A DNA stretch of 64,000 nt from Eledone cirrhosa. Lineage: Eukaryota. The notes below the pieces were generated by a model. That model made no database searches. It was not told the origin of the DNA and worked only from the letters and a program-made list of their open reading frames with translations. Positions 1 to 64,000 of the stretch are shown piece by piece (the stretch's first letter is position 1; each line of letters starts with the position of its first letter). Location: assembly GCA_964016885.1 (NCBI GenBank), contig OZ024752.1:43276001-43340000 (forward strand), read 5' to 3'. The position numbers were made by a program, and so were the translations under genes.

Positions 1-83
1 GTGTATTTCTCTGTGTATATCATTACTCATACACTGTTCAATCACCTGAGCACCGTACAAAATAATTTTCATTATTATTATAT

Positions 84-672
84 AGGGTCGGACGCCATGC
101 TTTGACGTATGGAGTTACGGCCCTTGCCATTCTGAGTTCAAATCCCGCCGAGGTTAACTTTGCCTTTTATCCTTACGGGGTCGATAAAATAAAGTACCAG
201 TAATGCACTGGGTATTGCTGGCCTTGTGCCTAACGTAGAAACAATTATTATTATATTGGCAGAATATAATAATTGTTTCAACTTTTGGCACAAGGCCAGC
301 AATACCCAGTGCATTACTGGTACTTTATTTTATCGACCCCGTAAGGATGAAAGGCAAAGTTAACCTCGGCGGGATTTGAACTCAGAATGGCAAGGGCCGT
401 AACTCTAAGCGTCAAAGCATGGCGTCCGACCCTCTACCGATACTGCCAATGCACCGCCATTTGTAATAATAATAATTATTATTATTGGATTGGTATCGGT
501 AACGCATCAGACATCATGCTTTGCAGCATAGAGTTACGTCCCTTTATGTTCTGAGTTCAAATCCCGCCGAGGTTAACTTTGCCTTTCATCCTTACGGGAG
601 TCGATAAAATAAAGTACCAGTAATGCACTGGGTATTTGCTGGCCTTGTGCCTAAAGTAGAAACAATTATATT
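84..672. mobile_element. Cluster of three tRNA-derived Nin/Deu-domain SINEs (84-252 +, 270-458 -, 486-672 +)
   Basis: B-box GAGTTCAAATCC, core TTTGCCTTTCATCCTTACGGGGTCGATAAAATAAAGTACCAG, (ATT)n tail. More copies at 10537, 22480-22657, 23235, 34758, 44653, 45568, 45677, 52461-52673, 57059-57273. Confidence 0.85.
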
Positions 673-867
673 ATTTTTATATTAATCTTCAACTAATATT
701 ATTTTTCTGCCAGTTCATACCTGAATATTTTACCTTTAATAATGAAATATGTTAGTCATCACCATACTTGACTAATTACCATGTACTGTACAACCCATAT
801 AATTAATAACTCAGTATTTCTATTATTTTATGACAGTTAAAGGTATAATTTATTTTGAGTATTTAAA

Positions 868-1140
868 TCATCATCATCATCATCATCACCGTTTTACGTC
901 CGTTCTTCCACGCTAGCATGGGTTAGACGGGTTGTCCTGTTGTGGGCAGTGTCTGGTCGGCTGACCATGCCTTGCTCATACAGGAACTGATCTGGCTTGA
1001 TTTCTACAGCTGGATGCCCTTCCTAACACCAACCTCATTTACAGTGAGTGCTGGGTGCTTTTTCGTGGCGCCTACACGTCCACTTTACAGTGTGGGCTGG
1101 GTGCTTTTTTGCCGTGGCACCTCCACGACCACCTTGCGGT
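868..1140 (-). mobile_element. Ceph-type SINE (RTE-like (GAT)n tail) lacking its tRNA head
   Basis: GGTGTTAGGAAGGGCATCCAGCTGTAGAAA core; colinear with the 3' part of 39975-40412. Confidence 0.85.
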
Positions 1141-1149
1141 GGGGGGGGG

Positions 1150-3808
1150 GGGGGCATATTGTTTATATGCTTCAGCATGTACCCATGGGAGGTCGGGTAC
1201 CCTGTATTACTGCGTGACGCCAGAAGTCACGGTCGTGTGTCATTGACTTTGAGAGGTGTAGTTGGGTAAGGTCGGCTTTTATCACCTCATCCCAAGTCAT
1301 CTTGGGTCTCCCCACTCCGCGGTTTCCATCAACTTCTAGTGCTCTGCACCTTTTTATGCAGCTGTCATCCTTCATACGCATCACATGTCCATACCAGCGT
1401 AACCGCCTCTCCTGCACGCAGCATTTGATTCCTCTTATGCTCAGTCTCTCTCTCAATTCATTTATGCTTTGTCGTTCACGTATATTACTGTTACACATCC
1501 ATCGGAGCATGCAGGCTTCGTTTCTCTCTAATCTACGTAAGTCTTCCACCTTCAGCGCCCAGGTCTCACTACCATGCAACATCGCTGTTCGGATACACGC
1601 ATCATACAGTCTGCCTTTCATTCTGAGGGAGAAGCCTTTTGCAGCTAGCAGTGGTAGTAGTTCCCTAAACTTCTTCCATCCCGTTCTTACCCTAGTTATT
1701 GTACTTTCTGAGCACCCACCTCCGTTGCTAATTCGGTCACCTAGGTAGCAGAAGCTGTCTACTGTTTCTACAGGGCCCTCCCAGAGATTGGTGGTACTTG
1801 TTTCCTGTGGCTGTTTGCTTGCTGTTTCAGCACAGCTGCTGCATGTGAATCCTACATTCTTAATTAAGCTTCCTGAGATCCCGCTACATCTCTTGTGTAC
1901 CCATTGTTTGCATTTGGGGCAAAGAATGGAGTTCCTACCTACACCTTTCCTACATACTGAGCAAGGCCATTTCCCTGAGGGGATCTGGGTTCTGTTTTCT
2001 CGTCTACTTATAAGGACCTTAGTCTTTGTCATGTTGACTTTGAGGCCCTTTCTCTCTAGTCCCTGCTTCCAGGTTTGGAATTTATTCTCTAGTTCTACCA
2101 TAGATTCAGCTATGAGTGCGAGGTCATCAGCATACAGGAGTTCCCATGGGCATCCGGTCTTAAACTCCTCCGTTATTGCCTGCAGGACTATGATGAACAG
2201 GAGAGGGCTAAGAACAGAGCCCTGGTGGACCCCAACCTGTACGCTAAATTCCTCGCTATACTCATTGCCAATCCTAACTTTGCTGACTGCTCCCCTATAC
2301 ATGGCTTGTACCGCTTTCACAAGCCATTCATCTACTCCTAGTTTTCTAAGAGCCCACCAGATTACTGCACGTGGAACTCTGTCAAAGGCTTTCTCAAGGT
2401 CGACAAATGCCAAGTAGAGTGGCTTACTTTTAGCTAGGTACTTTTCCTGTAATTGCCTCACAAGGAAGAGCGCATCAGTGGTGCCTTTCCCTGGAACAAA
2501 CCCAAATTGCATCTCGTCTATATTCACCCGGTCCCTAATCAGCTGTGCTATAACTCTTTCTGTTACTTTCATGACCTGGTCCATCAACTTTATACCTCTA
2601 TAGTTTCCTCTATCTAGTGCATCGCCTTTACCTTTGTAGCAGTTGACAATGATGCTACTGCACCAATCTTTTGGTATGGCCCCCTCTAGTATTACCTGGT
2701 TAACGATACGTGTGGTTATAGTGTGACCTACAGACCCAGATGCCTTCAGCATCTCGGCAGCTATACCCGATGGACCGGTTGCCTTCCCTATCTTCATATC
2801 TCTGATTGCCTTACTTACTACGCTGCCGCTGACTTGTACTGCTGGTCCCTCTATAGGGTCTACGTGGGGTAGGGTCTCTTCTTCCCATGCATTCTCCTCA
2901 TTTAGTAATCTATCATAATGACTCTTCCATGCATCTTTCTTCTCAGCACTTGTGAGGGCAAGCTCACCTTTATCATTCCGGATACACTTCTCTCCAATGA
3001 CATCACAACTATCTCTGACACACTGCCTCGCAATCTTGAATACCTCCTGTTTCTGGTCCTCACGTTGTAAAACATGCTTGAATTTTCTATCCTCTGCTTC
3101 CCTCCTAGCTAAGTATACTTGTCGCCTAGCTTCCCTCTTGGTCTCTATGTAATGTACCCTGCTCCCCCCGTTCTTCCATTCTTTCCATGCCTGTCTCTTG
3201 GCCTTGACTGCTTCATCTACTTTATTGTTCCACCACCAAGTCACTCTCCTCCTGCTTGAGGTCTTACTCCAGCCACAAACCTCATCCGTCGCCTCTAGTA
3301 AGTTATTTTTTAGGAACTCCCAGTTCTCTTCTACGTTAAATGTCTCTATCTGTTCTTCTTTACTGTCGTAGGCGTTGAGTAAAATATCTTTAAATCTGTT
3401 ACTGGTTGAGGGGACTTTCAGCTTCCAGATCTTTCTTCTCCAGGTTGGCCTCTGTTTCAGGGCTCGTCTAGTTCTGACCGTGAGGTCGCTGACAACTAAG
3501 CTATGTTGGGATGTACATTCCTCACTAGGGAAGGCTTTTGTGTTTACGACCGTCCATCTGTCACGTCCTCTGATGAGAATAAAATCTAACTGACTAGAGT
3601 GCTCCCCTGATCTATAGGTGATCAGGTGGTTGTCGGGTTTTTTAAAGTTTGTGTTACATATCGACATGTCATTGGCGTCGCAGAATTCTAGAAGTCTGAA
3701 TCCTTCCTCATTCCTTGTGCCAACTCCATGGCCTCCATGTACTCTATTGAAGCCGTCGCAGTGTTTACCTACGTGTCCGTTAAAATCTCCTGCAATGATT
3801 AAATAGTT
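1150..3808 (-). mobile_element. 5'-truncated RTE-clade LINE with uninterrupted ORF (partial APE endonuclease, RT, internal C4HC3 Zn finger)
   Basis: Frame is open upstream of the Met (IIAGDFNGHVG...EFC); SQLDFIL and SQHSLV endonuclease motifs; FVDLEKAFD, GVHQGSVLSP, LYADD; RLRWYGHV C-terminus. Confidence 0.95.
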
Positions 3809-3992
3809 TAAATAATCAACTGCTCTTTCTCCTAATCTTTCACCTTATCTATAAATATATATATATATATATATATCGATACAATTAAACTGAAACAATG
3901 AATGGACGTGTGTGTGTGTGATTGTTAGTGTATATGTGTGTGTATGCGTGTTTATCAATGGAGATATGTTTGTGTGCTTGTACATTGTGTGG

Positions 3993-4034
<42 letters not shown>

Positions 4035-4064
4035 GTATGTATGTATGTATGTATGTATGTATGT

Positions 4065-4345
4065 ATGTCAGGTCACCAGTTGGTGCTACTGGTAACATGT
4101 ATCCCAGTACAGCCTGTCTCATGGTCGGGTCGTTGGCGACTAAACTGGCAACCCCACCAAGGTTTCTTGGTGAGGAGGGTGACCTTGGACATCCTGCAGG
4201 ACTAAAAACAAAACCTGTCAAAGGGCAAAAGAGCTCTTAAGAGTCAATGGCCAACCAAAATCACCGGGAGAGTTGACCCCCTTAGCCTTTGTCAAGGCAG
4301 AATTCTAGGAGAAGGAAAACTCTGATATAACACCTGCAACCCTGA
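4065..4345 (+). mobile_element. Probable RTE-type LINE 5'-UTR fragment
   Basis: Contains TAGGAGAAGGAAAACTCTGA, a motif I recall from RTE 5' regions; GC-richer than flanks. Confidence 0.4.
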
Positions 4346-4700
4346 TGGTATCCAATGATGTTGACTTGTTCTTCTTTTTGGTAAATATCATCTTGGTTAA
4401 GAGAGTGGGACTGGCTTTGTGCAGTGCCTTTGCTCACTATAAAAGCTTCACGGCACAGACATTGCTTTATATCTGGAGATCTCTCTGCACTTGTTGTCAC
4501 ATGGTACCATGGGCCCAGCACTATGTGTCAATAATTGTCACAAGTGTAGTGTTTGTACTAGAGTTTTCAAGTCGATGGCTGGACTAAAAAGTCACACTCG
4601 TTCAGCGGCATTGGTAGGGGTTGGTTCTCCTACATGGATATAAAGTGGTGGACGTACTCGAAAACAAGTTGGCAGCCACCATGTATGTATGTATATATAT

Positions 4701-4738
<38 letters not shown>

Positions 4739-5050
4739 CGATGAAGGCGCATGGCTTAGTGGTTATATATATATAAATATATATATATGAGTAAACTGGA
4801 GCAATGTGAAATAAAGTCTTGCTCAAGGAAACAACACATCACCTGGTCTGAGAATTGAACTCACAACCGTTTGATTGCAAGCCCAATATATATATATATA
4901 CCCCACCACTCTCTGTAATATATATTAATAATAATAAATGTGAAGACTAAAATCCGAAGAGGGTGAAAGCAGCGATTCTTTGCTTAATTTTTAATCTGTT
5001 ATTTTAATATATATATATTATATATATATTATATATATATTATATATATA

Positions 5051-5107
5051 TGAAATTTCTGTTGCAAATGGTTCATTCATTCGATGAATGAACCATTTGC
5101 AACAGAA

Positions 5108-5113
<6 letters not shown>
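5051..5113. repeat. 63-bp palindrome (30-bp arms) between (TA)n tracts
   Basis: Arm identical to 5420-5449. Confidence 0.97.
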
Positions 5114-5146
<33 letters not shown>

Positions 5147-5637
5147 GGGATCGATCGACTTTCGTCAAATCGGACCGAGGAAACAATGTTTCCGTTGGTC
5201 TTTCCAGTTGCTAATACTATCTATCGGTCGCAACTCCAGGTAGAAGGAGCAACGTGAAATAAAGTGTCTTGCTCAAGGACATAACGCATCGCCCGGTCCA
5301 GGAATCGAACTCACAACCTCAAGATTGTGAATCCAATTCTCTAACCACTCAGCCACACGCTATATGGTTATGTCTCAAGAAATGAAGAGGGAGTGAGGCT
5401 CCTGGATTTTCTGGTACAAATGAATGAACCATTTGCAACAGAAATTTCAGGAAAGCAGCCAACCATCTGATTACATACTAATCAGGTGAAAACACAGGCC
5501 AGATTGATTTCTTACTCGTAAAACGTTCCACATTGCATGTCAATACTGAAGTGGGGCTACTGACCTCCGATATAGGACAAGAGGGTCTGTATCCTGCTTA
5601 CATAGTCATATCAAATGCAGAGAAGTTGTGTCTTTTA

Positions 5638-6140
5638 ACACAATGAAAAGGTCCCCCACAACCCTTTCTTTGGCCAGCTTTCTACAGCTGGATGCCCTTC
5701 CTAACAGCAACCACTTTACAGTGAGTACTGGGTGTTTTTATTGTGTAGATCAGCAGCACTAGGGATGGTGTCATGTCCTTGACACAACTAAAGGGTCCTC
5801 GCAACCCTTTCTTTGGCCAGCTTTCTACAGCTGGATGCCCTTCCTAACAGCAACCACTTTACAGTGAGTACTGGGTGTTTTTATTGTGTAGATCGGCAGC
5901 ACAAGGAACGGTGTCATGTCCTTGACACAACTAAAGGGTCCTCACAACCCTTTCTTTGGCCAGCTTTCTACAGCTGGATGCCCTTCCTAACACCAACCAC
6001 TTTACAACATATACTGTGTGCATTTATCGTATAGATCACCAGCACTAGAGAAGTTGTTGAGTCTTTGACACAACTAAAGGGCCCTTTCAACCCTTTTGCA
6101 CATGGTTTCCACAGTGGGGTGCCCTTCCTGTCGCCAAACA
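5638..6140. repeat. 143-bp tandem repeat (~3.5 copies) built on the Ceph SINE core
   Basis: TGGCCAGCTTTCTACAGCTGGATGCCCTTCC at 5671, 5814, 5957. Confidence 0.9.
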
Positions 6141-6570
6141 CCCTTACGGATTGTATCGGGTGCATTTTGTTGGTATCAGAACTAGAGAGGTTGTTGGTCA
6201 TAGACCCAACTGTGGAACCCTCTCAGCTCTGGGGAGGGGGATAGGTATGAAGTTATAGGTGTTAGTGGGGATTATGGAAAGCAATGTGTAGAGGAAGGAC
6301 GAAGGTAGGGGATTAGTGAATGGGGAATGTTGTGATATGAAAGATTTTGTCAATATGATGGGTGGGGGAAGAATTTTGACAAAAGGATTCAAAGAAAGAA
6401 AGACAAGACTTGATCATACTAAGTATTGGGGGTTAGTATTGTTGACAAAATGAAAAGGAGTGCCCAAACATGGCCACTGTTGAGTAACTTAAACTACTAA
6501 AACGATATAATTATGTAATTATGTGTGCGTGTATCTATGTAATTATGTGTTTACATATTTAATTATGGGT

Positions 6571-6918
6571 CATCATCATCATCATCATCATTTCATTTTA
6601 CGTCCGCTTTTCCCTGCTTGCAAGGGTGGGACGGGAACTGATTCTGGCTTGATTTCTACAGCTGGATGCCCTTCCTAACACCAACCTCATTTACAGTGAG
6701 TGCTGGGTGCTTTTTTGCCATGGCACCTCCACGACCACTTTGCAGTGGAATGATAGGGACCCCAGTCCTTATCATCTCATTTCTACAGCTGAGTAAACTG
6801 GAGCAATGTGAAATAAAGTGTCTTGCTCAAGGAAACAACACATCACCCGGTCTGAGAATTGAACTCACAACCTTTCGATTGCAAGGCCAATGCTCTAACC
6901 ACTAAGCCATGTGCCTCC
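6571..6918 (-). mobile_element. Full-length Ceph-type tRNA-SINE
   Basis: A box TGGCTTAGTGG, B box GAGTTCAATTC, CTTGAGCAAGACACTT, Ceph core, (GAT)n tail. Confidence 0.88.
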
Positions 6919-6925
6919 ATGCGTG

Positions 6926-7602
<677 letters not shown>

Positions 7603-7645
7603 GCGATGAATTAGTTTTGCGAGGTTTTTTATATGGAATCGTGTG

Positions 7646-8385
<740 letters not shown>

Positions 8386-8521
8386 ATATATATATATATA
8401 TAATATATATATATATATAATATATATTTTGAGTTTATGTTGGTTGTATACCAACACCTCAGTATGCAGGCTGGAGCACTCGACGAAGTGCGCAGGTTGG
8501 TTTGGTTACTCCGGAGTAGTG

Positions 8522-8963
8522 TAAAATAAAGTTAAATAAAAGTCAAATGATTAAAATTTAGCTTCGTTTATTACTGCTATATATATTTCAGTGACAGCCA
8601 TCTTTGGCTGTGACCTCTTCAGGCAGTTTGAATTAGTATGGTATAGACAAGTACATATGTTGTTTAGGTGTATGATATTGTCAATACTCTGATATGCCCA
8701 GTTCCTTGTTGTGTTGTTAATTCACTGGGGAACTGGAGTCATATGACTCCAGTTCCCCAGTGAATTAACAACCCAACAAGGAACTGGGCATATCAGAGTA
8801 TTGACAATATCATACACCTAAACAACATATGTACTTGTCTATACCATACTAATTCAAACTGCCTGAAGAGGTCACAGCCAAAGATGGCTGTCACTGAAAT
8901 ATATATAGCAGTAATAAACGAAGCTAAATTTTAATCATTTGACTTTTATTTAACTTTATTTTA
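8522..8963. repeat. 442-bp loopless palindrome
   Basis: Axis GGAGTCAT|ATGACTCC at 8742/8743; one visible mismatch between arms. Confidence 0.97.
8858..8912 (+). ncRNA. Type I hammerhead ribozyme (mirror copy at 8573-8627, -)
   Basis: ACUGC-CUGAAGA-[10-bp stem II, 1 mismatch]-GAAA-UAUAUA-UA-GCAGU; palindromic stem III. Confidence 0.82.
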
Positions 8964-9057
8964 TATATAATATATATATATATATATAATATATATATAT
9001 ATATTATATATATATATATATATAATATATATATATATATAATATATATATATATAT

Positions 9058-9088
<31 letters not shown>

Positions 9089-9184
9089 ATATATATATAT
9101 ATATTATATATATATATATATTATATATATATATAATATATATATATAATATATATATATATATATTATATATATATATATAAT

Positions 9185-9234
<50 letters not shown>

Positions 9235-9425
9235 ATATATTATATATATATATATATTATATATATATATATATTATATATATATATATATTATATATAT
9301 ATATATTATATATATATATATATATTATATATATATATATATATTATATATATATATTATATATATATATATATATTATATATATATATATATTATATAT
9401 ATATATTATATATATATATATATAT

Positions 9426-9457
<32 letters not shown>

Positions 9458-9463
9458 ATATAT

Positions 9464-9495
<32 letters not shown>

Positions 9496-9622
9496 ATATT
9501 ATATATATATATATTATATATATATATTATATATATTATATATATATATATAATATATATATATATATTATATATATATTATATATATATATATTATATA
9601 TATTATATATATATATATATAT

Positions 9623-9654
<32 letters not shown>

Positions 9655-9683
9655 ATATATATTATATATATTATATATATATA

Positions 9684-9770
<87 letters not shown>

Positions 9771-9796
9771 ATTATATATATATATTATATATATAT

Positions 9797-9827
<31 letters not shown>

Positions 9828-9899
9828 ATATATATATTATATATATATATATATTATATATATATATATTATATATATATTATATATATATATATTATA

Positions 9900-9930
<31 letters not shown>

Positions 9931-9932
9931 AT
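8964..9932. repeat. ~970-bp (TA)n array with frequent AA/TT phase shifts
   Basis: Direct. Confidence 0.98.
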
Positions 9933-9987
9933 ATCTTATCCGATATCTGCATTGCTTTATTGTACTACAATAAAACTCACCTCCTAC

Positions 9988-10096
<109 letters not shown>

Positions 10097-10140
10097 CATA
10101 TATATAACGGCAATGAATTTGTTTCGCTAGGTTATATATA

Positions 10141-10739
10141 CTAACAGAAAAACCACCCTTTGGGTAGTTTTCTGCTAGCATGTGAAGTGTGTATATTGAT
10201 ATTATACGCAAGTATATATACATGTAGGTATGATACATCAAATAAGATCGTAATTGACAATATACACAGAAATTGAACGAAGACTGCGTTACACTGTCTT
10301 ATGTAATCAGTAACGTAATCCATGATACATTAAAAAAAGACGATATTATATATAAACTGCATTAGGAGAAAATTTGTGACGGAAATATATGTATGTTTAT
10401 TTAAGCGATCGCTAACCGGAAGTGTTGACATTTGAAAATTTTAAAGAAGTGAATCTTTAAATAAATAATAAAATATATTTAATGAATAGCCACAAAATTT
10501 AGTAGATAAATTATGTAATATTCATTCATTATTTATTCAAATCCCGCCGAGGTTGACTTTGCCTTTCATCCTTACGAGGTCGATAAAATAAAGTACCAGT
10601 AATGCACTGGGTAATTGCTGGCCTTGTGCCTAAAGTAGAAACAATTATTTATTCAAAGTAATCCAACTTATTTTACTATAGGGATAAAAAATTATAAACC
10701 GTACGCAATCCCGCGCTTCTTACTTTATTATAGTTTAGA
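10141..10739 (-). mobile_element. Non-autonomous Helitron carrying a nested SINE fragment (10537-10650)
   Basis: A|TC start, terminal hairpin and TTAG|T end; colinear with 36664-37076, which lacks the SINE. Confidence 0.75.
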
Positions 10740-10772
10740 TGTATACATATATATGTATACATATATATATAC

Positions 10773-10891
<119 letters not shown>

Positions 10892-11308
10892 CAATGGAAA
10901 CCTACAGTCAGTAGGCACCTCTTAACCAAATATACACCCTAATCCACTACCCCTACCCTATCCTCCCACTCCCACCAACACCACCCTCTCTCTGTAAAGT
11001 TGGTACCACAACATCCAGTCCAAATAAATGAGATAATGAGATCGAGATCGTGTAGGTGTCACGACAAAAAAAACACACACACAGTCCACGCTGTAATGTG
11101 GTCGTGTAGGTAACACGGTAAAAAGTTCCCAGTTCCATACTGTAAATGTGGTTGGTGTTAGGAAGGGCATCCAGCCGTAGAAAACCTGCCAGATAGTCCT
11201 ATATGAGCGAGACAGTCACCCGACCAATCTTGACTCAAGGGGGACAACTTCCGTCTAACCCATGCTAGCGTGGAAGATAGACGTTAAACGAAGATGATGA
11301 GATGATGA

Positions 11309-11353
<45 letters not shown>

Positions 11354-11364
11354 TTTGTCGTTTA

Positions 11365-11964
11365 TACTAGAATTTACTTTAAAAGAATATTCAATTAAGA
11401 TATATACAAAATATATGTAGAGAAATTTTTCTAAGAAATTAACAGTTTTATTAATAAAGAAATCATTATTATTCTCAATTTCTAATTTAAGGTTGTAATT
11501 ATTGAAAAATTCTGATACTTTTCTTTTTCCTATTAAGTTCGCTATTGCTATGGTTGTCAACTATAAGTAACATATCGTCACGGCCATCTTTGCCATTTTA
11601 CTATGTAGTACATTAAGAATAAATATTCCAACGAGGTCTGTTACTTGAGCTGAGTCAGATGATCCCGTTGTGATATCGAAATTGTTCTGTCTGTCAGCCC
11701 TTGTCCAGATATGGTTATTAAATTCAATTAGGGTTTTGCATGCGGTTAAAAGGATATTTATTTCTTCACTAGATAAGTCCGTATATTTTGAAGCATAAAT
11801 AAGTGCCTTATTAAGAAAGTTAGGGGTAATTGAGGAGTAGTAATTAGCAATATCCATTTGTATAAATTTTTTCTTATGTTTTAATAACCAATCTATTACT
11901 TTATTTGTACCGTTCCATAGTTTAAGGTTTGATATATAACCTCGCAAAACAAATTCATTGCCGT

Positions 11965-12026
<62 letters not shown>

Positions 12027-12253
12027 AACAAAAGATGGTTAAAAGAGTTCCATGTATTTTATTATGCGCATTTCAAAAACAAATATTGCATGATGATATT
12101 TGTTTTTGAAATGCGCATAATAAAATACATGGAACTCTTTTAACCATCTTTTGTTCTTATATGTTATGTATACTCCAGTCCTACAAACTGTAGAGTGCTT
12201 CTTATCCGATATCTGCATTGCTTTATTGTACTACAATAAAACTCACCTCCTAC

Positions 12254-12331
<78 letters not shown>

Positions 12332-12900
12332 TCGCATAATTAAATATGTAAACACATAATTATATAGATACGCACACATAATTATATCATTTTAGTAGTT
12401 TTGCTTAAGTGCTGGTATAATCCTATCTAGTATATGTTTGCTAATTATGCCTAAATTAGACTTAGATGGTGCGATATGTCTGGCTGGTAGTTCAACTTCG
12501 AAATTTCTTTTGTGGTCCTTCATATTTATCTTCGGTTTCCTTGGTATGAAAGGTTCAGTCTTATTTTGAATACCTAATTTATAAATGATTTCCGAAGCTT
12601 CTTTATTTAGGGTTGATAGATCTTCATTAGAGGGTTTTTTATAGTTCTTCCTAAGTTCTTTCAATATTAAATTATTATAATCATCCTTTTCTATTCCGTA
12701 TAAATTATTAGTTTTGTCAGATGTTACAAGGATCTTCTTTGTTTTTTTCACGTTGTCTATTTTGTTTTTAAGGTCTTTGAGGTATTCCTGGTATATATAT
12801 TGGTTCCTTTTAAATTTAATGTTCTGTATTATGGAGATTAATTCATTTTAAAATTCGGCTAGTAGTTTATTGAAAGGTGATTTTTCCTGGATTTGAAAAT
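11365..12900 (-). mobile_element. Degenerate Penelope-like element RT region, interrupted by a ~450-bp insertion at a TATA site
   Basis: SDKTNNLY, PSKSNLG.ISKHILDRI, LWNGTNKVIDW, FIQMDIANYYSSI, FDITTGSSDSAQVTDLVG and a frameshifted GRDDMLL match PLE RT motifs. Confidence 0.88.
12020..12162. repeat. ~140-bp palindrome, same family as 19988-20328
   Basis: Axis lies inside the hammerhead stem II loop; the right arm continues to 12253. Confidence 0.93.
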
Positions 12901-13688
12901 ATGATCAAAGTTATATTTGACATTTTCCTGACATTTGTACATTATTCTATGTACTATACATGCACCTTTGATGAGTTGTAGTGCACCTGAGCACTGTACA
13001 CAATAATTTCATTATTATTATATATTTTTTCCATTTTCCGATTTGTTACGTGCATAACCATGTCACAGAAATATATATCATGCAATGTGTGTTTGTGTGT
13101 GCGTGTGTGTGTGAGTGAGAGAGAGAAAGAGAGAGAGAGAGAGTAAATCGTCTGAATTATATATCTCCCAAGCAGAAATATATACGAGTATACATTTAGT
13201 GAAACTAGTTGTCAGTACACAGTTATTTCCCTTACATTGATATGGGTTTTTTTTCCTCCTCTAACTTGTAGGAATAGCAGAATTATAAGAAAAACAATTA
13301 TATTCAGCACCCTAGCCCCTCGCTATTCTTCGGCGATATTGGATTAAGGGTTTGAATGTTGTTAGGGACTCCACAAGATTTAAAGGGACCAAAATTAATA
13401 TTTTTAACGCTTGCCTCTCATGTCATTTGTAAAACATCTGCTTAACGGTCTGAAATGACATCATGGCGATTATGTCTCCCCATGCTAGAAACTCTTGGGC
13501 ACTGTTTGTTCTTATGTAAAGACTATCAGTTTGAGAGAGAAAGGGCATTTTGAAGTTGATCGTTAAAAAGAAGGGATAAAGATTGGCGTTACAATATACT
13601 GGAAAAGATCTACCAATTATAAATAAATCTTTGATTACATGGAGGTTGCGAGAAAATTCAATAACAGAACTCGCTAGTTGCTTTACAG

Positions 13689-13760
13689 CAGGGGCGTGCA
13701 ACTGGCGGCCCGCGGGCCACAATCCGACCCGCCAGACCAGTCAGAGTGGCCTGCGATGAC
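13689..13760 (+). mobile_element. hAT/Charlie-like transposon terminus
   Basis: CAGGGGCGTGCAACT.GCGGCCCGCGGGCCA.AATCCG.CCCG pattern. Confidence 0.55.
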
Positions 13761-14020
13761 TGTTTTTTTTTTCTCAACTGTAAGATGTACTAGATACTTC
13801 CCCTAGTCTATGGTGACTTACTAGCTCTATAAAGACGTTTAAGTTGATTATATATATCTATATATATATATATATAAGGATTAGAATACTGGAGCGTGTT
13901 TGAGTCAAACACCCTCTTCGTATTATAGAAATGACAGTAAAAGGTATAGCTCAATGCAGTTAAACAGAGCCGAAAAATTAAGAGAGTAAAACAAAGAATC
14001 CTTTAATACATCAAAAGTTT

Positions 14021-14070
14021 TTATTAGCCGACAATGTTTCGTCCTATTAAGGACTCATCAGGGCAATCAA
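14021..14070 (-). ncRNA. Minimal type I hammerhead ribozyme, canonical core
   Basis: GCC-CUGAUGA-GUCC-UUAAUA-GGAC-GAAAC-AUU-GUC-GGC: perfect core, 4-bp stem II, short stem III, GUC cleavage triplet. Confidence 0.88.
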
Positions 14071-14253
14071 AACAACAAGAGGTAATTTCGGCAGATACAA
14101 GCCAGAAACTCTGAAGAATATGGAGTTTACATACACTAATGTCTTACAAAGATATACGATAATAAAAATGAAGATAAAAATAATAAAATTATAATAACTA
14201 AGGATGTAGATAACATTAAGAACCATATTACAAATATAGTCCAAAGTCACCAA

Positions 14254-14298
<45 letters not shown>

Positions 14299-14381
14299 GT
14301 TATTCCGGGTTGAATCGGAGGTAACCACAGTAAGTAAGGTACTCAATACATAGCAGAGTATAAAAGTTTTAATATAGATGA

Positions 14382-14430
14382 GATTCTACAGGACTAGAAC
14401 TGTTTCATTCTTTAGAAATCATCAGGAATC
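14382..14430 (-). ncRNA. Type I hammerhead ribozyme with full stem III
   Basis: GAUUC-CUGAUGA-UUUC-UAAA-GAAU-GAA-ACAG-UUCUAGUC-CUGU-A-GAAUC; weak stem II (U.U closing pair). Confidence 0.72.
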
Positions 14431-14447
14431 CCTGATGATTTCTAAAC

Positions 14448-14538
<91 letters not shown>

Positions 14539-14545
<7 letters not shown>

Positions 14546-14925
14546 GTTTGAATATGTGTAATAAGGCCAAAACAATGCAGGTATGGACATAGAAAAAAGA
14601 ATGCAATAGTAAAAGGATTCGTCTTTCACCTTGAATTTATTTAAATGTCCTTAATTTTCGAGATAATATCTCTTCTTCGGAGGGAAATAAAGGTCTCAAA
14701 CCAGCGTCTTAAATCTCTAGCTTGGCTAGAGATTTAAGACGCTGGTTTGAGACGCTGGTTTGAGACCTTTATTTCCCTCCGCGGAAGAGATATTATCTCG
14801 AAAATTAAGGACATTTAAATAAATTCAAGGTGAAAGACGAATCCTTTTACTATTGCATTCTTTTTTCTATGTCCATACCTGCCCTGCATTGTTTTGGCCT
14901 TATTACACATATTCAAACGTTTATA
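14539..14925. repeat. Palindrome, axis ~14723
   Basis: CTAGC-TTG-GCTAG centre; right arm has a 13-bp duplication, a 5-bp insertion and substitutions. Confidence 0.95.
14649..14684 (-). ncRNA. Hammerhead-like motif with CCGAAGA core in a palindrome arm
   Basis: CCU-CCGAAGA-A-GAGAU-AUU-AUCUC-GAAAAUUA-AGG; the mirror arm core is further mutated. Confidence 0.5.
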
Positions 14926-14963
14926 CCTCATTACACAATGCTTCAAGTGAACTATAACCTCCT

Positions 14964-15121
<158 letters not shown>

Positions 15122-15225
15122 ATAATAAATTTGAAGACTAAAATCCAAAGATGGCTCGATAAGGATAAATATATATCAAATATATAAGAACCGTAGAGCA
15201 AATATTTATTAAAATAACAGATTAA

Positions 15226-15276
15226 AGTTTAAGCAAAGAATCGCTGCTTTCACCCTTAAAGGGATCTTCTGAAACT
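15226..15276 (-). ncRNA. Hammerhead-like motif with CAGAAGA core (second copy 28405-28456; related 4940-4992)
   Basis: AGUUU-CAGAAGA-UCCC-UUUAA-GGGU-GAAA-GCA-(9)-UGC-UU-AAACU; all three stems form, U4A in the core. Confidence 0.55.
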
Positions 15277-15296
15277 AAAAAAGTTTCAGAAGATCC

Positions 15297-16456
15297 ATGC
15301 TTTTACTTATTGAAAATAATAACTCTGAACTAAATAGAAAAAGAAAACAAATTACACAATTTTTTAATTACTTTAATCTAAAAATAGAAATTGAGAATAA
15401 CCATAGAATAGTCAATTTCCTAGATGTAACATTAAATCTCAACACATGTCTTCACTATCCATTTCACAAGTTGAATGAAAACTTAAACTATGTCAGCTTT
15501 AACTCTAACCACCCCAGATCTGTTAAAAATACTATAGTAAACTCTGTTCAAAATCGTATCTCTAGAATCTCATCTAATAAAAAGATTTTCGACAAAAAAG
15601 CCCAGTATTACAATGAAGCGTTAGCTAGAGCAGGATATAGTGATAAAATTATGTACATAGATAATAATAGACAAACTAACCAAAATAACAACAATTTTAA
15701 TTACGGCAACAACTTTAACAACTATAATAGAAAGCATTACAATAATTCCAAAAGCCAAAAAAGAAATAGAACTAGGAACATAATATGGTTCCCCCCCCCC
15801 CTTTCTCACTAAACATTAAAACCCACATCGCTAAACTATTTTTTAATGCTCTTGATAATCGCTTCCCTAGAACACATAGGTATCACTCAATTTTCAATAG
15901 ACATACTATAAAATTAACCTACTCATCCACCAAAAATTTAGCACAAAATATTAATAGAATAAATAATAGGAATTTAAAACCTAGCCAAAATACCGATAAT
16001 AGCATAAATAATATCCAAGTTAACAAATGTAACTGTAGAGATAGATCTAAATGTCCGTTAAATAACAATTGCTTAGTTAAAAATATAATATACAACTGTA
16101 ATGTTAAAACGGACTTAAATTCTTTTAACTATGTTGGTTCCACCTCAACAGAATTTAAACTTCGCTATAATAACCACAAGAATTCTTTCACAGATCCAAG
16201 CAAAAAATCTTCAACATCACTATCAGGCCTACTCTGGCAACTTAGGCATGATAACGTTGGATATTCAACGGCTTGGAATATAGTTTCAAGAGGGATTCCT
16301 TTTAATTCATCCTCTGAGACATGTGACCTCTGCGCGGAGGAGATATTCTTTATACTAAAATCTAAAAATTCCCTTAATTTACGGACAAATTTATTCAGTT
16401 GCTGCAGACATAGATTGAACTCAACTTTTAAATATAAATATAAATTTAAAATGTAG
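15297..16456 (+). mobile_element. 5'-truncated Penelope-like element: RT thumb, CNCR..CP..C Zn motif and C-terminal GIY-YIG endonuclease; frameshift in a C11 run at ~15791
   Basis: VNFLDVT, YV..SNHP, RNIIWF.PPF, IFNR.T.KL.YS, NIIY..YVGST..FK.RYNNH, CDLC.EE, CCRH. Starts just after the YRDD position. Confidence 0.92.
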
Positions 16457-17482
16457 TATATTTAATTTGATTTATAATTATTTATGAAACTCGCCGATAA
16501 ATCTTTCGATTCCTTTTTATTTTAAACATTCTTCATGAATAATTAAACTACCCTAAAAGCTGATTTTACACTAGATAAACTTCTATATTAAATATAAGAC
16601 CATCTGTAGATCAAATGGGTATCCTAAACTTTTGAAATGTTTTCTGCTAGACAGGATTTGGTAAATAATTTTTGGTTTTGTTTGCTTTTGATTCTGATGC
16701 TTATAACGAACTTGGCAATATATTGTCAATTAACTTTGAAGGGTTGATCTCTGTGGTTGATTTGCGGGGCATACTATGTTTCATTTTTATTTTTAATATT
16801 TTTTAAAATATTTTTTTGATTTTTTGTTTTTTATTTACTTTTTGTTTCTGATATTTTTATTGATATATTGATATCTGTTCTCTATTTATGCTTGAACGAT
16901 AATCATGTAGAGTAAAGACATGAATAGTATTGTTAAAATTAATGTAGACTCTATATATATTTGTGTGTATGTACACATATATGTATACTAGAATTTTTAT
17001 AGCACAATGAGAATGTTTTCGTGTGAAATAGGAATTTGCAGAGCTGATCACGTAAATTCACATGGATGTATATAGTATAAAATCTGGGATAACCTTCTAA
17101 TATAAACCTATGAATTTTAAACTAGACATATGATCATTATTTTTCACACATTATTGATACGTGTCTCATTCATGAATACTGATATTTACATTATAATGCC
17201 TGTTTTATACGAATTGATATTTTTTACATTGATGATACATAGTGTTTTAAATCTGCCTCGTTTTTGTCTGGTTATTTTTCTTTTCTCTCTATGTAACGGC
17301 TGTTTTCTCTCTTAACCACATACATCTCTCTCTACATTGATACTAGAGCTAAATAAATAAATAAATAAATAAATACATCATTGATACGTCATTCAACTGG
17401 TGCACAACTACCTATTTTCTTTCTCTCTATCTCTATCTATATCTATCTCTCTATATTTTCTCTCTCTCTCTCTCTCTCTCCT

Positions 17483-17521
<39 letters not shown>

Positions 17522-17770
17522 CCCTCTGTGTTTTTTCCTCTCTCTATATATCTCTCTCTGTTTCTTTACATGAATTTCTTCTCTCTATCTATCTCTCTAT
17601 ATCTATCTCTCTCTATTTAGTTGCATGCATTTCTTCTTTTTCTTCGTTTTTTCTTTCTTTCTTTTTATAACTGTCCCTAATATTTTTTCCACTACCAAAT
17701 CAACTTTTCAAATAGAAGTCGAAGTTGAAAGGTATGTCGAATCTATCTATTTATAAGACTGTTTATATTG

Positions 17771-17836
17771 TATTTTGTCTGAAGAAGGCATAACATATTT
17801 TTAATATGATATCCCTGAAATATATATAATGAAATA
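17771..17836 (+). ncRNA. Type I hammerhead ribozyme, co-oriented downstream of the PLE GIY-YIG ORF (probable 3' pLTR)
   Basis: UAUUUUGU-CUGAAGA-AGG..CAUAUU/AAUAUG..CCU-GAAA-UAUAUA-UA-AUGAAAUA. Confidence 0.8.
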
Positions 17837-17959
17837 AATATGGTTTTATAAATATAGTTTCCATTTATTTAATATCGTATATATATATATATATGTGAAT
17901 GAAGTAATTCCGTCGGAAAAGTCCAGGAATAAAGAGTGCTCTATGTAGGTAATATTACA

Positions 17960-18006
<47 letters not shown>

Positions 18007-18153
18007 TATATATATATGAAAATAGGGAGAAAAAGACGATTATTAGGAAGACATTTTGTTTTCTTTTTTCTGGGTTAGAAAATGTTTAAAACAAAATATT
18101 TTACTTTGTGTGACGTGTTAAGGTATTAGTTTATTTATTTATTAATTAACAAT

Positions 18154-18197
<44 letters not shown>

Positions 18198-18328
18198 GAT
18201 AAATCTACCAAGAGTTTACGGTAGTGTCCAATCCGTATGAAGAACTCAATGTATTCCGGATATCATGGAAAGAAGAGATGTAATGAAAAATCACTTTCGG
18301 TGAAAGATAAACGGTATACAGAGTCAAG

Positions 18329-18864
<536 letters not shown>

Positions 18865-18940
18865 AGGTAATTTCGAAGAAAAAAGGAAAATAACAGGAAA
18901 AACAGGAAAAAAGTGTGATCTATTAATAGAACAGAGCTAA

Positions 18941-19872
18941 TCTATATATATAAAACTGTGGTTGTCTGTCTGTCTATCGATTTTTGGCACACATCTCTTA
19001 GAATCTCTCACGGAATTGCACCGAAATTGCTATACTTGTACATTGAGCCCTAGCGAAGACATCGGAAAAAAAATATTTCAAATTGACCCACCCTATGTGA
19101 CGAAATCGAATATAATGCATCGATTTTTGAGCGTAAGTTATCAGTTATTTCCCTTTGTTCTGTTTACATTGAGCGTCTTACGTAAAAAATTACGCTGGCT
19201 TTCTCAGCGTTTAAAATGACATTAACACAATACACGAACAGTTGTCGTCGAGCCAGCAAAATATTGACCTGCAAAATTCATCAGTTCGAACACTAAGCTT
19301 CCGTTTTGCTTCATTTCCATTTAAAAGCATTTTAAAACAATATTTTTACTTGAAAACAAGTCTATTTAAAGACTACGTAAAACAAGCAAATATTTCGTCG
19401 TTAGGCGTGCAGACAGACAGTCGTGCAGAGAGGTGATATACGCGTGCAGACAGATAGTCGTGCAGAGAGGTGATATAGGCGTGCAGACAGACAGTCGTGC
19501 AGAGAGGTGATATAGGCGTGCAGACAGACAGTCGTGTAGAGAGGTGATATAGGCGTGCAGACAGACATAACTGATAATTTGGTTACGCTAATGTTTTTCT
19601 CTGCGTTGCAGTGTTTACATTTTCGATCTTTGTTAATAAATAACCAGTGCAGTTTTTATCCCCAGCATCCTCTTTTGTTATAACATTCGGGTTATCGTTA
19701 TGTTTTCTTAACTTCATAAGGCATATTGTTGGTTGAGGGAATATTAATCAAAAACACCACATGCAAGTCTGCACAGTAGACACTACAGTTTTTAAGCCAA
19801 TAAAGAAACTTAACATTGTAACTTTAACACAGCTACTGAGCGACCCCGAGCAACGCCGGGCTTTACTGCTAG
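18941..19872 (+). mobile_element. Non-autonomous Helitron
   Basis: A|TCTATATATATAAAA 5' end; 3' GC hairpin (CCCGAGCAACGCCGGG) then CTAG|T; internal minisatellite. Confidence 0.85.
19403..19567. repeat. 37-bp minisatellite (~4.4 copies) inside a Helitron
   Basis: AGGCGTGCAGACAGACAGTCGTGCAGAGAGGTGATAT at 19403, 19440, 19477, 19514, 19551. Confidence 0.95.
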
Positions 19873-19987
19873 TTATATATATAAATATATTTATATATAA
19901 TGTAGGAAGTTAGTTTTATTGTAGTACAATAAAGCAATGCAGATATCGATTAAGTAGCACTCTACAGTTTGTAGGACTGGAGTATAA

Positions 19988-20328
19988 ATAATATATAAGA
20001 TCAAAAGATGGTTAAAAGAGTTCCATGTATTTTATTATGCGCATTTCAAAAACAAATATCATCATGCGATGACATTTGCGTTTTCGTCAGATAAAATAGG
20101 GAGACATGATATGAAGGTTAAAAAACACTTGTGAATAGTGCAGTTTTAAATCATACATATGTTGATTTAAAACTGCACTATTCACAAGTGTTTTTTAACC
20201 TTCATATCATGTCTCCCTATTTTATCTGACGAAAACGCAAATGTCATCGCATGATGATATTTGTTTTTGAAATGCGCATAATAAAATACATGGAACTCTT
20301 TTAACCATCTCTTGATCTTATATATTAT
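19988..20328. repeat. ~340-bp palindrome, axis ~20158
   Basis: AAATCA-T-ACATATGT-TGATTT centre. Confidence 0.97.
20218..20288 (+). ncRNA. Type I hammerhead ribozyme (mirror copy at 20028-20098, -)
   Basis: UAUUUUAU-CUGACGA-[~15-bp stem II]-GAAA-UGCGCA-UA-AUAAAAUA; 8-bp stem I, palindromic stem III. Confidence 0.87.
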
Positions 20329-20796
20329 ATATATATATATAGAGAGAGAGGGGGGGGGGGGTAAATTCCGCTCTGATAGCAGTGATTAGAGATTGAGCGT
20401 AAACAACTTACCACGGCTTGTCCCAGAGACGGGAAAGCTCAGATTCGGTTTTGAATCTTCGCTGCCGTTATACATTTATTGAGTGTCTTTTTGAATCTAT
20501 TCATTTCACATAATAAACATTGTTACAGGAAACGTACTGAAGTGCAAAGCATACAATACACCCACTGTGGTTATCAATTTAAACCACAAATGATATCTTG
20601 ACTGTCTCAACAGGTTTTTGTGAATCAAGGCTGCTATGTGAGTTGACTAAGATAAAGATTAGTGTTGCACAACAGCTGTGAATTAACTCATAGCATACTG
20701 TAACGATCTAGCTTGTCTAAAAATGAGTTTGTTAATTCAAATGTTTATAGTATCTTTATTAAGATCTTTGTGAAAATGTTCAATATTATATGCTAC

Positions 20797-21230
20797 CATA
20801 TCCCAGCTCGAGCCAGTGGGGCTGGACCGAGGGGATGGCAAAAAGCCAGATGGCATGACCGTTCCGCGGTAGCAAACCCCTCGTCTGGGATGCCACTTGC
20901 ACCGACACTTTCTCCAGCCGCAACCTGGTGCAGTCTGCGACTAACCCAGGTTCTGCTGCACGTCGGGCTGAAGAGGCCAAACTCCTCAAATACCGGTCGC
21001 TCTCCGACAGGTTTGCGGTTGTATCCTTGGTAGTGGAGATTTCTGGTGTCCTCGGCCCTAGGGCTACCTCCCTACTCACCACCATAGGCGCTGAGCTGGC
21101 CAGCCGCAGGTGTGAGCCTCGCGAGTTGGAATGGCTTTTCCAGCGCGTCTCTCTTGCCGTCCTCCGGGGAAACGCCTTCTCTATTCTTGCCGCCGGGGTT
21201 GTGGGGCGGCCATCAATCATGAATGACTGA
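20797..21230 (+). mobile_element. 3' fragment of a CRE-clade non-LTR retrotransposon (restriction-like endonuclease), frameshifted
   Basis: EPVGLDRGDGK.PDG.T, LVWDATCTDT, AEEAKLLKY, E..G..G, LFQRVSLAVLRGNA; GC-rich island. Confidence 0.85.
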
Positions 21231-21994
21231 CTTGTCATTTTATCAGTCAGATGTTTTTAGCTAAAGAATATATGCTGATTTACACATCTACAAGATAAAT
21301 ACTACACTGGCTTCATAGATCTTCGTAGATCCCAAGCTGTTAAAAATTCTGTCATAGTCATGTGTCGCCGTATTCACTTGTTGTTTTGTTTTCGGTCGGA
21401 TCACAGTTGGGGCTTCCTAATTTAGTGGATATTATCGCCATCTCGCTCAATTAGTCGTACACATCCACGCGTGTCAACCCGTCTGCCTGACGACTGCTGG
21501 TACATTGTTTGAAGTAATCATTAAGGAGATATAGATATATAGAAAGAAATTATTCTTACATATGTGATGCAATTATTGGGTTTTATTAAGTTTTGAATAT
21601 ATACATAAATAACATTACAGATTGCTTACAATTCTTTTAGAATGAAAATATAAACATATAACAAATACGATTATTTTTAGGAACCTCACAAATAGAACGC
21701 ACCAGAGCGTAAGAAAATAAAGATGTGAAGGACAGAGGCTACTATCAATTCACCACTAAGTCGAGTGTCATACCCATGTATTGATCAAAACGAAGTCCGT
21801 GTCTTTACTAGGAGTTCCATTTATACCGAGTCAACCCCAACGAAACTACAACTAAAATAGTTAGGGTAAGTTTTCATTTAATTTTCGCCAGCAATGTTTG
21901 TTAGTTTTTTTTTGTTTGTTATTTGATTATAGGTCATAATTTGTTTGTTATTCAATGTCTATACTGTATAACGAACAAATATTGTCCTTACAAC

Positions 21995-22269
21995 CAGGGG
22001 CCTCGTTTGCCTTAAAAATGTGAGAGGGACAAACCAACATTTGATTCTTAAAGGAGCATAAATTGCTTATGGTCCATTTCCCAGACCCTATCACATAAGT
22101 AAAATTTTACGCTAATTAAATTTGATATATTCAAATGAAATTCAGATATAAAAGAATAAGCCTTAAAAGAATTTATTATATCAAAGAAACAAAAAATAAA
22201 AGATAGACGTTTGAAAAAGCGGCGGGGTACTTGTCCCCTGGTACCCCCACCCCTGAAACAAGGCCCTTG
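21995..22269. mobile_element. hAT-like MITE
   Basis: Imperfect TIRs CAGGGGCCTCGTTT / AAACAAGGCCCTTG; degenerate 8-bp TSD CTTACAAC / CTTACTAA. Confidence 0.5.
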
Positions 22270-23594
22270 CTTACTAAAAGCCAGTGTGGTCGTTGTAGAA
22301 ATAGCAGCCAAATCTCTCTCGAAAACCCTAAACCGCCGTAATCTTTTATTACTATATTTCTAATGCCTATAATTTTAAAACCCTTTTTCAAAAGTATGAA
22401 GGAAATATAATTTTATTAATGTTGTATAAATTTACAGTAGAATAACGTTGCAAATATGTTTTAAATATATACATAAATAACTGTTTCTACGTTAGGCACA
22501 AGGCCAGCAATTATTTCAGTGTATTACTGGTACTTTATTTTATCGACCCCGTAAGGATGAAAGGCAAAGTTAACCTCGGCGGGATTTGAACTCAGAATGG
22601 CAAGGGCCGTAACTCTATGCGCCAAAGCATGGCATCCGACACTGCCAATCCACCGCCCTATATATACATAAATATATACATAAATAACATTAAACATTTC
22701 TTGCAAAGGGATTTAGTAACATAATTGACTTTCTCATTAAGCTGCTATCTGGAATATAACTTCGATTTCAGTGGGGAAAGAAGTTTTTCCTCGTTTTTTT
22801 CTTGTGCTATTAACTAATCTAACCCCCCAGATACCTACAATCGACTTTTCCCCCAGAAAACCCCTTGTTCTCTACGATTTTTTGGTAAATTTATAGAAAA
22901 GCATCCGCTGGGGTTCGGTGAGAAATTATTTTTTACCTAGGTTTTTTTTCGTATTTTCAACTAACATAACTCACTCGCAATGGAGTTTTTTCCCCCCGAA
23001 AGTGAAAGTTTTCTTTAGTTCTATTTTCTACTAATCTGATATCTGACATACACAACTCGCAAGTGACACCTTTTTTTCCTAAAAACGGAAGGAGGACCCT
23101 TTAGGTGTTTAAACTTATATAATAGCACACTTTAGGGCTCAGTGAGAAATTTTTTTTTTTTTTTCGTGTATTTTCAACGAATCTGACCTCCAAATCCGTT
23201 GGAAAGTAATGATAAGACGTGTAAAATTATATATAATTGTTTCTACTTTAGTGCCATGAAAGGCAAAGTCAACCTCGGCGGGATTATATATAATACACAA
23301 TTTTACTGTGACTATTTGTTGTTTTTTCCTATAAATATGACAATAACTTCGAAGCAAGTTATTCATTAATAAAATTATTGAAGTAGCAGCTCTTGTCGTT
23401 CATTGAGTGCTGGCTATGACAGGCAACCATATATCTCAACCCACCGAGACATATACATAGCACTTAAAATGGGAAAGAGTTACTTCCGAAATCACCCATC
23501 AAGCAAATTCGTGTCGTATTACAATGAACAATTGGCCAACCTACTAAATCAACAATACAATTTACATATTTGATCAATTAATATCAAATTAAAA

Positions 23595-23604
23595 ATGGCG
23601 TTAC
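23595..23604 (+). CDS. Probable first coding mini-exon of the Toll-like receptor (MAL+)
   Basis: AAAATGGCG Kozak context followed by a GTATGT donor. Splicing to the acceptor ttgtctttccag|24725 gives an in-frame, stop-free MALQIDLK-MPII... extension. Confidence 0.5.
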
Positions 23605-24724
23605 GTATGTATATTCGGCGATCTCTCTACATCAGTTTTTTTTTGTTTTTTTTTTAGAAACCACAAAATCTATCATAGTTAATATTTACTTCGGCACTAC
23701 CATGCTATTAGTTGTCAGAAGTGAAAGTTACGTCAACCTTCTCAATCGTAAACATCGTTTATTTCCGTATTACCACAGCTAATAGCATGGTAGTGCCTTT
23801 ACTTCCTATTTTTCTCTATGTTGGCATGAGCTGGACGGACTGTTACCGTCCCAGGCGAAACAGATCTCATCTTCTTCAGACCTACATTCGTTATACCTTT
23901 TCTACAAGTTATACTGGGTACGTTTTATCGTGACACTACCTCTAGCACTTCCTGGTCTAGAGGTAAGGGGTGTCTTCTTCGTCCTGGGGTAGGTGTGATT
24001 AACAGTTGTGAGAACAACTTGTACAGGAAGGAAAGTTCAGGGCGAATGAGAAAAAGACTGGATGTAGTGATAAGAGGCTAGGGAGTGAGGGCTGTTGATG
24101 TTATGTATACAAGACTAAAGTCTCTCTTGAGCCCAGAGGCACATCAGGTCGGTGCGTATCCCGGTTTCCATGGCGTGAAGCAACTGAGAGTACAAGACAA
24201 CTCCCTGGACGGGACGCCAGTTTATACGAAGCTAAACTCATTTTCAGCTGAGTATATTGGAGGAATGACTGAAATGAAGTGTTTTGCTCAAGAACACAAC
24301 ACACAATCCAGCCCAGGAGTCAAACCTATGATATGATCATAAGTCCAACACTCTTACCACTAGGCTACTTGAGGGAGAACTCGTTATGTTCAATAAAGGC
24401 AAGAAATACAAAAGGTTGTTAAAGCCTGTCCTAAATAAAATAGATAACAGGATAGACCTACTGGAGTTTACCACTTGAAACAATTAAACTGTTTTATACA
24501 TTTAAACCGGCTGTATCCAGCCACAATTCTCTCACCTCTTTCTGCTCAAACCGGCCATAACTGACCACTCATACTGATGTTAAGGCATTGTTCTCAAAAT
24601 AAATAACATCATTTTGTATTGGGAACCAGGGGTGTTTTCGAGGGTTTTGGTATAAAAAGAGTTAATTTTCAGAAATTCGTTAAACTAGAATAAAAAAAAT
24701 ATTATTTTCTGTTTGTCTTTCCAG

Positions 24725-25975
24725 AAATAGATCTGAAAATGCCCATCATTGTAACCGTGAAGCTTTCCCTCTTTTTTTTAACTTATCTTATGTCATTCGG
24801 TCTTGTTGTTACTACTTGCCCTACTGTCTGTCATTGCAACAAGGGACTCACAACTGTCAATTGTAATAAGAAATCTCTAAAAACAGTCCCTGAAAACTTA
24901 CCAATGACTACAGAATATCTTTCATTGGAAAAAAACGAACTTACAGAAATTACTGTAAATTCTTTTAAAAATTTGATTCACTTGAAAACGCTTGTATTAT
25001 CTTCAAACAAAATTTCAATTATCCAAAAAAATAGTTTTATAAGACTATCCAAACTGTCTAGTCTTGCTCTGATAAACAATGATCTCTCTACTATTGAAAA
25101 TGATTCTTTTGCTGGGGCCAGTTCTTTAACTAAAATTGACTTCAACTCCAACCGTTTTGAAGACATCCCAAGTCTGTTTGGTTTAACCTCATTGAAATCT
25201 CTACTATTGAATACCAACAAAATCTCAAAGGTTTTCTTTCCACCTCAATACAGACAACTAAAAAACCTCTCACAAATAAATCTCTCCAACAATAAAATAA
25301 CTGAACTTACTGTGCATTCTCTGATCAACTTGAACGAGTCAACTATACGAAAGATCTCATTTTCCAGAAATCAAATCTCATCTATTGAACAAGATACGTT
25401 CCAAGTCCTACGAAACATTAATTCCATAAGCTTTGCAGAAAACCCTTTAACAGCAAAAGTCCTGAAAAAATGTCTGTGGCCAGTGAGAAACTATGACCTG
25501 ATATCTTTGGATCTTTCTTCGCTGGGAAAGATAAACATTCTGACAGATAATATTTTTGATATCTTTCAGAACACTTCCCTCCGAACATTAATCTTAACTC
25601 ATAACAACATTACACATGTCAACTACGATAGTTTCAAGGCACTTACTTCCCTTGAAGTTCTCAAGCTAGACTTTTGTTCCATTACCAACCTACATGAATC
25701 AGCATTCACTCATCTGAATCGCTTAACAAGGCTCTTTCTCAATGGCAACTATATATCAAAACTAACCCCAGTTTTTCCAGTAAAACTGCTCTATCTCTAT
25801 CTCAATGACAATACAATCCAGGTAGTCCCCAACAACATATTTGGCCAACTGACTCACTTGAGGGAATTGCACCTGCAGTACAATAAAATTGTCCAGTTTA
25901 AAGCCGATGCATTTGTAGGTTTGGAAAAACTGCACACTTTGAAGTTACAACACAATATTATTAACGTCATACCAG
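24725..25975 (+). CDS. Toll-like receptor, ectodomain exon (signal peptide, LRRNT, LRRs)
   Basis: ORF from ATG 24739: hydrophobic signal, CPTVCHC..VNC LRRNT cap, many LxxLxLxxNxI repeats. Polypyrimidine/CAG acceptor at 24724; donor CCAG|gtaagt at 25975 (phase 1). Confidence 0.93.
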
Positions 25976-26152
25976 GTAAGTCATCACATCACATCACTCT
26001 CAGCATCTTCATCACCATTATGTCCCTCATGCCTACACCACATGAGGGTCAGTTTGTTTACCTGAGTCAATGAAATGTAAAATGTACAGCTCTCGCCTAT
26101 ATAGGGTTAGGTGACCTATAAAGCTGCTTATCATGAGGTTTCTGGGTGGGGG

Positions 26153-26343
26153 TTAACCCTTTAGTGTTTAAACTGGCAAAAATTCTTTCACCTTTTTCTG
26201 TTCAAACCAGCTGTAACCAACTACTTATACTGATGTTAGGGTATTATTCCAAAAATCTCATAGATTCGATATTATTTAAGATAATGCCTTTACCATGAAA
26301 ATACAATAGTATCTATAGAGTAATGTGATTGCTAAAGGGTTAA
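26153..26343 (+). mobile_element. piggyBac-like MITE in the TLR intron
   Basis: TTAACCCTTTAG...CTAAAGGGTTAA; internal similarity to 42567-42773. Confidence 0.72.
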
Positions 26344-26872
26344 TGAGAGGAGCCCTATTATGTTGTTACAGCTTTCAACTATATAGGCTTTGGTGACTTT
26401 CTACAAAGTTGCTTCTCATAAGGTTTCTTGGGTGTTATAATGAGAGGGGGCCCCAGTCCTATCATACATACTCATATGTACATTATTGATACAGCTCACA
26501 CCTATGTAGTTTTAGCTGGAGTTCATACTGCTCTATACAGTAGACTGTATACATCATCAATTAACGTCCATCTTCCACGCAAGCATGGGTTAGATGGGTC
26601 GGGCGACTGTGTCTCGCTCATATAGGGGTCTTTCTGGCTGGATGCCCTTCCTAACACCAGCCATATAGACTGGGTGCTTTTTGCCATGTCTTTTACACTA
26701 CATATATGTAGTGAGTATGTTGTGTGTATATATATATATAGTCAGTACACTGTATTTTAGATATAAACAATTTCCATTGATCACTTCTGCTAACTGTTAA
26801 TATGTCCATCTGTTTTTGTCTGTCATTTCTTGAACTATATATATATATGTTTGTGTGTATTGTTTCTTGCAG

Positions 26873-28137
26873 GTCGTCTGTTTTCTACTTTGGTTGGTCT
26901 CGTACATCTGGAACTTGGTAGCAATTCTATTACCAATATACCTGAAGAAATATTCACCAAATTAAAATCGCTGAATTCTCTAGATTTGTCCAATAACCAT
27001 ATTTCAATGATGCCTCAAAGTTTTTCCAAGATGATTCAATTACAGCAACTGTATTTGGAGAATAATAAACTTGGAAATGGCTTTCTACTGAGTGGCCTAA
27101 AAAATTTGATAGCTATTGATTTATCTAATAATGAAATTGAAGGGCATTTGTCTGAGAAACTCTTCCAGAACAATGGCCATCTTAAATATATTTCTCTTAG
27201 TGGAAATAGAATTAGAGGATGGCAAAATAACACATTTAAGGCCACAAATTTAACACTGAAAAAACTAGATGTCAGTAAGAACTACATAATTACTTTTGAC
27301 ATTGATTCCCTAAGATATATCAATAACAAGAAAGTATTCAATATTACGATGAATCCATTTGTATGTAACTGTGATCTCCGCTGGTTCCGAGACTGGTTAA
27401 ATACAACAACAGTTGATGTTGTTGGTAAAAGTTACTTGACATGCAACAGCCCAGAAAAGTGGCAGGGTAAGAAATTGCTTGACTTTGATAGGTCCAAGAT
27501 AGACTGTACCGATTATACACCTTACTATATCTCTGGGGGCGTGGTTTGTGGGTTCCTTATAACAACAATAATAATTTCTATTGCATACAACCGACGATGG
27601 TACATCAGACTTAAAGTGTATAAAGCTTATAAGAAAATAAACAAAGTAGTCAGAGATAACCAGTACGAAGAGATACCTGGAGAGGACCAATTTTCTGATG
27701 CATACGTCAGCTACTGTGAAAATGATAGAGAGTGGGTTGAAACCTATTTGATGCAAAGGTTTGACAATGGAGAAAATGCAGAGGGCCACAACTACAATGG
27801 AAAGTATAAACTATGTTTTCGTGAGAGAGATTTTGAGTATGGCAAATATGTTGCTGGAATGATAGACGAGAGTTTAAAGACAAGCAAGAAAATGCTAGTG
27901 ATTCTCACACCAAATTATATCAAAAACAGTCAGTGTAAATTTGAATTAAACATAGGTATTTCTTATTGTGGTATCAATAACATCAAGGTGATTGTAGTTG
28001 GAGACATTAAATGTGAACAAATCCCTAATATACTTAGTAGTATCATCGAGGAAAGGAAAGATATTAAATGGGATAAGGATGAACATGCTACAACCTTATT
28101 AACTAAGAAACTGGATGAATTTCTGACAGACAATTAA
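26873..28137 (+). CDS. Toll-like receptor, last coding exon (LRRs, LRRCT, TM, TIR); spliced protein ~833-841 aa
   Basis: Acceptor tttcttgcag|GT matches phase 1. NPFVCNCDLRWF..TCNSP..C LRRCT, TM YYISGGVVCGFLITTIIISIAY, TIR motifs DAYVSY, LCFRERDFEYG, SKKMLVILTPNY, CKFEL. Single cysteine-cluster type. AATAAA at ~28302. Confidence 0.95.
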
Positions 28138-28165
28138 ATGCCAAAACTGAATATATATATATACA

Positions 28166-28265
28166 ACTAGGTGAGTACCTGCTATATGGCGGCTACAACT
28201 TCGATTCAAACCCAATATATATATATACTAGCAGAATGGCCCGGCGTTGCTTGGTATTTGCTCTA
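28166..28265 (-). mobile_element. Two Helitron 3' ends just downstream of the TLR stop
   Basis: Reverse complements end ...GCAACGCCGGGCCATTCTGCTAG|T (28228) and ...GCAGGTACTCACCTAG|T (28166). Confidence 0.6.
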
Positions 28266-28817
28266 GGGTTCTTATATATTTATACTTATCAAGCTTCGTG
28301 AAATAAATACGTTTGTTCATATTTTGTTATTGTGTATGCAAAAATATCTGTACATGAATATATAATTATATATTTATATATATATATATATTAAAATAAC
28401 ATTAAAGTTTAACCAAAGAATCGCTGCTTTCACCCTTAACGGGATCTTCTGAAACTAAAAAAAAAATCAATCTGTGAACGCAGAAGTAAATATTTCGAAA
28501 AATGTTACACACTATATATATATATATATACTCACACAGCGTCATAATGTCGCAATGCAGACAGATATTATAAGGGCGCAACGTCATATCTATGTATCTA
28601 TCTAAAAAGAAAGACTAAGAATTATAGAGATAGATCGCCTAATGGTGTTGAAAATTTGAAATTTTCTCAAAGTATTACATGTGTCAAGTTTCAAAACAAT
28701 CAGTTGGGTGGTTCTCGAGTTTTAGATATATGTAAAAAGTAAACAGAAATAACAACACAATCGGTACAGTATATGGAAGGTATATATTAGGTTAACGCTT
28801 GATATAGCAGGAAGAGG

Positions 28818-28947
28818 GTTTTAACGTTTCAGACGCTAGTCCTTCATCAGAAGAAAGAATGAGGAGATAGATTGAGGGGATGGGCGGGTTGAGATTGGAA
28901 AAAATATATGTAGGTATGTGTTCCGGATGATCGTCCTTCATCAGAAC
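28818..28947 (-). ncRNA. Tandem pair of hammerhead-like motifs (28818-28855 near-intact; 28912-28947 degenerate)
   Basis: CUGAUGAAGGACUAGCGUCUGAAACGUUA and CUGAUGAAGGACGAUCAUCCGGAACACAUA. Confidence 0.55.
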
Positions 28948-29673
28948 AAAGAATGAGCGTGTGTGTCTGTATGTTTGTATCTATGCATTTCTATATCATC
29001 ATTTCATTTTACGTTTGCTTTTCCCTGCTTGCAAGGGTGGGACGGGAACTGATTCTGGCTTGATTTCTACAGCTGGATGCCCTTCCTAACACCAACCTCA
29101 TTTACAGTGAGTGCTGGGTGCTTTTTTGCCATGGCACCTCATAAATACCACAAGCTGTAACAATCCTGCTAATCCACAACCTACTTTCAAAAATAACACC
29201 AACAAACACAAGGGTAGATTATAGAATTTATTAAAGATCCAGCAGTTTAGAAATGGAAACTTTCATTGAAATCATTTCATGTTAAATATAAGTGAAATAA
29301 AACTGATATCTATGGAAATCAAGAGAAAATGTTTGTTTTTCTTAAAAGAAAGTGGAACAGGGAGGTGGAAGAAAAATATGATGGTGGTGATGGATGATAA
29401 AATATCTCACAGTAACTGCGATGGCTGCGAGTAATGACTGAATCTTGTGCCTTTCTTTTAGAGAGCATTACAACTGATTATATATATTGGGTCAAGTATG
29501 AAATTTTTTTTCAACAAATTTCCTACTTGACGACCCAATACATACATATATGATAAGCCACCTGTTTGTAGCTACACTAAATGATGGCAAAGTACAAAGA
29601 GTAGAGACACTGATAGTCAGGGTGTTAGGTTTCCTCAAACTACACATGTATGTATATTATAGGATATCTGAAA

Positions 29674-32600
29674 TTAATGAGGCCTTGGCCAGCGTGGGGG
29701 ACCACTTGGTCTCATACCACGTGGCGGCCCTCCCCTCCCTTCAAACCTTGGGGGGCGACGAGGGCCCATACCACGCATATTACCTTGATTCCAACCACCA
29801 GGACCGTTGAAGTCAGACCCATGATCGCGTGGCGCCATACCACGTGGACCCCCTCGACGTGGTCCTCCATCAAAGCGAGGCCGTGGTCCACCGGGACCAT
29901 CAAAATTCGGCCGTGGACCCCTCGACTGATTCATAGCACCTCTATGCCCCATAAACCGTCCTGGAGGGCCATGGTCCCTGTTCATATCACTAAGACCACC
30001 AAAGCCACCAAACTGTCCAGGGCCCACGTCCATACAGCGATCCCCTTCAGGAAAGAAATCAGGTCGCCCCATTCCGGAATGGTCCATTCGACCTCCTGGT
30101 CCATTAAAACGACCCATCTGATCCATGCGGTTATCACCAGAGTCTACATCCCTATCAGGGCGACCCCGATCAGAACGCCGACTATCTCTGTCAGGTTTAT
30201 CTCCACTACTTTTATCTTCATTTGAAGCTGTACGTTCAGTTTTTTCGGTTCTGTCGTTCTTGTCTGAAACATTGGTACGTTCCGTCTTGTCAGGAGTTGT
30301 TGACTTCTCTGTCTTCTCACTTGCTGCGGCCCTTTCACTCTTCTCTCCGCTGCCACGATCTGATTTGTTTCCACTTTTTTCAGATTTATCGGCACTCCCG
30401 CTACGCTCCCCTTTGTCTGCAGTGCTGCTGGTACTGCGGTCACTTTTGTCCGTACTACCACTACTACCACCACTACCACCACCACCACCACTACTACCAC
30501 CACCACCACCACCACCACCACCAGCACTACTACTACGTTCAGTTTTCTCATTGCTTCTATCAGATTTCTCACTGTTACCACCAGCACCACCACCGCTGCC
30601 GCTACGGTCAGGGCGATCTCCCCCACGGTCAGACCTGCTGCTATCTCGGTCTGACCGGTCACTGCGACTACCGTCTCTCTCAGACCTATCAGAACCACCA
30701 CGATCACCTCGACTACTTTCTCGATCCGATCGATTCTCTCTGTCCGAACGGTCACTGCTGCGATCGAGTCTGTCACCTCGGTCAGGTCTGTCTCCCCTCT
30801 CAGACCTGTCACCACGATCTGACCGATCCCGATCTGAACGCCCATCTCTGTCAGATCTGCTGTCTCTGTCGGAACGACCATCTCTGCTGCGGTCCGACCT
30901 TCCATAGTTGCCTCGATCTGACCTTCCATAGTTGCCACGATCTGACCTTCCGTAACCCCCACGGTCAGACCTACCATACCCTCCATGGTCACCCCTACCC
31001 CCCATGTGGTCGCCTCTACCCCCCATGTGGTCACCTCTACCCCCCATATGGTCAGGTCTGTTACTCATATGATCAGGACGCCCCCTCATCTGGTCGGATC
31101 TTCCCCCCATCTGGTCAGGTCGCCCACCCATATGGTCAGGGCGTCCACCTAGCTGATCTAGTTGTCCTCCCATGTGGTCAGGCCTTCTACTCATATGATC
31201 TGACCTTTGGTGACCTGTATTTGAACTGTTATCTCCATAGTTACCAGCTAAGCCCATCCCTTCTGGAATCGCAGTTGGAATAGTAGGGGAAGGATCAGCA
31301 TCACTCCAGCGAGTCCTCCGCTGGTTCTCTCCACGACCCCCAACTTTTTTAACCTCATCCTTTGGTTTCGACGATGAATAATCTGAATATACACCTCCAC
31401 CGCTCCCATAGTTACCCTGACTATCTGATTTATCACCACCCCACCTCTGCCTACCACCAGACTGCCACTGATTCTCATTGCCAGTACGTGCCTGGTTATA
31501 ACCAGAGCCTGGCAACATGGAGTTGTTACTCGACTGACCAACATCAGACCTGTAGCCATGCTGTTCAAGACGGTTACCACCATCCATACCGCGGTTCCCT
31601 GGTTGATCATAGTTTCCATACTGACCTTGTTGATATCCACCGTAACACTGCTGACCACCACTACCACCACCACCACCACCACCAACATTACCCCGCTGGT
31701 TAATACCACCACCACCACCACCACCACTACTACTACTGCCGTACTGATTACCTTGATTGTTGCCACCATAAGATCCTTGGTTGTCAGAATATCTACCACC
31801 ACTACCACCACCACCACCACCACCACTACCACCATAGAAGTTCTGGTTACCGCCAGTGAACTGATTATTAGCACCACCACCACTACCACTACTACCACCA
31901 CCACTGTTATTGCCAGAACTACCATATTGGTTTTGGTTTCTTCCATAATTAGTTGATTGGTTGCTGCTGCTGTACTGGCTCTGCTGCGACCCGCCATAGT
32001 AATTAGACTGATTAGCATACTGTTGGCTCGACTGGTTCGATGTGGGGCTCTCCGAATAGGACCGCTGTTGCTCCCCACCACTACCGTACATGCTCACCTG
32101 GCTATACTGACTGGGCTGGTTAGAACTGTACTGACTCTGGCTGCCAGCCGGCGGTGGCTGTTGGTAACCACTATACTGGCTAGTATTGGCACTGTAAGAA
32201 GTTGCCTGAGCAGACCCGGATCGTTCCGGCTGGCTGGAGCTGTAAGAACTTTGCTGTTCCGCCTGACCGTATGTGGAATCTGACGAACTGCTGTATTGCT
32301 GCTGCTGTTGCTGTTGTTGTTGCTGCTGCTGCTGCTGGCGCTGGTTGTAATCATAGGAATAGCTACTACTTTGATAGGCCGACTGCTGTTGCTGCTGCTG
32401 CTGCTGCTGCTGTTGTTGTTGTTGTTCATTGTAGGGCGGAGATGTGTACTGCGAGGTTTGGCCGCCATAACTGGACTGCACACCCCATGTCTTCGCGTCA
32501 GTTCCAGGGAACTGGGGGGGCAGATTCAGCTGAGATTGGCTGTAGGAAGAATACTGATCACTGTAACTACTAGGTTCTTGTTTCATGGGCGGTGGCGGCG

Positions 32601-33300
32601 GCGGTGGGGGAGGCGCAGAGGTGTTAGCGGGGTTAGCGGCACCATACCAGTTGCCAAGGTTACTACTGTTCACTGCGCCACCAACACCACTCCCTCCACT
32701 ACCACTGACACCTGCAGAGCCAGCCACCCCACCACTACGAGCAGCAGAATCTGCGTCTGTGCTCGAGTAGCTACCCTGGTAGGCTAGTGTTCCGTAGCTG
32801 GGGTTCTGAACATTGTAGGAAGCCGGGGTACCCTGATCTCGACTGCCTCCCCAACCAGTAGAACTAGTCTGGTACCCGCCATAACCCCCACTTACTGACT
32901 GAGAACCATAGCTGCCGGTAGCACTGTTTGAGGTGCTGCTTGTGTATTGGCCACCATAACTGTCATAAGCAGAACGAGACTCTGATTTAACATGGATGTC
33001 CTGCCACTGGGGTGAGTTCTCTTCACCTTCACCACCATATTCCTGCTTAATGAAATCAAGGGCACTGCTGGGGTCAGGCTTGATACGTTTCTCAGGAGGT
33101 TCTGTAACATCAGTGGCAGGGCCCCATCTAGACTGGCGACCTTCAAAACGATCTTTGTTGCCGGGGGGAGGAGGGGGTGGAAGCATTGGGGCCCTCTGGC
33201 CAGGAGCAAGATCCATTTGGGGTTTCTCCACCTTGATTATCTGGTGCGGTGGAGGTGGTGGACCTTGTGACATTCGTGGAGAAAAGGCTTTCTGAGGGTT
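29674..33300 (-). CDS. HNRNPUL1: hnRNP U/U-like terminal exon, 1208-aa low-complexity tail (Pro-rich, SYGQ/polyQ, G/N-rich, RGG, DHMGGRx repeats, RSDR mixed charge)
   Basis: Uninterrupted ORF; acceptor ttctaattgcag|AAC in phase 0; minus-strand AATAAA at 29227-29232. Confidence 0.88.
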   Translation of the reverse strand, partial: NPQKAFSPRMSQGPPPPPHQIIKVEKPQMDLAPGQRAPMLPPPPPPGNKDRFEGRQSRWGPATDVTEPPEKRIKPDPSSALDFIKQEYGGEGEENSPQWQDIHVKSESRSAYDSYGGQYTSSTSNSATGSYGSQSVSGGYGGYQTSSTGWGGSRDQGTPASYNVQNPSYGTLAYQGSYSSTDADSAARSGGVAGSAGVSGSGGSGVGGAVNSSNLGNWYGAANPANTSAPPPPPPPPPMKQEPSSYSDQYSSYSQSQLNLPPQFPGTDAKTWGVQSSYGGQTSQYTSPPYNEQQQQQQQQQQQQQQSAYQSSSYSYDYNQRQQQQQQQQQQQQQQYSSSSDSTYGQAEQQSSYSSSQPERSGSAQATSYSANTSQYSGYQQPPPAGSQSQYSSNQPSQYSQVSMYGSGGEQQRSYSESPTSNQSSQQYANQSNYYGGSQQSQYSSSNQSTNYGRNQNQYGSSGNNSGGGSSGSGGGANNQFTGGNQNFYGGSGGGGGGGSGGRYSDNQGSYGGNNQGNQYGSSSSGGGGGGGINQRGNVGGGGGGGSGGQQCYGGYQQGQYGNYDQPGNRGMDGGNRLEQHGYRSDVGQSSNNSMLPGSGYNQARTGNENQWQSGGRQRWGGDKSDSQGNYGSGGGVYSDYSSSKPKDEVKKVGGRGENQRRTRWSDADPSPTIPTAIPEGMGLAGNYGDNSSNTGHQRSDHMSRRPDHMGGQLDQLGGRPDHMGGRPDQMGGRSDQMRGRPDHMSNRPDHMGGRGDHMGGRGDHMGGRGDHGGYGRSDRGGYGRSDRGNYGRSDRGNYGRSDRSRDGRSDRDSRSDRDGRSDRDRSDRGDRSERGDRPDRGDRLDRSSDRSDRENRSDRESSRGDRGGSDRSERDGSRSDRSDRDSSRSDRGGDRPDRSGSGGGAGGNSEKSDRSNEKTERSSSAGGGGGGGGGSSGGGGGSGGSSGSTDKSDRSTSSTADKGERSGSADKSEKSGNKSDRGSGEKSERAAASEKTEKSTTPDKTERTNVSDKNDRTEKTERTASNEDKSSGDKPDRDSRRSDRGRPDRDVDSGDNRMDQMGRFNGPGGRMDHSGMGRPDFFPEGDRCMDVGPGQFGGFGGLSDMNRDHGPPGRFMGHRGAMNQSRGPRPNFDGPGGPRPRFDGGPRRGGPRGMAPRDHGSDFNGPGGWNQGNMRGMGPRRPPRFEGRGGPPRGMRPSGPPRWPRPH

Positions 33301-33819
33301 CTGCAATTAGAACAAAAATTACAAACATAACAACTTAGCCCAAACATTTAACAGTAGAAACAACAAATAAATCCAATAAATCCAGGATCAAAACAGATTA
33401 ACAATTGATTTCATTTTTAATGGATTTGCCAAATGGCAACAGCAGTGACCAACCAATGGGAGAGGGCTCAAGGTCACTGACTAAGCCTACTTCTACCTAC
33501 AGCAGCAGTGGCCGACCTTTCTGACCTCATGGACCACTAAGTTCATAATTATAAATCCCACCGACCACTAATATGAATTTTATTTAACAAGATAAATACA
33601 TTAAAATTTTTCTGCATATCACTGGCTGGTGACCGCTAACCTACAGGGTCTCTCTGATTAGTGGGAGGAGAGGCGGATAGCATTCAGCTGGGCCATTGAT
33701 GAAGACTACCACCCCACAGGATCTCATTCAACTGGGCTTCCCCATACTTCAGAGAGTTGTCACTTTTGGCAACAAAAAGTTGGTCACATGATAATTGTGT
33801 TTGAACTTTTTCTCCACCC

Positions 33820-34290
33820 ACTTAGAGGGTCTTGGTGGGGTCAGAGTCTTCAGACACGTCTTCCAGAGGATCCTATCAGAAGCAACCGTCAGCAATTGAT
33901 TCAACTAGATCAAGACCAATGAAGCTCATGGGTGTTATTCAACCATCTTGCTCGTTGTCTACTTCTGGGTCTACTGTCAGGTGGCTTTGCCTTTAAAATC
34001 TGTCCAACTTTTTCCTTCTACCCACATGTCCATAATATCAGAGAAGTAGCAGCTCTACCTAGAATGACTCCTTGATCTCTGAGCTATTCACCTTATCATG
34101 TAACGTTGCTTTAAAGACCCTTTGAAAGAACCCCATTTCAGTCACTTGTATTCACGATCGTGTTCTTTCTGTCATTACCCCAAGTTTCACGACCGTATGT
34201 AAGGGTAATCAGAAATACTGGACTGAAGATGGCATATTACTGCACCAGCTCCTGAAATTCTTACATTTAATTCACAGCTATTCTGTTAGA
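33820..34290 (-). mobile_element. Degenerate RTE (Expander-like) LINE 3' fragment
   Basis: Minus strand reads TYGRETW.MTERTR..IQ..EMGF...YYGHV with stops; same family as 55600-56215. Confidence 0.7.
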
Positions 34291-34621
34291 GAATGGGCCT
34301 GCAGACAACGATCCAACCGTGAAATATAATGGTTAGTTGCAATATATGTAGGCTACTGCAGTATAAATAAGTAAGCCCAGAGTAAACACAGGTAAGCTAC
34401 TTGTGGAGATGGAGCAATGGGTGAAACTGTTAGGGCACTAGAGAGGGCATCCAGCCGTAGAAACCGTGCCAGAATGGAATATATGAGAAAGATACAGTCA
34501 TCTGACCTATCTAGTCCCAGAATGAGACAATTTGTGTCTAACCCATGTAAGTACAGAAAATAGACAGTAAAAGGTGATACATACACAGAGAAAGATTCTG
34601 AGTATAATAAACCATACTAAC

Positions 34622-34697
34622 CTGCTCAGCTGGTCGGTTGTCGTGTTTAAATATTTTTTCTCTGGAAGGTCGTTTATTTTTGCCCTCAATATTGTAC
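34622..34697 (-). CDS. HNRNPUL1: hnRNP U/U-like exon (QYNIEGKNKRPSREK...AEQ)
   Basis: 76 nt with tttctag acceptor and gttagt donor; converts phase 2 to phase 0 as required to reach the last exon. Confidence 0.85.
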
Positions 34698-35372
34698 CTA
34701 GAAATATAGCAATACCAATTAGAAATCAATAAACACACCAGGTAACAATTCAGTTATAGAAGTTGATTTGCCTTTCATCCTTACGGGGTCGATTGCTGGC
34801 TTTGTGCCAAAAGTAGAAAAAATGATTTAGTGAAGGATTTAAAAGCAGTGCCCATGGCCCTATTCAGACCCTCCAAGACTGGTGGGACAAAAATGAAGTA
34901 CTCATGGCACGCTTTCAGGACCTTCGAGATTGATAGATGGGAAAGGTATGGAAGTCTGAATGCCTGCAACAAAGTGAACTCTGTTAAAGATACCCAAAGG
35001 CCACGTGGTCTTGCTGGTTTTGTTAAACTGGGTGACGGGTGAAGTCTACCACCCAAAGACCAGGTGGCAGTGAAGTCTACCATTCAAAGAGGATGAATCC
35101 TGCTGAGGTAAAGTTTGCTTGCTTTTCTTTTATGATTGATAATATAAAATAGCAGTATAGGGTCAGTGGAATTGTTAGAACATTTGGTAAGATCCCTTGT
35201 GATATTCATTCCTCCTCATTGTAACAATTCAGTCAATTCACTGTCTTGTTGATGGACAAAGCCATAAAAAGTTGAACACCAACTACTATAAAGTTTATCC
35301 ACGATAGTGATGATGATGATGAAGGTGGTAGTAATGGTAATGATGGAGATACAGAGAGAGAAGAAAACTTAC

Positions 35373-35505
35373 TGTTCAATTAGCTTAACAGACTTGTCCT
35401 TTGGTAGTTCAATATATTCAATGACATCAAAGAGAGCAGAATTGTCTTCGGGTAAGGAAAAGTTGGCTTTCATTTCTAGTACAGCTTCTTCAGGGATAAC
35501 TTTAC
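35373..35505 (-). CDS. HNRNPUL1: hnRNP U/U-like exon (GKVIPEEAVLEMKANFSLP)
   Basis: AVLEMKANF motif; ttccag acceptor, gtaagt donor; 133 nt. Confidence 0.93.
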
Positions 35506-35817
35506 CTGGAATAGGGAGAGAGATAAAGATAAGAACACTGTCAATGCTACTATCACTGTCGTTTGAGAACTCTGTCTGTAGTAGTGACACTTTCACTGCT
35601 ATCTGGTTTCCAACAGGTAAACTGTATCCCTGTTAAAGGGTGTCTTTACCCTTTTATACTTGTCTTCTATTACTATCTTGAAAGTAAATTATTTCACTAA
35701 ATTACTTACAAGTCTTAATTATTTTGATAATCAAATACAAAAGCAGTATATTCTTGTTAAAAATAAATTTTAGATTTTTTCCCAATGGAAGAAAAAAAAA
35801 AAAAAATTTTTTTTTAC

Positions 35818-35982
35818 CATCTTCTTTTGTTCGTTTGTTTGAGCGACGAGTTAATTCAGAATCTTCACAAACAAGAACAGCGGCTTTTCGATAAAATCCT
35901 TGAAAATTTCTCATTTTACGTTTCCGGGCGCTAGCATAAACATTGGTTTGATCAAGGACCAGATTCTTTCGTCTTCTGGAAG
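35818..35982 (-). CDS. HNRNPUL1: hnRNP U/U-like exon (RRRKNLVLDQTNVYASARKRKM)
   Basis: LDQTNV motif; canonical splice sites; 165 nt. Confidence 0.94.
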
Positions 35983-36402
35983 CTAAAGAACAAATAAAGA
36001 TCAGTAATATTATAAAATAGGGAATCACTTTGATAAAATTATTTATTTATTTTAAGTTGGCTAAATGTTTTTTGGAGGATATTGTTACAGTTGTTGCAAT
36101 CAACATAATTATGGGAATGTTATTTATTTAGGTGGTAGACTTAATCCATCACCCTGTTTAATATCACCACCTAGCCCTTCGATAGTAGACTTAACCCACC
36201 ACACTGTTTAATATCACCACCTGGCCCTTGTCCTTAGGTAACTTTAGCAGAGTTCAATCTGTTGTAAACATTCAGGCTAGGTCTGTTTTAAAGATACATT
36301 CTTCTCCCCTGCCCAATCTCTCAGTTTTGGAGGCCATGAGTAACACTTGCCCTTCCATCTACTCCATAGATACATACAATAGCTACAAAAACTAAAACTT
36401 AC

Positions 36403-36619
36403 CTATTTGAAACATTTTATTGAGACATCCAGTTGCTTTCTGAATAAGGACATCCCATCTTCCGTGGAAAAATCTTTTTCTCGGTAATCCCATTACTCTC
36501 ATTTTATCAATTAAGGAATCAGTGCCAATGACGTAATATTTCTTGTCTGGATGGTTTTTATACATATTCAAGGCCCATGAGGTCTTTCCAGAGCCAGGCA
36601 AACCAATCATCATTATCAT
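36403..36619 (-). CDS. HNRNPUL1: hnRNP U/U-like exon (P-loop/AAA_33 domain, Walker A GLPGSGKT)
   Basis: MMIGLPGSGKTSWA..HPDKKY..GT..IDKM; canonical splice sites; 217 nt. Confidence 0.95.
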
Positions 36620-36663
36620 CTACATAAAACAATAAAAAATGCTTTCAGCAAACAAATGCAAAA

Positions 36664-37076
36664 TCTTAGCTATAATAAAATAAGGAGTGCGGGACTGCAT
36701 CCAGAATATAATTTTTTATCCCCTTAGTAAAATAAGTTGGATTACTTTGAATAAATAATGAATGAATATTACATAATTTATTTGCTAAATTTCGTAGCTT
36801 TTGATTAAATATATTTATTGCTTATTTAAAGATTCACTTCTTTAAAATTTTCAAATGTCAACATTTCCGGTTAGCGATCGCTTAAATAAACATTCATATA
36901 TATCCGTTACTTATTTTCTCCTAATGCAGTTTATATATAATATCGTCTTCATTCAATTTCTGTGTATATTGTCAATTACGATTTTATTTGATGTATCATA
37001 TCTACTTGCGTATAATATCAATATGTACACTACACATGCTAGCAGAAAACGAGCCGGAGGGCGGTTTTTCTGCTAG
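36664..37076 (+). mobile_element. Non-autonomous Helitron, same family as 10141-10739
   Basis: A|TC start; CTAGCAGAAAA...TTTTCTGCTAG|T terminal hairpin. Confidence 0.8.
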
Positions 37077-37772
37077 TATTTCAAAGATTAAATAAATATT
37101 TAACAGCAATGTTTCAATATTCAGTTAGAATTTCACTTAACCCTTTAGCATTTGTTACTTTATATTTACTATTGTATTTTCACATAACGTCGAATTTACG
37201 AGATTTTGACATTATTTATTTTGAGAAAAATATCAAGTCCACCCTAAAGTGGTAATGCTGGCGCCACAATAAAAAAGTACTCAGCTCACCCTATAAGGTG
37301 GTAGTGCTTGAGCAACAATAAAATGCTCCCAATACACGCTGTAAAGTTGTTGGCATTAGGTTGGACATTCAACTGTAGACGCCAAGCCAAAAATGGAGCA
37401 TTTCAACAAAACATGGTGACCTGCTCAGGCTAGCCTCAGAACATGACATCTAACACATATATAACAAACACCTTAATGTTGTAATGAGATACTGCTGGGG
37501 CCACGATAAAGTCCATCATGTAAGGTTGTATGTAGTGCTGGTACCATCATAAAATACAACCATTACATTGTGTAAAGTGGTTGGCATCATGAAGAGCTTC
37601 CAACCATAGAAACCAAGTCTCTGACTGGTTTAACCTCAGAACATGATAACCTGCCATCCATGCAAGCACCCAGATGTTAATTATTGACGATGATGATGAT
37701 GATGTAAGATAGATGTCCAGTAAATGTAATTGGACTAAGGTAAACAAAAAGGGTAAAGATATAAATACTAAC

Positions 37773-37902
37773 CTCGCATTCAATCTTTGCGTTAGGACAT
37801 TTTGAACCTCGCACTCTCTCATTCAAATGAACATGATCAATGTAAGCAAAGCCGGGAGGAGGGGGGAACCAAGCAGCTGTTTGGCCAAAGTTGACTTTAA
37901 AC
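37773..37902 (-). CDS. HNRNPUL1: hnRNP U/U-like exon (FKVNFGQ...ECE)
   Basis: End of SPRY (NFGQ) and linker; ctag acceptor, gttagt donor; 130 nt. Confidence 0.92.
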
Positions 37903-37990
37903 CTAGAATAAAACAACAGAAGAAACTGTTAGGGAACATTTGAATTAAAGGAACAAGAGCTACAAGGAACAATTACATGACATTTAACTC

Positions 37991-38286
37991 TTAACCCTTT
38001 AGCATTTACATTACTCTATATATACTATTGTTTTTTTGTGGTAAAGGCTTTATCTCATATAATTATCTCAAATAATATCTCGCATAGCGTTTACATTACT
38101 CTATATAAACTTTTTTTTTGGTGGTAAAGGCTTTACCTCACATAATATCGAATCTATGAGATTTTGATATTTATTTTGAGAACAATACCGTAACATCAGT
38201 ATGAGCAGCCAGTTATAGCCAGTTTGAACAGAAGCAGGTGAGAGAATTTTGGCTGGATACGATTGGTTTAAATGCTAAAGGCTTAA
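37991..38286 (-). mobile_element. piggyBac-like MITE with internal duplication
   Basis: TTAACCCTTTAGCATTTA...TAAATGCTAAAGGCTTAA. Confidence 0.7.
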
Positions 38287-38585
38287 TATCCTAGAAAAAC
38301 TGGGCTTGTTAATTCAAATATTGGCAGTATCTTTACCAGTGGTCATATTTTTTTTTTTTTAAAGTAAAGTTATATATATTTCAATTAAGCTAATGGAAAA
38401 TGTGATACATCATTCCTTGGTTCAATTGGCCGCCAGAGCTGGCTTCAGCTCTTGGGCCATGTAAAGTTTTGCCACCTTGTGGACCTCACTAATGAAGGTT
38501 GCAAGGCAAACTCCTTAACCAGTCGCCCATGCTTGCACTTATACATACATTATAATAGTAATAAATAATTAAATTCAAACCTTAC

Positions 38586-38835
38586 TTGCAATTTTTCGAG
38601 AGAACATGTGGAAAGAGAGCCATGTTCTCTTTGCCAATGGGGTGTGAAGTGAGTGGACAAGCGACCCCGAGCCAACGCCCATTCTTAGAATAGGAAATGG
38701 TTGGTGGGCGTGATTCCAAGTCCAAAAGACACCCAATTACATCCCCAGCACCAAATGTTTCTCCATAATTGGAGAATTTACAATTGATTGAGAACTTTCC
38801 GGTACCACCATAACCATATGAATTGGCTTCCTCTC
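38586..38835 (-). CDS. HNRNPUL1: hnRNP U/U-like exon (SPRY: GEEANSYGYGGTGK...FPHVLSKNC)
   Basis: SYGYGGTGK, GDVIGCLLD and FPHVLSKN motifs; canonical splice sites; 250 nt. Confidence 0.95.
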
Positions 38836-38895
38836 CTGGAAAATATAACATTAAAGATTAACAAACTAACTTTGATACAAAATAGGTTCTTCTGT

Positions 38896-38938
<43 letters not shown>

Positions 38939-39036
38939 TATATAAGTCAGTACAATGTGGAAGAAATATAGATATTATTGAGGCAAAGGATGACAAATAA
39001 AACAAACTAAAATGTTTTTTTTAGCCAGTATATTTC

Positions 39037-39290
39037 CTATTTCAAGGTAAAACCCTTCTTTATGATGTGTGTGGATTGTGTATGTGTGGAGCAGTTGTAA
39101 AACCCACTCTGCTCCATTCTATTGTTCATTAGTAGTTTCTGTGTGTTTATAATTAATGCTTCCTTAATTCTTAAATTCCCCACATTTCTCTCTGTTGCCA
39201 CTATGGTGACCTCAATGTCTTGGTTGTGACATTTGTCAAGGTGTCTTTTGACAGAGGAAGCTCTCGTGGTCATGTGCTCCCTGATCCATA
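39037..39290 (-). mobile_element. Penelope/Poseidon-type GIY-YIG endonuclease C-terminal fragment
   Basis: IREH..SSVKRHL..C...L.IKEALII....LMN pattern. Confidence 0.7.
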
Positions 39291-39441
39291 TGTGGTTAGC
39301 GTTAGGAAGCTACATCCAGCCAAAATCGGTTCTGCATGAGCAAGACCTAGTCATCTGACCTCAACTTGTTTCAAATAGGACAACCCGTCTAACCCTTGCT
39401 AGCATGGAAAATGGACATTAAACAATATATATATATATAGT

Positions 39442-39719
39442 AAGAATATTTTCGAAACTATAAATATAAGCTATCACCGTATTTTGACTAAAGAAATTAA
39501 AGAAATTATTTAGCCTGATAGTGGGGTTAAGAACCCTCGGAGAAATGGGAAAAGATGAGTATTGACGTACATGTACGTCAATACTCATCTTTTCCCATTT
39601 CTCCGAGGGTTCTTAACTCCACTATCAGGCTAAATAATTTCTTTAATTTCTTTAGTCAAAATACCGCGATAGCTTATATTTATAGTTTCAAACTCGCTCG
39701 CTGTTTCGAAAATATTCTT
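39442..39719. repeat. ~280-bp palindrome, axis 39571/39572
   Basis: ATTGACGTACA|TGTACGTCAAT centre; arms differ by substitutions and an 18-bp insertion. Confidence 0.95.
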
Positions 39720-39974
39720 TTTATATATGTATATATATTGCTTTTTGCTTTGGTCCCACTCGGTCACAAATGATCATTGTTTTGCACCTAGAAACTCATT
39801 TCTACAGCTGAGTAAACTGGGGCAACATGAAATAAAGTGTCTTGCTCAAGGAAACAACACATCACCCGGTCCGAGAATCAAACTCAGAAACTTTCAATTG
39901 CAAGCCCAATGCTCTAACCACTAAGTCACGCGCCTTCACATACACACTCACATATATATATATATATATATATC

Positions 39975-40412
39975 ATGATCATCACCGTTTTACGTCCGTT
40001 CTTCCACACTAGCATGGGTTAGACGGGTTGTCCTGTTGTGGGTAGTGTCCGGTCAGCTGACCTTGTCTTGCTCATACGGGAACTGATTCTGGCTTGATTT
40101 CTACAGCTGGATGCCCTTCCTAACACCAACCTCATTTGCAGTGAGTGCTGGGTGCTTTTTTTTCCCTGGCATCTACACGACCACTTTACAGTGTGGGCTG
40201 GGTGCCTTTTTGCCGTGGCACCTCCACAACCACTTTGCAGTGGAATGAAAGGGACCCCAGTCCTATCATCTCATTTCTACAACTGAGTAAACTGGAGCAA
40301 TGTGAAATAAAGTGTCTTGCTCAAGGAAACAACACATCACCCGGTCCGAGAATTGAACTCAAAACCTTTCGATTGCAAGCCCAATACTCTAACCACTAAG
40401 CCATGCACCTTC
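39975..40412 (-). mobile_element. Full-length Ceph-type tRNA-SINE (partial copy adjacent at 39795-39937)
   Basis: Same A/B boxes, core and tail. Partial copies also at 4741-4886, 5245-5360, 11090-11310, 26550-26690, 28995-29140, 34430-34580, 39290-39425. Confidence 0.88.
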
Positions 40413-40487
40413 ACACACACACATAGAAAGAGAGAGAGAGAGAGAGAAGAATGGTGTACTAAGAAGGGAGGTGTTTTTTATTCGTAC

Positions 40488-40608
40488 CTAGCTGATATGA
40501 GGAATTATTGATAGACCATCCAACTCTGACAACATGAGGATGTTCTTCTCTATGGTCGTCACCAAAATTAGCAGGTAGATGTTCAATCACATGAACCTCA
40601 TAAAACAC
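40488..40608 (-). CDS. HNRNPUL1: hnRNP U/U-like exon (SPRY: VFYEVHV...HVVRVGWS...QLG)
   Basis: HVVRVGWS motif; tttcag acceptor, gtacga donor; 121 nt. Confidence 0.92.
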
Positions 40609-41733
40609 CTGAAAAATAACAACACAGATTTCAAATTATTTATTTTTGACAAAAATTTAAATTTTAAAAACAAATGATCAAATAGACACACATACAGACA
40701 CACAAAAATAAACATTGTTTGGTAACTAAGTTATAATAAAACAATCTAAAGTGTAGATATATATGTTAAAGTTAAAAACGTAATATATGTAACATAAAAA
40801 CACAGTGTCAATATACATATGTATATATATATATCTACACATATACATATATATACACACACACACGCATTAATAGATGAAGAGGTTTTAATCAGTTTTA
40901 ACCTAGAGAGGTCATTAGGTGTAGAGTAACAGATGTTTATTCCTTAATGATGTAGTCATACCTCTTGTACCGTAAAGGGTTTCTCCAAGCCTAACCAATA
41001 GTCATGAGGTGGGGATGTTGTGTTACATGACCAATATTTGTAACAGGTGGAGTGTAGTGGTGTTGTGTTATATGACCAAAGCAGCACGAGAGGTGGAGTG
41101 TGGTGGTATCGTTTTACAAAGCTCAATATTTGCGAGAGGTTACCACTTATGAGAAATGTAAATAGCAATCAAGATATGTATGAGAAGTGTATGTAGACAT
41201 ATGACAGCAGATCTAGTTTATACAACATTTTTTAAATCAATACATTCATAACAGATATGGTGATGCATGCGTCTTACACAACTGGTGTCAAGATTACACC
41301 ACAGCTAGTGCCAACGTTACAACACATTTGGTGCCAACACCACATGTAGTGTCAACGTTACACTACATCTATTGCCAGCACCATATCTAGTGTCAACATT
41401 ACACCACATCTGGTGTCAACTAAGAAGACATGAGGATTCAACCAAGACGAATTACTGGATGAGGGGAAAGTGGTAGAGAAATAAAACCAGAAACTACTTG
41501 AAAAAGAAATGGACCCTGCAACAGTTATCGTTCTATAGAGGAATATCAATTAAGAGACATACAATGTCATTGTTGATTACATTGAAAAATATAAGTGGAG
41601 AAAATAATTAAACAGCCTTATTGGAGAATTTGAAAGTTGGTCAAGAATTATTCCATGATGAAATAAAGCCATTCTCTTACAGAATGTTAAAACTCAGTTT
41701 TTTAAGTAACATTAGCTGAAATGAATATTAAAA

Positions 41734-41771
<38 letters not shown>

Positions 41772-42566
41772 TATACTTCTGAAAAAATGAAAAGGATAAA
41801 TAAATAAAAATATAATTTAATCCAAAGCAAATAATGGCTATTCTGCTGCCTTCCTTATTTTGACTTTTTTTTTTTTTTTATGTCATTTATCGAGAAAGGA
41901 GAAAGTGAAAGATGATTCTGCTTTTGTCACACCCAGTCAGGATAATTCATCATTGAAATTATAGATTTTTCACCCCTGAGTAATTTCCACAGTTGTAAAT
42001 CCTTTCGAGAAGGCTTTCTTAAATTGTGTCAAATTAACTAGAAACTGCAGAAACAACTCCATCAACCAGACAACAATGAAGATCATCAATAAAATATCAA
42101 TCAATAGAAATCAGCCAAACTTTGACAATCACAGTAAAACATTCCATTTTAATATCTCCTTTGTGTGCCAGTTACTGTCGAGATCTCTGATGTACTTAGT
42201 TCCTGAAGGGGACTAAATACCAGGCATTGACCGCCCGCTTCCATTGTGTGTGACAGTCACTGTCGTCAAGACCTCCAATGTCCTTGGTCCCTAGACTGCT
42301 GTTTTCTTCCGCCAAATCAAGACAAGGGCATCATGTCTGAGGTAGGGACCTTTTATGAAGTGGAATGGTTGATGCAGCTGGTATCGACGGCTGTTCTCTG
42401 TGGCAATGCTTTGACCAGCTTGTCCATTGGGTGTAACTAATATATACTGTCCAGCCAAGGGTATATACACACATCAAGCCAAGATTGTAGGAATTTCTAC
42501 CCTCCTCATTTATAATTTTGAGTGGTTATAGCATTCTTAACCCATTTCATATAAACTACCCTTGCT

Positions 42567-42773
42567 TTAACCCTTTAGCATTTATACTGATTGTATCCGG
42601 TCAGAATTCTCTCATCTCTTTCTGTTCAAACCGACCAGAACCAACTGCTCATACTTATGTTAAGGTATTATAAATAATATCAAAATCTCATAGATTCGAT
42701 ATTATGTGAGATAAAGCCTTTACCACAAAAATACAATAGTAAATATAGAGTAATGTAAATGGTAAAGGGTTAA
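42567..42773 (+). mobile_element. piggyBac-like MITE (TTAA-CCCTTT...AAAGGG-TTAA)
   Basis: TTAA on both sides and ~14-bp TIRs. Related copies at 26153-26343, 37137-37225, 37991-38286, 51500-51708 and partially 24500-24610. Confidence 0.75.
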
Positions 42774-45700
42774 GGTTCCAAAAGTATTTATTTTAAAATA
42801 TCGATATTTTGCTGAAACCTATCGTAATTTTATGTAAGAATCTTTATGTTCCAAACACCAGCTTCATAATGAGAAAGTTCGTTATATTACTGAATCCCTG
42901 GGTAGGTAGGTTGGTAGAATCAATCACTCAACTATGAAACCAACACTTGTTATGAAGGTAGACAGGTACGTAATTAGTAACCTAGGCAGGTAGGCAAGCC
43001 TATAACCTGTCTTGGGGTTCAACATTATAGGAATGAAGTTTGAATTTGTGAATATGGGGTCAGCAGTCCTTCAATACACACTCACTCACACACACATTTG
43101 TGAAATGTGGTCGTCTCAACACAAATGACTATTATTATAATCATTTACATTGTGATGACCACATTTCAAATTTTTCCTATGTTCACACACTCTCACACAC
43201 ACCCATCAATGCATCTAAATAAAAGCAGGGAAAATGGCCTTGCAGACCCCTTGACAAGCTTCTCAATTTTCCTATCTGCATCCCACACTTCACCAACTCC
43301 CATTTTCTGTTCCAACACCTTTAGCCATGCCTTTCTTGGTCATCTCTTTCCTTCCACATTCATTTCCATCACTCCTCTCACCGTCACTTTCATCCTTTTT
43401 CAATACAGAAACCAACAATCTCATTCCATTTCTCTTTACAACATTTACCAATCTCTATTCCTCTCACCCATTCACTTTCAGCAATCCTCACATGACCCAA
43501 CCACTTCATTCCATTTCTCTAGATCTCAAAGCCGTAGGTATATATTTTAAAAATTCAATATATCTTTCAAAAGAACTTGCTGACAATGACTTTATAAAGT
43601 CAATTGATAGTCACGAAGTTGATAAAGTGTTGTTAAAATTATTTCTTCAATCCTTCAAGCAAAACATCAATATACTATTACCAAACTCTATTTTTCTAAT
43701 CGAGGGATTCACTGAAAATAAAACACACCCAACAAAACATTTTTATAGAAATTTACCCCAGATTAAGCTCTTAATTAAAATAACTATCACATTGATATTC
43801 CATGAAACCATGCCAAACTATGGAATGTGTGAGCAAAATGTCCTTCTTCAACCCATTCAACCCATGCCAGCATGGGAAGCAGACATAAAAGTGATGATCT
43901 ACCAAAGCTATATAAACAACCATTTTTTCCTATAACATTCTGTAAATGTGTGTTTATGTTTCCACAGACACACAAATATATGTATGTATGTATACATGTG
44001 TATTTACACACAACCAAGTCTTAGTTTAATTCAAATCAGTCATATTTGTTAATGAGCAGGCAATAAATTGGAGAGAGAAGAAAATATAGTGATTTAATGA
44101 AAAAAAATTTTTTTAAATAATAAATAAAAAACTGAAAAGAATTGTTGAAATAACTGGGTAGATTGTACACTACTAGCTACCTAGTGTAGAATCAGAGCAA
44201 TTGTAGAAGCATGCATACATAGATGGAGGAGCAATGAAGTGACTACCACTTAGGGGAAAACACTACCATTACAAGTTGAGGGCAGCAGACAACAGAAAAG
44301 ACAAAACAATGGAAATAGACTAACATGCAAAACAGTTGGGTTAACAAGTAACAGTAACCTGACACATAGCCAATCTTCTTAAAACAAACTTGTACACACA
44401 CATACACAGTTATTATGTACATATTAAATATTATCCCCACACTCCCTTATTTTTTAATTCTTCCTTTTTAAATAATAATTATAATGAAAATTATTGTGTA
44501 CAGTGCTGAGGTGCACTACAACTCATCAAAGGTGCAGAAGAAAAAAAAGATCACAAGTATTTTCTTCTTTAGCTTTAATTAAAACCTTCTAATAACAAAC
44601 CACCCGTTTTAAAGTGTTTATATTTATCTAAAAACCTTAAATTATAAATTGGTCTGAGTTCAAATCCCGCCGAAGTTAACTTTGCCTTTCATCCTTACGG
44701 GATTGATAAAATAAAGTACCCTGGGATGATTGCTGGCCTTGTGCCAAAAGTAGAAATAATTATAAATTATGTAAGAACCTGTTATATTCCAAATAACACG
44801 AAACCACACATAACTCTATGATACAAAACTTTATTTTAAAGTGTTTATATTTATCCACCCTACAAAAAAAAAAAAACCTTCCATCATAATTTTATTTAAG
44901 AACCTTTGTTAAGTTATGTTCCAAACCAACTGACACTATCCTTGGTTCTATGATACAAAATTGATTGAGGAAATTAGTTATATTACTAAATCCCTCCAAA
45001 TTCTATTAGATCAAGTAACGGGAACACATATGTAAGAATTAAATATTTAAGAGGTTGTATTAAAAACATTTTTGCAAATTAGCAGCCAAGCTAAGTGGAA
45101 TATATATATATATCTAAGGCGGGTAAAATTCCCGAGATCCATGGACAAGTTCTCTCCTGCGGTCTCTGTCCCTCATTCTCGCTGCCATGGCAGCGATAAT
45201 ATATATATATATAAAACTAAATATAGTCTAATATTTCTACTGTAGTGATCATATATTAATAATGTTACTAACTTAGATATCTCAGGATTAAACTGAATAT
45301 AAATAAAGTTCAGTAAACTGTAACATATCTCAATGTTCTGAACCACATAAAACCACGTTAGCAAAACATTCCTGAAGAGATAATAAGCACTATAGCTGTG
45401 CCACATTAAAAAAATCAAAATCTTTAATCCCACAAATTTCAAAAATGCTAAAGATACAATAAACATTTGAATTAACAAATCTGTTTTTAGATATTTTCTG
45501 CTAATTTATTATAAGGAATTAAGAGTTAATTAACAACCAGGTATAGTCAACATTATTTTTAGTATAAAATCCCCCCCAAGGTTAACTTTGCCTTTCATCC
45601 TTACGGGGTCGATAAAATAAAGCACCAGTAATACACTGGGGTAGTGCCAAAAGTAGAAACATTTTTTTAGTATAAAATCCCTGAGGTTAACTTTGCCGTT

Positions 45701-46767
45701 CATCCTTACGCGGTCGTTAAAATAAAGTACCAGTAATGCACTGGGGTAATTGCTGGCTCTGTGCCAAAAGTAGAAACAATTATTTTATAAAAGTTGAAAC
45801 ATTAAAGAATTGAGGTCTTTAGTCTAATACTACACATTTCCACAACTATCCACTAATAAAGATAATATAAATATTTGAATTAACAAACCTGTTTTCTCTT
45901 AAATCATTTCAAAGTGTTAACAGTTAAAAATCAGTATAAGTTCATTTTATCTTAGCTCCACCATTCATTTTAATTAACCTAAGCTAAAACAAATAAACAT
46001 GGAAGCCTCTTAGATGGTCACTCAACCAAACCTCCCTTAAATCAAACCTTACCCTTAATAATAAAAAAAATTTAAAAAAAAGAAGTAAAATAAAGGAATA
46101 ACACATTGGTATTGTAGTTGTAGGTAGAGTCTGAAATAAAGATGATATGGTGCAGGCATTGTAATTAGAAGGCCAAATTGTAACAGTGTTGTTGAAAATA
46201 TGGCACTGGAGGTGGGGGGGGTGTAGAGAATATACGAGTCAGGGCAAGATAAGAACACAGAGGAAGCTGCTTATAATGTAGTATATATTCAACAGAGATG
46301 TGGTGATGTTAATATACAAAGTGTTGAGTATAAAATGGTATGTAGATTCAGTTGAAATAATCTGAGGCAAATGATGGGAGGTTGGGGGAAGGGGGGTTAG
46401 AAAGTAGAAGAAGAAAAAAAAAACATGACTTTCTGAGCAAGAAGACCTGTGGGGAATCCTATAAGTACAGACTCCTCTTAGACTAAGCCATTGAGAACAT
46501 TTATAAAAGAATATATCAGATATGAGGAGCTTACAGTAGCAAACCGAGTTGGTCTATCATGCTGTTCCTGGTATAAACATGAACACAGCACTCCCGTTAG
46601 CCCTTTTCACAGCAACCCAGCCAAAACAAGTACTGGTTCTATGGACCAAAACCACACATTTAGATAAGGATCATAGGTCAATTATATATATATGTTATTT
46701 TTATCTAAAGACATTTTTTCCAATTCCATCCCACCCGTCCCTTCAATCTATTTTATTTCTCAATCTC

Positions 46768-46803
46768 TTTTCTGATGAAGGACTAGCGTCCGAAACGTTA
46801 AGA
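46768..46803 (+). ncRNA. Minimal hammerhead motif in a pLTR-like fragment (46730-46890)
   Basis: CUGAUGA-A-GGAC-UAGC-GUCC-GAAACGUUA; palindromic AACGUU stem III, weak stem I. Inverted homologue at 28735-28880. Confidence 0.7.
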
Positions 46804-46892
46804 TGCTCTTCCTGCTATATCAAGCGTTAACCTAATATATACCTTCCATATACTGTACCGATTGTGTTGTTATTTCTGTTTACCTTTTACAT

Positions 46893-46939
<47 letters not shown>

Positions 46940-47331
46940 TATATACATATATATGCATGTATATACTAATATATAATGCTCCGACTTGCCTCATTTATAC
47001 AGGTCGTTTACCGCTTCTTTTTATCTGCTTTGCAACCGACAGACCATAACGTGGTCTGCACATCTCTGTTTGGTTAACCCCATACTCTATACATAATTTT
47101 AGCTATATCAAATTTTCAAATTTCAATCATATTTTATTATTTGTTTGATTCGAATAGCTTGGTCGTTTCTATGGCTTTGCGGATAATGGTTTAACCATCG
47201 TCTCAGTGTGTTTGGCCTTTTAACGTATGTTGTTGCTCTAGTTCACTAGTTTCTATGAAGCGCTTGCCACACATCTCGAAAGTTGTTTTTCGCTAATTTT
47301 CAATAGCCGAAATGCGATTCTCACTAATTTA

Positions 47332-47359
<28 letters not shown>

Positions 47360-47368
<9 letters not shown>

Positions 47369-47520
47369 TACGTCTGTCTTTCACTATTTGCTGCTCTCCT
47401 TTACAATCACCAGCCATACAAATTTCATGTCTATACCAGTGCAGCCTATCCAGTTGCATGTTATATCCAATTTCTCTTAAGCCCAGTTTTTTCTCTCTCA
47501 ACTCCTTTGAATTTCACGAT
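47360..47520 (-). mobile_element. Short RTE LINE C-terminal remnant
   Basis: REKKLGLR.I...Q..RLHWY.H resembles the RTE C-terminus. Confidence 0.5.
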
Positions 47521-48580
47521 TCATTAAACACCATTACTTACACACATACAAATGTATATATGTATGTGCACAGAGAGGAGGTTACTGTAAACACAAAAAT
47601 GCTGAATAAGGTGATTTAGTTTTGTGTGGTGAATGCTGTCACTGCACCAGCACAAACGAATTACTGTAAAAGATATCTTATTTGAAGATAATTGTTTATA
47701 TCGGGGAGACAAAATTACAGATATAACAGACAAACAGATATAACATGACAAACAGATGTGAGAACTACTTGCTAGTTGGGAAAATGGATAATAAGTGACG
47801 AGGATAATGATGATGTTGAAAGTTTTCTACAGAAAATATCAAATTGAAGATCTTTATATACAATATTGGTATAATAATGTCACATTTATTGTGGGGATTA
47901 CACAGCATATCAAAGTAATTTTGGTGAGGTACAATAGATCTGCTTTATAAGCTGCCATCTTACTTTCTCCAAATAACCACACACTCCACACATTATATAC
48001 ATATATATATATATAGAGAGAGAGATTTTTTACATGTCTGTAACAACTTCCAGAAATCACTGAAATGGCAGGCAGAAAGTTGTCAAAATTGTTGATAAAA
48101 TTGAATTTGTGTTCCATCAGAGAGGAATTCCCAACAATAGATAGAAATATATATATATATACATATACACACACACCCAATCTTCTACCTAGCACAAACA
48201 ACAACCAGGTAGGTGTCACTATTACCTGGGACATTCAATATCATACTGTTGATTGACAGATCGTTATATTTAAACAACCTGATTAGTTTTCAGCAGACAA
48301 AATAATATCACCGTCCCTTAAAAAGATTTGAACATCTAAAACTTTCAAACGCTAAACATCTTTAATAACCTATGTTTTTAATCAGGTCCAGCCATACGTT
48401 TAATAAGTTATATTTACAAACAGGTGACATACAGAAACACACACATATATACATATATAAATATGTATATATACATATATATATACTTCCAGCCATACAT
48501 TAATATATATATATATATATATATAGTTGCTGAAAATAATCTGAAAAAGAAATGTTGTGATGGTGACATTTTATGAATAC

Positions 48581-48668
48581 CTTTCCTCTGGTTACGCCAT
48601 AAGTGGCCCTGGCTCCAGCCCACGTGAAACAGAACCCATCTGGCTCAGTCAAGCTCTTTGCTCCATAG
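48581..48668 (-). CDS. HNRNPUL1: hnRNP U/U-like exon (SPRY: GFCFTWAGARATYGVTRGK)
   Basis: Conserved WAGARATYGV motif; tctag acceptor, gtattc donor; 88 nt with compatible phases. Confidence 0.92.
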
Positions 48669-51600
48669 CTAGATAAAAATATACATACAACAATACAAGT
48701 CCAAGTGGTAAAATACACAGGCTAGATCTAAAAAAATATAGCAATACATCAAATATATATATATATATATATATACTTCAAATGACAGATGAACTAAAGC
48801 TTGACTCAAATATTTTAGTGGGTTTCATACTATAAACTTTGTTACAATAAACATTTGTACGGTGTATTGTGAGAACTTAATAGTTTGTAAGCTGTTGTTC
48901 AGGTTACTTGGTGTCTTCTAGAAGATATTGACTTAAGCTGTTGTTCAGGTAGTAGAGAAATAATTCTCTGCTAGAACAACACAACTATAGAACTACTTGA
49001 ATGATTGCTGACATCACTGAAAACAATTCATAAATATATATTGACAGTTGAAATAGATTGGCCATAATCCATTGAGTTTTAAATCTCTTTAGCCTATTAA
49101 TCACTTAATATACAAGCAAATATCAAAATATTACTTGTGAAACAGTTCAATAAGCTGAAATAGAATTTAAGAAAATTGATCCAAGCTACAAAACCTGCTT
49201 AGAAAATACCAGCAACAGAATGGAATTCCTTTAAAACTGTCAGCAAATCAAAATATATTTCTAAGATAAACTGACAACTTTTCTTATTCAAAAGAAAGTA
49301 AATAAATAAATGTATTAAAATACCAATATGCTCGAAACTTTCCTTGGTTCAATGATACTAAACTGTTTGTTTTAAAGTATTTATCTAAATGTGTTCCATC
49401 ATAAGTCCATGTAAGAACTTTTGTTAAGTTATGTTCCAAACAGCAGTTTAATAATGAGAAAGTTAGTAATATTACTAAGCCTCTTCTAATTCTTGATTAC
49501 ATATGTTATGATATTCAAATCCCTTTGAAAGTAGTGCCTTTCATTAGGAATATGGTAATGAAAGGCAAATATGTTCTATCCATAAGCCTCCAAAAACTAG
49601 AAGTGGTCCATTCAATATGTATTTCATTATTACATAATAGTATGTATTTAAAACAGGATGATGTAAAAAGCACTGGTAGAAGCTAAGTGGAAGTTGGTCA
49701 AATTAACCCAAAATATTTAACCCATTTCATACCAACCCACCCAAAACCATCTCTGATTCTATTATATAAAACCACCAGTATTTGATGTACAAACATTTTA
49801 TGTTCTAAACACCATCTAAAAAAGGAAAACATTTGTTACTTCTTTAAATCCATCAAAATTCTTTATTACTTTCATAGGCAGTTTGGCAGTCTATCTAATT
49901 TAGAAATATGGCCAGAAAAATGTTTATGAAATCAAATACATCACTATGTATGAATTAACCTAGGTTTTTCCTGTAAAATATTATTAGACAATCGGATTGA
50001 CAGAAGTTGATAACAAAGTAGATAGGTTCTGCCATTGATAGCCGGGGAAAATTGACATTAAATGATGATGATGAGCAATTGCTAAATACCTGGTTCAAAC
50101 CTCAGGAGACATTTTGCTCTCTCTCAGACTGGAGCTTAGTTTTCAATTTCTATGATAGTACTTATTAGACAAAGGCTGCAGGTTATCCAAGGTCTCCAAA
50201 CAAGACTAACCTTAAATGCAGAAGTTACCCCAGTTCCATATGGTATTAAATGACAGAGTACAAGGACCACACTTGGCTACGACAGGATAAACACAAGCTG
50301 CCATTCATTTCCAACTGAGTGGACTGCAGCAATGTGCAATGAGGTGCCTTGCTCAAGGACATGTCACCCAGCCCAACAACTGAACTTGTTATAATATGAT
50401 TGTGAGCCCAACACTGTAACTCCTAAGCTGTCTATATGTAAATATAATTTCACACTGGAAATATAACTATTATATATCTCCTGCTTATATGCTGTTTTTT
50501 GCTTGGTTTTCTACGGCCGGATGTCCTTCTTGGTTGGTGATAGAAAGGGCATCCGACCATAGAAAATCAAGCTAAAAATAGAGTACATTAGCAAGAGGTG
50601 CCCACATAATGTAACAGCCTCTCTAACTTATACAAGCATGGAAAATAGATGTTAAACAGTAATGATGATGATGATGATGATGATGATGATTATATATGTC
50701 CCTGCACTCTACAGCATTACGGAGATTGTCTTGTCATGTTTACAACACAGATGAAGAGTCTACCCGAGATTTTGTTTGGCAGGTTTTCTATGACTGGATG
50801 TCCTTCCTTTAAACTTATATTTTGTTGGCAAAAATGCAGAGATTCTAATGGTTTTTATTTCAATAATGTGGTTTATTCTTAACCGAGTTATGTCATTTTA
50901 AAGTTAATGTTTAAGAACCTGCATTCATTTCTGAACAACCTGATAGCAAAGGTTATAGATTCATGCTGATTTTTTAAAACAGGGAAAAGTCTCATCCTTC
51001 ATTTTAACATCCTGTACTGCATGAAACTACATTAGCAAAACATTCTTGAAAAATACAAAACAGCACTATGATTGCATCACATTAAAAATGGAAGTCTTTA
51101 CTTTAATACAATGATCTGTCCACTATTAAAGGTATTATAAACATCTTAACTAATAAACCTGTTTTTATGACATCTAGAGTGCTGAGAGTCAAATGACTGA
51201 ATCCAGTAAAATAATATATGTATATTCATTTATTCTTTGGTTTCTAGTAATAAAATGGTGTAACCCATTTGATTCCAACTCAGCTAAAACTTGTTCTGGT
51301 TCTATGCAACAAAACACCCATTTTAAAGGGGTCTTACTAATCTTCCATAATAATTTGATATAAGAACCTTTTGTTCAGTTACTAACTCAGTAATGAAATA
51401 ATTAATAAATCCTTCAAAATTCTTCATTAATTGATTGAAATAGGGTATATTTAATTAAAAATATAGTCATGAAAGGGTTAAAATTCGACATTATCTGCTG
51501 CCTTAAACCGTTGGTATTTAAACCAGCCAGAATTCTCATACCTCTTTCTGTTCAAACCGGTTGTGACCGGCCACTCATACTTATGTTAAGGTATTGTTCT

Positions 51601-51835
51601 CAAAATAAATAACATCAAAATCTCATAGATTTGATACTATGTGAGATAAAGCCTCTTAGGTGAAAATACAATAGTAAATATAGAGTAATGTGAATGCTAA
51701 AGGGTTAAGAATCTCATGTAAAGAGAAGAGTAGTTAAGCGTAGTTGAGAAATTCTATTTAATACCTAATTAATTAAGTTAGCTTAATCATGTAGTAAAGA
51801 GAAACTCAAGAACAATAGGAAGCGCAAGTCCTTAC

Positions 51836-51982
51836 CAATCAGCGTCAATAACTAAATTTAAATCAGAATTGTAAAAATCCAGAGCAGTGATTCCTTCGTC
51901 AATTCTTGGGTCATCTGGTCCAACTTCAGCTTTGGCTGAAGACTCCTGTTGTGGCCATTTTGAAGGTCCTCGAGACGGAATG
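51836..51982 (-). CDS. HNRNPUL1: hnRNP U/U-like exon (pre-SPRY: IPSRGPSKW...TALDFYNSDLNLVIDAD)
   Basis: cacag acceptor, gtaag donor; resembles the hnRNP U LDTYNCDLHF segment; phase 2 joins the next exon. Missed by the ORF track. Confidence 0.85.
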
Positions 51983-54033
51983 CTGTGATAGGAAAAACCA
52001 GTTCTTGCCTTTCAAAATTAAATCAATTTAAAAAAAAAAAAAAAAGCAAAAAAAAATTTTTTTTTTCAATAAATAAGATAATTGTTCTTTGTCCAGTGTT
52101 AAATAAAATCCTTGCCCAGAATGTTAAAATAATTAAAACTTGACTGTTGTTAGTCCTTGTACATCAACAACAACATGACAAATTATAGAGCCAAATGATA
52201 GAACATCCCCCACACACTCCTTAATGTTGTAAGTCTTTATACAGCAACAACACATGATAGAATATCTCAGCCCACTCCTTAATATTGTACGGCTGCTCAC
52301 ATCAACAATAACAGTTATAATACAATGATGACTATGCCCACCCTAACTCTCAATAGCAACAAGACAAATTATAGAATATCCGAGTCTTAAAAATAGTTTC
52401 CTTGGTCAGTTTTCAGTGAAGTTGGAATCAGGTAAAATCATGTCAAAACTATAAATAAATAATGTTTTCTGAATTAGGCACAAGGCCAACAATTTTAGGG
52501 GAAAGGGAAAGTCAATTGAATCGACTCCAGTGCATTACTGGTACCTTATTTTATTGACCCCGTAAGGATGAAAGGTGGTAAAGCTAACCTCGACGGGATT
52601 TGAACTCAGAACATAAAAGGCCATAACTCTATGCCGTTAAGCATGATGTCCGAAGCTCTACCGATACTGCCAATATCAAATTTAAATATGGAACATAAAA
52701 AAAAATCTTTTAAGTTTTTCATCATTGAGGTAATTATTAAAAATAAGTGAGAAATATTTTAAATACCGTCTTTCTTTTGGCCTACACAACCATTTGAATT
52801 GCTTAATATATATATATATATATATGCTCAGAGAGGTACCAGATCCTACTTAGGTAAAGGACAACTGACGTGGAGTGCTTAAGCCTTCATTGATTGCCCT
52901 GATAAAATACAACACTGACAATCAACTGACATTGATATTAAGACAACTATCTATGTGTGTGCGGGCACTCACACACACTGAGTAATCTAACTAAACTTCA
53001 CACTGTCACTGTTGAGGGCCTGTATAAATCTTCAGCTGAATAACTTAAATTTCTAACCAACACACAAGATACATACACTTATATCCCAATCAATAGATTA
53101 AGTACTCAAGACATAAAACTGTACAGAGACAATGCTTCCAATTCTTGTAAATCTCCCCATATTTGTTTGATTGTTTGTTAACTATTAACTCAGTACAGTG
53201 AGAAGGAAGCTGGTTTCCTAGATTGGGTCTAATTTGAACTTTAACAGCGACTTCTTTATAAGTATCCAATCTAAATATGTCTTCTTTTTGTCTCTTTATA
53301 GAGCAGAAATCTCTAAGCCATCCTCTCTGTACAGTTGTATATTGACAAACAATTCATCAGCAATGTAAATCATCAATGTGGATATAGATAAAACAATTAG
53401 GAAATAACTAAAACGTTTACAGTTAAAACATTCAATAAATTCAGAAAAATACTCTGTAAAAATGTGAAAGACTGAAGAAAGTTGTTGGAAAATTCGATAG
53501 AAGAATTAACTGTAGCATCAAATATTATATTTGTATTTCATTGATAAAGAAAAGATAACTTTCCTTATAACATAATATATCTATATATAGAAGGATAGTC
53601 TTTGAAGTAGTTTTATAAAGAGTTAGTATTTATTGTAGCATGCTAGACAAACACACAATACTTTATTCAATCATGTGTATTTTTTTTTTTTTCACTTAAG
53701 ATTTATCTATATATATATATAAAAAAAAAAAAAAAAAAGATTTAAAAAAAAAACACCATAATAATGATAACAGTAATAATTATATATTATAAAATATTTT
53801 CAGAAATAAAATATCAAAATACATAATTTTAAATTTCTAAATTGTTGGTATTTTAATATTGATTGAAATGGAGGTACATATATTATTTATCTTCACATAT
53901 ACCTTGGAATAGAAGTACATATATCATATCTTCAAATATACTGTGAAACGAGAATGTATATGTCATATATCTTCATACATACGGTGGAACAGAAGTGCAA
54001 ATATAAATACATATATATATATATATATATACA

Positions 54034-54135
<102 letters not shown>

Positions 54136-54308
54136 TATATATATATATATATATATATTATATCTATATATATATATTATATCTATATACATATATATAT
54201 TACATCTATATACATATATATATTATATCTATATACATATATATATATTATATCTATATACATATATATATTATATCTATATACATATATATATACATAT
54301 ATATATAC

Positions 54309-54383
<75 letters not shown>

Positions 54384-54391
54384 CACATATA

Positions 54392-54463
<72 letters not shown>

Positions 54464-54597
54464 GATATATATATATATATGTATATATATATGTATGTAT
54501 ATATAAATATTATATATATTATATATATATATATATGTATATATATATGTATGTATATATAAATATTATATATATATATATGTATGTATATATATAT

Positions 54598-54631
<34 letters not shown>

Positions 54632-54649
54632 TATAAATATTATATATAT

Positions 54650-54685
<36 letters not shown>

Positions 54686-54699
54686 AATATTATATATAT

Positions 54700-54735
<36 letters not shown>

Positions 54736-55051
54736 TGTATATATATGTACTTATATATATATATATATATAAATACATATATATATATATACTGTGAAAA
54801 AGAAGGTTCACTCTAAACTAATTGTACCCATCTCAAATAATAAAATTATAATAATAATAAAAAAAAGAATATATTATATTAAAAGCATGCTAATCTATTT
54901 TAAAATAAATTTAGGCAGTCATTGACAAATGAAATTCAATTAGGTTTAATTGTATAATTTAACGACTTCATTGCTGAAAGCTGAAACTGGAAACGAGAAA
55001 AACAAAGTGATTTGTCATGAATGAACGGAACACATTTATAGTAAATAGTTG

Positions 55052-55490
55052 GCACACAGGTGTGTGGGGGACATCAGGTACACTGAGTTGTTGACACACA
55101 GGTGTGTGGGGGACATCAGGTACACTGAGTTGTTGACACACAGGTGTGTGTGAAGACATCAGGTACACTGAGTTGTTGACACACAGGTGTGTGGGGGACA
55201 TCAGGTACACTGAGTTGTTGACACACAGGTGTGTGGGGGGACATCAGGTACACTGAGTTGTTGACACACAGGTGTGTGTGAAGACATCAGGTATAGTCAG
55301 TGGCTGATACACACACACAGCTGTGTGAAGACATCAGATATAGTGTTGATACACACACACACACACGTGTGTGGGGGACATCAGATACGAGTGACTGACA
55401 CACACCACACAGATGTGTAAAGATATCAGGTACAGTGAGTGGTTGACACACCACACACATGTGTAGAGACATCAGATATAGTGTTGACAA
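55052..55490. repeat. 42-43-bp minisatellite (~6 good plus ~4 decayed copies)
   Basis: ACACACAGGTGTGTGGGGGACATCAGGTACACTGAGTTGTTG at 55094, 55136, 55179, 55221, 55264. Confidence 0.95.
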
Positions 55491-55599
55491 AGAGGTAAAG
55501 CTGCAAATGAAAAATGTTCCAAATACAAATACAAAACATAGCTAAGACTATCAACATTTTAGTGAAATGTTTTAATAAAGATAAAAGCATTCAGTGGTT

Positions 55600-55849
55600 A
55601 GTTTGATTTACTGGTGGAGTTCCGCTGAAGCAGGGGGAGAAATCCAAGTATCTCGGGGCCATGTTCACAAGTGATGAAAGACGTGAGGCTGAATTAAGTG
55701 CAAGAATTGCAGGAGCTGGTGTAATAATGTACCAACTTTAACATTTGGTAATAAGAAGACGGGAGGTAGGTGTAGAAGCCAAACTCGCTGTTTTCAATTT
55801 GGTATTCATGCCAACCCTTACATGTGGTCATAAATCTTGGGTAATGTCC

Positions 55850-55880
<31 letters not shown>

Positions 55881-56215
55881 TTGCAAATACAAGTGTCCGA
55901 AATGGAATTCATTCCAAAGGGTCTTTGGACTAACATTACTCAATAGAGTGTGTAGCTCGGAGATCACAGCTCCTATATTATGGGCATGTGGTTAGAACGT
56001 CTCAGAAAAGAATTGATGGAGAGATTTCACGGGCAAAACCAAACGGCAGGAGATTCAGGGGCAGACCCTGAGCAAAATGGCTGGATAACATCCATGAGCT
56101 CAACCGGTCTCGCTTGCAGATCCAACCAGATCAATTGGAGATGGTTGTTTCTGAAAACCCACTGGATGGAGTGTTTAAGGACTCTGCTCCCACGATCCTC
56201 CCAGAATAAGTGGGA
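55600..56215 (+). mobile_element. Degenerate RTE (Expander-like) LINE 3' fragment
   Basis: KYLG.MFTSD, AKLAVFN.VF.PTLT.GH.SWVM, EM.F, YYGHV, GRP..WLD.I across frames. Confidence 0.8.
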
Positions 56216-57409
56216 GAAAAACAAGGAGAAAAAGAAAGAGGAATAGATTATATTCCCGTTAAATAGAATTTTTTTTTTTTTCATATTTGAAAAATCAGCA
56301 ATGAAATCAATACTCTGGAAAAGATCAATATTCTCTCTCTAACACACACAACTATGATTATACATCAATGGAAATACCTATAAAGAAAAGAAAATATTTC
56401 CAAACAACACTCCATGTGTGCACACACAAACATTATATATATATATACACTAGATATTTTTTGTTACAAATTCCTAACCTTGCCAATACTGACTACAATT
56501 AGTTTCTATAAATAAATAAAAAAAAGACTCAGAAAGTTAACAGATTTTTCTATGTAGAGTGAAGTATGGCTTTGTTTCCCACAGTAGAACTATCTAGAAA
56601 TAATGGGGAAATATTCAGTAATTCAATATAAATTATAGAAAGACAATCAATTTTCCATTTACAATTGTATGGCTGCCAAGTTTTGAAGATCAATTCACTT
56701 ATGTTTTATATTTGAATCAATAAACACCATTAGCAGACTTATATTCCAGTCAATCATTCCCCCAATGTTAACAGACTCTATCCCAGTCTACCATTCCACT
56801 AATAAACAACATTAGATCCCTTCCATTCCACCCAACCTTACTAGTGAACTACATAAGTAGTAGTAGTAGTAACCTGATATTACAATACATTTACAAATTT
56901 TGCTGATTGAAAAGTATTCTCCTGTCAAACAGCTTTACTAACAATGGTCTGATATCTAGACACAAGGCCAGCTGTTTGGGGGGGGATGATATAAGTCAAG
57001 TACAACCCCAGTACTTAACTGGTACTCTCTTTACCGCAACACATTTTGTCCGACAAATGATTGTTTCTACTTTTGGCACAAGGCCAGCAATTACCCCAGT
57101 GCATTACAGGTGCTTTATTTCTACAATAATAAAATGTAGACTCTACTGATGCATTATCAACCCCGTAAGGATGAAAGGCAAAGTTAACCTCGGCAGGATT
57201 TGAACTCAGACCGTAACTCTATGCTGCAAAGCATGGTGTTCGAGCCCCTCCCGATACTGCCAATCCACCGCCACTACAATGCATGCAAAAGTGATCATTA
57301 GGAACGTTATATTAGTATTTAATTGCCTATGGGATTCAAGAATTTACAAAGAATTTTTATAAATGATGGTGGGAAGAAACAGAGACCCCCCCCCCTCCAG
57401 CAGAAGCAT

Positions 57410-58510
57410 TGGTTATCAAAGTTGACAGAGGGTTAGGGGTTTGGGTCAAAGAAGCAATCAACAGCAGAAATGTCAAGCAAGTCACCTGTGTAGTCAATCA
57501 GGTAATACATGACGGTGTCCTCCCCATTGACTGGCATAACATACAACCATTGTTACAAGTGAAAAGGTGATGCTCTAGAGAGGAGTAGCTACAGAAGCAT
57601 AAAACCAGTGGATCAAGTTATGAAAATATCAGAAAGAGTTTTGGCACAACTAATTAGGGAAAGAATCAAATTATATATATGAAATCCAGTTTGGTTTTGG
57701 ACAAGAAAAGAGCATTACAAGTGCCCTCTTCTTAACGAGACAACTACAAGTTGTTTTTAGCTAAGTGTAAGCCACTATATCTAGCTTTTGTTAACCTGGA
57801 GAAGGACTTGGACACAGTTCCATCATCTGGTATCTTGTGGTCATTAAGGAAATTGAGAGGTAGATGAGTGGCTTGTAAGAGCAGTGTAAGCCATGAACAT
57901 AGGTGAGGTCAGCAATGTGAGAGTAGGTAATTCAATGTGCAAAGAGGTGTCTATCAGGGTTCAGTCCTCAGCCCATTTTTGTTTAGTTTATTATAGTTTA
58001 AGATTGGCTGCCCATCGAGACTCCTGTATACTGATAACCTGGTTCTTATTGTTGAATCTGTGGAAGAAATTCCTACTGTGGAAACAAAATCAAAAACATT
58101 CAGAGTAAACTTAGCAAAGACTGAAGTTTTAATAAGTAGGAAAGAAGACTCTGGTCTCCTCAGAAAAGTGGCCAAGCTCAATATGTTACAAAAAAAGTAG
58201 GTAGGAATTCTATGCGATGTAATCATTGTAAATATTCGGCACACAAAGTGTAGTGGGATAATTGTCAGACTAACAAAAAAGGAAGATTTTGTTTGTGGGA
58301 GATGTACAGGGGGTAGTTAGAAGTTAAGAACTCCAATGAAATAAATATTTCCAATATAGGGAAGGCTCCATAGAATTGGTTGATAGTTTCTGTTAACAAG
58401 GTGACCTAATTAGCAGTGGAGGAGGGTGCTCTGAAAGTATAGTAGCTAGAATAAGAACAGGATAGAAAAGGGCCAGAGAATTACTACCTTTGTTGACAAA
58501 AGATTTCTCT
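57410..58510 (+). mobile_element. Old, decayed RTE LINE RT fragment related to the 1150-3808 element
   Basis: KGDALER..YR.IK..DQVMK..ERV.AQLIR, PLYLAFV.LEK, DEWLV.AV, Zn-finger remnant, D.IS.GGGCSES...RIRTG; many stops. Confidence 0.85.
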
Positions 58511-59565
58511 CTATGAACAAAAAATGAAATGTAAAGTTTAGATGGTTTCCTATGAGGTTTTACCTCAAAGATTTCTAGGGTGGTTTAATGATGAGGGCCT
58601 GTCTTATGAAGATGAAATGAAATGACGTGTCTTGCTTTAGAACACGAGCCCAACACACGAATCACTAGGTCATTATATATACATATAATAGGTAATTGTT
58701 GTTTTCAATTTTGAAATTGAAAGAAAAATGGTATCCTTGTATATTTATTGTCTGTACAGACAAATGTTTTACGGTCATTTTCTCTGTACAGAGAAAGAAA
58801 ATATATCTGCATCAACTGAAATAAAATGCTAAAATTTAAAGAATTATAGTTTCAAAGTAAGAACATTCATTTACAACTGATCATTGTATGTGTATCATAG
58901 TAAAAGGTCACAGAAAAATTAAAAAATACATTTTAGGTAAAGTAAAATTAATTCAAGAAATATGTAAACATTACATCAACAACTGCTGTTCATTTTCTTT
59001 GATATATAACATTTGAAGATATGGTAAAACATAGCCACACTAGATTATTCTGTGGTTGATGTTAGTCCTGGGGATAGCTACAACAGGAAATAAACTAATA
59101 TAGGATTTGGGATTATATTTAAAATAGTAAAAATGGCAGGAGTTGTAGGCAGGAGAAAGGTGTTATGAGGAATAAATAGTTAAAAGCTAATGGTGATGAA
59201 ACAAGATTTCAGGAAGAAATCTCAAGAATTAATCCAGTCTATGTATAACCAAAGGAAAAATAGCAAAGCTTGATACAAATACAATTAGCATTTACCAGCA
59301 AATGTTGATACAAATGTAGAAAATAAACATGCAGTAATGGATATATTCTTTCTATATTAGTTGTTTCAAATGTGCACATCTACAATTTTACAAAAACTAA
59401 ATATTATCTAAAATTCTCTAGAAATATGTCAGTAACATTTTCTTTTAACCCCTTTCTTACTAAATCTCATGAAATCACCCCCTGGTTCTATGATACAAAA
59501 TGGTTTGTTTTTAAGTGTTTATATGTGTTGTGTTGTTTCCTACCGGGTGATGTGTTGTTTCCTAT

Positions 59566-59892
59566 GGAGGCACATGGCTTAGTGGTTACAGCATTGGCCT
59601 TGCAATCGAAAGGTTGTGAGTTCAATTCTCAGACTGGGTGATGTGTTGTTTCCTTGAGCAAGACACTTTATTTCACATTGCTCCAGTTTACTCCGCTGTA
59701 GAAATAAGATGATAGGGACTGGGGTCCCTATCATTCCACTGCAAAGTGGTCGTGTAGGTGCCACGGCAAAAAAGCACCCAGCATTCACTGTAAATGAGGT
59801 TGGTGTTAGGAAGGGCATCCAGCTGTAGAAATCAAGCCAGCATCAGTTCCCGTCCCACCCTTGCAAGCAGGGAAAAGCGGACATAAAATGAA

Positions 59893-59921
<29 letters not shown>
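59566..59921 (+). mobile_element. Full-length Ceph-type tRNA-SINE, nested in a TTAA-bounded MITE (59445-60088)
   Basis: Near-identical to the reverse complement of 6571-6918. Confidence 0.88.
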
Positions 59922-59923
<2 letters not shown>

Positions 59924-60598
59924 ATCTGAAAATCTTCCATCATAATTGTATATAAGAACCTTTCTTTATTAAGTTATGTTTCAAACACTAACTTAATAAT
60001 GAGATTAGTTATATTACTAAATCCCTTCAAATTATTTGAAAACCATAGACAGCATCTTTCATTAGAAATATGGCAACAAAAGGGTTAATCTATAAGTTAC
60101 GATTACTGGAATAGAGTATCAAGTCTAGTCTGTCGGGAGGTTTGGTTATGTCTTCAACGCCTGTGATCTCTGACTGTCATTTTTAATAAACAGTCCTCAT
60201 ATAAATTGCACTACAATCTAGGTACCAACTTAATTCACTCCTTAACATTTGGTACCTCACACATTGCTCTCATACAACGAAGGTACATCACACATCATTC
60301 TCATTTAATGTCCATTCGCTCTGCTAGTAAGAGTTGGACTCCACAGTCCTATTACAAATGTTACCACACTCCACACCTTAATATTTGGTAGTAAACAAAC
60401 ATCATACAATCCAAGTGCCTCTCTATACAAATGATAGCCCATCTCCTTCATGCTAAGTTTATTATAAGTTAAAATATACAACTCCAGTTAGTCTGGTTTA
60501 AATACAAAATAAATACCTACAGTAAAACAAGATTTGGTTAAAGGGAGTCAGAATTAGCTAATACACACCCACAAAAAAACTGGCTATGTTAATCCTTT

Positions 60599-60710
60599 AA
60601 ATACTAACCTAATTGAAACCCCACAATTAAAGTGTTCAAATTTAAATACTAACCTACCTGAAACCCCACAATTAAACTGTTCAAATTTAAATACTAACCT
60701 ACCTGAAACC
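60599..60710. repeat. 45-bp tandem repeat (~2.5 copies)
   Basis: ATACTAACCT at 60601, 60646, 60691. Confidence 0.85.
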
Positions 60711-61880
60711 TCATTATTACACAAGTATTTGATTTCAAGTAATTAAATATTTATCTTTCGTTACAATATTGAAAGTTAATTGTGTCACTAAAACCTCTTG
60801 TAATTTATTTTTACTTTGATAATTAAAACACAAAGGCAGTATATTCTTGTTAGGAATATTGTTACAAAAAGGTTAACTTATGTATGGATATTAGAACAGT
60901 TATTTAGGCATATCAACCCATGTCAATATAGTAATAGCATTCATTAAAATATTTTGTGATGCAATGAAATATTCAAACATCAAAATTAGTAAAACTGTTT
61001 ACAAGATAACAAAACTATTTTATCATATAAGTACTTTGATACAAGCTAAAAGACAATAAACAATTTCATTTCTATTGTATATTTTTAAAGTTCTAAAGTA
61101 CATATTTAATTCGAGCTGGGCAGGATTTTCTGAATAATGAAATATATTGCAACTAGTCTATCAGAGTCCTTAAGAAATTACCCAAACTCCCACACATCTG
61201 CTTTAAAACAGTTACCTCTTCAACATTATACATGTTATATGCTAACAAATCTACCTGTAGATGGGAGGAAAGAAGACTGGAACACATTGGATACTATCAG
61301 CTCTCTGTTGGTCTTGTGGCAAATCTGTCTACACACTTAAGTCCACTTATACCACAGAAAACAGTGGATCTTGCCCTATCGAGAAAGAAATTCTTCATTT
61401 GACCAGCATATTTTAAAACCTGGAGCTAACAGCAGTTTGTGAAAACATCAATTTTATTTTAACCCAATGTCCTGTACCACACGAGACCACATTAGCAAAA
61501 CATTTCTGAAAAGTACAAAACAGCACTATGACTGCATCAATTAAAGATGAAGGTGCTTACTCAATCACTGCAAATTTTCCCAACAATTTGTTCACTAGTA
61601 AAGATACTGTAAACGTTTTAATCAACAAACCTGTTTTTAGATATTTGAAGAAGTTTTATATATATTTTTGTCTGAGTTAAGACTGGAAATGTAACAAACA
61701 TGCACTGTAATACCTAAGCAAACAACTCCTCACAGAACTCTTTGTCATAAATATTATCTTTCCCCACACTAGCAATTCTGTTAGTAATTTACTGAAAATA
61801 TTTTATTCAGCAGATTAAATATATTTATTTCAATAGCTGAAACAAAAAGGAACAAAATGTATATTAAAGCCCAAAACAAG

Positions 61881-61919
<39 letters not shown>

Positions 61920-62254
61920 TCATCATCATCATTTTACATCCACTTTATATATATATATACACATACACAGAGAGAAAGAGAGAGAGAAGGAGCTATAAAA
62001 AATGATTTACAGATCATGTTGCTAGGGAGATTATGTTTAGTGTGAAGGTCACCAAGACAACCAACCAGCTAACATATAAAATAATAATGTTGTAAGTAGG
62101 TAGTTGGTAAATTGTTTTAAACATTAGTTTTTCTGATTCACAATTAGCTGCACTCACAACAGATTTTGAAATTAAAGTGAAACGACTTTAATGATGTTTG
62201 CCACAGCAGGTGACAAATAGAAACAACAATATACACCATATTAATAATGTATTT

Positions 62255-62293
<39 letters not shown>

Positions 62294-62391
62294 GCACACA
62301 CACATGCACAAGACAAAATTAGAATTGTTGACAATCACAGAATTGAATCCAAAAACAAACAAAAAAAAACTTAAGAACCATGGCTATAAAT

Positions 62392-62401
62392 ATGTTGAGG
62401 T

Positions 62402-62439
<38 letters not shown>

Positions 62440-62485
62440 GTTGAGGTGGATATATATATATATATATATATACATATGTTGAGGT

Positions 62486-62521
<36 letters not shown>

Positions 62522-62630
62522 TATCGAGCCCTCTTTGGATTTTAGTCTTCAAATTTATTATTATTACTATATATATATATATACATACATATGTTGAGGT
62601 GGCTATATATATATATATATGTTGAGGTGG

Positions 62631-62668
<38 letters not shown>

Positions 62669-63555
62669 AGGTGGCTATATATATATATATGTTGAGGTGG
62701 CTATATATATATATATATATGTTGAGGTGGCTATATATATATATATGTTGAGGTGGCTATATATATATATATGTTGAGGTGGCTATATATATATATATGT
62801 TGAGGTGGCTATATATATATATATATATGTTGAGGTGGCTATATATACATATGTTGAGGTGGCTATATATATATATATGTTGAGGTGGCTATATATATAC
62901 ATATGTTGAGATGGATATATATATATATATTCATATGTTGAGGTGGATATATATATATAAGTTGAGGTGGATATATATATATATATATATATATGTTGAG
63001 GTGGCTATATATATATATGTTGAGGTGGATATATATACATATGTTGAGGTGGATATATATATATATGTTGAGGTGGCTATATATATATGTTGAGGTGGCT
63101 ATATATATATGTTGAGGTGGATATATATATATGTTGAGGTGGATATATATATATGTTGAGGTGGATATATATATATATGTTGAGGTGGATATATATATAT
63201 GTTGAGGTGGATATATATATATATGTTGAGGTGGCTATATATATATATATGTTGAGGTGGATATATATATATATGTTGAGGTGGCTATATATACATGTTG
63301 AGGTGGATATATATATATATATGTTGAGGTGGCTATATATATATATATGTTGAGATGGATATATATATATATATATTCATATGTTGAGGTGGATATATAT
63401 ATATATGTTGAGGTGGATATATATATATATGTTGAGATGGATATATATATATATATATATATATGTTGAGATGGATATATATATATATATATATGTTGAG
63501 ATGGATATATATATATATATATGTTGAGATGGATATATATATGGTTGAGATGTCT
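62392..63555. repeat. Compound satellite: fixed GTTGAG(G/A)TGG(C/A) core separated by variable-length (TA)n
   Basis: Roughly 50 cores read directly; spacer length varies from unit to unit. Confidence 0.95.
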
Positions 63556-63609
<54 letters not shown>

Positions 63610-63715
63610 AGACATCTCAACCATATATATAGCCAACTCAACATATATATTGTTACACTTTTCAACATATTATGTAGAACCATTTCAGTATATATATATA
63701 TAGGAGTGAGTAGGA

Positions 63716-63809
63716 CCCCGACGGCAGAGCTCAAACCGTTTCGACGGCTATTTCTGGACTAAATTAAAATTTTTAGCCTGGTGAATAAATAGCAGAACTT
63801 TTCAAGGGG
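63716..63809 (-). ncRNA. Type I hammerhead ribozyme, U3:A8 core variant
   Basis: CCCC-UUGAAAA-G..GCUAUUU/AAAUAGC..C-GAA-ACGGU-UUGAGCUCU-GCCGU-C-GGGG. Confidence 0.72.
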
Positions 63810-64000
63810 GTACTTCCTTATATGGGAAGATTGTAGTTGTCAAGAGGCTTGGTTAACACAAATAAGTCTATCAAGCATTTGGTGGGAGGTAGGGGTGGCT
63901 GAACTTGCCTGTAGAACAATAGGGGAGTGAGTGGAGTGGTCAAGCAGCGTTGAAAGTGATATGTATACAGCAGATTCTAAGGCTAGTGAATGAAGTGGAG

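Follow-up and report, generated by a model that had tools for sequence, protein, structure and literature searches.

A TA-spaced minisatellite with PLE passengers beside a fold-back in Eledone cirrhosa, most likely grown out of neighbouring DNA

In the model of Haber and Louis 1998 (as cited in PMC6947457), minisatellites originate from short flanking repeats, and AT minisatellites are described as having grown from AT microsatellites (PMC8456018). Short fold-back inverted duplications and insertions are reported at DNA breaks (PMC11724301), and dinucleotide slippage is described above 4-5 units (PMC3812793), all as given in the accessible parts of these papers. The accessible text of a further source describes the Hydra clade of PLEs, which is marked by the motifs DKT and CxCX5C and the lack of CCHH; nearly all Hydra families insert into (TA)n (PMC8557442, section 11 and supplement table).

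Here, we analysed a stretch of 64,000 nucleotides of contig OZ024752.1 (called the window throughout), in which an array of a short core and (TA)n spacers had been attributed to a possible telomerase-like reiterative synthesis by a PLE reverse transcriptase. The array is a real and fairly ordinary tandem repeat, namely a known type of minisatellite that is accompanied by PLE passengers and has most likely grown out of neighbouring DNA through copying slips, and no function is implied for it. Compared to the VNTRs treated in PMC6947457, as far as the available text goes, it shares tandem units of 20-35 bp, clustered variants, an in-phase repeat at the border and a probable local seed, but half of each unit consists of a length-variable (TA)n run and the array lies in the arm of a short inverted duplication. 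It is likewise similar to the AT-rich minisatellites FRA16B and FRA10B, which are described as expansions of an AT microsatellite (PMC8456018), although it is much shorter and contains a G-rich core. An inverted duplication of the snap-back type and joining via microhomology are shared with templated fold-back insertions at breaks (PMC11724301, available text), to which the array adds about 39 further units. The resemblance to Hydra-clade PLEs (PMC8557442) concerns the ORF motifs, the pieces located in (TA)n, the inverted truncated copies and the hammerheads of the window, whereas the array itself is not PLE sequence, as no alignment between the two exceeded 12 nt. The A-B-A' layout with realignment known from telomerase and DRT10 (10.1101/2025.10.16.682844) could also yield a core plus spacer, but these systems use one RNA template with a boundary element according to the available text, while the array variants are inherited from neighbours and the array is internal, with its A-B-A' layout in the flanking DNA. 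Non-LTR retrozymes are tandem repeats linked to PLEs (10.64898/2026.07.22.740005), but each of their units has a hammerhead in the accessible description, whereas none was found in the array units by the type-I descriptor. We therefore rejected a retrozyme reading; a telomere-healing reading was rejected because the array is internal.

Unit structure and inheritance of variants

The array extends over 62394-63554 on the plus strand and comprises 40 units with the core GTTGAG[G/A]TGG[C/A], followed by a (TA)n spacer. The exact 10-mer occurs in 32 of the 40 units, which is far above chance, as 0.06 copies are expected from dinucleotide shuffles. Sixteen units carry the 11-mer haplotype GTTGAGGTGGA, another 16 carry GTTGAGGTGGC and 6 carry GTTGAGATGGA, while ATTGAGGTGGC and GTTGAGATGTC are represented by one unit each. 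The initial annotation had counted about 50 copies of a fixed 10-bp core, which has to be corrected to 40 units with three main haplotypes and two singletons, whereas its description of (TA)n spacers with variable lengths was borne out. The units are 21-46 bp and typically 22-34 bp long, with the exception of unit 3, which contains an insert and extends to 115 bp, and 37 of the 39 measured unit lengths are even. Tens of head-to-tail units of more than about 10 bp, as expected for a minisatellite, are thus present (40, mostly of 22-34 bp). The window is AT-rich, with 6.7% of its bases within TA runs, and an 8-bp direct repeat flanks the array at both ends (near 62374 and 63677).

The variants are clustered along the array. 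With unit 40 omitted from the haplotype tests for lack of a spacer, haplotype adjacency amounted to 23 of 38 (p=0.0016), and the corresponding values were 34 of 39 for the variant at position 7 (p=0.0009) and 26 of 38 for the variant at position 11 (p=0.014). Units with an A at position 7 accumulate at 36-39, beside unit 40, which is also an A carrier. In core positions 1-9 of all 40 units, 8 substitutions were counted, 7 of which are one and the same G-to-A exchange (p ~2e-8 under independent errors). Spacer lengths were tested with exclusion of unit 3 (insert) and unit 40 (no spacer), and we observed a lag-1 autocorrelation over units 4-38 (Spearman rho 0.39, p=0.006); the mean length difference between adjacent units gave p=0.008 over 38 units, but was not significant over units 4-38 (p=0.13). 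Units 15 and 33 both show the A variant together with a rare spacer interruption (Fisher p=0.02). The best pair of blocks consists of units 12-16 with 30-34 (p=0.048 and 0.033, by a scoring designed after seeing the data). Neighbouring units therefore have variants in common, as is typical of VNTRs (adjacency p=0.0009-0.014; block p=0.03-0.05).

The clustered haplotypes, the autocorrelated spacers and the shared features of units 15 and 33 argue for copying from neighbouring DNA and against independent copying of one RNA template. At the same time, spacer lengths did not differ significantly between haplotypes (p=0.15), and identical whole units recur at another place in the array in runs of no more than 2, which together with the clustering of variants suggests that the cores are inherited from neighbours and the spacers partly re-randomised. 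Block duplication had been named beforehand as an argument against reiterative synthesis, and the analysis went against that proposal, as both the variants of the core and the lengths of the spacers are clustered and one block can be seen to be partially duplicated. The independent core errors expected from a single template in a telomerase- or DRT10-type process were not found, although later turnover could mask an original pattern.

Fold-back, borders and growth from a DNA template

The array ends in a fold-back and is bordered by partial or decayed units, and one foreign piece is located within it. These features are as follows:

62381-62393, plus strand: partial unit at the left border, in phase, TGGC followed by a TA-like run
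62518-62567, minus strand: dispersed pLTR-like piece within unit 3's TA spacer, the only copy in the array
63515-63562, plus strand: left arm of the fold-back, units 39-40 plus the start of a CA run
63563-63602, no strand assigned: loop of the fold-back, (CA)n followed by a self-complementary (TA)14
63603-63650, minus strand: right arm of the fold-back, one whole unit between two TA runs
63651-63693, minus strand: two further decayed units at 22-24 bp spacing, profile ranks 161 and 18 of 125,597

The fold-back arms are 48 bp long and 95.8% complementary, differing at 2 of 48 bases (DNA fold z=-12), and they match nothing else in the window. A fold-back had been reported at this end of the array at 63541-63562 and 63603-63624; it is indeed present, but it is longer than this and its right arm includes a whole unit. 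The (TA)14 in the loop is likely the snap-back point. The unit in the right arm (63632-63642) is near-perfect, with T at core position 7 and C at position 11, and took rank 1 with 28 bits in a unit-profile scan of the 125,597 positions outside the array, where the next best score was 9.2. It lies 80 bp from the array among decayed inverted units and is probably the seed of the array. None of the 40 array units has the T at position 7, so the seed model needs a later mutation in the arm or a change in the founder unit. Three further candidate units are found on the minus strand at 21-24 bp spacing (ranks 121, 161 and 18, which are inflated by the TA context), and the decayed units at 63651-63693 probably represent an older degenerate repeat. 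On the left side, TGGC preceded none of the 78 TA-like starts elsewhere (independent-base probability 0.0017), and the partial unit is probably either a microhomology junction or a flanking short repeat. An in-phase short repeat at one border and a local candidate seed, as described for VNTRs, are thus provided by the left partial unit and the right-arm unit; the C at position 11 in both borders suggests that C is the ancestral state.

The inserted 50-bp piece is 97.8% identical over 45 bp to the reverse complement of 15118-15162 and 94.7% identical over 38 bp to 4926-4963 on the other strand. The piece and its copies were already recognised in the initial annotation and are confirmed, but its label as pLTR-like is based on position and dispersal only; it is probably an ultra-truncated PLE insertion, and the hammerhead descriptor gave no match in it. 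Because it is present once and its spacer retains the ending of units 1-2, it appears to have been inserted after the array had formed.

We consider it likely that the array arose by a snap-back inverted duplication at a TA run, followed by DNA-templated amplification with slips of the TA register. If the TA run at 63576-63603 was nicked or broken, the 3' end could have snapped back on the self-complementary TA sequence and copied the adjacent flank, producing the inverted arm; the direction of this copying is our proposal. The copied flank contains a core between two TA runs, and a slip or unequal exchange would then add a core together with a spacer of new, even-shifted length, because a strand ending in TA can re-anneal to the neighbouring TA run in any two-base register and each slip therefore results in a new spacer length. 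The end may have been rejoined to the left flank via the microhomology TGGC-TATA. Later turnover would then have copied variants from neighbouring units, as indicated by the adjacency statistics, and this could have erased an earlier pattern of different mechanistic origin. Independent PLE-type insertions into TA targets would account for the 50-bp piece and for the hammerhead element next to the array. The idea of realignment in the TA run is kept in this model, with the template moved from RNA to DNA: the geometry of a constant core with variable spacers proved sound, but the copying of a terminus RNA by a PLE reverse transcriptase was not supported. Read in this way, the locus is of limited significance: it represents a clear case of a minisatellite born from a TA microsatellite, in which seed, inversion and junction are still readable, in a genome whose PLEs target the same TA runs.

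PLE-type sequences and competing explanations

The window contains two remnants of PLE ORFs, a single copy of the core in one of them and a hammerhead-like motif next to the array:

11429-12862, minus strand: second broken Hydra-type PLE ORF remnant, aligned to a 714-aa relative
15285-16414, plus strand: broken Hydra-type PLE ORF remnant with RT thumb and GIY-YIG-type endonuclease
16140-16149, plus strand: one exact match to the core, the single one beyond the array, in codons of the endonuclease motif on the Hydra-type ORF's sense strand
63703-63815, minus strand: type-I hammerhead-like motif, descriptor match with 3' end at (TA)7

Both ORF remnants aligned to the 714-aa relative in tblastn searches, which also gave the domain order, and their translations show the Hydra-clade marks, i.e., DKT, CxCX5C, no CCHH and a C-terminal endonuclease, an assignment made from the motifs. 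Two sequences split the remnant at 11429-12862, namely a TA run and a fold-back piece of the hammerhead family. A Pfam search with nine ORFs, comprising five PLE fragments and the ORF at 20859, revealed no family below E=0.02 for these six, with neither RT nor GIY-YIG among them. No PLE coding sequence was detected near the array by six-frame translation of both flanks and tblastn with the full-length relative, and none of 41 pattern matches for PLE loci in bacterial and archaeal genomes was confirmed. Because Hydra PLEs target (TA)n, one expects to see PLE scraps in or next to a TA-rich array even when nothing links them causally.

The motif at 63703-63815 matches the type-I descriptor with a stem I of 4 bp, a stem III of 4 bp and a U3-A8 core replacing C3-G8, and core boxes, stems and cleavage triplet are present; the U3-A8 variant has been reported in PLE hammerheads (PMC4209133, available text). 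The descriptor gave 3 matches in the window, including this one, vs. 0.2 per shuffle (30 shuffles). The hammerhead proposed here in the initial annotation is thus upheld by the descriptor, but it fails a stricter cut requiring a stem I of at least 5 bp, and no Rfam hammerhead family was found at gathering score in the whole window or at E<=10 in 63600-64000. The base of stem II is mispaired by inspection, the free RNA fold is not significant (z=-1.35), and the window contains no second copy of the element. The motif would belong to a separate PLE-type insertion with a putative hammerhead. Further hammerhead core boxes at 8863, 8622, 14061, 14425, 17779 and 28850 fail the full type-I descriptor.

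The array unit had also been likened to the ends of hammerhead elements at TA tracts. At 9935-9987, 12085-12253 and 19902-20070, the ends of the hammerhead family are indeed adjacent to TA runs, but the core resemblance is at chance level: the element ends at 9988 and 12254 top the 108 TA flanks for similarity to the core, yet an equally good score is reached by 47% of shuffled cores, or by 66% if their terminal AC is kept fixed, when the null is built on the 75 non-simple distinct flanks of the 108 (an earlier null including simple-repeat flanks gave 60-86%). In the Craig 2021 consensus files, where line breaks can hide matches, a text search for the core 10-mer retrieved one copy, located mid-sequence, and three related 10-mers were not retrieved. 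The core was not seen by eye in the 3' ends of five invertebrate Hydra consensus sequences and one more. The expectation that the core equals a PLE terminus was therefore disappointed, as it matches no terminus in the window beyond chance and a single consensus copy lies mid-sequence.

Against this background, we regard it as quite unlikely that a PLE RT recopied a short RNA in telomerase style, realigning in an AU run, with later DNA turnover blurring the pattern. In that case, the template would have been either a Hydra RNA segment or a transcript that reads through from the adjacent hammerhead element and covers TA-core-TA. PLE RTs are related to telomerase, the right flank shows the A-B-A' layout which repeat addition requires (10.1101/2025.10.16.682844, available text), and two element ends rank first among the TA flanks as described above. 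Moreover, the exact 10-mer at 16140-16149 lies on the sense strand of the Hydra ORF, reaches 12 nt if the T and A on its two sides are included, and counting the core itself, 4 of 840 core permutations match the 5.7 kb of PLE-like DNA and 3 of 840 the ORF sense strand. This match favours a PLE source of the core and keeps the probability of a PLE template at its low level. However, the PLE subset was chosen afterwards, 135 of 840 permutations (16%) have an exact match anywhere in the window, a number that falls to 13 of 840 for 12 nt, and matches of 10-12 nt elsewhere are also frequent for other TA-flanked segments; the copy in the ORF is probably a coincidence. The ORF site has no flanking TA runs, and no TA run lies upstream of the element 3' ends, so both are devoid of a realignment site and of the A-B-A' layout that repeat addition needs; TA-core-TA is present only in the flanking DNA. 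The terminus similarity is equalled by 47-66% of shuffled cores, the recurrent clustered variants are not derivable from one template, and the single insert points to an insertion after array formation. The in vitro PLE study makes no mention of repeat addition in its available text (PMC11167929), and the literature searched, with most subscription papers outside its scope, revealed no PLE-made core-plus-TA arrays. If it were true, a PLE RT capable of repeat addition would directly inform on the relation between telomerase-like synthesis and retrotransposition. Such arrays would then be the trace that a retrotransposon leaves in the genome through telomerase-like repeat addition, and the TA expansions of this genome would partly stem from them. 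In a related version to which we give little credence, a Hydra-type PLE RT would nick a TA run, stall and re-prime in TA register on short RNA or DNA, producing core-plus-(TA)n arrays. It is similarly doubtful that this process also covers the phase-flipped tracts at 8962-9934 and the patchworks of captured pieces at 4680-5140, and equally improbable that the exact core in the Hydra ORF marks its template.

It is also rather unlikely that a PLE only initiated the process on a DNA template, in which case a Hydra- or Naiad-type endonuclease would have nicked the TA run and either the PLE RT or a host polymerase would have built the fold-back and the first units. Eight of the 11 local fold-backs in the window, including that of the array, have their outer end at a TA run (binomial p ~9e-10), and hammerhead boxes or PLE sequence are present in several of them; PLEs are known for inverted copies with 5' truncation, a PLE-type piece lies inside the array, and a PLE protein cleaves AT-rich DNA in vitro and extends both strands (PMC11167929, accessible part). 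By inspection, however, those fold-backs that contain PLE sequence are made of element sequence and have their turn at a truncation point outside TA, as described for PLEs, whereas that of the array turns on a TA loop with arms matching nothing else in the window, and it is located beyond the 3' end of the hammerhead element rather than at a 5' end. A sequencing or assembly artefact, in which a low-complexity region would have given rise to chimeric fold-backs and wrongly called TA lengths, is suggested by the many near-perfect palindromes and very long TA runs of the window, but we consider it very unlikely because the arms differ at 2 of 48 bases, the length differences are almost all even and the variants form inherited haplotypes. 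The fold-back stops are moreover reproducible, as two copies from one family of hammerhead elements (12025 and 20325) have their inverted arm ending at a matching TA-like site inside the element, where it is joined to a TA run, which suggests cDNA self-priming and joining via TA microhomology.

Other TA arrays and repeats in the window

Three other TA arrays of the window (8962-9934, 6932-7599 and 54001-54791) show a like architecture with trivial cores. The tract at 8962-9934 consists of 973 bp with 60 TA runs, which are split by single AA or TT phase flips, and its neighbours are a fold-back with a hammerhead box on one side and the 3' end of an element on the other. The flip types cluster (47 of 59, p=0.0008) and the run lengths show no autocorrelation, as expected if duplication copies the interruption and resets the TA register. 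This tract is a better candidate for reiterative synthesis than the core array. The arrays at 6932-7599 and 54001-54791 contain short interruptions repeated in blocks, and the latter is bordered by a direct repeat of the neighbouring decayed 41-bp repeat. The region 53864-54805 accordingly combines this decayed, TA-containing 41-bp repeat with a 790-bp interrupted TA array with higher-order blocks.

Near-perfect fold-back palindromes are present at 5041-5123, 7646-8274, 8522-8963, 12020-12162, 14539-14925, 18329-18759, 19983-20333 and 39425-39736, and further ones at 84-433 and 338-598; the arms of the fold-back palindromes in the window are 40-222 bp long and mostly 96-100% complementary. Short foreign pieces have been captured in TA runs, e.g., at 4739-4885, and the region 4680-5140 consists of pieces joined by TA runs, namely a SINE head of 25 bp, a SINE body of 97 bp, a 17-bp piece, an 81-bp pLTR-like piece and a 30-bp fold-back.

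The window further contains a Toll-like receptor gene with LRR and TIR domains (Pfam) in two long frames (24694-28137, plus strand) and an 890-aa LINE-type frame with endonuclease, RT (Pfam) and a PHD-like finger (1172-3844, minus strand), of which a decayed relative is located at 57551-58488. A low-complexity frame of 1210 aa at 29674-33306 (minus strand) is rich in G, S, Q, R and D and contains coding repeats of 21 bp and 24 bp. Additional minisatellites occur at 5638-6096, 19402-19567, 55048-55483 and 60596-60710 with units of 143, 37, 42 and 45 bp, respectively, the 143-bp unit deriving from a dispersed repeat, and at 40346-40403 on the minus strand, an abundant SINE-like repeat has a tRNA-like head that scored 30.6 bits with Rfam.
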